Shown here one piece after another: positions 1 to 64,000 of a stretch of 64,000 nt of DNA. Location: assembly GCA_002269645.1 (NCBI GenBank), contig NIVC01001500.1:213935-277934 (forward strand), read 5' to 3'. The number at the start of each line of letters is the position of its first letter. Position 1 is the first letter of the stretch. The DNA is from Macrostomum lignano. Lineage: Eukaryota. The position numbers and the translations under genes were made by a program. The notes below the pieces were generated by a model, which saw only the letters and a list, made by a program, of their open reading frames with translations, had not been told where the DNA came from and did no database searches.

Positions 1-1378
1 AGTTAATAAATTTTTGTTTATTAATACCTTTAAGATAAAATGGTTTTAATTCCCCATCCGCCATTTTAGCCATTAATAACACAATTGGATATTTTATGTC
101 GAGGTTAAAGTGTGCAGCAATTATCTCGTATTTTGTGTTTTCTTTAAAATTGTCTGGTTCTAATTTAAATGCTGCGCATAAATCCTTAATGTATTTAGCA
201 TGGTCGACTTCTTTCTTGTTTTTTTCTATATATGTTTGTATTACTTTTCTTTGTTTTGCAATAGTAATAGTTTTCTGGTGCTCTTGTTCTACAGCTTCTA
301 ATTCTTCTGCAATCTTTGCAAGTGGTTTTAAGAATGGGGTTGTTATATTATTAATCTCTGTAAATTTGTAAATTGGGGGTGCTGTGGCATTCTTTCTAAC
401 TCTTAACACTTCTGGTTTTATATTTTCTGTGCTAATTAATCCCAGCTCTTCTATATTAACATCTTTTGGAATTTTTGCATAAAGCGATGTGCTCTGTGTA
501 AAAAATGTTTTTCCTTGCTTTAAAAATGTTTTATGTGTGCAATTAACGATGGCTTTATTTTTTGGGTCTTGTTCCAATAGGAGGACATTAATGGGGAGCT
601 GGTTATAACTACATGCTGCGATTGCATAATTTAAAAAACTCTCTTTATGCTCTTCTGTTTTATCCACAAGCTTTATCTGTGTACCAATTATCTTACTCGT
701 TAAGGAATTGCCATAATAAGCTATTTGTAAAAAGTCTGGAGATTTAACTATGCAAGAATTAACTATCTCGTTAGAAATTTTACTCCACATTTTAGTAAAG
801 GATACGGAATAAAATTGTAGATATTGTAAATGTTCCTTTTGTTGCAATATAACATCCGTCGCATCTAATAATGGATTAAAGAGTCTGTTATTACCAAAGT
901 AGTTATAATTATAAATTGTTGCTTCCAACCGTGTAAAACCATGCTCCTTAGCAAGTGGATTTAAGAATGTTTCTTTTAATCGTTTATCTGGACAGTTAAT
1001 AAAATTATAAATGTTATTACCAAGAGTCTTTGTTACTCCTCCGGATGTTAGTTGGCAGACAAATTTATTATATATCTTTATCCGACAATTAGAGTATAAC
1101 CAAGTAAGGCAGTCCCTTCCAACAGTTCTATCGTTAGAAACTATTTTGTACTCGTTAGAAAAGATGGCACTAAGTGTGTCCATCGCCTCGTATTTATTAA
1201 AAATACCATTTAAATCTTGTGTTATATCGAAGTCCAACAAATAGTAATAGTCTTGCTTAAGATGTTCTAATAATTGTGGTAATTTATTTAAAAGTTCTTT
1301 TAATTGTATGTCTGCTAATTCTACCTTGTAGGTAACTCCAACATAATCCTTTCCAAAGTTTGCATTAATTCTGTCCAT
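1..1378 (-). CDS. ORF of at least 459 aa running off the window start, with Rep_trans-like (rolling-circle initiator) motifs; absent from the ORF track
   Basis: Hand translation from ATG 1378 is stop-free to base 1: MDRINANFGKDYVGVTYKVEL...LLDFDITQD...RDCLTWLYSNCRIKIYNKF...HGFTRLEATIY. The ORF itself is well supported. The family call rests on the order of motifs DxxxD / IYxK / RxE only. Confidence 0.75.
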   Translation of the reverse strand, partial: MDRINANFGKDYVGVTYKVELADIQLKELLNKLPQLLEHLKQDYYYLLDFDITQDLNGIFNKYEAMDTLSAIFSNEYKIVSNDRTVGRDCLTWLYSNCRIKIYNKFVCQLTSGGVTKTLGNNIYNFINCPDKRLKETFLNPLAKEHGFTRLEATIYNYNYFGNNRLFNPLLDATDVILQQKEHLQYLQFYSVSFTKMWSKISNEIVNSCIVKSPDFLQIAYYGNSLTSKIIGTQIKLVDKTEEHKESFLNYAIAACSYNQLPINVLLLEQDPKNKAIVNCTHKTFLKQGKTFFTQSTSLYAKIPKDVNIEELGLISTENIKPEVLRVRKNATAPPIYKFTEINNITTPFLKPLAKIAEELEAVEQEHQKTITIAKQRKVIQTYIEKNKKEVDHAKYIKDLCAAFKLEPDNFKENTKYEIIAAHFNLDIKYPIVLLMAKMADGELKPFYLKGINKQKFIN

Positions 1379-2370
1379 GTCTTTTGCGATAACCTTTCTA
1401 ATTCCTGCAATCGTCTGCTGGTTAATCGAATCCTCGTGGTGTTGGTATGTAAATTTAGTGCTTGTTTTGCCTTTACAGAATGTGGTTGTGTTACAAAATC
1501 GCGAAAGGCGTCTCGAATAATCGAATTGTAGGCTCCAGTTAGTTGTTCGGTAATTAAAAATCTGGTTGGAATTACATCTCCTTCTTTGTAGTTTCTTATC
1601 GATCGTGCAGATGTTATTTTAATAAGCATTATATTATCGCAAAATATATCGGTTAATGCTACTTGGTCTTTTAGTTTTGGTTCTTTATATGTGTAGTCGA
1701 TTTTACCGACGTCGGATAAAAGGTTATTTTGCTTTAGGTTTTCGATTAGTAATTTGTGCCCTATTCTCTCGAGCAGGGTTTTATCGGTTCCAGATCTAAG
1801 TCCAAAAGCTTTGGGGTCGATTTGGTTTTTCTCTAGTGGGCGTGTTGGTTCTATTGGTTGCTGTGTTGGTTCTATTGGTTGCTGTGTTGGTTCTGTTGGT
1901 TGCTGTGTTGGTTCTGTTGGTTGCTCTATTTCTTCGTCGGAGTCTTCGTCGGAGTCTTCGTCGGAGCGATCTTCTATTTCCTCTGTTTCCTCCATGCTAT
2001 CTTCTATATCTATTATTAGTTCCTCTAGTTCCTCGTTGGAATCGTCTGGAATAAGTTTGCTAATCTTTGTAAGATAATTAGTACCTATTTCTAGCATTTC
2101 CTTTAGAAGAGTAATATCTCTTGTTATGGTTGCCATCGATATGGAACATAACCACGTGTTTATCCCATCTAATATATTAATATTATTAATATCCTTTAGC
2201 TGTTTATCGATTAAAACATTTAAATTATATATATTTTTTTCTATTTGTGGCTCTATGGTGTAATGCGATATAGAGATATCTATTAACCTATTAATATTTA
2301 TTATTTCTTTTTTTATGGAATGTAGTAAGATTTTGTCGAATTGGTTTTCGCTAAAATTATTTGTGTCCAT
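1321..2370 (-). CDS. Hypothetical protein (about 349 aa) with acidic tract and QQP(T/I)EPT repeats
   Basis: Long ORF with ATG at 2370 (MDTNNF...). Internal 21-bp repeats (1845-1925) and 12-bp repeats (1930-1965) are in frame. Confidence 0.7.
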   Translation of the reverse strand: MDTNNFSENQFDKILLHSIKKEIININRLIDISISHYTIEPQIEKNIYNLNVLIDKQLKDINNINILDGINTWLCSISMATITRDITLLKEMLEIGTNYLTKISKLIPDDSNEELEELIIDIEDSMEETEEIEDRSDEDSDEDSDEEIEQPTEPTQQPTEPTQQPIEPTQQPIEPTRPLEKNQIDPKAFGLRSGTDKTLLERIGHKLLIENLKQNNLLSDVGKIDYTYKEPKLKDQVALTDIFCDNIMLIKITSARSIRNYKEGDVIPTRFLITEQLTGAYNSIIRDAFRDFVTQPHSVKAKQALNLHTNTTRIRLTSRRLQELERLSQKTWTELMQTLERIMLELPTR

Positions 2371-2404
2371 TTTTATAGATAAAAAAATTAACAATTTCTT
2401 ATTT

Positions 2405-3064
2405 TTAGATATCTGTTTCCTCCGGTGTTGGTAGAAGGCTGTTAATATCTTCTACTATTTCTTTTAGTAATTTAATATTATTATGTAGAAATATAAGATC
2501 TTCTTTAACTTTATTTCTTATCTCCTTCGGGTCGTACCGTAAGTTCGCAGCGTTTGTCCTATCGGGCGAAGGCCGCGACCCTTCGGGGCGATCGTTTGTA
2601 AAAGTAAGTAAATAATTAACCATTTGTTTAATCTGTTGGAGCTTAGTACCATATTGTATGGTTGTAATAATTCCCGCTTTATATAAACTTAAAGATTCTT
2701 TATAAATTCTTTTTTGTCTTTCTGCTTCCGTTTGGACTTTTTCTTTCTTTTCTTTTTCTCTAATTTTAATAACATATTGGTTAGTTGTAGACCATAATTC
2801 TGTTAACAGATATATGCTGTTATTTAATATTGCAATATCTAAGCCCTCCATCCAGTCTTCTAAACCATCTGGAATTTGCTTCTGCATCTCTGTATTGTTT
2901 TTTAATAATGTACTTAACTCTTTTAGAGATTGTGGTAGTTGTGGCAAAATGCGATTGCAGTCTATCGATCCTTCGATGGTGGCCTTTATTTTTTTTATTG
3001 CTCTTTTTAACATTTTTAAAGTGTGTTTATCGCAGTGGTTACCGCCAAAATTATCTCTGTCCAT
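2405..3064 (-). CDS. Hypothetical helical/coiled-coil protein (219 aa) of the element
   Basis: ATG-initiated ORF, co-oriented with and 35 bp from the next gene, with AT-rich codon usage. Confidence 0.7.
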   Translation of the reverse strand: MDRDNFGGNHCDKHTLKMLKRAIKKIKATIEGSIDCNRILPQLPQSLKELSTLLKNNTEMQKQIPDGLEDWMEGLDIAILNNSIYLLTELWSTTNQYVIKIREKEKKEKVQTEAERQKRIYKESLSLYKAGIITTIQYGTKLQQIKQMVNYLLTFTNDRPEGSRPSPDRTNAANLRYDPKEIRNKVKEDLIFLHNNIKLLKEIVEDINSLLPTPEETDI

Positions 3065-3102
3065 TTTTATGGAAAAAAATTTAAAGTTTTAGAGGTAGTA
3101 TG

Positions 3103-4913
3103 GTTTCCGGTTGCTATTGTGGATTCCGGTTGCTGTTATGGATTCCGGTTGCTGTTATGGATTCCGGTTGCTATTGTGGATTCCGGTTGCTATTGTGGAT
3201 TCCGGTTGCTGTTATGGATTCCGGTTGCTGTTATGGATTCCGGTTTCTGTTATGGATTCCGGGTTCTGTTATGGATTTTGGTTTTTGTTATGGATTTCGG
3301 TTGCTATTGTGGATTCTGGTTTCTATTGTGGATTCCGGTTTCTGTTATGGATTCCGGTTTTTGTTATGGATTCCGATTACTAATATGGCTTCCGGTTTCT
3401 GTTATGGATTCCGGGTTCTGTTATGGATTTTGGTTTTTGTTATGGATTTTGGTTGCTATTGTGGATTCCGGTTTCTGTTATGGATTCCGGTTTTTGTTAT
3501 GGATTCCGATTACTAATATGGCTTCCGGTTTCTGTTATGGATTTTGGTTGGTGTTATGGATTCCGGGTTCTGTTATGGATTCCGGTTTCTGTTATGGATT
3601 CCGGGTTCTGTTATGGATTCCGGTTTCTGTTATGGATTCCGGTTTCTGTTGTGGATTCCGGTTTCTGTTATGGATTCCGGTTTCTATTATGGATTCCGGT
3701 TTCTGTTATGGATTCCGGTTTTTGTTATGGATTCCGATTACTAATATGGCTTCCGGTTTCTGTTATGGATTCCGGGTTCTGTTATGGATTCCGGTTTCTG
3801 TTATGGATTCCGGGTTCTGTTATGGATTCCGGGTTCTGTTATGGATTCCGGTTGCTATTGTGGATTCCGGTTGCTGTTATGGATTCCGATTACTAATATG
3901 GCTTCCGGTTTCTGTTATGGATTCCGGGTTCTGTTATGGATTCCGGTTTCTGTTATGGATTCCGGGTTCTGTTATGGATTCCGGTTTCTGTTATGGATTC
4001 CGGTTTCTGTTATGGATTCCGGTTTCTGTTATGGATTCCGGTTTCTATTATGGATTCCGGTTTCTGTTATGGATTCCGGTTGCTGTTATGGATTTTGGTT
4101 GGTGTTATGGATTCCGGTTTTTGTTATGGATTCCGATTACTAATATGGCTTCCGGTTTCTGTTATGGATTTTGGTTGGTGTTATGGATTTTGGTTGGTGT
4201 TATGGATTCCGGTTGCTGTTATGGATTTTGGTTGGTGTTATGGATTTTGGTTGGTGTTATGGATTCCGGTTGCTGTTATGGATTCCGGTTGCTGTTATGG
4301 ATTCCGGTTGCTGTTATGGATTCCGGTTGCTGTTATGGATTTCGGTTGCTATTGTGGATTTCGGTTGCTATTGTGGATTTCGGTTGCTATTGTGGATTTC
4401 GGTTGCTATTGTGGATTTCGGTTGCTATTGTGGATTTCGGTTGCTATTGTGGATTTCGGTTGCTATTGTGGATTTCGGTTGCTATTGTGGATTTCGGTTG
4501 CTATTGTGGATTTCGGTTGCTATTGTGGATTTCGGTTGCTATTGTGGATTTCGGTTGCTATTGTGGATTTCGGTTGCTATTGTGGATTTCGGTTGCTATT
4601 GTGGATTTCGGTTGCTATTGTGGATTTCGGTTGCTATTGTGGATTTCGGTTGCTATTGTGGATTTCGGTTGCTATTGTGGATTTCGGTTGCTATTGTGGA
4701 TTTCGGTTGCTATTGTGGATTTCGGTTGCTATTGTGGATTTCGGTTGCTATTGTGGATTTCGGTTGCTATTGTGGATTTCGGTTGCTATTGTGGATTTCG
4801 GTTGCTATTGTGGATTTCGGTTGCTATTGTGGATTTCGGTTGCTATTGTGGATTTCGGTTGCTATTGTGGATTTCGGTTGCTATTGTGGATTTCGGTTGC
4901 TATTGTGGATTTC
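3103..4913. repeat. 19-bp minisatellite, about 95 units (GGATTTCGGTTGCTATTGT and variants)
   Basis: Variant units at 3103-4335 (GGATTCCGGTTTCTGTTAT etc.) and a homogeneous perfect run at about 4336-4913. Confidence 0.97.
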
Positions 4914-5785
4914 GGTACGATCGAGCCGAAGGTTCGCGTGCCTATGGTGCGATTCTGTGGACGTTAGTTTGGAGCTTATGTGGAATTAATTATGGATTTA
5001 TGTGTTATTTTTGTGGATTAAAAATTTTTGGATTTAGATATTGTTTTTTATGGAGGCTTTTTTAATTTTCTTTTGCGATTTGTATGTTTTTATAACGATT
5101 TTAGCTGTTTTAAGACATTTTTGCTTTCGATATGGCAAATTTTGCTGTTTTTAAAATCGGTTTTTTTAAGCCTAAATTTTGCGATTTTTTGGTGTTTTTA
5201 GCGATTTTTAAGCCATTTTTGCTAATTTTAAGCTGTTTTTTAAACACCCAATTTCGCCGAAACTGAAAAGGGTGGGGGGTGTTAAGTGCATTATTTGATT
5301 AGATGTATTAATGGTGTTTAGATGTGTTTTTTTATTTACCCCCCGTGTCCCCCCTCTAGACCCTCAAAACGGTCATTAAAAAAGTGCTCTGGGTCCAGAA
5401 GCGTCTTTTTCTATACTACTTAAGTAGGTTGATATATTACATTCAAAATATAAACAAAAATGCTGTTCGTAGTAATACAAAATAAAACAAAAACACAGGA
5501 TCGATGGGGAGAATGAGGAAAAGCAAACGGGAATACAAGACAATTGACGAACTTACCTAAAATGGCTGAAGCGCCTCGTCATCTAATTGAAAAAAAAACT
5601 CGCCACTCAGCATGCATAATGAAATGAAAATCAGCGAGATTGTTAAAAACAACTAAAATAATTAGCCGCTCAATCAGTCTGATCGGCGTTTTGTTTTTTT
5701 GTCGTCATTTTCCGAATTGCTCTCGACGACTTCGTTGACGGGACCAGCCTGGGCGGGGTCATTAGGAAATGGGATTGTGTTCAGA

Positions 5786-5929
5786 TGAGATTCTATTCAT
5801 AATGGGTGAGATTCTATTCATAATGGGTGAGATTCTATTCATAATGGGTGAGATTCTATTCATAATGGGTGAAATTCTATTCATATTGGATGAGATTCTA
5901 TTCATATTGGATGAGATTCTATTCATAAT
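5786..5929. repeat. 21-bp tandem repeat, about 7 units (GAGATTCTATTCATAATGGGT), in HS2ST intron 1
   Basis: Direct reading. It begins about 20 bp inside the donor site. Confidence 0.95.
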
Positions 5930-5952
5930 CGATGAATGAGCCGACAATTCAC

Positions 5953-6374
5953 CTGCCAAAGTCCAGATATGCCACGTGGCCGTGAACCATCATTGGCTGC
6001 ATCTCTCGCCAACCAGTGAGATTGTGCACCAGAGCCGCCTGATTGGCCAGCGTCAGCACGTGCTGATTACGGCTGGTACTAATGTGAATCACGTGAATCT
6101 GGTTTGACCAGCACAGATCGTACGCCATGTTAACAAAACTTGTGCTGCCAGTTTTAGGTACCCGATTGTAGACTATTAGACTTGGAATCGAACTTTTTGA
6201 CTGTTGGATTGGCGAATTAAAGGTCTGTACAACTTGATGGGGCTGAGACTGAGGCTGCTCATCCAGACGATTTCGGCTAAGGGTCACGATGAGCAGCAGA
6301 CAAATCAGGCAGACGGCTGCCACAGGCCAACGCTGTCGCCAAACGAATGAACAGAAACGAACCATAGACGGCAT
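5953..6374 (-). CDS. HS2ST1: Heparan sulfate 2-O-sulfotransferase, first coding exon
   Basis: Type II membrane anchor, then IVYNRVPKTGSTSFVNMAYDL (5'-PSB motif) and HGHVAYLDF. Donor AG|GTGAAT at 5953/5952. Confidence 0.92.
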
Positions 6375-6596
6375 GATATCGGCTTTGTTTGTTTACGTGC
6401 ACAAATATCTACTTTCAGTGTTGCAACTGAATAGTAGTAGAATATGTAATAACTACTATTCAGCTGTTATTCACATCCATGCAAAATTGAGAGAAATTTT
6501 ATTACAAATATTTGTAAGCGACTGTCATTAGTATTAATCCTGTCATAAGACTATATAAATATTCCGAGTGTAAATGATATTATAATCCTATTAGAA

Positions 6597-8302
6597 TGGA
6601 ATCGGCGCTAAAACTGTCACAGACTGTTGAATTCGGCGCTAAAACTGTCACAGACTGTTGAATTCGGCGCTAAAACTGTCACAGACTGTTGAATTCGGCG
6701 CTAAAACTGTCACAGACTGTTGAATTCGGCGCTAAAACTGTCACAGACTGTTGAATTCGGCGCTAAAACTATAAGAGACTGTTGGATTCGGCGCTAAAAC
6801 TATTAGAGACTGTTGGATTCGGCGCTAAAACTATCAGAGACTGTTGGATTCGGCGCTAAAACTATTAGAGACTGTTAGAATCGGCGATAAGACAGCCACA
6901 CACTGTTGGAATCGGCGCTAAAACTATCAAACTTTTGGAATCGGTGCTAAAACTATCAGACTGTTGGATTCGGTGCTAAAACTGTCAGAGACTGTTAGAA
7001 TCGGCGCTAAAACTATCAGACTGTTGGATTCGGTGCTAAAACTGTCAGAGACTGTTAAAAATCGGCGCTAAAACTATCAGAGACTGTTGGATTCGGCGCT
7101 AAAACTATCAGACTGTTGGATTCGGTGCTAAAACTATCAGACTGTTGGATTCGGCGCTAAAACTGTCAGAGACTGTTAGAATCGGCGCTAAAACTATCAG
7201 ACTGTTGGATTCGGTGCTAAAACTGTCAGAGACTGTTAGAATCGGCGCTAAAACTATCAGAGACTGTTGGATTCGGCGCTAAAACTATCAGACTGTTGGA
7301 TTCGGTGCTAAAACTGTCAGAGACTGTTAGAATCGGCGCTAAAACTATCAGACTGTTGGATTCGGTGCTAAAACTGTCAGAGACTGTTAGAATCGGCGCT
7401 AAAACTATCAGAGACTGTTGGATTCGGCGCTAAAACTATCAGACTGTTGGATTCGGTGCTAAAACTATCAGACTGTTGGATTCGGTGCTAAAACTGTCAG
7501 AGACTGTTAGAATCGGCGCTAAAACTATCAGAGACTGTTGGATTCGGCGCTAAAACTATTAGACTGTTGGATTCGGTGCTAAAACTATCAGACTGTTGGA
7601 TTCGGCGCTAAAACTATCAGACTGTTGGATTCGGTGCTAAAACTATCAGACTGTTGGATTCGGCGCTAAAACTATCAGACTGTTGGAATCGGTGCTAAAA
7701 CTGTCAGACTGTTGGATTCGGTGCTAAAACTATCAGACTGTTGGATTCGGCGCTAAAACTATCAGACTGTTGGAATCGGTGCTAAAACTATCAGACTGTT
7801 GGAATCGGCGCTAAAACTATCAGACTGTTGGATTCGGTGCTAAAACTGTCAGAGACTGTTAGAATCGGCGCTAAAACTATCAGAGACTGTTGGATTCGGC
7901 GCTAAAACTATCAGACTGTTGGATTCGGTGCTAAAACTATCAGACTGTTGGATTCGGTGCTAAAACTATCAGACTGTTGGAATCGGTGCTAAACTGTCAG
8001 AGACTGTTAGAATCGGCGCTAAAACTATCAGAGACTGTTGGATTCGGCGCTAAAACTATTAGAGACTGTTAGAATCGGCGCTAAAACTATCAGAGACTGT
8101 TAGAATCGGCGCTAAAACTATTAGAGACTGTTAGAATCGGCGCTAAAACTGTTAGAGACTGTTAGAATCGGCGCTAAAACTGACAGGCCGTTGGATTCGG
8201 CGCTAAAACTATCAGACTGTTGGAATTGGCGCTAAAACAGCCACACACTGTTGGAATCGGCGCTAAAACAGCCAGACTGTTGGAATCGGCGCTAAAACTG
8301 TT
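6597..8302. repeat. 29/31-bp minisatellite (GTTGGATTCGGCGCTAAAACTATCAGA(GA)CT), about 55 units
   Basis: Direct reading, with higher-order alternation of 29- and 31-bp variants. It lies between SPSB3 and HS2ST. Confidence 0.96.
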
Positions 8303-8608
8303 ATGAACCGTCGGTTTAGTTTTCTAGACTAATATTTAAGGTGCTGTAGATGTTTATGAAAGTAACAATGAACAAAATAACTGGAACTTGCAGCTAACTG
8401 CACTGTTAATATATTAACAAGCTGCACTATTTTAACATAAAATTAACACAGACAACAAAAAACCTGTTGTAGGGATACTTGCAACAGCATCGCAAACATA
8501 TTAACACAAGGAGCAACTAAGCAGAAATAAATACAAACAAGCCCGTTGGGAATCACAGTAAAAGCCAGCGGCAATCAAGAGTATTCGATGCTAGTCTTAA
8601 CTCAGTGC

Positions 8609-8768
8609 CTATGCTAAAGCTGATCCCGGCCCAGCAGCATCATCATCTTCATCTAACCGTCGCCGCTTTGAAACCGACGCAGTGCCGGATTCGGCGTCAA
8701 TGTCATCTTCGACATCGTCGTTGGAAGTAGACGCGGCAGCTGTGGATCTTGCTGATGGACCATTGTGC
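8609..8768 (-). CDS. SPSB3: SPSB3-like gene, terminal exon (acidic tail with SKRRR)
   Basis: TTGCAG acceptor, phase 2 matching the upstream donor; reads HNGPSARS...KRRRLDEDDD...ALA* with TAG at 8609-8611. Confidence 0.75.
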
Positions 8769-8899
8769 CTGCAAGTTGAAGCGCGGATGATGTATTGTTA
8801 AAAGATAATAGACACATTAACCATCGGATCGGCTTTTTCTGCTTCTACTCAGTCTGCTTCATTGGCCTCGTCATGTCCAAATCCACCATCGATAGCTCA

Positions 8900-9737
8900 G
8901 CTATCCAATCCACCCCACCGTTAGCTTAGCTACTCCAATCCACCCCATAGCTACCCCAATCCTCCCCTTAGCTACCCCATCCACCCATAGCTACCCCAAT
9001 TCACCCATAGCTACCCCATCCACCCATAGCTACCCCATCCACCCATAGCTACCCCATCCACCCATAGCTACCCCATCCACCCATAGCTACCCCAATCCTC
9101 CCCATAGCTACCCCAATCCTCCCCTTAGCTACCCCATCCACCCATAGCTACCCCAATCCACCCATAGCTACCCCATCCACCCATAGCTACCCCATCCACC
9201 CATAGCTACCCCAATCCTCCCCATAGCTACCCCAATCCTCCCCTTAGCTACCCCATCCACCCATAGCTACCCCAATCCACCCATAGCTACCCCATCCACC
9301 CATAGCTACCCCATCCACCCATAGCTACCCCAATCCTCCCCTTAGCTACCCCATCCACCCATAGCTACCCCATCCACCCATAGCTACCCCATAGCTACCC
9401 CAATCCTCCCCTTAGCTACCCCAATCCACCCTATAGCTACCCCTAATCCACCCCATAGCTACCCCAATCCACCCATAGCTACCCCTAATCCACCCATAGC
9501 TACCCCATCCACCCCACAGCTACTCAGTCCACCCCATAGCTACCCCATCCACCCATAGCTACCCCATCCACCCCACAGCTACCCAGTCCACCCCATAGCT
9601 ACCCCATCCACCCATAGCTACCCCAATCCACCCCACAGCTACCCCATCCACCCCACAGCTACCCAGTCCACCCCATAGCTACCCCATCCACCCATAGCTA
9701 CCCCAATCCACCCCACAGCTACCCCAATCCACCCCAT
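8900..9737. repeat. 19-21-bp C-rich minisatellite (TAGCTACCCCATCCACCCA) filling the last SPSB3 intron
   Basis: Direct reading; G-run rich on the transcribed (minus) strand. Confidence 0.95.
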
Positions 9738-9744
9738 TGCTCAC

Positions 9745-10092
9745 CTGTACGCAGGCCATATAAGGTAGGGCAGGTTGTTAGTAAGCAGGCTGACCAAGCC
9801 AGGCGGCAGTGTCAAGGCCTCTGTAACGCAGAGCCTATCCGGTATGAGATGTCGCAGAGCCCTGCAGCTAAGCGCCTGCAGAGTGATTGGCAGACTAAGC
9901 GCCCGGATTAGTTTAACGCCACTCTTAGCCGCCGTGCTGCACACGGCCGGATACATTGGCGCCTTGAGACCGCGAGCGGCCACGCCAAGGCACTGGCGAT
10001 TTAGAAAATAGGTAAGGGTGCCGTGCCAGAGGTCCAGGAGGAGGCCAACAATGGCGCCTTGGCCGAATGGTCTGCAGAATTCGCGTTTTTGC
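9745..10092 (-). CDS. SPSB3: SPSB3-like gene, exon with SPRY C-terminus and SOCS box
   Basis: FGQGAIVGLLLDLWHGTLTYFLNRQCLGVAA...YPAVCSTAAKS...LQALSCRALR...LPPGL. CTCAG acceptor, GTGAGC donor, phase 2-2. Confidence 0.93.
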
Positions 10093-10184
10093 CTGAGGCG
10101 CGATTTCAAGAGGATAGGGGAGTTCTTTTCATTTGTTTCGAGGCGCAAAACTGGGTTTAGGATACTTGAACACTTGCATATATG

Positions 10185-10924
10185 GCGCCAAAATGAGTAG
10201 CAGTTGGCGCTAAAATGAGTACTAGGGAGCTGCCAAAATTGGTACAGGGAGCCGCCAAAATGAGTACCAGGAAGCTGCCATAATGAGTACCAGAGAGGCG
10301 CCAAAATGAGCACCAGAAAGCTGCCAAAATGAGTACCAGAGAGCTGCCAAAATGAGTACCAGAGAGCTGCCAAAATGAGTACCACAGAGCTGCCAAAATG
10401 AGTACCAGAGAGCTGCCAAAATGAGTACCAGAGAGCTGCCAAAATGAGTACCAGAGAGGCGCCAAAATAAACCCCAGAGAGGCGCCAAAATGAGCACCAG
10501 AGAGGCGCCAAAATGAACACCAGAGAGGCGCCAAAATGAACACCAGAGAGGCGCCAAAATGAGCACCAGAGAGGCGCCAAAATGAACACCAGAGAGGCGC
10601 CAAAATGAGTACCAGGGAGGCGCCAAAATGAGCAACAGAGAGGCGCCAAAATGAGCACTAGAGAGGCGCCAAAATGAGTACCAGGGAGCCGCCAAAATGA
10701 GCACCAGAGAGGCGCCAAAATGAGCACCAGAGAGGCGCCAAAATGAACACCAGAGAGGCGCCAAAATGAGTACCAGGGAGGCGCCAAAATGAGTACCAGG
10801 GAGCCGCCAAAATGAGTACCAGGAGGCGCCAAAATTAGTGACAAGAAGACGCCAAAATTAGCACCAGAGAGGCGCCAAAATGAGCACCAGAGAGGCGTCA
10901 AAATGAGTACCAGGGAGCCGCCAA
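10185..10924. repeat. 23-bp minisatellite (GAGAGGCGCCAAAATGAGTACCA), about 32 units, in SPSB3 intron
   Basis: Direct reading. Confidence 0.96.
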
Positions 10925-11070
10925 GCTTGTTACTTAGACACAAAATATCGCCTGTAAAACATTATCAACTGTATATGAATATTTTTATTTCTTAATCGAG
11001 GAAGGAGACAAGCTAGGCATACACGCTCTGACACAATTATTTATGAAAGAAAAGAAAAACAAATCCTCAC

Positions 11071-11792
11071 TGATTCTGTTGAAAGTAGCCATTATAGGAC
11101 AGTCCCATCGAGTCGGGTCCCAATCCCAGTAGGGATACGAATGCGCTATGATGACTGCGCGGCTCGAATCCTGTCGAGCAGACGCCGGCCATAATATCGG
11201 TGCCATAAACCGGGCTGACAAATTTCAATTCCCAATAATGCAAGCCGTCTATTAGTGGCCGGTTGCCAACCGCTGCCGCGGTGCCTCGGCTAAACAGCGG
11301 ATGAAAGCTGACGATCCGGCCGCAGCTGGACAGGGCACAGTCGGCGGCCTCCGGCTCTGCCCAGGACCAATCGGCGTCGCTATTATCGTGCCGACTACCG
11401 CCGTCGCCGACTGTCGATGCCGACAACTCTTCGCCGCAGGCGCAATGAATCCAAGTCAAAGATCTGGCACCGCCGCCGTTGGCTCGGGGACAGTTGCAGA
11501 ACGACTCGGTGTCTCTGCGCGGTTTGTACAGTTCGGACAGGCCGCCGCCCTGGGCGCTGATGGCTGCGGTTCGGCGATGCTGTTGAAGATGATGACGGAG
11601 TCTGAGATGGCGCCGAGGCGACTCACCACTGTTGCTGCTTCTGTCATCATCGTCTAGGAGGGTGAGCCTCAGCTGCTCGCCAGCGGCCGACTGCTGAGGC
11701 TGATGATCAGCGCCAGTGTAGCCATCGCTGCTGATGCTGCTACTGCTGCTGTTACTACTGTCAGTAGTAGTGCTGTTGTCTGGTGCTGTTGC
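11071..11792 (-). CDS. SPSB3: SPSB3-like gene, exon with N-terminal region and SPRY start
   Basis: One open frame from the TTTCAG acceptor (11793) containing ESFCNC, CACGEE, FHPLFSRGTAA, HYWELKFVSPVYGTDIMAGV and GLSYNG; donor GTGAGG. No ATG, so an upstream exon is required. Confidence 0.92.
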
Positions 11793-11959
11793 CTGAAATC
11801 ATTTTTGTCATTTTCTAACTAATACATTAGAAAATATATATAAAATAAAACCAATTACTTTAAGGGATTAGTTTAAGGGGAAGCCTCTCTATCCGGCTCT
11901 CAGGTCCTTTAGAACTTCACAATAGCATACTGGCCTGCTTAAGGTTTATGACACTTCTC

Positions 11960-12160
11960 TGCTCTCTCTCTGATCTCATATCTTGTCTTTTCTCTCTTCT
12001 ATCCCTTCTCTCCTCCCCTTCTCTCTTTTTTCCTCTCTTACCATATTTCATCTCTTCTCTTCTCTTGTCTCATATCTTCTCTTTAATTCCTTTGCCTCTC
12101 ATTTCTCCATCTCTCTTCCCTTGATATCTCTTCTTGTTCCCTTCTCTGACTCGCAGTCAC
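11960..12160. repeat. CT-rich low-complexity tract
   Basis: Almost purely pyrimidine sequence. Confidence 0.85.
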
Positions 12161-12203
12161 GCGCTGGATTCTCTATCTGGCCCTTAAGGTAAAAAACGTT
12201 TGC

Positions 12204-12345
12204 CACTCACTGGGTGAAAGCATCGGACTGACAACTGAAAGGTCGGTGGTTCGATTCCCGATCCCACTAGAGCAATTTGTATACTTGAGCAAGAACTATT
12301 ATGCATTGCTTCAGTTCACCCAGCTGTAACTGAGGGTGTGTGGCG
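12204..12345 (+). mobile_element. tRNA-derived SINE with CORE/Meta-like central domain
   Basis: B box GGTTCGATTCCC at about 12248, followed by CTTGAGCAAGAACT...TTGCTTCAGTTCACCCAGCTGTAA, which resembles conserved SINE core domains. Confidence 0.65.
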
Positions 12346-13371
12346 ATCCTCCAGTCCTCAGACTGAACTGCCATATGCAGCCTTCAGATGCGCCACACAA
12401 TAGCTGAGGCTGAGCTGTCAGTTGCACATCTGGCTCAATTAGGGCCAATCTATATATTATTTTTTATATATTGTTAATATAGAAAGAAGCCACAGTTTTG
12501 CATTTGACTAATTATGCTATGGATGGCCCTTAATATGGCAAAACACTACTTTTGTACATCTTTTGAAAAATAATAATAATATATTAATATGGTATAAAAA
12601 TAACAAAATTAGGAGCATCCTCTTTGGGAAAAGGAGACATCCTTTTTTTGCTATATCAACAATTTCTTTAGAAAAATTTTTTTTAATTATTTTTTTGATG
12701 TTATCCTTTTATATTTTATATTTGAGACCTAGGATGACTTTTTAGACTTTGCTACTAAGGCTTTTTGGCTATGTTGGTTATATTATTAAATTTACTTAAT
12801 AGCAGTCTGCACCCCTTATTAGGAAGGCAACAAAGAAATAAATATATATTTTCAAAAAACTACTGTAGCTTTAAACCTTATATAGTCACTAACATTAGTA
12901 TCATTATATTATTTGCTTTTACTTAGCATTTTAGCAATTCCCTCCTTCTAAGCCTTGATATATATCAAAGCAGTGCTCTATCCTATATTAGCTCGTATAA
13001 GCATTGATAACTTAGCAATTCCTAAATAAATATATAATGTTTAATAAGGCAATTATTCTATGGTTTAACCCTCCTAACCCTGCTGAAAGTCACAACATTT
13101 TAGCCATTTCCCTAATAAGATAAAGCATGCCAGCTATTCCCAATGAGCTTCAAGCCACAAAAATTTAGATATTACCCTTATATGCCCTAACAACTTAACA
13201 GTTTAGCATTTTAGCAAATCCCTTAATGATTCTTCATATTTTAGTAATTCTTTATAATACAATTTAGCCAATAAACTAGTAATTAATAAAAAGCCTATTG
13301 TGGTACAAAATTTATGAAACAAAAAACAAGAGCCAGCTTTTGCTCTACAATGATCACTATTAATTTTATAA

Positions 13372-13713
13372 AGGGCCCGTCAACTCAAGCCCATAAAGTG
13401 GAGCCTGAGTAACCTATATACACAAATGATATATCATTCTGATCACAGTGACACCAGAAAGCAGGGTTTGGCAAAAATGTGACTAAAATTGGACTTGGGA
13501 TAGGGGAGAACAAGCAAGGGGATAATTATAGGGACTCTACTTTATGAGCTTAAGTTGACATATAATAGTCTGGTAATCCCTTATTTATTTACAAGTATTG
13601 TTGCTTTTTGCCAAACCCTGTTTCCTAGTGTCACTGTGAGCAGAAAGATATATCATTTGTATATTTAGGTTACTTATTAGGCTCCACTTTATGAGCTTAA
13701 GTTGATAGGCCCT
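13372..13713. mobile_element. MITE with about 115-bp terminal inverted repeats starting AGGGCC (Harbinger-like)
   Basis: 13372-13486 is the reverse complement of about 13603-13713, with mostly transition mismatches. Confidence 0.8.
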
Positions 13714-15652
13714 TTTATAATAAAAATTTTACTTGACCTTTAGCTGTGCAAAACAGCATGTTTCTATATAAAACCTAATCTTCCTAGCAATTAGCATTGT
13801 ACATTTTTAGGCCTATCCTCAATAATACATTTCTGATGCAAATTACAAGATCCATGGTGTGGTTGAAGTATAGTTCATAATGTACTAATTCTAAAAAATT
13901 CTAATTCAACAATGACAATCTTTTAAAAAATGATAGCCATTTTTATTAAATCAATTACATAGACATAGGTCATAGATAAGCCCTAAGCAAACTATTTGTT
14001 ATAGTATAATTAATTGATTATACTATATTTATGCTAGGCCTAGCTGGTTAGCTAGTTAAATAATAATAGTAACAATAGGCTTTTTAGAAAGAACCAATCA
14101 AAAAGGTGATTGAATACAGGCCTAGTGTCCTTATAAACCATAGTCCTAATTATACACTGTGCACAAAGAATTTTCTTTGCTCTATATGCAGCATGTGGGA
14201 GGGTTGGATCAAATCTACCCTGAGTGTATGCCAATGAACCCAGGAATGGAAAGGGTTGTAGGTTGGGGTGCTTTTTTATGTTGCAACTATATAGCTTTTT
14301 GTGTTTTAAATTTTATGTGAGACTGCAAATAAACAATGCTTATAGAAATGCTCTTTTGTTTGCAACCCAAATACATTTACTTGCTTTTCAGTTATTAAAT
14401 TATCCATGTCTCTTAAAATTTACATACAATACTTTCTTCAAAAAATGATAAGCATTGTATCATAGCTTTGATAATCAGATTTTCTAATCATGGCATAGCT
14501 TTGACTATGGTGCTATGCATTTTTACCTTTTTATATATTGTGCTACTGTAGAAAGCATACCAAAAAACTTTGCCAACTCCTTGATGCACACTGTGCATGT
14601 GGTATTAGACTGCCTGGAACCTTGTTTTTCTCTTAAAAATAGCATCTTCAGGAGTATAGTCTATAAATAAGAAACATATTGGCACTAGTACAGTTTTGTA
14701 TATGAAATTATTTTTCTTTTGAATTTAGCTAAACAAATAATTTTTATTTCATTTTTTATTCCTAAGAGTGCAAAGAACTATTGTAACATGCAAAACATTT
14801 GTTGGTTTGTTTTTATAACAATAAATGTAACTATAAACTAGGAAAGGAGTTTGTAGTTTAGTATATATATAGTTACAGATCAATTGTCATTTATCTTTTT
14901 GCTTTACAAAAAATATAAAAGTAGAAAATGCTTTCTGCTGACTGCTATTCCTTTCCTACATAGGAATTATTAGATACTATCCCTTTGGGCCATAGTCAAT
15001 TTATAAGGTATAGAGTAGACTTCTTTGCTATATAAGCATTGTCTTTCAAATCATTGATTTAGATCCTTTGCACTGGTACAAATTTAAATGAAAAATAATT
15101 TCATAAAATATTGCCAACTGATATGACCATGATGTTAAAAGTCATTAGTATTATCAATTATTGGAACTAGCATAAATTCAAAGAAAATTAATTTTTCAAA
15201 TGAAGCCACACTATAGTGCCAACATATAAATTACACATATTAGAGCTGTCACGAGATCTCGACAAGACAAGATTCAAGACAAGATCTCGACATTTTTTCT
15301 CGTCTCAAGAAATCTCGAATTTTGTCAAGAAATTTGAGACAAGATTCAAGAATTTTTCTGATACCTTTTTTCAAAAGCTTTTAAGGGATAAGATATAAAA
15401 AGGGGAGCAAATTTTTATATAAATACAACTATTTGTTGTAACATGCTTCATAGGGCAATTTTCAAATGGTAAAATCTACCCAATGTCGAGCAGTTTTAGT
15501 TATTTAACGAACATTGTTATATACGAGTTTGTATGGCATATGCACTCTTTTAGTTATCATTTCAGTTCTGCGGCAAGGTGTATCATGGCAGACTTGATTT
15601 CTTTTGACGAATTAGTACCAGACTTTGTACTAGTAAGTAACCTTTAATTAAT

Positions 15653-18034
15653 GGCAGTTGCTATTTGTCCGGTGACTGGATGAATAGCGACATGGTTATT
15701 TGTCCAGTTACCAGACAAATAGCCATTTCACTATTCGTCCGGTTATTTTACCGGACAAATAGCCATTTTGTTATTCGTCCGGTTAAATATATATTACTAG
15801 TACTATCTACTTGTAGGGAATATGTCTGGTTTTTAATGGCTTCTTTACTCATATCTTGATCAATATATTGTTATACTAGTGTACGACTACACGCGCGATT
15901 AGTTTCACTTAAAATTTAGCTTGCAGGCACATTTGTCTTTGCACAATTGTTAAAACTGCTCAATGCTTATCTAGCATTTAGATTAGATAGTAATATCTAT
16001 CTCAAAGGTATATGTATATCTCATCTATATTGCATACTGTATCGATGCAGATGCCACGAGTACTCTAATGGCGGTAGCTTTATGGTGTATCGTAGAAAAC
16101 CAATTGGTATAATAAATTGGCTTTATTCAACACTCAAAAAGTAGTTACTTGGTTAAATTTATTACCACAGACACATGACAATAGCTTTTTTCAATAAAGC
16201 CAAGTCTATACTGCATATTTGCTTCCATTAGGCATTATAAGATTATGTAAATAAACAGTCTGTAATCTGCAACTGTTTTAGTAATAAAATTTCTGCATTT
16301 CTTTGTTCTAATGAATTGCTAAATCGTAACTATAAAGGAGCCAACTAGGAATATAAAAAATTGATAATCAAGTGGTTCAAGTAACATTTTTTACTAGGCT
16401 ATTTGTGTTTTATTATATATATATGTGTTTGATAATAAAGTTTGCAATAATTATGTTGCAAATGTTTTAACAAAGAAATTGCTCATTGTAACCTAATGAC
16501 ATAAGCTATTCTATAAAACTCCATCTATGCTACTCCAGTCCCGCGATTGATCTGTAGTGTCTCTTACTTCTAATTATTTAATCTAAGCATTTGATAGTAT
16601 TTGAAAAACAATAAAGCTGAACTATTTTTTTTATTTCCAGGCCATGGATAGCATAACTGTTGGTGCACGATTTCAGTTGTTCCAACTTCTTTGTGAAGCT
16701 ATAAAGCACTATGAAGAAAGCCGATTTGTTTGGTTTCATGTACGTGATAGCAGAAAGTTGGCTTCACAAAATCAACGTCGCATCAAAAGAGCCATTAACA
16801 ACCAGCTGGGGTTCTACAAGTTGATGTTTGCTTGCATTCATGGTGGGAAAGAACAAAAGTCAACATCAACTGGATGCAGGCCCAAACAGGCGTAAGTACT
16901 GCAATTAAGGATAGCTACAATATTTTTCTTTTATATCTTATATTTTATATTTTGATGGTAAAAGTTTATTTATACTGCTTTCTCAGAACGCTGCAGCTCA
17001 GCTGTCCAGCTAAGATTTGTGTATGTGCCTCCAAGTGTGGTCAATTTCTTGAGATCCGCCAAGTTGTTGATGAGCACAATCATACCACCACCAAGGTAGG
17101 TACATGTACATTGTATATAAAGCATTTGGTTGTGCAAAAAATGTGAATTACACAATTTTTTAAGCAATTGAGTGACTTAAATTTAGTCTACATACATACA
17201 TGTGGGAGTGCATATTGTTTAATCTACAAAATTATTAGTTAAAACTTTTAACTAAGCTTAGCTACATTTGAACTTCTGCCCTAGTCATGACGCTTGACAC
17301 CCAAGGAGCAGCAGAAATCAAAATCGTTTCTTCAGGTCGGAGCAAACAAGAAACTAGTACAAACCCATTTTCTGGAATCCACTGGAAAGCGGGTTCTCCT
17401 GCGCAATATTCATAATCTTGCAGCTGCCATCAAGGCTACAGACACCGACATCATTGATGCTATTCAAAGTCTTGGCCCAGAAGCTTTTTAAGCTATAACC
17501 ACTGAAGGCTCTGGAAAAACTGAAGTTCTGGGACTACTGTACCAAGATGAATTAATGCAAAAGACCTATGAATCATTTCTTGAAATCCTATTAGTCGACG
17601 CAACGTACAAAGTAACGAATGCTGGAATGGCACTTTATGTATTGCTTGCCAAAGATGGAAACGGGGAAAGTGATTTCGTGGCACTGTGGTTGCTGAAAGC
17701 AGAAACCAGTGCAGTTATTTCCGAAGCCGCGCGACACCTAAAGGAAAAAATCCCTGCTGGCAGTGCACCAAAGTCATCATGGCCAACAAAGATTTCGCTG
17801 AACGCAGTCGTACACTAGTATAACAATATATTGATCAAGATATGAGTAAAGAAGCAGTTAAAAACCAGACATATTCCTTACAAGTAGATAGTACTAGTAT
17901 TTAACTAGACGAATAACAAAATGGCTATTTATCCGGTAAAATAACCAGACAAATAGTGAAATGGCTATTTGTCCAGTAACTGGACGAATAACCATGTCAC
18001 TATTCGTCCAGTCACCAGACAAATAACAACTGCC
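15653..18034 (+). mobile_element. MULE (Mutator-like) DNA transposon, internally deleted
   Basis: About 170-bp TIRs starting GGCAGTTG, perfect 9-bp TSD TTAATTAAT (15644-15652, 18035-18043), transposase remnants inside. Confidence 0.92.
16644..17818 (+). pseudogene. MULE transposase remnant (FAR1/ZSWIM3-like N-terminus plus first catalytic Asp), spliced
   Basis: SCPAKI...HNH and EILLVDATYKVTNAGMALYVLLAKDGNGES. GT-AG introns at about 16892-16988 and 17096 onward. Frameshifted and truncated. Confidence 0.85.
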
Positions 18035-18548
18035 TTAATTAATATATTAATGCATGAAGCAAATTTTTAAACATTGGAAATATAATTGTAACATTTTGTC
18101 TTACTGGTTCATTATTTCTTTCTTTCTGATGGCAAAGAATTAAAAAAAAATTAAGAAGGTATTCTGGAAAATCTAAAAAATATATTTTAGAATTGTATCT
18201 TCTCAAAAAATATAAGACAAGACAAGAGCAAGACAAGATGCAAATTTTCTGAAATATATATTTTTTAGATTTACTTTGTCTTGTCTCGTCTTGAAATTCT
18301 CGACTTATAAGCCTTTCTCATCTTGAATCTTGTCTCGAATAAAATCTCTAATTTTGACAGCTCTAACATATATTCATTTAAATAATATTATTAATAGGCC
18401 TACTAAATTAACTAAGTTGATGGCAGACGAGGTAATTGGAATCTATAAAAATAGAGTTGATAAGCTATCGATGCATTTGATTAGCTATTCGATAGCTTAT
18501 CGATGCATTGTAATGATTATGCTGCCAATATTTATGTAATGTATCTTC

Positions 18549-18876
18549 TAACATAAAAGTGTCATGCCAATTTTAAAGGAGCCACTATAGAGCTAAGGAA
18601 ACTGTTGCACTAGCTACTTATTGTCTGGTGGATGCTTACTATTTGGGGATGCTTGCTATCTGGGGGATGCTTGCTATCTGGGGGATGCTTGCTATTTGGG
18701 GGATGCTTGCTATCTGGGGGATGCTTGCTGTCTTGGGATGATTTCTTTTTGCATTACACTTCATTTGAGTAGTTTGTCTGTTGTCTTTGTGAAGGCTTTT
18801 TTTGGCTGTCTTTTTGTTACTTGTAGAGAACAGAGATTCTATCCAGATGCCCCCAACAGGGGGCGAAGATTGCTAG
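18549..18876 (+). mobile_element. Small non-autonomous Helitron-like insert in the 5' LTR, containing an 18-bp repeat (GGGGATGCTTGCTATCTG, about 5 units)
   Basis: Absent from the 3' LTR. Ends with hairpin GCCCCC-AACA-GGGGGC, then CTAG followed by T, the Helitron 3' signature. The 5' TC end is unclear. Confidence 0.65.
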
Positions 18877-19140
18877 TCTATTTTAAAAGTAATCATATTT
18901 AGTACCTACTTCAAATTGTGCATTATTTGTATTTGTATTCTATTTATATTTTACTGTACTTTTTACTGTATGTATTTATGTTTATTTTGCTTGACAGTTT
19001 ATAATGAAGCTTGTTTTAATGACTAATAATTAACTAATATAAATATGAATCATCGATTTTTGGTAAGAGTTCGCCACTCTGATTTAGCACCTCTCGATTG
19101 GAAATTCAAGTGTTGGCTTTGGCAATTCATTTTATTACAT

Positions 19141-19158
19141 TGGCGACCACGCCAGGAC
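19141..19158 (+). promoter_or_regulatory. Primer-binding site, tRNA-Arg type (TGGCGACCACGCCAGGAC)
   Basis: One nt after the LTR end; complementary to a tRNA 3' end GTCCTGGCGTGGTCG-CCA. Confidence 0.8.
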
Positions 19159-20198
19159 CCAGATTCCACGAGGGGACTCCACTGGATCCTTCTGACTCCT
19201 AAGCATGCAGCCAGCAAATCAACACGAGCCGACGCCATGAAGCCAGCCAATGACGGCAGAGATACCATGACTCCACCAGCGCGGGCGTAGGAAATGCGCC
19301 GAAGAGAATTTTCATTGTTTTAATGCACTGTACAGTAATTCCACTTAGTTACTTGTATTCTTTCATATCAAATGTACTTTATACAGTATTTTGGCAATTG
19401 CCACAATGTACTTACTCTTCAAATAATTTTTTCAATGTAACTGTTTTTTTATGAAGGTCACCCAATGGCAGTGCATCACGAAAGTGTGTACAAAAAATTC
19501 TTTTTTCTATAAAGTATTTTTTCTTGATCCATACTGTATGTGCTCTGTGCTGGTTGTGGTAGGGAGAACCCAGGGCTCTGTTATCCCTGTTAGGTTCTGG
19601 TCTATGTACTGTCTTTTTAACTTGCTTCTTATAAGATACTAGACCATTACATTGTTTTTGTTAATGTGTTCTGCTATTCTCATATTAAATGCATAGTTGG
19701 GGAAGCAATTAAATTTGTTCTAATAATTTCACTTTCATGTGTTCATTTACTGTATGATTTATATAGTTAGTTTCTTTACTTTGTATTTCACTCGTTTTGT
19801 ACTTTTATTGACAATGTGGACATTGTCTTCTTTCTCATAGAGGAGGGTAATGTAATGTATCTTCATATCTATTTTAAAAGTAATCATATTTAGTACCTAC
19901 TTCAAATTGTGCATTATTTGTATTTGTATTCTATTTATATTTTACTGTACTTTTTACTGTATGTATTTATGTTTATTTTGCTTGACAGTTTATAATGAAG
20001 CTTGTTTTAATGAATAATAATTAACTAATATAAATATGAATCATCGATTTTTGGTAAGAGTTCGCCACTTTGATTTAGCACCTCTCGATTGGAAATTCAA
20101 GTGTTGGCTTTGGCAATTCATTTTATTACATTTATAAAGTATTTTGTTTATAGGCCCTACTAATTTCATATTAGAAAAATGTTTAGGTTAGGTCTACC

Positions 20199-20492
20199 CA
20201 GTGGTGGATCTAGAGTTTCATTTGGGGGGGGGGAGGAAGGGGGTAGTCCAAGTTTTGGATGCCAAAACGAGTATAGGGGGTACCAATTTTCAATTTTTAA
20301 GCTAATGGCACACAAAATTGCATATAGGGGGCAAAAAATCAAGCTTAGGGCCATACAAAAGGTGTTTAGGGGCAAAAAATCTAGGTTAAGGGAAGCAAAC
20401 TTAGGTTTTTGGAGGGCCCAATATGTTTTATCAAGCGATTATAAGGGGGACAGACACCCCCTGCCCTCCCCTCCCCTCAAAATCCACCCCTG
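20199..20492. mobile_element. hAT-like MITE (CAGTGGTGGAT...ATCCACCCCTG)
   Basis: Short TIRs, degenerate 8-bp TSD GGTCTACC/GGCCTATC. A related end (CAGTGGCGGATCTAGAGTTTCATTT) occurs at about 47904. Confidence 0.7.
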
Positions 20493-20704
20493 GGCCTATC
20501 TACAACTTGTAGTATAAGCCAATTATATATTATTTGAGTTTTATATTTTTATGTACTTGGCACTTGATAGTTGTTGTTTTGTCTGCTGCTAGTTTGCCAC
20601 TTTTTTTCGCCAAAGGGTAGTCCTTTTATACCACTAAATAGGCCTATTTTTTAAATACAATGCCAGTTGCCAGTATTACTATTAGGGCCTATGACTTTAT
20701 AATG

Positions 20705-21966
20705 GGACTTCTTCAAGTTTATGTTGATAAAATACTTCTGATTTTCCGATTTTTCTGAAACTTGCAGTGGACACTTATGGGGCACCAAAAATTTCAAAAA
20801 TGCAAAAAACTGTAGAAAGTTACCTGTATGGTTGATGCAATCACGATTTACTCATTTCCCTATTCTCTTAATGAGGTTCGGTAGCAAAAGTTTCTCCGAA
20901 TACATTTTTGAAAGTGTATCCACTAGACTTTTAATATAATAGCACATGTGCTAGAACTTCATTAGGCCAATTAAAGATAAATATTAATATCTAAAAATTA
21001 ATATGCAATTGTCTTTTACGTTCGATGATAATAGTTTTTCAATTTAGTTATAATGCATAGACACTGTTTGCTTTTTTTTAAATTGCCACGTCACGACCCG
21101 CTTGATCTGTGCACTTGCACTTTCATTGCACCTAGCCAAAGCAACGTTTGCAACTTCAAAGCACTTCGCACCTCTCAACCAATTACTGTACAAGGCTATA
21201 CTACTAATTATATTGTATTATGGCAATAACAGCACCTGATTTCGGTAAGCAAATTCATATAGATAAAGTTATAGAATTTAACCAACTTCTGAATCTGAAA
21301 TATGTTGACTCTTTTCTTGTGTCGTCTGATTCAGACAACCCCCCCCCCCCTATTAGGATTGGAATTTATCAACAGAATCTTGAATAGGTCTCCATGCCTC
21401 TATTCAAGTTTATGTTGATAAAATCAATCCCCATGAAAAATCTCCCCACCCTAAACCCTCCCCCATTCCCCATGCCCCAGTCATTGGTTTTAAGCTACAA
21501 CCCCCCCCCCCTATTAGGATTAGAATTTAACAACACAATCTTGAATAGGTCTCCATGCCTCTATTTAAGTTTATGTTGATAAAATCAATCCCCATGAAGA
21601 ATCTCCCTACCCTAAACCCCCCTTCCCCAATCCCCGACCCCATGCCCCAGTCGTTGGTTTTAAGCTACAACCCCCTCTCCTCCCCCCTATTAGGATTGGA
21701 ATTTATCAACACAATCTTGAATAGGTCTCCATGCCTCTATTCAAGTTTATGTTGATAAAATCAATCCCCATGAAGAATCTCCCTACCCTAAAACCCCCTA
21801 TTCCCTATGCCCTGGTGGTTGGTTTTAAGCTACATATAATTGGGTTAAAGCTACCAAAAAATGGAGCTCAAATTTGAAATCAGCACCATCAAAAACCCTT
21901 ATAGAGACAAAATTATGATCTTATCAAAATTGCAACTATTTTATCAACATAAACTTGAAGAAGTCC
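20705..21966. mobile_element. Non-autonomous DNA transposon with 30-bp TIRs starting GG and 8-bp TSD (Merlin-like or MULE-like)
   Basis: TIR GGACTTCTTCAAGTTTATGTTGATAAAATA at both ends; perfect TSD TTATAATG (20697-20704, 21967-21974). Confidence 0.85.
21340..21800. repeat. About 160-175-bp unit, about 2.7 tandem copies, each carrying a TIR-like TTCAAGTTTATGTTGATAAAAT
   Basis: Direct comparison of the copies, which also explains the duplicated 61/66-aa ORFs. Confidence 0.9.
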
Positions 21967-23732
21967 TTATAATGAGATAGTGATATTACTGATAAGATAA
22001 CGAACTTATTTGAGTCATGTCTTAATAATAGTAGGCCTACTGTCCCTGTACTGACAACTAATATTATTAGGCCCTAGTAATTAGAAAAATGAGCATATCT
22101 TAAAAAAATAATTCTCACACGTCTTCCTAAATACTTATGCTTTCGTTTATATTTGATACCAATCTGCTAATCAACCATTGCATAAAATTGATAAATAATA
22201 AATAATAAATCAACCAATTGAAGAAACAAGCACAGTAGTAAGATGTACATAAACTTTTCAGAAGCCTGAAAAGGCTTAATTAAAGAATTTCTACTGTAGT
22301 GACCTTCGCGAAAGTTCTATACCGTACGATGATGTTTATTTCTGGAAAATTCTGCGATAGAATACAAGTTAAATTCTAGAAACTTCTTTCATTAGCTATT
22401 TTTAATTTTATAGTAAATATTTCTATTCAATAGATATTTAATCACTGTAATTTATGCTCATACTAAATATGAATACCGTACGTACAATACTAACTATAGA
22501 ATTTGTTTTACTGCACTAGAACGATTCAGAAATTTCCGGAAGACTAAATTACAGTATACAGATACAGTATCCGAATCAGCATTTTTCTCCAAGCCTCTTC
22601 GATACTCAAGCAACTCAAGAGCTAACACAAAGAAGCAAAAACAAATGCAAACCACTGCCTAGCTCTGCCTTCTTCCTTTCTCAGTCGCTACACTAATGTT
22701 ACGTATTCTAGGAATGTAATGTATCAACTATTTACTTACTGTAATTGTTATGGTATTATTTGTTATGAATAGTGTTTTGTATGCAAATATAAGGTAAAAC
22801 CAGTTTAAACTGGTTAGGCGCATGTTGAGCAGTTGGTCTCTCAGGTGGCTGCCAGTAACCATTAGACGCAATTCATAATAGACACAGACATCACACTACC
22901 CGCCGTAGACATACATGTAGACTTATACGAGAATATTACATTATTTAAGTTTACTTAGAGCGTAGGTAATATCCGAACTACTATTACTATTATTAGCCCA
23001 TCCCAATACCAATATTATCCTAAATATAATAGTTACAGCCAGCGCGTGCCACCTAATCTATCTGGATCATTAATCAAGGACTTCTAGACTAACAGGACGT
23101 AAAACTCAAAGATCGTGCAATTTTTTGGAGGCCACGATTTCCTGGAAAAAATACACTGCGAAGATAGGAAAAAATCAGTTTTTCGTCACAAAATCTGTGA
23201 TTGTATTTGATCTGGGGCAGTCAAGACTACCATTCTTTTAATTTAACATGCACAATATGTTACTCTATTATATTTTCATATAGTTGTGTAGTGAAGTTTT
23301 CATTTTCATATTGTTTTCACTTTATTTCATAAGCCCAAAGTTGCAAACTCACAAGTGGCATTAGCCAAATATCAAATTCAAGAAAAGAAAAGCTATTCAA
23401 ATTTGTAATATAATAATATTTTTAGCCTTTAAAATAAAAATTATAAAAGGACTAATCAATGTTTTTTCTTATAGATATCTAGTAAAAATGGTTAGGGCCT
23501 ATTTTTGTGATTAAGTCTATTCTTCTTAAATCTTAGTCCTAAATATAGGCTTGGCTTAAAAACTGATAATACAGCTTTCTCAAGCCTAGGTAACCAACCA
23601 TATGAAACTATTTATTGGTAATCTATATATAATAAAAAAATCTACATATACTAATCTTTAAGTCATTGTCTAAATTTAATTACTTATTAGGCTAGATAGT
23701 GTAGTGATAGGTCTAGTTCTAGTTCCCAGTGA

Positions 23733-23880
23733 GCTCCGCGAAACCCACAAACCCAAGGACACGCGCTCGCGCGTGTCCTTGTGTTTGTGGGGTGAGCGGA
23801 GCGAACGCGCGAGGCACAAAGTGCCGAGCATGAGGAACAAACAGCCAGCCAATGCGCGAAGCGCATTGGGTGGTCTGGCT
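23733..23880. other. Cluster of GC-rich hairpins
   Basis: 22-bp stem (23744-23765 / 23770-23791, one mismatch) extended by GCTCCGC/GCGGAGC; second stem CCAATGCGC-GAA-GCGCATTGG (23849-23869). Confidence 0.85.
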
Positions 23881-26800
23881 TGTGACGAATATAATAATAT
23901 GAGACGTGTGCATCGAAAAAATGACAAGAAAAATCTCACAAAAACTGCTGTAACTTCAAAACTACAAGTGCGAATTTCACAAGTGAGGTGTCATTTTAAA
24001 GAGAAGAATCTGATCTATTTAACGAGTATAGTTTTGTATGGATTCACTGCGGAGAAAAGGAACAGGCTTCAGTTGAAATGTTTGTCTTAAGATTATGTCT
24101 TTACAAAAGTGCATTTCCTCATGCACATTAAAACTCGAGCTAAAAATGTTCGAGGGTTATAGGTGCGCCTTACTAAGATGCATAACATTATTGGGTTGTT
24201 TTTTTCAATTGTATCAAAAAGTTGGCACTTTGGTTGCAAAAAATGCAAAAATTGAAAATGTACTTTTACAGTTTTTTGCATTTTTTTCTATACTGCTAAT
24301 AGTTAAGCATACATACTATGCACCAATTGATGCGCAATTCAAAGATACACAAGTGTGGAAGTTTTCAATTCTTAAACATTTGAAATCAGAAAGTTATCGA
24401 CGAAAGACTAAAAATCATGATCTCAAACTGATTTGAGGAAAAGTGCTCATTATAATTTTTGGAATATGGAAGAAACAATTCAACGCCGTCATCTAATTCC
24501 AAACTAACTGTACTTTAAGGTACTGCGATGATTTTTTTATTGAAAGAGCGAAACCTGTTTAAATATTTGAAAAAATGGAAAAAAAGTACCTTTTTTTCAT
24601 AGAAATACACTCTTTTGACTGCTTAATCCGATTTCCAACAACAAAATAGTTGCTTTCCTGCTGGTGCAAACCGTTATTAGGGTGAATTTTCAAAATTGCA
24701 TACTGTGCCAAAAGTAAACTGAAGCTTAATATTTATAAACATTAGAAACGGGACCACTAATGGGTATTTTACTTTGGTTACTTACTATGGACTAAACTGG
24801 CACTGGCAGAGACAGATTTGAGAGAAACTAATTGCTCCATTGTATTTGGCTCCAGCGTTACAAATTACAATAGCTATTTCGGGGTCTAACCGGCTAAGTT
24901 ATCAAAAAAGCTAGATACCAATCACCAGTTTCATCATCAGCTATACCTACCACGATTTTATAGTCACATGCAACAGTAATACCCTCCTTTAAAAGTTTTC
25001 AATATCTAAAATGATGTGTTAAATTTTATAAAATTTCATAAACAGTGAAATTTTAGCTGTTTACGTGCTGGTGGTTTGAACGTAGCTACTTTGTGCGAAA
25101 ATACACTGTCATTAATACCGTACCTATTATTGTATTTATTGTATTGAAAGTTGATGTGTAAATTGTACTTTTCTATTTTTTTGTCATTCGTTATCGCACT
25201 CGGGCCGGCCTGCCTGCCTTGTGGGGTGTGGTGGCCTTGGCCACTTTCTCCCCCTTCTGCTAGGATCCAAAGCAAGCTTTCAAGTGTACATTTAATATTA
25301 TCGATCGATTATTTAAAACAAGCCTCTAGTGGCTGGTGTTGAGAGTGAGTGGCCTTGAGTGTACGCGAAAGCAAGAGGAAGCCCATGGGCGGACTATATG
25401 AACCTTCCTTTAGTGGAAAGTTGGGCCTTGTGCATTGGATAGTGTACGCTACACAAGACAGAAGGTAAAGAGAAAGAGAACGACAGGCTAGCCAATAGCG
25501 ATAGCATGTGCTTCTTTCTCTCCAGTCCACTATGGTAGGGGGGGGAGGGGGGTGTCAGACGGCCCAACTCTAACCCCCATACCCAAAACAGCGTACATGT
25601 AGAATAAGAAGGGATTGGGTCCAGATAAGTCTTCCCAAATGTACATGTATGTACAAAGACAAACACAGACAAGAAAAATGGCTCTAAAAACCATTGTTAT
25701 TGTTACACTGTGTGTCTATTTTTATTAACTTGACTTTGACTTGTCTTTACTCTAGCATGGTCAAGGATAATTACTGTTACTTCATACCTAATTTACAATT
25801 AATTGCATAAGATTAAGAAGGAATAATACAATCGAGGTCGAACCCATGATCACTTGACCCACCCACCCATGATCACTTCTGATTCTGACCTACATGTATC
25901 TACTATATCCTGCCAGTTTCTCCAGTTTTATGGGTCTTGGTGTCGGTGATTCGAGCAATTCCATTACATTTTATCGGTGCAGTGCGTCTATTAATGCTTA
26001 GCTACTTGTATATGTGTTGCAGAACTTATGCTCGTAGTTTCCCTTCTAGGTAGGGGGCGACCCAGTCCCGGGCCCGGGCCCGAAAAGTCGGGAATCCCGA
26101 CCAAAATCGTGGCCCGACCCGGGCCCGGGCCCGAACCTAAAAAAGTCGGGAAATCGGGACAAGTCTTTTTTCCCTAAAGGCACTAACCGCGTGCGAATAA
26201 GAAAAAATTATTTTTCAACACATTCACACTAATTTACCCTTAATTCCAGCCCCAGGAAAATGCAACTGCAACTGCAAGGCATGACTGCATGAGGCATCTC
26301 TGTCTCTGGTCGGTCACTGACCTCACCTCGACCTCACCTGACCTGACTGTGAGCGGTCTGTGATTCTATGAAGCTGTCGGTCACTCACTGTCACTGGTGA
26401 CTGGTGTCAGTCAAGCTCAAGCCTGTCTGCCCTGCCCCGGCTGTCCGTGAAGTTCGGTGATGCCTGGTGCTGCTCCCATCCCGATTCCCGATGTCCAGTC
26501 CAGGTCCAGGCTGCCAAGTCCGAGTGCCGATGCCGACTCCCGTTCCCGTTCCGTCTAGGGGGCGACCGGGACGGCCAAAGTCGGGCCCGGGTCGGGCCCG
26601 GGAATGAGGACTCGGGCCCGGGTCGGGCCTCGGGAATTCGGGACAAGATCTTTAAGACAGCTCAATAATTGGAAAAAATCATAATAAATCTTAATACTTT
26701 TAGCATATGCGGATTACTATTAAATATATAATAAATATATTAATATATTAAATCTATAATAAATATATGATAAACATTAAATATATTATAATATATAAAT

Positions 26801-28009
26801 ATATGAAATATATAATAATATATAAATATAATATATTATATTAAATATATAATAAATATTATTTTTATTTAATACATTAGTTAAGACTTCAGAATAGATA
26901 AGAGTTACATTAAAAGACTTAATACTCAAATATCAATATACTCAATAGTTCAAATTCAATGTCACTGTGTGGCACAAGTACTGTGTGTGTGCCAGTGACA
27001 GTGACACTAACACTTAACAGGCAGTGAGGTAGGCAAGCAGGCACTGAGGTAGTGCGGCTGGCACTGGCAGTGGCAGTAAGCAAAAAGAAGAAAAGCTGAA
27101 GCATTAAGTGTAAGGCACTTGGCATTGGAAGCAGTAAGGAAGTAAGAACCAAATCAATTGATTGATTCTTTTATTTGAATTTTTAGTTTCTTTACATAGC
27201 TTCAATGTAAAGAGCCATGTACACAGTCAGTATTCAGTAAGACAACAAGACAAGACAACAGAACAGAACACAAGTGAAGTGACAACACAACACAACACTC
27301 AACTGTCTCAACAGAACAGGCAAACAGACAATGGAAATACAAGTAATTAGCTGATACCTGCCTACCTGCTCACCTACCTACCTAAACGAATATGATTACG
27401 AATACGATACTGAGTCTACAACTACAACTACCTACATACATGCGCAACTTCTGAAATTACGCTGGCCGTGCGACTTAGTTTTCGATCAAAAATGCGACTT
27501 ACCTATGTTAGAAAGCTAAAAAATTGTGGGTAAACGGCAGGAGTAACTATGACCACATTTTAAAGGCTAAATGCCTCGCCAGCTAATTAGTGCTGATTTC
27601 GCGGTTTTTATAACAGCTAATCAGTATATCATCTAGTGGCGGCCTCAGGCAATTAGTAATGACAATGAGTAAAGACATGTAAAGACAAAAGTTATGATTC
27701 ATAAATGTCTAGAAGTAAGTGAAGTGAAGACAGTGTGACCTATAGCTCAAGAATAATTTCACTTGCTAGACGATTTGGCATGGAAGATGAGAGCCCTGAT
27801 TCAGATGGCTCATCAGATGCAGAATAAAAATCCAGTGGAGATACAAGCTGTGAAAACCCACAGATTTTTAAACTGCTGAATTCCAATTCCTAGAACTATT
27901 TTGCATAGATTCTTAAATTTGAAGTCATGCACAAACAAAAACTTGTTAACAGTTAGGAAAAAGGCAAACAAGGATGGGAGTAAATGCATGTTAAATTAAG
28001 ATTTGAGGC

Positions 28010-28660
28010 CTTTGCAAATTCTCTCCTTTCCTCAATCTTCTCATCCTCTTTTTCTTTTCTCTCTCATCCCTCATCCCTTCTCTTTTTCCTCTCCTCTCTT
28101 ATCTCTTCTGTCTCCTCTCTACATTATTATCTCTCCTCTCGTCTCTCTCCACTTCACTCTACTCTCATCTTATCCCTCCTCTTGTCTCTCTCCTCTTATC
28201 TCCTCCTTATCCTCTCTTCTCTCGTCTACTCTCTTATCTCCTTTCTTCTCTCCTCTTTCCTCTCTTTTCTGATCTCATCCATCATCATATCTTTCCTCTT
28301 TCCTCTCATCTCTCTTATCTCTCTCCTCACTCAGCTTTTCTCTCATCTTCTATCTTTTCTCCCATCGCATCGCTCGCCTCCCATCGCATCGCTCGCCTCC
28401 CATCGCATCGCTCGCCTCTCCTCTGTTTGCTTATCTCCAATCTTCTATTCCCTCTACTTTGAAGTAAGAAAATATGCACACATTTTTGCTGAAGATAAGA
28501 GGAGAGAACAGGGAATTAAGGAGAAAGGGTAGAGAGAAAAGGGGAGAAAGGAGAGGGGAGAAGAGAGGAGAGTAAAAATGAGAGGAGAGAGAAAAGGGAA
28601 AAGGGGGGAGAGAGCGAAGAGGGGAGGCAAGGTAGAGAAGAAGAGAGAGATGAGAGTTGA
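28010..28660. repeat. Polypyrimidine tract followed by polypurine tract
   Basis: CT-rich at 28010-28430 and GA-rich at 28495-28660. Confidence 0.85.
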
Positions 28661-28911
28661 AGAAATACCAACCTTGCTAGTTAGAAAGTTTCAAAGAACC
28701 CGAGGGGCGAGGGCCAGATAGAGGGGCTTCGCGAGCTGGAGTTTGCCAACCCCTGCTCCAGAGTTAAAGAAATCAATGGGAAACTGTTGACATAGGCTGC
28801 TGATTTCAAAGATCTTGTCTGTGGTTAAAGGCTTCTATTCTGTTTTTGCTCTCCTGCCACACTTGCACCTACTACCCCCTGATTGCCTCTGATTGTGACT
28901 TACTTCCCTCT

Positions 28912-29460
28912 TATTGCGACTTAGTTGCTCCTTTTGCGACTTACCTAATCCTTTTGCGACTTGACCTAATCCTTTTTGCGACTTACCTAATCCTTTTGCG
29001 ACTTACCTAATCCTTTTTGCGACTTACCTAATCTTTTTTGCGACTTACCTAATCCTTTTGCGACTTAGTTGCTCCTTTTGCGACTTACCTAATCCTTTTT
29101 GCGACTTAGTTGCTCCTTTTGCGACTTACCTAATCCTTTTTGCGACTTAGTTGCTCCTTTTGCGACTTACCTAATCCTCTTTGCAACTTAGTTGCTCCTT
29201 TTGCGACTTACCTAATCCTTTTGCGACGTACCTAATCCTCTTTGCAACTTAGTTGCTCCTTTTGCGACTTACTTAACCCTTTTGCGACTTATCTAATCTT
29301 TTTTTGCAACTTAGTTGCTCCTTTTGTGACTTACCTAATTATTTGTGTAACTTAATTTGCTTCTGCTGCAACTTGTTTTTCTTTTGCTTCACCATTTTAC
29401 TTCCCTGTATTGCTCTTTCCTCTTGCCTTTTTTCGTTTTTGGTCAACTCAATTTTGCGAC
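28912..29460. repeat. 20-21-bp minisatellite (TTTTGCGACTTACCTAATCC / TTTTGCGACTTAGTTGCTCC)
   Basis: About 20 clear units that degenerate towards the MITE end. Confidence 0.93.
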
Positions 29461-32400
29461 TTACCCTGGTCCACCACAATTTACGGTGGCCGGATCGGCC
29501 AGCTCGGCCAGCAGTTGCGCATGTATGACTACCTACGAATACAATACAAATATGAACACGATTACAAACTCTGATAGATAGCAAACTTCTTGGAAAAATG
29601 GTAGCCTTGGCCCTTAATAGGTACTTCTTGGAACGTAAATAGGAAATGTTATTTACAAAAGCTTAAAAATGACAAATCAACTTTTTAAAAAATCATATTT
29701 TTGCTTTTAGGCTGCAGCCTGCAGCGTGTAAAGTGGAATCAATATTGCATCAACTATGTTTTAATTTTATCTTCCTGGAAAAAATCCGATCTTCCTGGAA
29801 AGTGGAAACTGGCTGTGGCTGACGCTCACGGTCACAGACGCTCACGCTTAGAGCCTACTACGAATCAATGATATTGCTACTTCACATCATATCATCTATT
29901 ACTATTACTGCAGTCGTGCAGTGCTTGAGTCTTGAGTGCTGATGCAATGCTTAACTGAGTGTTGTGCTGTGCTGTGAATAAAAATAATTTTATTCTTATT
30001 TGCACGCGGTTAGACTGTGCCTTTAGGGAAAAAAGACTTGTCCCGATTTCCCGACTTTTTTAGGGTCGGGCCCGGGCCCGGGTCGGGCCACGATTTTGGT
30101 CGGGATTCCCGACTTTTCGGGCCCGGGCCCGGGACTGGGTCGCCCCCTAGTTCCGTCACCGTCCTGAGTCTTGGACAGCTGGACTCCTGTCCTGAGTCCT
30201 GACTCCCACTCGAGCTTGAGTCAAGTAACCCACTCACTTAACTAAACAGTCAGATTCGAATTTTCGAGTGTACATGTACGACAATAAAATTACATACTGT
30301 TCAAAATTGATGATACATATCATACAATATACATACAATATAGATATATGTATATATATATATATGTAATACTGATAGACTGATAGTGATATCATATCTG
30401 ATACCGATTTATTGAAATTGACATCGTAAAAGATTACTGACTTCTGAGTTTTGACTTTTTCCTTTTTTATCACTTTCGTTTCGTCTGGACTCCTGGAGTG
30501 GAGAAGAGAAGTTGAGTGGAGGCCGAGGCCCGAGGGTGGACTGGACTGGACTTTGAACTTTCTGGGCTCGTGGAGTGGAGTCGTGTCGTGTCTGAGGCGT
30601 GAGTCGTGACTTGTGACTGATTCGTGATTCGCGAGTTTTGTTTTGACCGTGACGGTGACTCGTGATTGTGTAGTGACTCGTGAGTCGTGATCGTGACTCC
30701 GTAAGTGACGGACTACAGACGGAGTGCTAAAAATCACTGCTAGGCTAGTGCTATAAGTATCGAGTAATTATTACTGTCACTTTCGTTAGAATTATACAGT
30801 GTAGTGTAGTGTACTCTAATCAATAATCATTTCATCGTCATCCGTCATGTCAGGTCAGTGGTCAGGACTCAGGACTCAGGATCAGGACAGCACAACACTC
30901 AGTTAAGCATCGCATCAGTAATAGTAATAGATTTAGTATATTTAGATGATATGATGTGAAGTAGCAATATCATTGATTCGTAGTAGGCTCTTAGCGTGAG
31001 CGTCTGTGACCGTGAGCGTCAGCCACAGCCAGTTTCCACTTTCCAGGAAGATCGGATTTTTTTCCAGGAAGATAAAATTAAAACATAGTTTTGCAATACT
31101 TTTTTGCAATATTGATTCCACTTTACACGCTGCAGGCTGCAGCCTAAAAGCAAAAATATGATTCTTTAAAAAGTTTATTTGTCATTTTTAAGCTTTTGTA
31201 AATAACATTTCCTATTTACATTCCAAGAAGGCTACCATTTTTCCAAGAAGTTTGCTATCTATTAGAGTTTGTAATCGTGTTCATATTTGTATCGTAGGTA
31301 GTCGTAGTCGTAGACTTGTAGTATCGTATTCGTAATCATATTCGTTTAAGTAGGTAGGTGAGCAGGTAGGCAGGTATCAGCTAATTACTTGTATTTCCAT
31401 TGTCTGTTTGCCTGTTCTGTTGAGACAGTTGAGTGTTGTGTTGTGTTGTCACTTCACTTGTGTTCTGTTCTGTTATCTTGTCTTGTTGTCTTACTGAATA
31501 CTGACTGTGTACATGGCTCTTTACATTGAAGCTATGTAAAGGATCTAAAAATTCAAATAAAAGAATCAATCAATTGATTTGGTTCTTACTTCCTTACTGC
31601 TTCCTATGCCAAGTGCCTTATACTTAATGCTTCAGCTTTTCTTCTTTTGCTTACTGCCACTGCCAGTGCCAGCCGCACTGCCGCAGTGACTGCTTGCCTA
31701 CCTCACTGCTTGTTAGTATCACTGTCACTGGCACACACACAGTACTTGTGCCACACACTCACACAGTGACATTGAATTTGAACTATTGAGTATATTGATA
31801 TTTGAGTATTAAGTCTTTTAATGTAACTCTTATCTTATTCTGAAGTCTTAACTAATGTATTAAATAATAATAATATTTATTGTATATTTATTATATTTAA
31901 ATTTAAATATTTATTATATTTAATATAATATATTATATTTATTATATTTATATATTATTATATATTTAATATATTTATATATTATAATATATTTAATGTT
32001 TATCATATATTTATTATACATTTAATATATTATATTAAATTTAATATATTGATATATTTATTATATATTTAATAGTAATCCGCATATGCTAAAAGTATTA
32101 AGATTTATTATGATTTTTTTCCAATTATTGAGCTGTCCTAAAGATCTTGTCCCGAATTCCCGAGGCCCGACCCGGGCCCGAGTCCTCATTCCCGGGCCCG
32201 ACCCGGGCCCGACTTTGGCCGTCCCGGTCGCCCCCTACTTCTAGGGATGTTGACCCCGGGAGTGCTCCCCGGGAAGCTTGTCGGGGAATACTCTCCGGGG
32301 AATTTTACCGGGGACCCTGGGGAGAAAAAATATGAAAAAATGCATTTGTAACTTAATTTTTGCCATTAAAATAAGAAACTGATTCACAGAAAGCTGATTG

Positions 32401-34017
32401 AAACTCTGTCTATGCTCTTTTACCGCATAATTGCTTATTTCAATGCATTACATGTATTTGAAACACAACACACGTTTGATTGTTTTTTCACTAATAAGTC
32501 ATTCAATCAAGCAAATTGCACGTAGAAAAGAAACCCGTCAGGAAAAAGAAGCCTTACTGACTAGTGACTGCTGTGTTGGTCTGCGTTGACGGCTTGACGC
32601 AGGCGCAGCGCTGCGTCATGCGTCAGGCACTGACGCATAGGGGGGTGTCATACATATACTCCCTATTAGACAAGGACAAAATGGTGATTTACATATATAT
32701 GCAAGAAATAAAATTCCGATTATAAAAACAGTCTCATTCATTAATTATCCTCTCACGAGCGTAGCTGTTTAGCATGCATTCCAACAAATGCACTTTTCCG
32801 ATAAAGGTGCGCGCACGATTTCGTGATGCCACATTGTCAAATACAGTTTAAAAAAACATTGTTTAAAATTTTTACCCCTGCGCCTTGAACATGTAGTACA
32901 AAGCTTAAATCAAAGTTTAAAAAATTCCACTTACAATTTAAGTGATCCGCCGTTTTTACTTATTTTTTCTTTTCACCGGGGTCCCCGATAAGATAATTCC
33001 CTGGGGAATCGACATCCCTAATTCCCTTCCTATAAATCATTTGACGTTAGAGACATTTTACAACTCTCGCCCTACTTTATCTATTAGGCTAACTTTATGT
33101 ATGACACGACGCAAAATATTAGGAGCATCAGCGTTAATAATGCCTTGAAAGTCTTTAAATAATCGATACAACACTAGGTATTATAAAATTCCAACCCCAA
33201 AGCTCACTGGGGCGAAAAGACTTTGTCTTCATTAACTAGTAGGCCTAGGAATTAGTAAAGTTACTAAACCAACAATAATAGCTTAAGACTAAGAGTACCT
33301 ACATGCAATGTTTTTATACTTTATTTTAAAAAGAACAACACAAAAAGTTTGGCTAATGCCACTTGTGAGTTTGCAACTTTGGGCCCATGAAATAAAGTGA
33401 AAACAATATGAAAATGAAAACTTCACTACACAGCTATATGAAAATATAATAGAGTAACATATTGTGCATGTTAAATTAAAAGAATGGTAGTCTTGACTGC
33501 CCCAGATCAAATACAATCACAGATTTTGTGACGAAAAACTGATTTTTTCCTATCTTCGCAGTGTATTTTTTCCAGGAAATCGTGGCCTCCAAAAAATTGC
33601 ACGATCTTTGAGTTTTACGTCCTGTTAGTCTAGAAGTCCTTGTCATTAATATTGTAATATATACAGTCGACCTATATTAACCTTTACAAATATTAAACCT
33701 AATTGCTCTGCAGAGTTTTTGTTTCAATTTCTTTTACTCAACTTCAGTACAGATAATTTGAATGGCGGCGACCACAAAAATTATAATTATTACAATATCG
33801 AATTTTGAATATTATTATTTAACAGACTAGTTCTCTGAAATGTTGTTTTAAACAAAATTTTACATACAAAACTGACACTTACATGTTTTACAATATATCA
33901 TTATATAAAATAAATTTCAAAATATACATAGTTACATTTTACTTATTCTTAATACTATAATTTTTTGTACTTTGAGCTCTCAAAGGTTGCAGACAAAATG
34001 ACCACGCGCCATTGTTA

Positions 34018-34251
34018 ATTACATTACATTACATTACATTACAACGACGCTACGGTTGGGGGGCGCTAGCGCGCACACGATTGCGAAAAAGAGGGGCAGG
34101 GCAGATCGCAGCAGTCTGGGGGGTCAGTCCAATTGCCTCCAGGTCGGCAACGTGTCTCCCGGAGCGTCTGGGTCCGCCCTTGGCCGCGGCAGAACCGTTC
34201 GGTCGGCGCGTACAGAACGGCCAGTCCGAGCGGGTTGTCAAACCGCCGCAG
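34018..34251 (-). mobile_element. 3' end of an RTE-like LINE with (TAATG)n tail
   Basis: Continues the frame interrupted at 40729 (LLGHCL|RRFDNPL...GQGRTQTL) and ends in (GTAAT)x5. Confidence 0.82.
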
Positions 34252-35382
34252 CCCAATGAACCACCAGACGTCGAACTGACGTCATATTTAGGTCTAAATT
34301 GGTCGGTTTGGTCGGGCAGTTCTTTTGGTTAGTTTTATAAGTCTTATGGACGTTCAACCGACGTTAAAGAAAAAAGCAACTTTTTTGACTAGTGTAAGAA
34401 AAATAGAATTGCTTAAATCGAAAGATGGAAAAAATAAAAAGGAAATATATTATGTTTTTGCTTAGTCTGTTAAGACGAAAATCATAGCGAATATTTTTAT
34501 GAATAGTATTTCTTATAACGGACAAATTTCAAACGAAAATTTTACCACATTTCGCTCTTGCAATGTTTGCATGCTTTGAACTTTGAAGACTGTCCTGAAT
34601 TATTATACTGAAATATTTTCAGATACTATTTATTCTAAAGAAAATAACCTCTTAATATCATTATTTATCTACTACAATAACAATGAAGAGAATGAGCTAA
34701 CGTTATCAGTTTCAGTATATATATAATTATACTTATCTTAGGCCTATGACTTATGAGTTATTAGAACTTATGATATTAATAGCATACTTATAGAAAAAAA
34801 AATTGACAAAATTCTTTGTGGTTTTGCTAATAAGAGTTTATTTATTAAAATAAGATATATATATAGGTTAGCTTTATGGCCTTGGGCTTGGCTTTACACT
34901 TAAAAAGGTTGTTAGTAGGCCTATGCTAGAAATTTCCAGCTTATCAATTGACAGTTTAACTATTTGGGAACTTTTAACTTTTAGGGACTTTTAGGGACTA
35001 TAATAAAGGTCCCATGATTTGCCAAACAATAAATATGCAGAGAGTAGAGAAGACTAATAGTATTTGCAACTAAGTTTTGCAATCTAAATTACAGAAAGCA
35101 TTAAAATATTAATTACTTAAAAAAACTATGATGCTTAAAAATATATGCTTTTGCTTTTGCAGGTTAAAATTGAAAAATTGGTTGGCCTACATTTTATTTA
35201 GCTTAGGCCTATACTAAAACACTAGGCCAATATAATTTTTTTTCAATTTCAACTAAGCATTTTCTGTCTTAAAACTATTTGAATATCTTTCAAAATCTCA
35301 TTGGAGACATTATATAAACCATTAGACTTCTAGTAATAATTTTGTTTTTAATTTTTTGTTTCAGATGTTTTAATTAGGCCTA

Positions 35383-37317
35383 ATGGATTTATCTAATGAA
35401 CGTCAAAGACAAAGATCAATAAAAAGAAAGGCAGATACACTTATTTCTGAGGTGCTTACTGATGAAACCAATAGTCAAAATGAAGTCAATGATAATGCTA
35501 ATATCTCTAAGGAAACTTTGGCTAATACTAATACTACTAGCATTATAGAATTAGATTTATCAACTGACTATTATTATCCAGAGTCAAGTGAAGAAGATGA
35601 AGATGAAGATCCATTATCAAAAAGTATTGGTTTTAATGAGACACTTAAAGAGTGGGCAATCAAATTTAATATAACGCATGCCGCTACTTCAGAATTATTG
35701 CAATTACTTTCAAGTCATATTCCAAACCTGCCTAAGTCAGCAAGGTCCCTTCTAAGCACACCACGAGTTAATAATATTACTATTCTTGGCTCTGGAAAGT
35801 TTGTATATTTTGGCCTTGATGAGATCAAAAAAAAGATACCACAAAATAATAGAATGTTTTCAAAGCTACAAGTGCAAATCAACATTGATGGACTCCCTAT
35901 TTTTAAAAGCTCAAAGCAAGAATTTTGGCCTATTCTTGGTGCAGTTGGTTCTAGTGCACCATTTGTTATTGCAGTGTACTTTGGACCTGGTAAACCTATG
36001 CTTGAAGCATTTTTAACTCAGCTAATTTGTGATTTGAAAGAAATTGAAGACTATGTTAGCTTAATATTCATTTGTGATTCACCAGCTAGAGCTTTTATTA
36101 AAGGTGTTAAGCATCATAGTGGCTATTCATCATGTGATAAATGCACTGCTTCTGGAACTCATGTAGGTCATGTTGTATTTGATGAAATGACTAGTGCACT
36201 TCGTACAGACAAATCATTTCAGGACATGGAAGATGAAGCACATCATAATCAAGCATGTCCTTTATTGGAACTTAAAATTGATATGATAAATAGTTTTCCA
36301 TACGACTATATGCACCTAGTATGTCTAGGTGTAATGCGACGTTTGCTTCTTCAGTGGATGCAAGGAGATCTTCCAAACAGGCTTCCAAGTAGAGTTGTCA
36401 CTCAGATTTCAGATTCTCTACTTTCATTTGTGCCGTATTTTCCAACAGAGTTTGCTCGCAAGCCAAGGTCACTCTCTGAATTAAAGTTTTGGAAGGCTAC
36501 AGAATATCGAACCTTTTTGCTATATTCTGGTATTGTTGCATTGGCTTCCAATCTTCCAACATCATGGTATCAGCATTTTTTGCTACTTCATGTGGCTATT
36601 TCAATACTTTGCAATCCAGCCGTGTCTCTTCAAAGGGCTGATTATGCTTCTGAGTTACTATATTTGTTTGTCAGCTGTTGCAAAGAACTTTTTGGTAAAA
36701 AAATGCTTGTATACAATGTACATAGTCTTTTGCACTTGGCAAATGATGTAAAGTTGCATGGACCACTGGATGGATTCTCTGCCTTTAAGTTTGAGAACTA
36801 TATGCAAACAATTAAGCGTAAGCTAAGAGCTAAACATCTACCACTAGAACAGCTATGCAATCGACTCACGGAAGAAAAGCAAGTGACTTCAAGTGCCAAT
36901 AGTAAAGAAACTAGCAATGACAGCATAAAAGCAAAGTTCAAGTATTTGTTTTCACATTCAGCAGGGCCACTTCCACCTTCATTAACTTCAGAGTATGATC
37001 AGTACAGTGCAGTTCAAACAGACAAATTTCGGTTTTCTACTCATCCTAATGACTGCCATATTATTGACCTAAAGAAGAACTGCTTTCGAATTGTTAATAT
37101 TGTCAATACAACTAAAGGCCCAGTTTTTATTTGCAAAAAGTACTTGAAAGTTCAGTCATTTTTTGAGTATCCAGTTGATTCACAGCATCTGTCAATATTT
37201 AGTGTTTCTGATCTGTCTGATGAGCCTCAATATGTTGTCGACATAGGCCAAATTTCTGCTAAGTGTGTTGGATTGCCTCACATGAGCAGTATTATTTTTA
37301 TTCCTCTACATTCTTAA
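35383..37317 (+). CDS. EnSpm/CACTA-type transposase (644 aa, intact)
   Basis: INIDGLPIFKSS, FICDSPARAFIK, CDKC, FPYDYMHLVCLGV, WKATEYRTFLLY, YNVHSLLHL, SAFKFENYM. Confidence 0.93.
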   Translation: MDLSNERQRQRSIKRKADTLISEVLTDETNSQNEVNDNANISKETLANTNTTSIIELDLSTDYYYPESSEEDEDEDPLSKSIGFNETLKEWAIKFNITHAATSELLQLLSSHIPNLPKSARSLLSTPRVNNITILGSGKFVYFGLDEIKKKIPQNNRMFSKLQVQINIDGLPIFKSSKQEFWPILGAVGSSAPFVIAVYFGPGKPMLEAFLTQLICDLKEIEDYVSLIFICDSPARAFIKGVKHHSGYSSCDKCTASGTHVGHVVFDEMTSALRTDKSFQDMEDEAHHNQACPLLELKIDMINSFPYDYMHLVCLGVMRRLLLQWMQGDLPNRLPSRVVTQISDSLLSFVPYFPTEFARKPRSLSELKFWKATEYRTFLLYSGIVALASNLPTSWYQHFLLLHVAISILCNPAVSLQRADYASELLYLFVSCCKELFGKKMLVYNVHSLLHLANDVKLHGPLDGFSAFKFENYMQTIKRKLRAKHLPLEQLCNRLTEEKQVTSSANSKETSNDSIKAKFKYLFSHSAGPLPPSLTSEYDQYSAVQTDKFRFSTHPNDCHIIDLKKNCFRIVNIVNTTKGPVFICKKYLKVQSFFEYPVDSQHLSIFSVSDLSDEPQYVVDIGQISAKCVGLPHMSSIIFIPLHS

Positions 37318-37331
37318 TGTCATTGCTTCAG

Positions 37332-39712
37332 ATGAACTTCCCAGTTGTCCAATTCTGCAATGATGAGACTGTGGAATATGTAAGTGGAGCATGGATGGTT
37401 GGAAGAACGCAATGTTACTGGCCTAAGCGGAGTGGACGCGAAGTTGTACGCCTGCGTACTAGTCATGCAAGGCCAGAAGATGATTGGGAGCTCCATTCTT
37501 GTCGTCTTTTGTCGGTTGCACTAAATGAGAAGACTGCTCGCCACCGCCTACAAAAGGCTGTTAAAGGCTTTGATGATTTGACAACTGAAGCTGAAGAAGA
37601 TACTGAAGCGCCACCTCCTAAGCGCCAATGTGCTCCGAGTTCGAGCCAACTTGTTGATATTACTGTGGATAGTAACCCTAACCCTACGGAAATCCAACTG
37701 CTGACTAGAGCACCATCAAAAGGCAGAGGATCTAGTAGTGGGGCCACTTTCAGCATGCCAGCTCCACCTGCATTACCTGCGGCGATTGGTCAGTTTTTCT
37801 ATATTGGCATAACAGTATGTGGGGCTATTGCATTAGAAAAGCTTGTTTTTAACTGTAAATATATAGGACAATCACCTTATTGATACCATTATAGCAAACC
37901 TCTCTTCTGGAAATATTGGAGCCAGTCAGTCCAGCCATGCAGACTTTCCTCTGTCAACAAGCTCTCCTAATTTGGCTAGAGAAGCTTCAGGTAAAAAAAA
38001 CTTTTAAAGTCCCATCGCTTTATTTAATTTTTGTAATATTGTTATATAGTCCCATCGCTTTGGTATAATGTATCTTAGGCTGCTCTGATGGCGAGCCAAG
38101 AAGCTTAAAACTATATTTAATCGCCCTGCCTCTTAGCACGTAGGCGGTGGTCAGGGCCATAGACATGGATATACTAATAAGAGTCCATCCACATCAAATA
38201 TTAGCTTTTTCTTCAACACTTTCTGTAACATTTAGGTCAGCAGCGCGAAGACCGGCTGCTCCAAGGCAATCAGCGCGAAGACCGGCTGCTCCAAGGCAAC
38301 CAGTTCGAAGACGAAGACCGGCTGCTCCAAGGCAATCAGTTCGAAGACGAAGACCGGCTGCTCCAAGGCAATCAGCGCGAAGACCGGCTGCTCCAAGGCA
38401 ATCAGCGCGAAGACCGGCTGCTCCAAGGCAATCAGCGCGAAGACCGGCTGCTCCAAGGCAATCAGCGCGAAGACCGGCTGCTCCAAGGCAATCAGCGCGA
38501 AGACCGGCTGCTCCAAGGCAATCAGCGCGAAGACCGGCTGCTCCAAGGCAACCAGTTCGAAGACGAAGACCGGCTGCTCCAAGGCAATCAGTTCGAAGAC
38601 GAAGACCGGCTGCTCCAAGGCAATCAGCGCGAAGACCGGCTGCTCCAAGGCAATCAGCGCGAAGACCGGCTGCTCCAAGGCAATCAGCGCGAATGCCGGC
38701 TGCTCCAAGGCAATCAGCGCGAAGACCGGCTGCTCCAAGGCAATCGGCGCGAAGACCGGCTGCTCCAAGGCAATCAGCGCGAAGACCGGCTGCTCCAAGG
38801 CAATCAGCGCGAAGACCGGCTGCTCCAAGGCAATCAGCGCGAAGACCGGCTGCTCCAAGGCAATCGGCGCGAAGACCGGCTGCTCCAAGGCAATCAGCGC
38901 GAAGACCGGCTGCTCCAAGGCAATCAGCGCGAAGACCGGCTGCTCCAAGGCAATCGATGCTCCTATCAGCGCCAGCTGGATGAGCGGCAGCAGCGTAGCT
39001 CTTCAGTTGGTGGGCAGCAAGCTGAACTTCAGCCGCCATCATTGTCATGTAAGTAGCCCAGAATATTTTTTCATCAATTAATGTAACCGCATTTTTTGTA
39101 TAATATACACTACTTTTTCTAAGAAAATATTTCTCTTAAATAGCCTTTGAAAGGGTTGTGCTACGCGAACTGGCTGCCATAAGACAACAAGTGGAAGAAA
39201 ATGGCCGACACATCGCTGCCATTTCTTCACGTCGAGGCGTTAACCTTCGTCTGCCTGTCGATTTACCTTGTACAACAGTTCCTGACGCCAACACGTTGTG
39301 TGATTTTTTGGAAATCGAAGGCAACATGGAAAACTTGGTAAGAACCGTGGTTACTGAGCCATGTAGTCTTTTGTATTAATTTTTATTTGAAGCGATATCT
39401 CGAAGTAATATCGTCACTTTGGAATTATATATTATATTGTCAAACTTTCTATGGCTATTTCAGAAGCGACAACTATCCACTGCTGGTGGTCGGTGCACCA
39501 AGGACGTGGCGAGACGCATCCTAAAGAAATTGATGACCGCCTCTCTCATGGAACTCTACAGCTTCGCCGGACGAAAGGGCAAGCTGGCTTTTAAAACAAC
39601 GAAGTTGTGGGAAACTGTTTTGGGAGCTTGCCTTTTAAGTACTAAATGCACTGACGCAGAAGTTGAAAACTGTGTCAAGGATATTTTAAAGCATGCAAAG
39701 GATAGCAAGTAA
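37332..39712 (+). CDS. Second EnSpm gene, DUF4806-type (5 exons: 37332-37788, 37895-37990, 38236-39048, 39144-39337, 39464-39712)
   Basis: All GT-AG sites with consistent phases 1,1,1,0. N-terminus has FPVVQF...W...CYWP; C-terminus has GG...RRILKKLMT...YSFAGRKGKLAFKTTKL. Confidence 0.82.
38240..38955 (+). repeat. 30-bp tandem repeat (CAGCGCGAAGACCGGCTGCTCCAAGGCAAT), about 23 units, inside exon 3 of the DUF4806 gene
   Basis: Direct reading; splice phases select the QREDRLLQGN frame. Confidence 0.95.
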
Positions 39713-40728
39713 TTTTTTGTTTCTGTTACTTATGCTACAGGTGGAACAAAAGTTTTTGCATCTTGCCAGGCTCCATGCTTCGACTGCGCTTTTCTTAGCC
39801 TCGTTAAGTGTCAAATTATGGAACAGCTATTTTTTGCAGAGTTATAGCTCAACGACAATACTTTTGTTCCGCCCGAAGTAGGAATTAAGAATTCCGGTAG
39901 CTGCCGCTTTTTTTTAAATTTTCTCTTTAAGATTGTCTTAAGTCTTCTTAAATACACATTAGTATACAGTGAGTACACTAGTAGTACTCAGTTAGTATAC
40001 GAAATGATGAAATGAATACGAATTTTATTAAATTTTATAAAAGTTTATCTCACTTTAAATCTAATACAATGTATAACTTTTATGTTAAAATTTTAATAAT
40101 TTTATATCATTTTTTGTTTTAACTTTTAAACATTATGCTACTCTTGACAATACTGTATTGTTCTCATTGTTAATGTTTATTTTCTGTTCAAAGTTTAGTG
40201 TATCCTTCAACTATTCTTAAAGTTTAAACCAGTGTAGTAAATGCGTCTTGTTGAAATTTTTCAAATTTAGTTTGGCGAAATTCAATACAGTTAATTTAAA
40301 TTCAAAATATCCCATCTTTCTATTATCCCACCCATCTTTCAATAAGTAACTTGTGTGTACGAGTACTTAACTAAACTAAATAAATGTAAATTAAAGGCTT
40401 CTTCAACATAATTTAAATCAACTGCATTTTATACAATGTTTCAACAAAAATAGCACCAACCCATGACTCTATAATTGTTTTGTTGACTAAGAAATGCGAT
40501 GAATTTGAAATCAAATTTAATAATGCAGGCAGTATTGCAGCATTCCTATTTTGAAAATCTATATATTCCAAAAATTTTGAACGTCTAAAATAAGTCGACC
40601 TAAGGTCGAAAACCGACGTCGGCAGCAGACGTTATTTCGACGTTCGCCCAACCGACAAATCTGACCGTCGATCGACGTTGGTTTCCGACGTTGTGCCGAC
40701 GTTCACTAGACGTAAGTGGTTGTCTGGG

Positions 40729-43230
40729 AGGCAGTGTCCCAGCAGGGCCTGGCGGCGCCGGCGGAGGGTGGCGCTAAGGGACGGCGATTTTGTTCTCGCC
40801 ATCAGCTGGGCCGTCGGGGAGGACGGCCGGGTAGCGCACGCCCAGCGCCTTGCGCAGCAGGTTGCGGTGCATCGCGTCCAGGGCCCGTTCGTGCGTGGTT
40901 GTCATTGGGACAGCCTTCCATGCCGTAGAGAAGGATCGGCTCTACAACAGCGCGAAACAGGTACATGTAAATCTTCAGGTCGTCCCGCGCTCCGGAGGTG
41001 AAGATCGGCCTGAGGTGGTGCATGGCGCGCCAGGCCTGGGTCCTCCTGTCCGTGATGATCACCTCTGGGCTCATCACGAGGGTGCCTATGTAGCGGAAGT
41101 CGCTGCACGTTGAGATGGCCTCGCCGTTGGGCAGGGTCAGCGGTGGGGCATTGTCAGCACCCACGTGCAGCACCTCCGTCTTGCCTGCGTTAATCTGCAG
41201 GCCGATCCGAGCGCCTTCCTCGGAGAGTCGAGTAAGAGCGTGCTGGGCTGCTACAGGGTCTCGGCACAGCAGCGCGATGTCATCAGCGTATGCGAGGGCT
41301 GGGAGCGTCACGGCAGTGTGGCGGGAGCTACGCTGAGGCGCGAGGACAAAGCTGTCGTTGTCTCGAAGGCAGCGGCGCAGGATGTAGCCAACAGCCAGAA
41401 TGAAAAGCAGGGGATAGCGTGTCCCCTTGCAGCACCCCAAAAGTGGTATCAAACTCGTCCGTAGGGCCATCGCTGGAGTCAACAAACGCCTTGGAGTTGT
41501 GGTACAGGTCCATAACTGCCGTCACCAGGGTGTCGTTGACGCCGTACTGAGCCAGGAGCCAGGCTAAAGCCGTCCTGCTGACAGAGTCGAAGGCCTTCCG
41601 GAAGTCAACGAAGACGATAGACACGGCTCGAAGACGAGTCTTGCAGGTTTCGACAATGCACCGAATGGCCACAATCTGCTCCGTGGTGGATCTGCCTGGC
41701 CTGAAGCCGCTTTGGAGCTCGAGCAGCAGCGATCGTTCAGGACAGGAAGGAGCCGATTGCGCAACACTGCGTTCAGCAGCTTCGGCAGCGTGCACTCCAG
41801 TGCGATGCCGCGTTGCTTGTCAAGGCTCGTGGAGGCGCCCTTCTTCGGGATGGAGACGATTCTTGAAGTACGCCAGAGGGGGCGGCCGTAGCAGCTCGGT
41901 CACCGCCGAGACAGCAGTACTTGTTCAGGAGGCTAACGTCCGCGGCGATGATCGGGCCGGTGTATAGAAGTCGCCATGCTGGGCTGGGGTGAAGCCGGCG
42001 GCGGGGAGAAGGGGAGACGTCGGGGAGGGGGAATTTAAAACTTGCCGGTAGTGGTCGACAAGCAGGCTCTTTCTTTGCTCGATGTACTCAGCGCCAACTA
42101 CTGTGGTCGGACGAGGTCTTCGTCCTGGTTGATCGCTCGCCAGGCAGCGGTTGTGCCGGCAGTTTTCGGTGGCGGCCTGGATCTCTTGGACCACCTCCTC
42201 AAACACTTCAGTGCGTTGGGCGTACATCACCTGCAGGTTGTCTCTGGCGAGTCTAGCCTGGTCGCTGTCCTCGCCGTACATACATGCGCAACAGTCGGCC
42301 GAGTCGGCCGATCCGGCCGACCGATTTGGCGGCCAATCAAGGAAGTCGCAAAAATGCCCACCCAAAAAATAACCCGAGTAGTAGTACTAAGTAGCTGACG
42401 AGGCATTTTAGCTTAATAAAACAGTCATAGTTACTCCTGCCGTTTACCCAAAGTTGCGTTAATTTTGCTTTCGGGTTTTTTTTATATGTAAGTCGCATTT
42501 TTGGCCAAAAACTACGTCGCATTTTTGTTAAAACTAAGTCGCACGGCTGACCGAATTTTGGAGGTTGCACATGTATGTCGCCGTAACGCGCAGCGGCGCT
42601 CTGTGCAGAGCGCCTGGCAGTGGCGATCACGGGGTCGCAGTCCCAAATTGCCCTTGGCTGGTGTCCTATTTGTCTAGGCAGAACTGACGCTGCCCACCCG
42701 ACGGCACTCGCAAAGGCCTCAGCTGTCTCTGTGATTGCGGGACTCGCGTTGGAGAGCTCGGTCAGGTAGGCAGTGCGAGTCCCTGGGTTCCTCAGGTCTG
42801 CCCAGAGAGGCTTCGGCGGAGGGCGTCTGAATCTCGTCCAGGAAAGGTTCAGTTCGCAAGCAACCAAGCTGTGGTCGGAAGCGACGCATCTGGGGCGGAC
42901 GTTGATCACTCTGCACACCCTAGAACGCATTGGGAAAGGGCAGAGAATCCATTCCAGCCTTGTCGTTCTGCCGTTTGGGCCGAAGAAAGTGGGAAGCTTC
43001 GCGAGCCGCTGCCGTAAAGAGCCATTCACTCCGACGAAGTTCCTAGACTGGATGAAGGTCTCCAGAAGGCGGATTTGGCGTTGGGCACGCCACAGTTGTT
43101 CCATCGGGGGGCAGGGGCGCATTGAAGTCTCCAGCCACAAACATAAGGTCGCGAGCCGGGATTGAGTCCAGGAGGTGGCCAAGCCTGTCGTACAGGTCTT
43201 CAGTCTCGGCGGGGTTCTCGCTGGTCCTGG
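40729..43230 (-). pseudogene. RTE-like LINE ORF2 (APE endonuclease plus RT), frameshifted and 5'-truncated
   Basis: ASDHSLV (APE), QSGFRPGRSTTEQI, FVDFRKAFDSV, GVLQGDTLSP, LAYADDIALL. Confidence 0.92.
42279..42577. mobile_element. P-like MITE (299 bp) inserted in the LINE
   Basis: CATACATG(C/T)GCAAC termini; perfect 8-bp TSD TCGCCGTA. Confidence 0.9.
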
Positions 43231-43403
43231 GGGGGGGGGCATTTTTAATGTAGCACTTAGAAACTTCAAATTTAGAGTTAGACTCTCAGTGGGACCCTTC
43301 TCAATGATTTTTATTAATCTTTAGATTTTATCATATTAGACAGTGAAATGATACATCTAAGAACAACTAAAACAACGTATAGCTATAAAGAATATACATG
43401 TAA

Positions 43404-44000
43404 AGACACTTGAAATATATGGAAAGTGTTCAAATGAAGGCCACTTTTCGCCGAAAAATACACTTCAGATATAGGAGGTTTTCAGTTTTTAGCACAAAAT
43501 TGTTATTGCTTTCGATAGGAGGCAAACCCAATGTTCATCTTATAATATGTTAGTGGCCTTTAGACTGTAGCTCGATCTATTGATACATGTATTTATAAAG
43601 TTTTTGGTCAGAAAATTAGGATTCTATGTTAATTTTTTATCCTACTATCTATTTTGCCATTATTAGCTGACTGTGTTAACAATATGTGTGACAAGAATTG
43701 ATTCATAAAACCAAAGATTCGAGCTGTGCCATGCATTTTTGTATTTTTTAGGTACAGGAAATGTACATGTACGTAGAATAAAAAACTCAACTTGGAGTTC
43801 TTATTATCTGACTGAAAAGCTTTATGAATATCAATAGAGCTATAAGAAAGGCAAAACATAGCAAAATATGAAAATTGGGTTTGCCTTCCTGTCGAGAGCA
43901 ATAACAATTTTTGTGCTGAAAAATTTAAGCTTCCAAACCCCGTAGTGTATTTTTCGGTGAAAAGTGGCCTTTAAAACATTTTCCATAGATTTTGAGTGTT
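43404..44000. mobile_element. MITE with about 150-bp imperfect TIRs
   Basis: AAGGCCACTTTTCGCCGAAAAATACACT mirrors AGTGTATTTTTCGGTGAAAAGTGGCCTT; homology extends on both sides. Confidence 0.75.
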
Positions 44001-44299
44001 GCTTCTTTCTACTTAAGTAGTTCTTGGTTGTTGGTTGTACGAGCCTGTACGTGTCAAATGACAGAGACAGAGTATAATGTGAGAGAAAGATGGAAACATT
44101 TCATGTCCAGAAGTGCAGTCAGTCCTCAAGTTTTTTTTCAAATAGTAATTAATCATAGAGTCAAAAGCTGAACAATAATTAAGCCTGACTGTTAAGACTG
44201 TTTTCACCTGACAGTCGCTTGGGACATGTGTAATTTAAGTTAATCCGTATACGTTATACAGAGATTTACGTGTAAGAAACAGTGCAGAAATATACAAGT

Positions 44300-46400
44300 T
44301 TGCGCATTGACTTAGCTGCAGGGGAGCATTGACCAGCGGATTCACAGAGGCGGAGGAGACCGCCCATGATTTCCGCAAGCTCCAGAGAAAGGGCACTGAG
44401 GAAGGCATTCATGTCTTTAAAGCGAGTAGAGGGTGGAGCGTTCATAGTCATGCGGCAAGCTCGGTCTTGGACTCTATATATAGACTCATTTTAGAGCATC
44501 GAGGTTATTCTTGCCGCTCAGGCCGATAGTCCACACGCGGAAGCGCTTTAGCTCTACCGAGAGCAGGCGCCAAAGCACCAGTCCTTCAAGGAATAGTGGT
44601 GATCGCAACATCCAGGGAGGAGGCGAGAGATCTTCGCGTCTTAGCAGTCATGAGAGAGGTATAATTGGGGGGTCAAGATCCTGAAGGCCGTAGCTTAGCT
44701 TCGAACCAAAAGACGGCCCAATCGTCATTCCTGACGTTCCGGCTCTAAATGACGTACCTTTGACCTCTTGCCTCAGCTGGCTGATTTTGGCGGTGCGGAT
44801 CGCTTCAGCTGTTCGCTGGAACAGGCCGCGTCGTCTGGTGCTGCGCGCTTGGCGTCGGTCCTCTCCGCCCTCAGCAGCGCGCTCAGACTGCCGGGTGAGG
44901 CGGCTCGGCCGGCAGCAGAATACGAAGCTTTAGTATTCAGGCGGCTGACAGTCCAAGGATGGTTGTGAAGCCGGTGCCGTCTGTCATACATCACTAGGCG
45001 GCCCGCGGCAGGGAGCTCTCGGTTGACTGCAAGCAGTCCTTTCCAGAGCTAGTCAGCAGAGGTAGCGACGCTCCTGGCCGGAACCCAGATTTTATGCATG
45101 TTAGTTTGGGGGCGCTCATCCTCTCTGCAGAAGGCTAAGTTGAGGTCCCAGCTCTGCTCGAGCAGCAGCTCAAGGAACCGCCAGAACGAGTCAACATAAC
45201 CGGGTCAAATAAGAATTCGCGAGTCCCTCTTCGCAGTTCGAGTGAGTGTTCAAAGGCGTGCCTTCAGAGTGAGCTTCTACATAGAGGCCATCAACAGTGC
45301 GGCTCGCCTGCTTCAGCTGATCGAAGGACAGGCGCGCGTCCTTTCACATGATGACAACCGCTGGTTGATTCTTTGCCGCCTCAGCGTAGGAGGCCCGGGG
45401 TTTAGTGTGGAGCCTTCATCGGGTGGGCTGTCCAACCCTCCTGGCTGCATCAGCTTCCCTATTGATGGGCAGCTCCAGGTGTGTTACTCAGCTGCCTCTT
45501 GGTAGCTGGAGTGGCGGGTGTCTTCTTGGAGAGTTTGCTCCACGGGTCTCGCCGGGACATCCCCGATGGTAACGGATGTGCTAAGTTGTGCAATCGTGCC
45601 CTCTTTTCGCTCTCGCGCCCAGCCCCAACCCTCCCTCGGTCCAGTTTTCTCAATCAGCGCGAACGTTGATCACGGCATCTTGCACCTATAGTGGGTTAGC
45701 CGCCATCCACCCTTTTGGTCTTATCGTTGGCTACCTTCAAAACAAAACTTGTCTACCATAGCAAGTGCACGGCGAACTTGCATCGGCTATGGTGTGAAAG
45801 TCGTGAGTTACTGTTCTTTTCCTGCTTCTCTTAGGTCGCGGGACGGGACCTCCGACTGGGGACCTGGGGGTTACAGCTTCCCAACTGGTTAGTCTGTAGG
45901 CGTCGCTCCGGAGGAAGGGGCTCACAAAAGTTGGTATGGAGTCCACAGTTCCGGTCGAGGCCTGAAGCACTGCATGTCATTCGCTGCCGGCAAATTACGC
46001 TTGTACTTCGGCTATTTTCTGAAATTAAAAGGTGGGACTTCCTGCAGAACACAGGCAAAGAGCCGCATTAAGGCCGCAACCCCAAACCAAGCGGCAGGTC
46101 TCGCAAAAAAGAAAATGCCACGCTGCAGGGGGGAGGACCCAAAAGCCCAGGGGAACCGTTAGCAACCAGACTACTCCCTGGCCAAGCGTCCATCAGCACG
46201 GAGTTGCACTGGGACCTAAGAGGGTTGAGTTTATCGTCACCGGGACCTCGGCGCCAACGAATCAACTCAGCAAGACCCAAGAGGCCTGCCTTAGCACCCG
46301 CGGGACGAGTACTCTTCGAGTGCGCTTTGCAAGGTGAAAACAAATTGAGCTATCATCCCACCAGAGGAGGCAGGTATAAGCGTCACTGGCTAAGAAAGAG
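44300..46400 (-). pseudogene. Degenerate GC-rich coding-like segment, possibly a non-LTR retrotransposon ORF1
   Basis: Minus-strand SYAEAAKNQPAVVIM near 45390 resembles LINE ORF1 motifs; many stops; no decisive domain. Confidence 0.3.
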
Positions 46401-46902
46401 GCCAAACTAGGCTGCTGCACAGATGGTTCTCCACGCCTTTCTGTGTAGTACCCGGGGTACTGAGGGCAACAGCCTCAAAACTGGCATGTTTAATGTCGAA
46501 AGATCCGTTCATAGTTCTTTTTTAAAAATTCCTTTCCTTTTTGCCTCCCCATGCAACGTGGGGCAAAATTGTAAGTATATTACTGAAACTTCAAGTGAGT
46601 GAAAACATCAGACCGATTGCAATAGCTAATTGCGGAGAAAAAAGTATTGAAATTTAACTCGACTCGATATTGCTCAAAAACTCAAGAATAAAAGTTCTCT
46701 GGAATGCGCTTTCAAAGGAATGCGCCACGTGGCGCAGCCGAGCGATCCCGGAACCTCAGCATAAAATGGTTCAGCAAATGCTCAAAACAGCCAACCACAG
46801 TCAGGCCCGAGCTGTTCAACATTCTCTCTGCAGACATTCAGCATGCGGCTTCTTCTGTTCGTTTCGGTCTTCATTCTGGCAGCTCCCGGCACCTCCGGGG
46901 CT

Positions 46903-47016
46903 GAGCTGGGTGAGTTTGAGATGCGCCTCACCTGAGCTGGGTGAGTTTGAGATGCGCCTCACCTGAGCTGGGTGAGTTTGAGATGCGCCTCACCTGAGCT
47001 GGGTGAGTTGGAGATG
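46903..47016. repeat. 31-bp tandem repeat, about 3.6 units (GAGCTGGGTGAGTTTGAGATGCGCCTCACCT)
   Basis: Direct reading; each unit has an internal GGTGAG/CTCACC stem. Confidence 0.9.
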
Positions 47017-47994
47017 CACATGAGTTTCAGCTATTTAGATAGCTACATGTTAAAATGGTAAGCTCAACCGGCCTCTCAGACAGAAAGTCGATTTAACCAA
47101 GTCTTGAGCACTTAACTGAAGTTGCCATTTCTTATCTGCCGCAGTGTATTGGAGTATTTAAGGGATGTCAAGCATAGGGGATGCTGTACCCTAACCTAAG
47201 TTTTCATAATTTTGAATTCTGAAGCAACATTGAGTTGATACTACCAGTGCAGAGAAGTTTTCATATATCAACTGCTGGCGAATTTAGGTGGGTCTAGTAA
47301 GGTAACCAAGCATCAGCCGGTTGTTGAAGCTTGAGAAACTTGCAAATATTTCTTAACTCGTTTCACAAAGCAAACCCTAATTGTCGACTAAAGAAGAGTA
47401 GATAAGCGAATTTGCGCGAGTAACATTCCAGTGAATTCCAATATTTGTGGTTGCAGTCGAATGCGCTTGCATTTCCGTTGGCTTGATTGCTCAGTCCATC
47501 GAGCAGCTGCGCACCGCAGTCCCCAAGGGTCACTGATTGCCCGCCCCGTCTCAAAGAGAGAGTAAGGGTTAGGGTTAGGCTTTGCCTTATTGAGAGATGA
47601 TGACATGCCAAGGCTCAGGTGGGATGCTGGTATCTTAGGCTTGACACCTTGCTGGCTTTCAAGGCGAAAGCTTTTTTGCTATAAACGTATTTTTAAGAAT
47701 CTCTCTACGATACGAGCAAAATGACTCTACGAGACGCTTTACGTGTATTTTTTATTTGAAACTTTTATTCCTTTCTTCGTCATCTCCCAACACTCGCAAA
47801 GAGGCAAAAATATACCCAAAACCACTACAGAACGACAGAAGCAACAGAATAAAAGCAAACTACCAATACGCCGTCAAGATATACATGACTCAGTTGCAGG
47901 GGCAGTGGCGGATCTAGAGTTTCATTTCAGTATTGAGTTGTCCCTGCTCCAAAGTTGTAGTTCCCTTTTTGTCTTCCAACGAGGGGAAAGATTT

Positions 47995-48195
47995 AGTGTA
48001 TAGCCAATACAACAACATGAGCAGCTAGCTGGAAAGACAGCAGAAAAGTGTATAGCCAATACAACAACATGAGCAGCTAGCTGGAAAGACAGCAGAAATG
48101 TGTATAGCCAATACAACAACATGAGCAGCTGGAAAGACAGCAGAAAAGTGGGTGGCCAAAACAACAACATGAGCAGCTGGAAAGACAGCAGAAAC
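47995..48195. repeat. About 48-52-bp tandem repeat, about 4 units
   Basis: GTGTATAGCCAATACAACAACATGAGCAGCT(AGCT)GGAAAGACAGCAGAAA repeated. Confidence 0.9.
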
Positions 48196-48435
48196 AACAA
48201 AACGATTGTGGCCGTCAGTTGAAGGTGTATTTCCTGAATAGAGTATGCATATATCAATAAAGAATGAGCCTCATACCATCGTATACACCTAAAAGTAACG
48301 CAAAGATCAACAATATATGTTTCTGCGGTTTCTTCGACTAGCTGTTGGCTTTTTGCCTCAAATTGACATGTATGAAAAATTCTGATGTATTGTAGTTTTT
48401 ATTAATTGTCTGTAAATTTCTGTTTCTTCTTGCAG

Positions 48436-48447
48436 AGCACCCGAAAT
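48436..48447 (+). CDS. Candidate 12-nt microexon upstream of the WSC exon
   Basis: TTTCTTCTTGCAG|AGCACCCGAAAT|GTAAGT; phase 1-1 gives xHPKF joined to KLQGCY. Confidence 0.5.
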
Positions 48448-49065
48448 GTAAGTTCATCATCAACCCACACATATATAATTATAATTTTCTTCGTGGTATT
48501 AAAGGGTAAGCGCTTTATTCCGCCCTTTTTACACTGGTGTTGGGACAATAGCAGAAACTAATCTTAATCTCACTCCCAAATTAGCCCAAATTAGCCCTCT
48601 GGCCGGACCCACTTCGAACTCTGAGCGGAAGATCGCGTCTTCGTTGGAATCGACCCGTCCCCAGGCAGACACAATACAGTACGAATCTCCAGCCCTCTAA
48701 GAAATAACGCAGCTCACTCAACATGCTCTTGGATTCCACGAGTAACCACGAGCGACAGGCTTGGTTGCGCGGAGCGTTGAGTAGTGTCGTAGTTGACTGA
48801 CTCAGCTGAGTGAGCTCTCGATCGTCAGATTTTATCTGAGTATCTGAGTCTGAGTAGACTCTGCGCACCCCTTATGCCATCAACCTCAACTTAAAAATCA
48901 TACAAATATTGTACACTGCTTCACCCTTGGTGCACCGACCCCGACTACAACTGACAATGCGATTAGTGACTGTAGCGCCCTTCTACTTTACTTGTCCATG
49001 AGATTGAGCACGAGCAGTGCGCTTTCTTATTCGCTTTTGTTTCATTCTTTGCACTACAATTTCAG

Positions 49066-49359
49066 TTAAACTGCAAGGTTGCTACGTTTATAAAGGAGAC
49101 TATCGGAATCTAAAATACCATATATCAACCAGCGAGTCAATGACAATTGAGAGCTGCCAAAAGGACTGCAGTCGTTATACCTTCCGCTACTTTGGAGTCG
49201 CTAGAACAGAATGCTGCTGCGGTGATTCAAAAGTTAATCGGAAAATATCTTTAAACAGATGTAACTACAGGTGTCCGGGAAACCTAATGCAGATCTGCGG
49301 TGGTATTAACTGGATGGTTGTGTACGAGCAGCCCGCTACACTCGTTACAGCCTCTGCCG
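49066..49359 (+). CDS. WSC (carbohydrate-binding) domain exon
   Basis: GCY...MTIESCQKDC...FRYFGV...ECCCG...CNYRCPGN...CGG; TTTCAG acceptor, GTAAGA donor, phase 1-1. Confidence 0.85.
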
Positions 49360-50299
49360 GTAAGAATGCCATAATTTATTACGTTCAATTGTTCATTTAT
49401 GAATGGTGTCATTGTCTTATTTCCTCGCTCGATTATAGAGGGTAGAGGGTAGTCTCTAGCTCACTCCTCGTCGGATTCTTAGTAAAAGAAAAAAGTGGAA
49501 GATATTGTTGTCGACTCTATTCTTATCTATTGCAGAGAGTATGTTGTCTGACAGGTGAAACTAACAATCTCCTTTCACGTACAGACGCTTCCCGTCATTA
49601 ACTTTGATACTTCCGAGATCGTAATCTGTGCAGTTAGTGCACAGAAATTTCATTGGGTGCCATTGTACTCAACTAAAAACTGCTTCTGGGCAGCTGCAAG
49701 TTTGACAGTGGATGCAAAAACGAGGCTCGTTTTGGTAAAAAATAACCCACTTTCAGCACTGCCTTCTCGACGTGTGTTTATACCCGGTAGTAGTGTTTAC
49801 TGTTTGCCGAATTTCGATAAAGAATTGACAAAGATTTCGATAACAAATTGCTAGTCATTCCCTCCACTGCAGTGTGGTTCTCTCAATGGAAGAAGTAAAT
49901 GTGAGGCTAGGAGCCCGCTGTGCCGCAGCGTGCTTCGTAAAGACAGTTCAGATGGGTCTCTAATAGCATACGCAAATTATACGGGTCCTGGTAGAATCTG
50001 GTTGAGAACTTTGCTAATAAGAGCCTGGCAGTTCTCCCATTATTCATTACTCCTATTACGCTACAAAGGTGAATGATGGGAAACTTCTATTGAAGGCGGG
50101 CTCCTATCAGTATACAGCATCGCGCAGATTTAGCGGTTCATTTGTGTCTCGAGTTAATTTTACCACTGCCATTTAATATTTTCAGGAGCGCTGTAATACA
50201 TACTTGCACCTGGTGGCTTGAAATGCTTAATTCTATACGATCCCGCATTCGGAAGGAAGCAGTCCTCTGCACACGCGTGTGTGAACTTGTCTAACCAAG

Positions 50300-50990
50300 G
50301 AATTCTAAACCTAGCAATTCCAGCACTTGCTAGGTTTAGGATTCCTTGGTCTAACTAACCATTCACCAACCGTGTCAAATAATTCCATCGTATCAAGGAC
50401 ATGCTTTGTCACACTCCTTAAATTGGTGGGGACCATACAGGACCCGAGTTTTGTTGCTTTTTCTGCTTCCTTCCACGTTAACGCTGCCTCCATCACCTCA
50501 ATATTTACTCAAGTACCGTTGTCACAACAGTAACTTCTAGTGGTCCGGGTGTTTACTATGCCAGTCGGGCTAGATGTGTGTGAAAAAAGCACGGCTGATG
50601 GGGGGGAAGGATTTCACGTTCGTATATTCACCTTTGGTGGGATTAGGGATAACACGACTCTGGACGGTCTGCAGGTGGGGGGAAACAGTCGACGAGCAAC
50701 TTGGAGAGAAAAGCAGCAAAACTTTGCTGCTTAAACGCTTCCTGAAGAATACAGGGGCGATGTGGTCGGGACCCGGCGATTTGAACGGTTTAAACGTATC
50801 GGCGCCAGCTGGAGCAGCTGGAGGGCGCACTCCGCGTATGGCCGGTTCGGATGTTTGTCGATATGGTACAGCAGGGCCAGTTTCGGTATGCCTTCCCGAC
50901 TTCCGCCGCTTCCACCGCTTAATCGAGGTCCAGCTCGGCGTACAGAGACATCTGCAGCATCAAAAGCAACCTAAGCAAACCTTAACCTAA
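50300..50990 (-). pseudogene. Fragments of an R1/LOA-like LINE (pre-RT region and gag-like knuckle remnant)
   Basis: FKPFKSPGPDHIAP...VIPNPTKGEYTNVKSFPPIS resembles KxPGPDGI...IPKPGK...SFRPISL; PSKCWNC near 50320. Confidence 0.65.
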
Positions 50991-51070
50991 CAGTTTGGTC
51001 CGTGCGCCTGACGCCGTCACCACTCCCCATCACCTATCCACCCTGGCACACCTGCGCAACGGTACCTGAT

Positions 51071-52347
51071 CTAGTACCGCAGCCAATCCGGCGGCCATCG
51101 TTCTCGCACCGGATACCTCCTGGTGGCGTTCTCCTCGTCCGACTGCTCCAACGACTCATTCAACACTCCCGACACGACGCTCTGGGGTGACTCCGATCCC
51201 CTCGTACTCACTTCGACCTCGCCTAGCTGCTGATCTCGTGGCAGGTCTCTCTGGCGATATTCCATCATCTCCTCCACTTCCTCATCTTCTTCAGGTCCTT
51301 CCGGCGGCTCGGCAGCTTCAGTCACACTGTCTTGCCCAACCGTCTCCTCTGCAGGTGTCACTCTCTTGAACGGCGACAAATTGTTGAAGTGAACCCTCTT
51401 GGTTTTCCTTCTATTCGACGGGTTCTGCACCTCGTACACCGCTTCCGAAATCTTGCGCACTACTTCCACTGGTCCTTTCCAGTCGATCCGAAACTTATTG
51501 GGCACCTCTCCCGGCACCTCTCCGGAAAACAAAGACTTTATCACCGGGTTGGTACGCTGATCCACGGACCTTCTTGTCGCAGTAGTCCTTCTGCACCTTC
51601 TGATAAGTACCAGTTGCTCGCCTCACCGCCTCGTGCGCCCTGCCCAGAATGTCTCTTAAGGCCGTTACGTACGACGTCCCCGCCGGAATCTCTCGTGGCG
51701 TTCTGTACGCAACGTTTAGCGGTAACCGCATTTCTCGACCATGCAGTAAAAAAATAAGGCGTATAGCTCGTGCCGCGGTGCACAATCGACCGGTACGCCA
51801 TCAACGCCGAATCAATCAGGTCTTCCCATCTGCGATGCAACTCCTTATCACCGACTTCAGGGTTTGGTTGAACTTCTCCACCTGCCCGTTACCGCTCGGG
51901 TGATAGGCCGTAGTCCGGGTCTTATGGATTCTAAGCAGAGTGCACAGCTCGCACATCACTCTGGACTCAAAATTGCGTCCCTGGTCACTGTGAATCGAAC
52001 TCGGGCAACCATAGACACTGATCCAGTGGGCAAATATTGCTCGAGCGACGGTGTGAGCTCTCTGATTGCGGATCGGGATCGCTTCTGGCCACTTAGAAAA
52101 CGCGTCCTGCAGCTCTGGCACTTCTTGGCAACGGCCCAACAATATCCACCATCACTCTCTCGAACAGTGGCTCGAGCGGCGCTCTGGCGTCCTTTGCCAG
52201 CTTCAACTTGGCACACGCTTCGCAGCTCCGCAGAAATTCCACGATTTCGCGACTAATTCCGGGTCTCCAGAACCGTGACAGGACCTTCCGCTTTGTCTTT
52301 TGCAGGCCGAAATGGCCGCCCGCCACGCCACTATGACAGTGCATCAA
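51071..52347 (-). pseudogene. Gypsy integrase (HHCC, rve core, C-terminal GPY/F-like region), frameshifted
   Basis: HSGVAGGHFG...CEAC; IHSDQGRNFES; TTAYHPSGNGQVEKFNQTL; WKGP..V; VHFNNL. Confidence 0.9.
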
Positions 52348-52449
52348 GATCCTCCGCAGCAGACACTGTGGTAGAACAATCTATTACCATGACAGAGCCC
52401 GCTGCGATGCACTACGTAGTAGTCGAATTCTGCCAGCTTCTCGAGCCAC

Positions 52450-54786
52450 CTAGCACACTGACCTTCCGGACCCTTCAGATTGTGAATCCACTTCAAGTTG
52501 TTGTGATCCTTTCGCAAGCAGAATCTTCTTCCGGCCAGATAGTACCGATACTTGACCATGAACGTCACCACCGCCAACAGCTCTACTCTCATCGTGCAAT
52601 AGTTCCGCTCTGCCGATGACAGCGATCTTGAGCCATACTAAATAACCTTGCTTCTGAGACAACACAGCGCCAATGCCGATGGATGAGCTCGCATCTGTGT
52701 CGAGGATGAACTCACCAGCCTCGGGACCAAAATCCGGAAACGCCATCACATCTGTACTCGTCAGCCGCGCTTTCAAGTTCCGGAACGATCGCTCATCGTC
52801 CGGTCCCCACTCAAACTCGACACCTTTGCGAGTCAACCTGAGCAGCGGCTCGGCAACACTCGAGAAGTTTTTGATAAATCGGCGATAATAGCTGCACAAT
52901 CCCATGAACGATTGCCCGTCTCTGGTGTTCTTCGGTTGGGGCCAGTTTCTGATCACTTTGACCTTCTCGCTCTCCGTCTCCACTCCTGCCTCCGACACCT
53001 GATGGCCCAGGAACGTTACCTTCTTCATCAGAAAATGACACTTCTCTGGCTTCAACTTCACTCCAGCCTTCCGCAGCCGAATGAACACCTCTTCTAACCT
53101 TTCTAGATGCTCGTGAACCGTCTTGGACCACACGAGGATATCGTCCAGGTAGATTAAGCACGTCTTCCAGGCCACGTCGCGCATTGCTAGAGCCATCAGC
53201 CGCGTGAAAGTTGCAGGGCTATTGACGAGTCCAAACAGCATCACTTTCCACACGTACTGACCCTTCAGAGGCACCGAGAAGGCCGTCTTGAGTTGATCCT
53301 CCAGTCTTACTTTCACCTGCCAATAGCCGCTGTGGAGGTCCATCGAACTAAACACTCTTGCTCCCGCCAGTTCGTCCAACGCATCGTCCAACCTCGGCAA
53401 CGGAATAGCATTTCTCGTCGTTACTTTATTCAAACCACGGTAGTCTACACACATCCGTAGGCTGCCATCCTTCTTGCGTACACAAACGATTGGAGCGTTC
53501 CAAGGAGACTGCGCTGACTCGATGCGTCCCTGCTCCTCTAGCTCATCCACGAGAGCATGCACTTCTTGCCTAAGGTGCGGGGGCAGTCTTCGCGGCGGGA
53601 TGTTGACCGGCTTGGCCTCTCCAGTGTCGATCTGGTACTCCACCAAGGGTGTCACACCCAACTGTGCTGAGTCCGTCACGAAAAGATCACCATACGAGTC
53701 GACTAAGTCCTTAAACCGCCGACGCTGCTCCTCAGTCGTCATTCCGTCGCCCCACTTGCCGAGCTTCTCAAAAACTTTGTCCTCTTCGAGTTCCTCGGCC
53801 TTATCTGTCCTGCTGGGACGTTCCTTGGAATCGCTCTGCAACGCCGCGATCCTTGGCTGCTCTTCCAGTTCCAGCGGTCGATACCAGCCAACAGCCTCTC
53901 CTCGCCGCAACCGCACCGGTTGCTCTGATAGGTTGCAGACACGAACCACAATCTTTCCGCTCTCGTCTGGTGTCACAAGCGCTCTCGCGGCAACCACCCC
54001 AGTTCCCTTGGGGTGCTTCAACGGATCCATAATTCCTGCTACTCGGACATTTCGACCTCCCCTCGTATCCAGTCGGCCGAGCAGAACCGCCTCGTGGCCT
54101 GGTTTAACCGTTGCTGTATCATTCAGGCGAATCCGGCACGCCACTGGTCGCTCTCGTTGGAACCGGATGGGAAGCACTACATTCCTGAGTCGCAGCTCTG
54201 CTCTGGCATAATCGATTTGGCAGCCGTGCCGTTGCAGGAAATCCGAACCCAGCACGAGGTCGTAATCAATACCCGACACTACCAGCTCGTCGATAGGCAC
54301 CTTCTCATCAATTTCTAAGTCCAACGTGGTGACACCAATCACTTGAATGGGGCTGCCATTTGCAGTCGTGACTTTGGCGAATGACCCCCGGAAGAGCTCT
54401 GGTTTGTGCCGCAACCGTGAGAACATCGCCTCCGACATGATGGTACACGAGGCTCCCGAGTCCAACAGCGCTGAAACGTGATTATCTTTGGCAATCTTTA
54501 TACTCACATAGACTGACGTCGGGACGATGTTGATGGTGGCCTGTGAAATACTCGGATTCAGAATGGTGCTAGATGCTCTAGTTAGCGGTGTCGCAGCCGG
54601 TGCAAACGACGATGAAGCAGCAGGTGGAATGGTTGATGACGCAAGAGGTGGGACGATTGATGCCGCAACAGGTGGGACGACTGATGACGCAGCAGGTAGG
54701 ATGATTGATGACGCAGCAGGTGGGACGACTGATGACGCAGCAGGTAGGATGATTGATGACGCAGCAGGTGGGACGATTAATGACAC
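52450..54786 (-). CDS. Gypsy pol: aspartic protease, reverse transcriptase, RNase H start
   Basis: ALLDSGAS; RMCVDYRGLN; SMDLHSGYWQV; IYLDDILV; ILDTDAS. Confidence 0.93.
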   Translation of the reverse strand: MSLIVPPAASSIILPAASSVVPPAASSIILPAASSVVPPVAASIVPPLASSTIPPAASSSFAPAATPLTRASSTILNPSISQATINIVPTSVYVSIKIAKDNHVSALLDSGASCTIMSEAMFSRLRHKPELFRGSFAKVTTANGSPIQVIGVTTLDLEIDEKVPIDELVVSGIDYDLVLGSDFLQRHGCQIDYARAELRLRNVVLPIRFQRERPVACRIRLNDTATVKPGHEAVLLGRLDTRGGRNVRVAGIMDPLKHPKGTGVVAARALVTPDESGKIVVRVCNLSEQPVRLRRGEAVGWYRPLELEEQPRIAALQSDSKERPSRTDKAEELEEDKVFEKLGKWGDGMTTEEQRRRFKDLVDSYGDLFVTDSAQLGVTPLVEYQIDTGEAKPVNIPPRRLPPHLRQEVHALVDELEEQGRIESAQSPWNAPIVCVRKKDGSLRMCVDYRGLNKVTTRNAIPLPRLDDALDELAGARVFSSMDLHSGYWQVKVRLEDQLKTAFSVPLKGQYVWKVMLFGLVNSPATFTRLMALAMRDVAWKTCLIYLDDILVWSKTVHEHLERLEEVFIRLRKAGVKLKPEKCHFLMKKVTFLGHQVSEAGVETESEKVKVIRNWPQPKNTRDGQSFMGLCSYYRRFIKNFSSVAEPLLRLTRKGVEFEWGPDDERSFRNLKARLTSTDVMAFPDFGPEAGEFILDTDASSSIGIGAVLSQKQGYLVWLKIAVIGRAELLHDESRAVGGGDVHGQVSVLSGRKKILLAKGSQQLEVDSQSEGSGRSVC

Positions 54787-54915
54787 AACAGGTGGGACTA
54801 TTTGGGATGCAACAGGTGAGATGATGAGATGATTGATGACGCAACAGGTGGGACGATTGATGACGCAACAGGTGGGACGATTTATGACGCAGCAGGTAGG
54901 ATGATTGATGAAGAG
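54590..54915. repeat. 24-bp tandem repeat at the gag-pol junction (SIILPAAS/SVVPPAAS)
   Basis: TGATGACGCAGCAGGT(A/G)GGA(T/C)GA(T/C) units. Confidence 0.9.
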
Positions 54916-54979
54916 TTAAATGTCACCTGATCCCTTCTCCTCGACGGCTCCATTTGGGGGCGTACCTGACCTCCGGGGC

Positions 54980-55920
54980 TCACTTCCCCCACTGCGGGCC
55001 CCGCTCTCCATTTCCCTCCGCGCGACACTTGGCAGCCACGTGACCAAGTTTGCCACACCGGTGGCACCGAATGCCGCGTCCCGCTTGAGCTCCTTGGTGC
55101 GGACCTCCGGCTCTCTTCCGACAGCGGTTCGCCATGTGCCCCTTCTCATGACAGTTCCAACATTCCACATCGCTGTGTTGATTCGCTGGCGCTGGTCTCT
55201 GAGAACCCTTCCCTCCGCCAGATCCTGACGCCTGACTCTGCCGTAGCTGCCGTTCCTGCTCCTCTATCCTGGCCCGCAGAGCGCCGACGTCCTCTTGATT
55301 TGCCTCCCCGGCTGCGCCCACAGCGTTGAACGCCGCCGTCTTGCCTCGGCCCGGCTGCCCCACGTGGGCCGCTCGAATTGCTGCGTCCAGCTGCCGGGCA
55401 CTCCTGATCGCAGCAGCGAGACTCTCCGGCTGGCTAAGAAATAATTTCTCCCGGACTGACTCGGCTACTCGCACACCTTTCATGAACCGGTCCTTGGCCA
55501 GCTCCGACCTCGCGTCCTGATCAATCGTCGGATAGGCGTTCCGGACTATCTCGAGCAGGGCGTCACCGTAGGCCTCCTTCGACTCCTTCTGATCTTGGTC
55601 CCGTCCCGCCAGCTCCAACCTGAAGTCCTGCGGAGTCCGATGCTGCGTGAACCTGTTCCGCAGATGCTCAGTGAACTCCTCATACTCCAAACCATCCGCC
55701 AGATTAAGGTTGTCCACCGCGATATAAGCTGTGTTGAGATCCAGCAGACTCATCAGATGTGGCCTTCGCCTCACAGAATTCGTTGAAACTCCTCAACCAC
55801 AGGCGAAAATTCATCCCAGTCACATACTTCACCGGCTTTGCCACTCTTGGAGGCCCATGGTTCAAATTCTAGCGCAGCCTGTCCGTCAGCGCACCAATCA
55901 GGTCATCGATACCAGCCATG
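54980..55920 (-). pseudogene. Gypsy gag with two CCHC zinc knuckles (one stop and one frameshift in the 5' part)
   Basis: CWNCHEKGHMANRC and CHRCGKLGHVAAKC; probable ATG at 55920 (MAGIDDL...). Confidence 0.88.
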
Positions 55921-56093
55921 AGTCACAGTACAGCAGCGCAAAACTTTCCGATGCACGATTAAGAAGCTCAGCTCCGCATTCGCTGCTGGCAATATTGTAT
56001 TGCCAGCAAAACAATAACCCCAGACGATCAGTCAACACAATAAACAATAAACAATGCAACAGACACTCGCCTTCACAACTTACAGACACAGCA

Positions 56094-56112
56094 GGCCCAA
56101 CATTAGGCGCCA
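56094..56112 (-). promoter_or_regulatory. Primer-binding site, tRNA-Lys type (TGGCGCCTAATGTTGGGCC)
   Basis: 3 nt after the LTR end; close to the canonical Lys PBS TGGCGCCCAACGTGGGGC. Confidence 0.8.
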
Positions 56113-56300
56113 ATTTGTTGTACTCGCGACTCTCAGAAAGGGTGCACCTACGAGGGTTAGAGTACGCGGGCCCGTGCTGGCCTGTGTCAGGGCGCGAGTG
56201 TCCGCACGGGACCCTAAGTCTGGGGCGTCAAGGCGCACCCAAGTGGCCGGCACACGCGTAGGGACGCTGTGATGTCGATCACCTTCAGCAGGGCGTCAGG

Positions 56301-56303
<3 letters not shown>

Positions 56304-56346
<43 letters not shown>
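56304..56346. repeat. (GT)n microsatellite
   Basis: About 21 units. Confidence 0.98.
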
Positions 56347-56350
<4 letters not shown>

Positions 56351-59259
56351 GCACGGGGCATTTGTTGGGCCATACGCGTACAACGGGACCCGCACTGTTG
56401 GGCCAAAAAAAATGTTGGTACTGTCCCATCAAGTCCGTCCAACACTTCCAAAAAACTTACAATAGCAGCTCAAAAAAATACTCTATGGATTCAGCTCGAC
56501 AGCCTCTTTTTGATGGTGCAACTCATTTTTAATAATTTTACTTGCTGTGTCAATAAATAAGCAAAAACTGGCGTCCCAATAAGGAAAAATGATACAAAAT
56601 TCGACCAAATCACTATTGGGACACTGAAATGGCTAATCTGCTCCCGCATATTTTTATTGTTTTTTCTCATATTTTTACTAATAGTAGATTTCAAGCGCAT
56701 TCATTTGCTGCAGTCTTTGTTTCAAGACGTAAATACATAGCATACATTAAAATACATACAAAGCAAAGCATAGCAAAACACTTTTAAGGGTATTTTATTG
56801 TCAAAGGATGGTTCTAGATGGAGATAAACCTAAAGAAATGACAAGGGCTTACATGTACTTCTGACTGTGATGGGCATCAGTACTCTACACGAACTAAATT
56901 GTTAGGACAGTGTTGCAGTGTTGAATACAACAGCCCACTCTTGTTAGGACTCATGCTATTGACTGCTGCGCGCATTCGATATTCTATAAATTGTTGGAAC
57001 TGTGTGCTAGTGTCGTTTACAAAAGCCCACTCATATTAGGACTTACCCCGTACATGTTAGGACTAAGCCCTACCCCCCTGTGTACATGGCTCCAATTTAC
57101 CAGAGTCCCCTTGCTAGTTAAGTGTACATTTATTTTGGTCTATTATTTACGCCACCCCGCAAACGTACGGTAAAACTAAATTGGCATGTACTCGCTATGC
57201 TGAAATCAATGGTCAACTCTGCCTCTGCCATGGCACCCGAGTCACCATGGTATGGAAAGAACAGCATGGAATGGCACAGCGAGAAACATGTAAGTGGTAT
57301 TAAAAGCTTTGTCGGAAACAAGAAGCATTTATATTTAAATGCTATAAAAAATACTGCTCCTACTTATTTCTATCTCTACTTCAGGTATATCATCTTTGCT
57401 ACACTGTCATGTGGCGCAATTGCCAAAGGATCCGTCGACTTTAACCGGTAAGCTGTAAAAGCTTTGAGTAAAACTTGACATTTCGTCTGAATCCATTGAT
57501 ATTCAATAGCCTACGTGTCCAACCACAAAAATTATAAGTTTTGTACTTTTAACTCTCAGATTGGGTCTTAGCAGATTCTATAGCTATGCATGCAAGGGCC
57601 CCTCAGAGGAGATGCTTAAACACTGCATTGCATTTTTCCTAGCAATTATTGGGACACGAAGTGTTGGGCCACTGTGTGTGTGTGTCTAGTTTTTTCCGCA
57701 TTTGTTAAGTCACCTAAAGAACTCAATTAATAAAGGGCTCCAGAACAAATTGATGGGCAAACGGATGGCACACTGCACAGAGACTTGTTGGGACATATTA
57801 AAAAACAGCTTATTTTAGAATGGGTATACTTTACTAAAGTAGAATGCTCCTACAGAAAGCTGCAAGCAAACTAGCATCTTCTGGAGCTGACATGCAGAGA
57901 AGAATGATTTTGTCGTCCTTGAAATCACTAAATAGATATGCGAAATCGATCTTTTGCTAATCCCACCACAGGTTCCAGTGAAAAGAAGAAACGAAACCCA
58001 TTGACTAAATTGGCAGTCGACTCAATCGATGCCGCTGCAACGGACCTGTCAGCACTACTATGGACTGGCAGATGGCGCGATTTTGGAGGTGAGGTGGGTG
58101 TCAACCCTCCTCGCCTCTCATTGGCTGGCGCCCCGATCACTAGGTGATCGATACCCGTATCGATATCGGCGCTCGGCGCGCGCGCGCCGCAGGCGCGTGG
58201 CGCCAAGCGCCGTCCAGCCGCAGGCGACCCTCCCCAGCCACCGGCGACCCTCCCCAGCCGCAGGCGCACCTACCGATATGTATGCCCACCCTACCGATAT
58301 GTACCCGATATGTACACCCTCCCGAGCCGCAGGCGCACCCTCCCGAGCCGTAGGCGCCCATGCCGCAGACGCCCATGCCGCAGACGCCCATGCCGCAGGC
58401 ACCCCGAGTGTACACTCTACCGAGCCGCAGGCACCCCGAGTGTACACTCTACCGATATGTACACTCTACCACTCTCCCGATATGTAGTCAACGATATTAG
58501 GCTAGTGAAAACTACTTATAGTAGGTGAAATTGAGTATATTTACATAAAAATGTAGATAAAACATATTGGTAGGTGAATAATGACGCATATTGCATATTA
58601 AAATGTACATATTGGAGCATATGAGCAGCAAAAACACAGGTGTAGGTGTATGGGCAGAAATAGACAAAGCAGGTACTGTAGGCGCTACATAGGTGGAAAT
58701 ACACACAGCAGGTTTACAAAGTGTACTTTCGATACATATCGGATTAATGTATAAAGCAGGTTTACAAGGCATGCATAAGGTGTAGTTGTATAATACAGGC
58801 ACGCATGTATAATCAGATTATAGGCAAACGCCCAGGTGCAACAGACGCGTAAATAATGTCGCACCGACTAAAGAGTAAATATTGTCTAACCCGCAGGTGC
58901 ATAAATATTAAACAAAAGCGGTTCGGGAAATCCCAAAAGGGAGGTTTTAGCCGCCCGTTTTCGCCACCGCCGCCGCCGCCCTAACCCTCTTATAGGTACA
59001 ATTGCGTTGAAAGTATTTCGAGTCATTAGGTTGTAATGACCCTCCATATTTTAGGTGGGTGGACTCGAGCCCGGGGCCCGCCCATTTCAGTTTTTTGGGC
59101 CGGCCCTCTGCCAATTTCCTCCCTAGGAGCGAGCTATCAGAATTGGTCTTTTAACCCCCGTGTATACACACATAGAGGCCCCCCAGCTAGCGCCCATTCT
59201 AACCTACCCAGTGTACAGTGTTGGGTTCCCCAAACCGCGTACAAAGAGAAATACCCTTA

Positions 59260-60274
59260 TCAGTCAATCTCCATACGCTCCCTCAGGGCTGTCTCGTACG
59301 CGGCCTCTTCCTCCACGCTCTCGAAGCAGTAGTCGGATGACTGGCAATGTGGAAATTATAACAGTCAATGTAGATAGAATATATGCAAGGTATATGATTA
59401 GATGAGTTGTGTATATAATGTAATATCTTACCAAATCTAAATCGTCCTCCAGCCGCCACAGACGTAGAGACGCTGTATAGCGCACCAACGAAAGGTGCTC
59501 CTCCCAGTTGGAGGGCCATGCGACGGGCTCATCCCACGCAGTTGGCCGCGCTCCCGGACCGGCCAGGTACGCCTCAGAGTCGGGGGCATACGAATTGCGC
59601 CCCATCAACCAGTCCTGGTGCAGAGTCTCAGCCTCCAACACCTCCCGTAGGCCGGCACCCCTCGCAACCAAAGTATCAAGAACCCGATTAAAGGCTCTGA
59701 CAAAGGTAGCTTGGGAGGGCAGCCCGCCTGGATGCCGAGACCTCAGCCAGTCAATGTCCCCGCGGAAAAATGAGGCCACAATGCGAGGAAAGCGCTCACG
59801 AACCACGGCGATCTCCTCAGACATATCCTCGTCCTCGTCGTCGAAGAGAAGGAGCGTAGCGGCTGATGATATTGAGGCCCGGTGGGAGGTAGTTGAAGCA
59901 GCAGCAGAGACGGGCGTAGTAGAGGCGGCAGCAGCAGAGACGGGCGCAGCAGAGGCAGGGCCGGTTGTGGTCAGCTCCTCAACAGAGACGTCAAAGAGGG
60001 CGGCTGAGGCGGTAGTCAAATCGGAGGCAGTAGCAGCAGGGGCACCGTTCACAACCCCGCCGATAGCCAGCAGCGGGAGGTCAAAAACTTCAGACTCGGT
60101 GTCGCTATCATAGGACATAGCCCAAGCTAGATATTGATCAGCCTCCCAATTATCACTTCCGTTGTTTTCAGTGCCTAGGGGAACTATGTGTTCAGGGATA
60201 TCCCCGTCGAGGCTGGTTAACTCTTCAGTCGGGCGATTATTATCCCAGAGGTTGGATAGAGCTCGGCGGGACAT
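59260..60274 (-). CDS. Spliced orphan gene of the Polinton (about 307 aa; exons 60274-59432 and 59340-59260)
   Basis: ATG at 60274; TTG|GTAAGA donor; TTGCCAG acceptor; phase 0, giving SSDYCFESVEEEAAYETALRERMEID*. Confidence 0.7.
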
Positions 60275-60346
60275 GCTAGAATCAACAGAGAGTAAAGTAT
60301 TAGAGCTGAGATAGGGTTTGACTCTCTGGAGAGGGGGAAACACTAA

Positions 60347-60354
60347 TTATATAG
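60347..60354 (-). promoter_or_regulatory. Candidate TATA box (CTATATAA) for the orphan gene
   Basis: About 75 bp upstream of the ATG at 60274. Confidence 0.5.
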
Positions 60355-60484
60355 ACGGATCGAGTGAGGCGGTGCGAACCAATAGGAAACTAGCAGTCCC
60401 AACCCTCGTTAAACAGATTTTCCCAGGGTGGAGATTGGTAGGGTTTGAGACCCATGAGCTGAAGAACATCCACCTCAGTCCCGG

Positions 60485-60922
60485 CTACCGGAGGCGTGTC
60501 TGTCTTGACTCGCTTGGCTGGAGGGGTGCCTCAGGTGCCGGCTTGAAGAGCTTGTCCAAACGGGCGGCAAACATCCGGCGCCACAGTTCAGGCGTGAATT
60601 CGATCGTGTAGCGCCAATTAAACTTTGGGTCCTGATTGAGCCAATTGCGCAGCAAACGGATCCTCCCTCGCGAAGCTTCAACTGCCTTGAAATTGCCCAA
60701 CAGGACCCGCTTGTTCACGTGAAGGCGGGCAGCAGCCTCCAGGTCAGGGCGCGCAGCTTCGAGCTTCTTCCACTCTGGCTCGGCCCAGTAGATTGCAGGG
60801 AAGCCGTCCTTCCACACTCCGGCCTCGTTGGTGTAGAGACGCCGAATTTCAATCAAGTTGTGTTCAGTTTCAAATGTGGGCTTCCGCGCCACAAAGTTTT
60901 CGTATAGAGAGATAGAAGACAT
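60485..60922 (-). CDS. PC4-like ssDNA-binding protein, probably two tandem PC4 folds (145 aa)
   Basis: IEIRRLYTNEAG...PAIYWAEPEWKKL resembles PC4 (DIRxYY..G...GIxL...W..L); second half IRLLRNW...IEFTPELW. Confidence 0.65.
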   Translation of the reverse strand: MSSISLYENFVARKPTFETEHNLIEIRRLYTNEAGVWKDGFPAIYWAEPEWKKLEAARPDLEAAARLHVNKRVLLGNFKAVEASRGRIRLLRNWLNQDPKFNWRYTIEFTPELWRRMFAARLDKLFKPAPEAPLQPSESRQTRLR

Positions 60923-60970
60923 GATTTAGCAGCAGCAGCAGCAGAGAGCTCTCTGACAGCCGTGCAGCGC

Positions 60971-60978
60971 CTTATATA
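60971..60978 (-). promoter_or_regulatory. Candidate TATA box (TATATAAG) for the PC4-like gene
   Basis: About 50 bp upstream of the ATG, with an Inr-like TCAG about 15 nt downstream of the box. Confidence 0.55.
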
Positions 60979-61164
60979 CCCCCGGGTGGAGGGTGGGGTG
61001 GGTGATGATTTTGGGGTGATTTTTGATGATTTTGGTTGGTTTTTGGCGATTTATCCAATAACAGGCGAGCTGAGCAGATTTTTTAGTATATATACAGACC
61101 CCCAGAGCCAGGGTAGAGAGATAAATCCTTCTCTCTCCGCTCTCTCACGCTCTCTGTTTGCAAA

Positions 61165-64000
61165 ATGGCTAAACGCAGCGCCGCAGCAACTGCTTTCCTG
61201 GCTGACAAGAGGCAACGTCTTTATGGTAAGTTTTAATTAATTTCTGTCTAGACTGTAGTTGCTAGGGTGGGGGTAGGGGCTGAGCAGCAGCAGCAGCTGC
61301 AGGGTCTGTGGGACCGCAGAGTAAACAACAAAGACTGCTGCGACAGCTGCAGGGGTCTAGACTGGAGTTGCTAGGGTGGGGTGCTGCGGCAGGGTCTGTA
61401 ACAGAGAGTTGCAGGGGAGGGCTAGACAAGTTTCAGCCGGGTGTGTGCTGATAAGAAATTGCTGCTAGGGGGTGTTGTCCAGACAGGCTGCAGCTGGGTG
61501 CAAATTGCTGCGACAGAGAGTTGCAGGGGTGAGTAAACAAAGACTGGGGTGGGGGTTGTCTAGACAGGGAGGGGTGTGCTGATAAGAAATTGCTGCAAAA
61601 ACAGACAGTTGCTAGGGTGCTGCGGCAGATAAGAAATTGCTGCAGAATCGTTGGGGCAGGCTAGACAAGTTACAGCCAGGTGGGGGCAGAGAGTTGCTGG
61701 GACTGTGTAGCGCGGGGACAGACTGATAAGAAATTGGCAGGGGCGCTACCCAGACAGGCTGCAGCTAGGTGCAAATTGCTGCGACAGAGAGTTGCAGGGG
61801 TGAGTAAACAAAGACTGCTGCGACAGGCTGCAGCGGGGGTGCAGATAAGAAATTGCAGAGAGTTGCTGCGGGGACAGCAGAGTAAACTCTGTTAAGAAAT
61901 TGCTGGGGCTAGGGCGGGAAACACGCTGGGGCCAGGAAAATGACAGATTCTTCTGGTTTTTTATCTCCTTGTGTTTTTTCAGACGCGTTTGTCCCGCCAA
62001 CACAGCCGGAATCTGTTACCGGACCGGGTGAGTTATCCCGCCCCCATTTCCCACACAGACCCGGGCTGACTCACACTCCCCCATTCCCCCATGCAGGTTT
62101 TACGGCCCGCTGGATAATCAGCGTGACCTGCCCAAGTTTAGGGCAAAGGGTGTCGAGTATGTGGTGCGTATTACCAACACCGAAGATTTGCGGAGGTGTT
62201 TTGCTGACATGCTCGAAGTTTTCAAGCAAGATTTGGCTGGATGACTTATGGCCGCGAAATTCGAGAGCGACAACATGCTCAAAGCGGCCCACACTCCCCG
62301 GTGCGTGCAGCCCGCATGACGGCTGAATTGTTGTTTAAGCACATTGACAAGATTGTGCAGTCGGATGCCACTGTATTGTCAGGCAACTTTTCTGTCCGTC
62401 TGCTAAAGGCCTGGGTGCCTCGAGGTGGATGTGCTCTCGAGAACAAGCATCTAGAAGAGCGGCACGCCTTCTCCAGCACTATGTCCGCATCACCAACTCG
62501 GACAAGAGATGCCTGCTGCGCGCTCTGGTCGTGGCCTGCGCCTACCTGCAATTCGTGGCCAAGTCCATCACCAAGCGGTGTGGCACACAATCAAGGCCAA
62601 TTCGCCCACGCAGACTAAGCTGGTGGCTGAGCTACAAATCGAAGCTGGCCTCTACACGGTAAGTTTCTAGTATTTTTCGATAAGAATTTTTACACAGTCG
62701 TGGAATACTAAAAGATATTTTCTGATAAGAATTTTTACACAGTATCTGGAATACTAAAAGATATATTTCTGATAAGATTTTTTACACAGTATCAGGGAAT
62801 ACTAAAGAAATATTTTACCCTCCACACAGACTCTTCAAACCGTCTCGCAGGCTGGTCCTTTCGGGTGGATGCACTGCCCGAAGCGATCCGTGCCCTGAAC
62901 CGGCTGCATCCGGGCGCGATTTTGGTGTACGCGTGTACCGCGCAGAGGAGGCCAACAGGTGCATCTTCAACCTGCCTGGCACCGAGATTCTGCACCTACA
63001 CCTGGTCGAGCAGCACTTTAATGTGGTTACCAAGCTGCCTGCGTTTTTCGGGCTCGATCACTACTGCCCCAAGTGCGAGATGGCCTACGACTGCAATTAT
63101 GAGAAGCACAAGTGCGCTGATGCCTGCAGTACATGCAAGACTCCGGGCTCCAACTGTAAGGCAAACCGCGCATATGTAAGATGCCATGATTGCGGGCTAA
63201 ATTGCTATAATGCTCAGTGCCTAGAAAATCACAAGCGCAAGAATAAGGCGGCAGATCGCGCTGTGATTCGGTCCACGTTTGCGGCACGTGTGGCTATCTA
63301 GAAGAACTAAAAGTAGGCCAGCCCCCTGAGCATCAGTGTGGTTACGCCAAGTGCCCAGTCTGCAAGCAGTACGACGAAACTGCCACCCACGAGTGCTTTG
63401 TCACCCCGCCCAAAGCCAAAGAGTCTAGCGCCCCGTATGTTTACTATGATTTCGAGACGTACGTGGACTCTGGCAAGCAGCACCGGGTACACTTGGTTAC
63501 GGCTGCCACCTCCTGCGAGGCGTGTCCCAAACTCTTCCCCAGGCCCGCTGCAGCGTGTGCGGGGACTACACAGCTCAGCCAATTGCATTGCGGGACGCGA
63601 TTGGCACTCGATTTCACGAGCTGTGTCTCGCACAATGACTGTGCCTGTGGGATGCGAGAGTTTGTATCTGTCGGGCCGCACTCTATCGATGCCTTTTACT
63701 GCTGGCTGACTAGTGTGTTCAAGCAGGGGGCAATTGCTATTGCGCACAATGGCTCTGCGTATGACGCATTCCTCCTGCTCGGCGCCCTACTCAACGGACT
63801 GGCCAAGAAGAAGCCGCAGTGATCTTCCAGAACAGCCGCCTAATGTATATGAAGTGCGACAAGATCACCTTCAAGGACAGCCTCAATTTCATCCCTATTG
63901 GTCTGGCGCAATTCCGAAGGCGCTTGGTTTGGGCACCCAACTGACCAAAGGAGATTTCCCGCACGTGTTAACCAGCCGGAAAAATTGGGGGTACGTCGGT
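61165..64000 (+). CDS. polB: Protein-primed family B DNA polymerase (pPolB), spliced, with 1-nt frameshifts, partial
   Basis: ITNSDKRCLLRALVVA; Cys-rich fingers (YCPKC...HKC...CHDC); ExoI YYDFET; ExoII AHNGSAYDAF; FKDSLNFIPIGL; TKGDFPH. Exons 61165-61225, 61983-62027, 62097-62658 and 62830 onward. Confidence 0.9.

Follow-up and report, generated by a model that had tools for sequence, protein, structure and literature searches.

The window analysed here is a 64,000-bp stretch of one contig (G000:C1500:213935-277934). It begins within a palindromic element of 15,501 bp (C1500:203854-219354), which consists of two arms of 7,394 and 7,279 bp and an 828-bp spacer between them. The arms differ from each other at 4 of 7,260 aligned bases, in addition to two satellite length changes and one frameshift. 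From the end inward, each arm contains a 125-bp Polinton-type end, ~380 bp of unique DNA, a 19-bp satellite, a 219-aa ORF, a 977-aa gene (called the Rep gene below), a 440-bp direct duplication of the 3' end of this gene, and two ORFs of 133 and 132 aa on the opposite strand. The 132-aa ORF begins in the spacer and is truncated in the left arm. The features are as follows, in window coordinates.

1..5420, minus strand: part of the right arm inside the window; the left arm, the spacer and three more small ORFs are outside
1..1439, minus strand: 3' part of the right-arm Rep gene, which continues to C1500:213372 outside the window; carries D382, D386, Y434, K436, R481 and E483
1226-1228, 1214-1216 and 1070-1072, minus strand: codons of D382, D386 and Y434 (D51, D55 and Y103 in the original prediction)
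1064-1066, 929-931 and 923-925, minus strand: codons of K436, R481 and E483 (K105, R150 and E152 in the original prediction)
1440..2370, minus strand: 5' part of the right-arm Rep gene, with the start codon, an acidic low-complexity N-terminal extension and D245
1636-1638, minus strand: codon of D245, the predicted counterpart of RepDE D46
2405..3064, minus strand: 219-aa ORF that is weakly paralogous to the N-terminal extension of Rep (30% over 103 aa, E 4e-4)
2561..2594, minus strand: GC-rich double-hairpin cassette of 34 bp within the 219-aa ORF; 32 of 34 bases are those of the cassette in the Polinton ATPase gene
3099..4916, no strand: 19-bp satellite, 95.7 copies; one tract within each arm
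5296..5420, minus strand: Polinton-type end (AGTAGTATAG...), whose identity to the first 125 bp of resident Polinton ends is 94-100%
5421..5426, plus strand: right copy of the 6-bp target-site duplication, present as a single copy in two empty alleles (C2311 and C40)
5949-6374: host sulfotransferase exon (Sulfotransfer_2)
9741-10961: host SPRY/SOCS-box protein exon
35374-37317: frame of 647 codons that weakly matches DUF4218 and is probably a gene of a DNA transposon
52450-55792: LTR retrotransposon with gag zinc knuckle, protease, reverse transcriptase and RNase H

No Pfam family was above the cut-off for the 219-aa ORF. The spacer contains a 112-aa ORF that corresponds, as a stand-alone paralogue, to the final domain of the 977-aa protein (E 4e-6) and matches 89 domains among 257 collected proteins. 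Three 19-bp repeats and a GC-rich hairpin are also found in the spacer. The simplest reading of the palindrome is a unit of ~8.2 kb whose first 7.3 kb was copied back.

Insertion site and validity of the palindrome

Identical six bases border both ends of the element. The two empty alleles have left flanks of 99.9% and 87.6% identity. The element is a genuine and recent insertion. The element lies 530 bp past the host sulfotransferase exon, and as this exon ends at a splice donor, the insertion site is probably in an intron. Motif scans revealed no next host exon. The matches of neighbouring host frames to a sulfotransferase and a SPRY domain make an animal the likely source of the genome.

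Fold-back reads can produce very long, near-perfect inverted repeats, and the junction between the left arm and the spacer is absent among the contig pieces listed. An assembly artefact is nevertheless scarcely credible as the origin of the palindrome. The two flanks are different host DNA, which is joined exactly in two empty alleles; the arms differ in the 4 bases and in satellite length; and contigs from three of the four sequencing runs span the junction between the right arm and the spacer.

There is one complete element in the genome, plus one decayed fragment of 830 bp. Contig depth for arms versus spacer was 83 versus 33 in run X1 and 11-12 versus 7-8 in run X5, values that do not represent copy number. 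In another study, one run yielded contig pieces that deviate from this copy by as many as 14 of 171 bases but preserve the small-gene junction. These diverged sequences indicate that related members of the element exist.

The 977-aa gene

The minus-strand frame at 2-1378, which had been predicted from the window, has no stop codon and runs off the window edge. The probability of 459 stop-free codons by chance at the local composition is ~1e-17. The motifs LDFDITQD, CLTWLYSNCRIKIYNKF and GFTRLEAT are present at their predicted positions. The acidic motif reads DxDxTxD, not the RxDxAxD of Rep_trans. The frame of at least 459 codons is real, but it is part of a larger gene, in which the Met at 1378 is an internal residue (M332). 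The gene of the right arm starts at 2370 on the minus strand and encodes 977 aa.

A search of the 764-Mb assembly found the same 459 residues once more, 4.5 kb outside the window and on the opposite strand. This second copy is inside a 1004-codon frame and corresponds to an unbroken 977-aa gene in the other arm (G000:C1500:207018-209951). The window copy has one frameshift near 1440, and its first 331 residues are in another frame, starting at 2370. This frameshift is seen in the right arm only. It is probably an assembly error, because contigs from all four sequencing runs cross the site without a gap; contigs drop variants, so this is not proof. D245, the first of the predicted metal ligands, is not contained in the 459-aa piece.

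Resident Polinton family and sequences shared with the element

The first 125 bp of the element have at least 38 other matches in the genome (40 of 210 candidates were scored). All 17 ends that were followed run into Polinton genes, and the size of this family is 17.7-18.3 kb. Matches of 270 bp to the end were considered as MITEs and rejected, as they are Polinton ends. The family encodes an rve integrase and an A32 ATPase (Pox_A32), both above the Pfam cut-offs, an endonuclease VII domain of its own, and a 1327-aa protein with polymerase-B motifs. The 1327-aa protein had no match in the library search, and its assignment as a putative polymerase B is by motif. Capsid and protease genes are assumed to be present, from size and place.

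AG...CT ends and a 6-bp duplication are hallmarks of Polintons/Mavericks, and 6-bp duplications were observed in two of the three copies having both ends. The young copies are C326:102324-120579, C4439:26245-43951 and C632:23545-41452, with at least 35 more ends. Within the terminal repeat of ~300 bp, the first 82 bp recur as an internal inverted copy, and there is also a GC hairpin. The gene for the integrase is located at either end or exchanged between copies.

Besides the ends, the element and the Polinton family have three features in common. The 133-aa ORF has 78% identity with a gene that occupies a variable slot in some Polinton copies, the start-codon context AAAA-ATGG is common to both, and so is the 34-bp hairpin cassette. 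All element ORFs of at least 60 aa between the satellites were used as tblastn queries against seven stretches of the helper, the resident Polinton. Only the 133- and 132-aa ORFs matched, and no Polinton core gene was found in the element by this search. Polymerase and integrase genes were likewise not found by Pfam and PHROG searches. A module of capsid, packaging ATPase and protease was not found in the tblastn comparison, and the ORFs other than the Rep gene are at most 219 aa. No helicase family, including SF1, and no Walker A pattern was found in the element.

The AGTAGT terminus that had been predicted is at 5420, and both ends of the element read AGTAGT. The description as a Polinton-ended element holds for AGTAGT and the 125-bp ends, but not for a self-sufficient element: the ends are borrowed from the resident family, and no integrase, polymerase or capsid gene was found.

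Distribution and conservation of the protein family

A word-seeded search found 24 relatives of the 977-aa protein, of which full-length ones are ~780 aa and show 37-44% identity. A profile search against 1.84 billion representatives yielded 977 clusters at E of 0.001 or below, 611 at 1e-10 and 237 at 1e-30. Most of the relatives, among the best 150 of 977, are on contigs of 2-8 kb. The named hosts are Schistocerca americana, Planococcus citri, Cacopsylla melanoneura, Laodelphax striatellus, Aphis glycines, the parabasalid Tritrichomonas musculus and the ciliate Tetrahymena utriculariae. Two relatives are under bacterial MAG labels, one being an insect endosymbiont and the other a 3.6-kb contig. 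Both labels are likely contamination. The 3.6-kb contig, which gave the one match among GTDB genomes, resembles a metagenome locus and is likely misbinned.

No relative was found in any of six protein scans of IMG/VR; these were pattern-seeded, so absence is not proven. There were no relatives among 50,697 phage and 72,556 plasmid records. Searches of Pfam, PHROGs, PDB by sequence and ESM Atlas gave no informative match. A TBP match in the PDB sequence search was rejected as a poly-Gln artefact.

Conservation was determined for the 120 of 169 collected proteins that cover the core, this protein included. Y434 and K436 are present in all 120. K432, G478 and R481 are present in 119, D382, T384, D386 and E483 in 118 each, R430 in 116 and K349 in 114. 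D245 is present in 105, and the remaining 15 have gaps. Position 380 is Asp in 95, and the preceding strand reads CLTW. The Tyr and acidic residues pointed out originally, with their Lys and Arg, are nearly invariant in these homologues. YxK is found in all 14 rows of the set including insect, parabasalid and ciliate members. A FastTree phylogeny places this protein together with the insect sequences in a clade of 29 members (support 0.99).

The predicted non-HUH nature of the family agrees with the alignment. The H-hydrophobic-H pattern was seen in only one of 87 near-full homologues, and the conserved columns lack a His pair. The Walker A pattern was seen in four of the 87 and is absent from this protein.

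The decayed 830-bp fragment of the Rep family (C578:203017-203881) shows 72% DNA identity, and a search for its ends found none. Its differences are 61/274 (22%), 38/274 (14%) and 133/273 (49%) at codon positions 1, 2 and 3, a pattern that indicates past selection on the protein.

Several members are in unusual contexts. Proteins P0215-P0256 comprise ~25 variants, many truncated, from ENA contigs of 12-550 kb. They are Tritrichomonas-related and may form a repeat family within a single eukaryote genome. In Planococcus, there is a tandem gene cluster (LOC135836840, 843 and 844), and the Aphis gene model is fused to a piggyBac transposase. Small C2H2 zinc-finger ORFs, under the Pfam cut-off, adjoin Rep in two unrelated metagenome loci (L060:2895-3311 and L063:2388-2819). 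In the metagenome contig L055 (45-1804), the N-terminal region of Rep is duplicated in inverted orientation (87-89% identity, 600 bp), perhaps another fold-back.

Predicted fold and active site

The model of residues 191-977 has a pLDDT of 81, and the model of the domain at residues 231-525 has a pLDDT of 92 and a pTM of 0.90. In a Foldseek search of 350,542 chains with this domain, 4CWE, 4CWC and three chains of 4CIJ (RepDE-type and RepSTK1) ranked 1 to 4 and 6, with E values from 2.6e-3 to 2.4e-2 and a best probability of 0.93. TBP was next. No PDB structural match to the domain reached an E value of 0.001 or better. RepDE and RepSTK1, to which the protein had been tentatively linked, lead the list, and a TBP/Rep_trans-like fold is predicted from the model.

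The profile did not support membership of PF02486, the Rep_trans family proposed in the original prediction: it matched neither the protein, nor any of 50 family members, nor anything in the genome. The hhalign probability against pT181 RepC was 0.4%, in a weak test with one partial RepC as target.

Rep_trans has the TBP topology, as described in PMC4797284. In RepDE, the same source gives D46, D142 and E214 as metal ligands and Y191 as the nucleophile, and R189, K193, D146 and R212 are also conserved. In the 977-aa protein, D245, D382, E483, Y434, K432, K436, D386 and R481 are arranged in the RepDE order and are on predicted strands. From the starts of the VIA-align alignments, D245 is in register with D46/D9 within one residue. 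The position of RepDE R189 is occupied by Lys (K432). RepDE R140, A144, T176, Y178 and G180 have no like residue here, and K349 may replace R140. It is predicted from the model that D245, D382 and E483 bind metal and that Y434 is the nucleophile, forming a 5'-phosphotyrosine.

With VIA-align, the Reps gave middling scores (Z 6.3-7.1, rmsd 5.4-6.0), and TBP (Z up to 7.8) tied with or exceeded them. TBP chains top the VIA-align lists (Z 7.8-8.8 depending on the model), as would suit a non-catalytic TBP-like DNA-binding or transcription factor. Such a function is quite improbable. The Reps align over more residues (168-179 versus ~150) and are above TBP in Foldseek. The invariant Asp, Asp, Glu, Tyr, Lys and Arg are the active-site set of Rep, and this set, not the fold, separates the two, which argues for an enzyme. 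The protein is very probably a tyrosine nickase, judging from the modelled active site. It is predicted to work like Rep_trans and yet to represent a separate family.

Residues 743-860 and 898-977 resemble OB folds (Teb1, POT1, HIN, RPA and LEF-3). The matches are individually weak, with Foldseek E values of 1e-3 and worse in PDB and 6e-4 for LEF-3 in BFVD, and Z of 4-5. The homodimer prediction for residues 234-730 scored 0.00, with the alignment unused.

Comparison with known systems

Rep_trans (PF02486) includes pT181/pC221 RepC, RepD and RepDE, RepSTK1, inovirus Reps and MOBT relaxases. The predicted TBP-like fold and the order and spacing of D...DxxxD...(R/K)xYxK...RxE are in common with these proteins. 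The distance from Asp to Tyr is 49 residues in RepDE and 52 here (Asp382-Tyr434). In contrast, the Rep_trans profile is unmatched, RxDxAxD is replaced by DxDxTxD, and the interval from Tyr to Glu is 26 residues longer here. At ~800-1000 aa, the proteins of this family also comprise a middle domain, a long helix and a fused pair of OB-like folds, and their named hosts are mostly eukaryotes.

Rep-Arvir (DUF7845/PF25227) of archaea is a TBP-fold nickase linked to Rep_trans by structure only, like the protein here, and has three acidic residues and a Tyr in common with it (PMC13107129). It differs in having KHYYM instead of YxK. Rep-Arvir also has a winged helix after the catalytic domain; in the whole-protein model here, strands, a long helix and OB-like domains were seen and a winged helix was not. 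PF25227 had no Pfam match in the protein or in 50 family members. In ICESt3, the Rep_trans-type relaxase RelSt3 is accompanied by two OB-fold proteins, OrfL and OrfM (PMC12614216), a similar combination. There they are separate genes and serve conjugation, whereas here the OB-like folds are fused, with one additional stand-alone copy.

Polintons/Mavericks encode a protein-primed polymerase B and a retrovirus-like integrase (PMC5499653). The element shares AGTAGT ends, the 6-bp duplication, a small gene and the start-codon context with Polintons and their non-autonomous derivatives. Unlike Polintons, it has no detected protein-primed polymerase, integrase, ATPase or capsid gene, but has its own predicted replication protein; and instead of ~300-bp repeats with an inner inverted copy of the end, it has 7.3-kb arms without such a copy. 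Transpovirons are also small, linear, capsid-less and virus-dependent, with inverted ends, but as described in PMC5499653 they code for a fusion of an SF1 helicase with an inactive polymerase and travel with mimiviruses, whereas the element has a predicted nickase and Polinton ends. Helitrons, Replitrons, CRESS viruses and parvoviruses are eukaryotic elements with a tyrosine nickase, but of the unrelated HUH fold. Helitrons are not known to make a 6-bp duplication. The element is neither an HUH element, nor a transpoviron, nor an autonomous Polinton, and its protein is not Rep-Arvir.

Possible life cycle of the element

The element would be a capsid-less and integrase-less passenger with Polinton ends. 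In all likelihood, the integrase of the resident Polinton inserted it. For replication, the metal-dependent nickase would bind a hairpin origin, nick it via Y434 and remain bound to the 5' end. Because the element has no polymerase, extension of the 3' end is ascribed tentatively to a polymerase of the host or helper. Replication by strand displacement could be of the rolling-circle or rolling-hairpin type, and the two C-terminal OB folds and the stand-alone OB protein would hold the displaced strand, as two OB-fold proteins assist RelSt3 (PMC12614216). A fold-back copy of the ~8.2-kb unit during synthesis would lead to an inverted dimer, which would have the two Polinton ends required by the helper integrase. 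That the nickase replicates this element as a satellite is, as a single step, reasonably likely; the full mechanism of a Polinton-dependent satellite replicated by a tyrosine nickase has a slightly better than even chance.

The GC-rich hairpin of the spacer, beside the three 19-bp repeats, is a candidate origin. No pT181-like nick hairpin was found in the element, and the hairpin just 3' of the Rep stop has a 6-bp stem (49 of 200 shuffles were as good). In two of six metagenome loci, perfect stems of 15 and 13 bp were found just 3' of the Rep stop (0 of 200 shuffles). AT-rich near-perfect hairpins just 3' of the Rep stop in three metagenome loci (L058:2693-2751, L063:2020-2048 and L054:2627-2665) recall the downstream origin hairpin of Rep-Arvir.

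Several points are against the satellite mechanism: the single complete copy, the lack of a helicase, the asymmetric gene-bearing centre and the lack of a detected nick site. The 828-bp centre with its gene, and the left arm ending in a gene, are unlike the clean hairpin expected from a rolling-hairpin dimer. The main rival is a one-off chimera, in which a nickase gene from some other replicon became linked to a Polinton end, and a fold-back and a single insertion followed. The gene would then be cargo of a non-autonomous Polinton derivative, copied from its ends by the helper polymerase. The 125-bp ends would be enough for the helper polymerase and integrase, just one complete copy exists, the fold-back cuts through a gene, and the homologues in short metagenome loci have no link to Polintons (in 15 such loci, Polinton ends and hallmark genes were not recognised). 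However, the gene, the hairpin cassette and the start-codon contexts in common with the Polinton imply longer co-residence, and the older decayed copy and the diverged pieces in another study represent more than one member. A one-off origin is unlikely on this evidence.

The cassettes bear on another role for the nickase. They are GC-rich mini-cassettes of ~30 bp, with two stems of 4-5 bp and 3-nt loops, linked by CG. Examples are at C326:107971-108004, C1944:206939-206990, C87:134001-154000 and window 2561-2594. They are sometimes in tandem, their stems are altered on both sides, and others are in frame in further genes. A 23-mer of the cassette has 72 exact matches in the genome, compared with none for the reversed control. 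The cassettes look like mobile mini-elements, and REP-associated tyrosine transposases are thought to move REPs. The nickase could similarly move the double-hairpin cassettes, or resolve inverted dimers, of which the element itself is one. The active-site evidence would be the same, and the cassettes are polymorphic for presence: at the ATPase site, an in-frame cassette is found in 15 of 17 Polinton copies, and another site is occupied in 7 of 17. Such a resolvase or mobiliser is improbable, as the cassette is missing from all 15 metagenome loci of the Rep family, Polintons have an endonuclease VII domain of their own, and the fused OB folds would fit strand displacement, by analogy with the proteins described in PMC12614216. 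Replication of the element as a satellite is the preferred role of the nickase.

Novelty of the family

We know of no eukaryotic rolling-circle element that uses anything other than an HUH enzyme. A full-text literature search, covering titles and abstract openings largely of open-access journals, found no eukaryotic family of TBP-fold nickases. Rep_trans is apparently restricted to bacteria and DUF7845 to archaea (PMC13107129, 2026). In the passages concerned, PMC13595969 refers to initiators with the TBP fold only in connection with viruses of bacteria and archaea, and PMC11296320 speculates on a non-HUH nickase for such elements and does not name one with the TBP fold. The large, eukaryote-associated family of predicted Rep_trans-like nickases is apparently undescribed, and it accounts for hundreds of unannotated 800-aa proteins.

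If this eukaryotic branch is true, TBP-fold nickases occur in all three domains, and the branch would inform how the Rep fold relates to TBP. The element would also provide a concrete example of a parasite of Polintons; the Polinton life cycle was experimentally uncharacterised as of 2016 (PMC5499653). It is a more tentative proposal, with chances below even, that capsid-less satellites hijacking the ends and integrase, and perhaps the capsids, of Polintons form a widespread eukaryotic class from parabasalids and ciliates to animals. In this reading, the class would be built on rolling-circle nickases of the TBP fold that carry fused OB folds and form a third family, a eukaryotic one.

The full model also matched A0A2N9QVX7 in BFVD, which is termed a viral TBP in PMC13107129, and there was a weak match to an iridovirus-like protein of 775 aa. 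Either of them could be a further member of the family.

Follow-up and report, generated by a model that had tools for sequence, protein, structure and literature searches.

A Polinton-derived element of Macrostomum lignano with spliceosomal introns in its protein-primed DNA polymerase gene

The locus at the end of contig NIVC01001500.1 of Macrostomum lignano raises the question whether a Polinton-type protein-primed DNA polymerase (pPolB) can be encoded by a gene with spliceosomal introns, and what kind of element carries such a gene. The stretch of DNA analysed (the window; 64,000 nucleotides) and the contig both stop at position 64000. GTRAGT hexamers are frequent in the window (30 on the plus strand, 34 on the minus strand), including two decoys within intron 1; splice motifs alone are thus no proof of introns.

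The three introns of the original prediction were located to the nucleotide, and the motifs named for them are all present. On the plus strand, pPolB exon 1 (61165–61225; 61 nt, sequence MAKRSAAATAFLADKRQRLY) encodes a basic, KR-rich leader, which may be NLS-like; the exon has its modal length and is free of stop codons in 23 of 25 sibling copies. Intron 1 (61226–61982; 757 nt, phase 1, GTAAGT..TTTCAG) is repetitive inside. It is followed by exon 2 (61983–62027), which is 45 nt long in 26/26 copies with 0% substitutions between them, and by intron 2 (62028–62096; 69 nt, phase 1, GTGAGT..CATGCAG) with a CTGAC branch-point word some 30 nt before its AG. Exon 3 (62097–62658) codes for the terminal-protein domain and the first half of the vOTU protease, domain names being used as they appear in 10.1101/2024.03.18.585575; it measures 562 nt in the window copy versus a modal 569, and its frame is broken there. 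Intron 3 (62659–62829; 171 nt, phase 0, GTAAGT..CACACAG), in which a 47-nt unit is repeated 3.1 times, separates the catalytic Cys of the vOTU domain from its His. The first 1171 nt of exon 4 (62830–64000; modal length 1920), again with a broken frame, are cut by the contig end and carry the vOTU His (63014), a Cys-rich region, Exo I (63448) and Exo II (63763). An invariant Ser in the terminal-protein domain (codon 62361) and an invariant Cys in the vOTU domain (codon 62510) are the sole invariant columns among 39 sequences, the vOTU His being kept in at least 90%. Judged by sequence, from these residues and the profile match of exon 3 given below, both domains appear to be present, with the putative priming residue and the predicted catalytic Cys and His. 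A Pfam search with the broken gene pieces of the window gave no match; on sibling sequence, PF03175 was matched with E values of 6e-15 (exon 4) and 2e-13.

Exons 5–7, introns 4–6 and the right terminal inverted repeat (TIR) are visible in sibling copies only. With these, the gene comprises seven exons and six introns, so that the three introns predicted are real and the predicted total was too low. Introns 4–6 interrupt the polymerase at motifs A, B and C. The modal exon lengths sum to a single frame of 1276 codons, the longest exon coding for 640 aa, with intact terminal-protein, vOTU, exonuclease and palm motifs; in this sibling-based reading Exo I–III and Pol A–C are all intact. Donors and acceptors of introns 1–3 are conserved in 26/26 copies (25 siblings and the window), in agreement with the positions predicted; the sites of introns 4 and 5 are kept in 25/25, and intron 6 is canonical in 24/25. 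Lengths vary among copies from 487 to 762 nt (intron 1), about 68 to 72 nt (intron 2) and 119 to 257 nt (intron 3), and gap events amount to 0–2.5 per kb in exons versus 9–29 in introns. When placed on a profile of 60 distant pPolBs, the products of exons 3–7 occupy positions 115–307 (exon 3, E 1.6e-21), 325–922, 923–1108, 1110–1204 and 1206–1341; they tile the profile without gaps.

The pPolB transcript is spliced at the canonical GT..AG sites of introns 1–5. Joints were read from run contigs aligned to the sibling copy L042 at 88% likeness, so that the RNA is not assignable to the window copy itself; 15 of 28 joints were listed. Among these, joints of introns 1–5 occurred in two or three RNA-type runs from different studies: introns 1 and 2 each in X1 and X2, intron 2 with a loose end in X3 besides, and intron 3 in all of X1, X2 and X3, as the original prediction had anticipated for these three. 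Intron 6 was represented among them by a 12-nt loose end in X2 only, and the DNA-like run X16 gave no GT..AG joints among those listed. The RNA status of X1–X3 rests on the joints, the RNA label being a guess, and X16 behaves as DNA; the RNA-type runs also hold contigs within introns. All pPolB introns have a GT donor, an AG acceptor and a pyrimidine-rich 3' end, which are major-class features; in introns 2, 3, 4 and 6 a YTRAY word lies no more than 70 nt from the AG, and in 1 and 5 there is none. Four of the six introns are shorter than 90 nt, which would be too short for a group I or group II self-splicing ribozyme core. Introns 1 and 3 contain internal repeats. The twelve introns of family A, to which the window copy belongs, and of its sister family B show no similarity to each other at E 0.01 and hence are not introners. 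The counter-reading given with the original prediction, repeat insertions without spliced reads, thus disagrees with both the joints and the mutually unrelated introns.

The window copy shows 14 frame-breaking gap events within exons. Of 66 exon gap events, 61 are single-base deletions, 44 being in runs; a stop occurs in 1 of 139 exons of modal length, and 7 of 24 siblings are unbroken. The breaks in the window are most likely long-read or assembly errors. Within family A, pN/pS is 0.01–0.15, and between A and B pS is 0.67–0.75 and pN 0.17–0.34; by these ratios the exons are evolving under purifying selection. A search for the motif-C intron site across the genome gave 87 matches (control 0), 49 of them A-type polymerases. 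Besides the window copy, 21 full-length matches at 93–98% are present. At motif C, no intron position in common with host polymerases was found: Tyr-Gly, the reading expected from cellular YGDTDS, occurs in none of the 87.

One half of a target-site duplication, GTCAGC (58048–58053, plus strand), stands at the left, the right half lying beyond the contig end; a 6-bp duplication was found in 24/24 siblings with both ends (23 of them distinct), whereas 5- and 7-bp matches were found in 0/24. The left TIR (58054–58946, plus strand; about 0.9 kb) starts with 5'-ACTACTA, matches both ends of six siblings and contains GC-rich short tandem repeats in its interior. TIR pairs are at least 97% identical in 17/24 elements. 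Of all 24, seven measure 8.7–8.8 kb and 17 measure 9.4–9.8 kb. The family A layout is TIR, ORF1 (missing from the 8.7–8.8-kb variant), PC4-like gene, seven-exon pPolB and TIR. ORF1 (59260–60274, minus strand; exons 60274–59432 and 59340–59260) encodes an acidic, Ala-rich protein to which no family was assigned, with no Pfam match below 0.04 and no Atlas match; all six homologues (6/6) carry one same species label. Its 91-nt GT..AG intron (59341–59431, minus strand) is skipped (CT..AC on the plus strand) in X2 and X3 and, among the joints listed, not in X1 or X16. ORF2 (60485–60922, minus strand) is an open frame of 146 aa here and of 165 or 178 aa in siblings. It shares 30% identity over 115 aa (E 1e-10) with a gene of a complete Polinton from the same genome, a PC4 gene that matches PF02229; the ORF2 profile matches PC4 chains in the PDB (E 3e-4), and the top three Atlas matches are PC4 at 0.84–0.85, which was taken as a lead only. 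A single-sequence fold was discarded (pLDDT 34.5). These similarities suggest that ORF2 is a PC4-like single-stranded-DNA-binding factor. The region between ORF2 and pPolB (60923–61164, no strand assigned) contains TATA-like words and, from its sequence, could be a divergent promoter for both genes.

Of 31 A and B elements, 0 were matched by any of seven queries for integrase, ATPase, protease and capsid genes. The sensitivity of these queries is limited: all derive from a single Polinton group, and in another family they failed to find the minor capsid and protease genes. Family A is filled by the parts described, with no room for a further ORF. Because integrase, ATPase, protease and capsid genes are missing, the element is a Polinton derivative ("mini-Polinton") and not a canonical Polinton. 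The original proposal of spliceosomal introns in a Polinton-type pPolB stands; the element around this gene falls short of a complete Polinton.

The sister family B has 55–74% amino-acid identity to family A and identical positions of all six introns, with unrelated intron sequences. Introns 3–6 are at the same codons in six B copies, with both ends present at 23 of the 24 sites; introns 1 and 2 were located in three, and a 6-bp target duplication accompanies 4/4 copies with both ends located. In about 3.5 kb at the left of family B no gene was recognised. Open frames of 867–873 aa had suggested an intronless family B; this was ruled out, intron 4 being 81 or 87 nt long and open. In the tree, A and B form one clade (support 1.0); 76 of 80 rows were kept, four divergent in-genome polymerases being left out due to poor coverage. 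An in-genome relative on C234 reads unbroken through sites 4–6. Distant homologues without an insertion of more than 15 aa numbered 55/56 at intron 3, 62/62 at intron 4, 47/47 at intron 5 and 43/43 at intron 6, these being proteins without gene structure, of which the NCBI ones could be spliced themselves. A single gain of the six introns would have taken place in the ancestor shared by A and B, after its split from intronless relatives. An intron-split pPolB is also present in another lineage (L143/L148), so that the motif-C site could predate A and B. The intron-rich lineage of the original prediction thus holds for two families with six common sites; its adaptation to expression in the host nucleus does not follow from this.

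The genome also contains complete Polintons of 16.4–16.8 kb with intronless pPolB, at least 73 capsid matches (126 of 195 candidates scored) and two integrase families with at least 150 matches each (150 of 2170 and 150 of 1814 candidates scored). A Pox_A32 search found no ATPase in the genome; this query is insensitive, since ATPases do occur there. It is probable that the element is a still-multiplying mini-Polinton, reduced to a replication module, intronised, spliced by the host and integrated by a helper, on which it probably depends for integration. Host RNA polymerase II would transcribe it from divergent TATA-type promoters; the polymerase would prime at the ends of the TIRs, using the Ser of its own terminal-protein domain, the excised linear DNA being copied by pPolB with the help of the PC4-like protein; and the retroviral-like, Polinton-type integrase of a complete Polinton of the same genome would insert it in trans. 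Copying from DNA to DNA never takes the introns out, and three of them sit in catalytic motifs A, B and C, where a loss would have to be exact; these may be the reasons for their persistence. The window copy is one family member, cut by the contig end.

This reading has to be weighed against others. The complete Polintons examined start with 5'-AGTAGTAG, whereas families A and B start with 5'-ACTAC, and their integrases may therefore not recognise the A and B ends. A split Polinton, in which the pPolB element is paired with a second 8–10-kb element having the same TIR and carrying the integrase and perhaps the capsid, would explain these unusual ends, and both parts together would have normal Polinton length. 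The core 25-mer of the family-A TIR has 215 exact matches (control 0), about twice the need of 49 A-type polymerase sites; among the first 100 rows listed, 35 facing TIR pairs are less than 12 kb apart, 16 of them without a family-A polymerase site, and 13 of these 16 measure 8.0–9.8 kb. The 13 lie at C93:602860, C176:801021, C181:502561, C212:381967, C261:123529, C303:572768, C436:114990, C530:311938, C558:43517, C625:278575, C660:142206, C977:137749 and C1009:225138; the other three are shorter. However, the 16 intervals were not among the capsid (126 of 195), integrase (150 of 2170, 150 of 1814), ORF1 (108 of 108) or ORF2 (150 of 252) candidates scored, lists that other families had filled up; the intervals may instead contain cargo, or be non-autonomous copies in decay. 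The partner could possibly be intron-split too and so be hidden from six-frame searches; on balance, such a pair is unlikely. If it existed, this would be a bipartite, spliceosome-dependent Polinton, a DNA virus caught becoming a host-style transposon. Less likely still, the element would integrate without a Polinton integrase, by way of repair or of an integrase from the host or a retrotransposon, and otherwise be a nuclear linear plasmid. No helper with matching ends was found among the complete Polintons examined, and there are gypsy elements, one of which lies 2.3 kb from the left end; yet the exact 6-bp duplication with intact ends in 24/24 fits the 6-bp duplication by which Polintons are defined, among others in 10.1101/2023.08.22.554363 (as a general range, 5–8 bp), and would not be produced by repair. 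A dead Polinton with intron-like repeat insertions, or a single domesticated host gene, is hardly credible: the 14 frame breaks and the repetitive introns 1 and 3 could be read in this way, but the spliced joints, invariant sites and purifying selection, the full-length matches, the fresh TIRs and duplications, and the same sites in family B refute it.

Compatible with a helper-integrated mini-Polinton would be a benefit of the introns themselves, whether the transcript mimics a host gene and evades surveillance of intronless foreign DNA, or the introns gate polymerase output through regulated splicing or through enhancers in introns 1 and 3. In human cells, introns are described as counteracting silencing by HUSH (PMC8770142), and nematode ERI-6/7 siRNAs act on intron-poor genes (according to 10.1101/2024.01.15.575659). 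All six sites were retained though synonymous sites are saturated, and unspliced RNA, such as the intron contigs of the RNA-type runs may represent, would yield no enzyme with three introns in catalytic motifs. GATAAG occurs five times in intron 1 and three times in intron 3, and RTAAAYA three times in intron 1, counts reached in 0 of 200 shuffles; these stem from internal repeats, hence are not independent, and intron 1 of family B lacks the words. Moreover, intronless Polintons thrive in the same genome, and keeping introns requires no benefit. An adaptive role appears possible, but rather doubtful.

The related polymerase of adenoviruses is translated from an mRNA in which the reading frame opens within a very short upstream exon; it is not known to have introns inside its catalytic motifs. 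In adenoviruses, unlike here, the terminal protein is separate and the vOTU inactive (10.1101/2024.03.18.585575). Polintons or Mavericks (polintoviruses, animal adintoviruses) share with the element the pPolB order terminal protein, vOTU, exonuclease and palm, a TIR length within 100–1500 bp, the 6-bp target duplication and, in this genome, a PC4-like gene. They differ in size (13–25 kb, the range of 10.1101/2023.08.22.554363, versus 8.7–9.8 kb), in possessing integrase, ATPase, protease and capsid genes, in ends starting with AGTAG instead of ACTAC, and in the absence of introns: the pPolBs of intact vertebrate and nematode elements appear as intronless, single ORFs in the accounts of PMC8097293 and 10.1101/2022.07.12.499685, as the original prediction had assumed, versus six introns here. 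Yeast cytoplasmic linear plasmids of pGKL1 type and transpovirons are likewise capsid-less TIR replicons with TP-vOTU-pPolB, Polinton-derived by loss of the virion module according to 10.1101/2024.03.18.585575; the present element, in contrast, is integrated with target duplications and spliced, hence nuclear. Spliceosomal introns are also found within dinoflagellate Polinton-like elements, where, in the description of 10.1101/2025.03.18.643946, introners are young copies of intron-making transposons, mostly acquired after integration, whereas the six introns here are mutually unrelated and old. Mirusviruses of intron-rich orders have canonical GT-AG introns of about 80 nt in core genes, taken as a sign of nuclear life (PMC12768974), but they are unrelated large viruses, those orders are presented there as being without polymerase, and many of their introns encode endonucleases, unlike the introns of the element. 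Our search of published articles gave no description of intron-split pPolBs or of integrase-less mini-Polintons.

The survey of 10.1101/2023.08.22.554363, in the procedure it describes, admitted only elements with an ORF of 900 aa or more to which an integrase was linked. With a longest exon of 640 aa and no integrase the element fails both filters, as the original prediction had expected of ORF-based searches, yet its polymerase is present in at least 87 copies in this one genome, and its transcripts are spliced; such censuses therefore undercount. The element depends on the host spliceosome and makes the ancient gain of introns by a gene of viral origin accessible to study. The presence of intron-bearing and intronless Polintons in one genome makes protection from silencing by introns directly testable, and a capsid-less, integrase-less replicon that multiplies does the same for the long-inferred trans-integration of Polintons. 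Viral contigs contained no close relative; the motif-C intron pattern was seen there at five loci, none of them a pPolB, and in metagenomes at 21 loci, two of which represent one distant pPolB element. The best outside homologues, with 30–41% identity, include proteins from a sea anemone, a beetle, a damselfly and a sea cucumber, together with many unnamed assembly proteins.

The window forms the final 64 kb of contig NIVC01001500.1 (764-Mb genome), the contig end being window base 64000. The protein-primed DNA polymerase B (pPolB) gene there consists of exon 1 (61165–61225), intron 1 (61226–61982), exon 2 (61983–62027), intron 2 (62028–62096), exon 3 (62097–62658) and intron 3 (62659–62829); every splice motif named in the original prediction was present at its place. 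Since GTRAGT is frequent (64 occurrences on both strands of the window), the introns were tested by comparison of copies and with RNA. Introns 1–3 were confirmed, but the predicted total of three was too low: siblings revealed three further introns, and the gene is thus split to a greater extent than had been claimed.

The final 3 kb of the window gave at least 21 further full-length matches at 93–98%, one at 88% and many partial ones among the best 40 of 102 candidates. When 25 siblings were aligned with the window copy (together family A), donors and acceptors of introns 1–3 were retained in 26 of 26 copies, so that this survey bore out the predicted positions. Introns 4–6 (65–89 nt in siblings) lie in the pPolB motifs A (YRDV|VSLYP), B (FLNS|LWGK) and C (YADTDS|VVY), with sites retained in 25/25, 25/25 and 24/25 siblings, respectively. 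Lengths ranged from 487 to 762 nt for intron 1 and from 119 to 257 nt for intron 3, frequently being no multiple of three, and gap events amounted to 9–29 per kb in introns versus 0–2.5 in exons (one duplicate insertion excluded). Modal exon lengths of 61, 45, 569, 1920, 548, 294 and 394 nt yield 1276 codons plus stop, with intron phases 1, 1, 0, 0, 2 and 2. The proposed alignment to homologues placed exons 3–7 in order on a profile of 60 distant pPolBs (positions 115–307, 325–922, 923–1108, 1110–1204 and 1206–1341); pN/pS per exon was 0.01–0.15 between copies. The only invariant columns of the exon-3 product (39 sequences) were a Ser in the terminal-protein region, probably the priming residue, and the Cys of the vOTU protease domain; intron 3 falls between the vOTU Cys and His. 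Domains are named after 10.1101/2024.03.18.585575.

Four sequencing runs from four studies, none annotated as RNA, were compared with the interior of the sibling L042; X1, X2 and X3 were judged to be of RNA type from their joints. Among 15 of 28 joints listed, GT..AG joints occurred at introns 1–5 in both X1 and X2, X3 had joints at introns 3–5 and a loose end at intron 2, and a loose end in X2 was compatible with the site of intron 6; these joints come from contigs, carry neither expression level nor strand, and cannot be assigned to any one copy. X16 had none of them among the same 15 and read through the intron-1 donor unspliced, and was therefore used as a DNA-like control. The junctions predicted for introns 1–3 were thus recovered with L042 as the reference. 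A 91-nt minus-strand intron (59341–59431) was joined across in X2 and X3. The RNA-type runs contain intron sequence too.

The window copy had 14 frame-breaking gap events, the highest of 25 copies. Single-base deletions accounted for 61 of the 66 exon gap events, 44 of these lying in base runs; a stop was present in one of 139 modal-length exons, and 7 of 24 siblings were free of frame breaks. This pattern, in a copy that borders the contig terminus, suggests that the breaks stem from long-read errors and not from decay.

The left end of the element is window base 58054. Both ends were within the fetched DNA for 24 of 25 siblings, measuring 9.4–9.8 kb (17) or 8.7–8.8 kb (7); all 24 start with ACTACTA and are flanked by exact 6-bp target duplications (23 distinct sequences; 5- or 7-bp duplications in none), and the two terminal inverted repeats (TIRs) of an element share at least 97% identity in 17 cases and match completely in 4. 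The interior holds pPolB and two minus-strand genes. ORF2 is PC4-like (E 1e-10 against PC4 from a complete Polinton of the same genome; profile matches to PDB PC4 chains, E 3e-4); for ORF1, which is absent from the short variant, no homologues outside the species were found. Seven queries of limited reach for integrase, ATPase, protease and capsids matched none of 31 elements of family A and its sister family B. TIRs and three genes fill the family-A element, leaving no space for integrase or virion genes. The element works like the replication module of a Polinton, and departs from Polintons in its length, in its introns and in the lack of integrase and virion genes.

ORF1 ends in a short exon (59260–59340, minus strand, ..CFESVEEEAAYE..) that resembles a C-terminal piece of ORF2 database models (..CFESADEEETAL..); a common spliced tail suggests that ORF2 may also be spliced in the short variant. 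GATAAG words are repeated in introns 1 and 3, and RTAAAYA words occur in intron 1 and the TIR; we take these to be GATA-like and forkhead-like, respectively, and both are absent from intron 1 of family B. L107 and L108 (contigs C513 and C157) are rearranged copies of a ~90% subfamily, with exons 1–3, ORF2 and ORF1 inverted and placed behind a cut exon 7.

Family B (~9.5 kb, start ACTACGTA, 6-bp duplications at all 4 copies whose two ends were located) has 55–74% amino-acid identity to family A by exon, with synonymous sites close to saturation. Introns 3–6 interrupt the same codons as in family A in six copies (both intron ends present at 23/24 sites; one GC donor), as do introns 1–2, located in three copies. 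No pair among the 12 introns of both families was alike, so they cannot be recent and are not introners. A genome search for an intron within the motif-C Ser codon gave 87 matches (control 0), by our count 49 A-type and 38 B-type. Both families form a single clade (support 1.0; 76 of 80 rows retained). Outside homologues, 30–41% identical, lacked a long insertion at sites 3, 4, 5 and 6 in 55/56, 62/62, 47/47 and 43/43 cases, many being assembly gene calls and some from NCBI, which may themselves be spliced. A decayed relative in the same genome is continuous through sites 4–6. The simplest reading is a gain in the common ancestor of A and B. A distant sediment element, which the motif-C pattern itself picked out at 2 of 21 metagenome loci, has that site in common and motif-A and motif-B introns at different codons; the common site may mark a hot spot or an intron of greater age.

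This sediment pPolB (L148:1–3171 and L143, 98.8% alike) is interrupted at motifs A, B and C by phase-2 introns of 70, 51 and 51 nt, respectively, and the adjoining gene appears intron-split as well. On contig C1485 (L096–L098) a family-B element is enclosed by a second element with ACTACGTA ends, which carries a separate 6-bp duplication and has inverted arms of ~2.9 kb; on C1300 (L104–L106) long (ACT)n/(AGT)n arrays flank a family-B copy, extending the terminal word.

Intact vertebrate Mavericks have no introns according to PMC8097293, which cites Kapitonov and Jurka 2006, and nematode core genes are described as intronless, with introns in cargo only (10.1101/2022.07.12.499685). Elements were selected by a 900-aa ORF and linked integrase in 10.1101/2023.08.22.554363. 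Published introns in such elements include dinoflagellate introners (10.1101/2025.03.18.643946) and group I introns (PMC12220804); introns are also published for mirusviruses (PMC12768974). The accessible texts of 10.64898/2026.07.28.741278, 10.64898/2026.10.13.758929, 10.1101/2024.01.15.575659 and PMC5718144 contain no further case. In the main texts of openly accessible literature that were searched, neither a spliceosomally split animal pPolB nor the present element was found described.

The element is transcribed and spliced, keeps intact catalytic motifs under purifying selection, inserted precisely and recently, and has no integrase or virion genes. Transcription would be carried out by host polymerase II, replication would start at the TIRs by protein priming, the PC4-like protein serving as a putative single-strand binder, and integration would occur in trans; as a whole this mechanism appears probable. 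The introns can be retained without any benefit, since the element is copied from DNA to DNA, and a loss within a catalytic motif is lethal unless exact. An adaptive role, by evading surveillance of intronless DNA as in PMC8770142 or by regulation, is rather unlikely.

As to the source of integrase, complete Polintons of the genome (16.4–16.8 kb) encode integrase, ATPase, protease, capsids and PC4, together with an intronless polymerase that belongs to a different group. Those whose ends were seen start with AGTAGTAG, not ACTAC, and thus none was assigned as helper. Alternatively, the pPolB element could be one half of a split Polinton, with a same-TIR partner of 8–10 kb carrying integrase and perhaps virion genes. 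The family-A TIR core had 215 matches; among the first 100 listed, 16 of 35 facing pairs, candidate elements defined by their TIR matches, were without family-A polymerase (C93:602860, C181:502561, C436:114990, C625:278575, C977:137749 and 11 more), 13 of them spaced 8.0–9.8 kb, mostly 8–10 kb overall. These 16 had no overlap with the matches of ORF1, ORF2, capsid or two integrases among the candidates scored (all 108 for ORF1, 150 of 252 for ORF2, 126 of 195 for capsid, 150 of 2170 and 150 of 1814 for the integrases). Such a split is judged quite unlikely. The complete intronless Polintons comprise at least four families (L117–L120, L151–L160, L026), one having an integrase with phospholipase-A2-like N-terminus and another its integrase directly behind pPolB.

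Elsewhere in the window, a Gypsy-type LTR retrotransposon gag-pol (51071–55792, minus strand; protease, RT, RNase H, zinc knuckle) lies 2.3 kb from the left end of the element, and a non-LTR-like element is represented by fragmented reverse-transcriptase sequence (RVT_1 matches) at 40802–43320 (minus strand). Region 35374–39135 holds a 647-aa ORF with a weak, presumably transposase-like DUF4218 match, a second ORF and, following these, a tandem array of ~0.8 kb in which five frames are open. Long, strongly strand-skewed ORFs that gave no confident Pfam match occur at 2–5065 and 9741–10961, together with a minus-strand SPRY-domain ORF.
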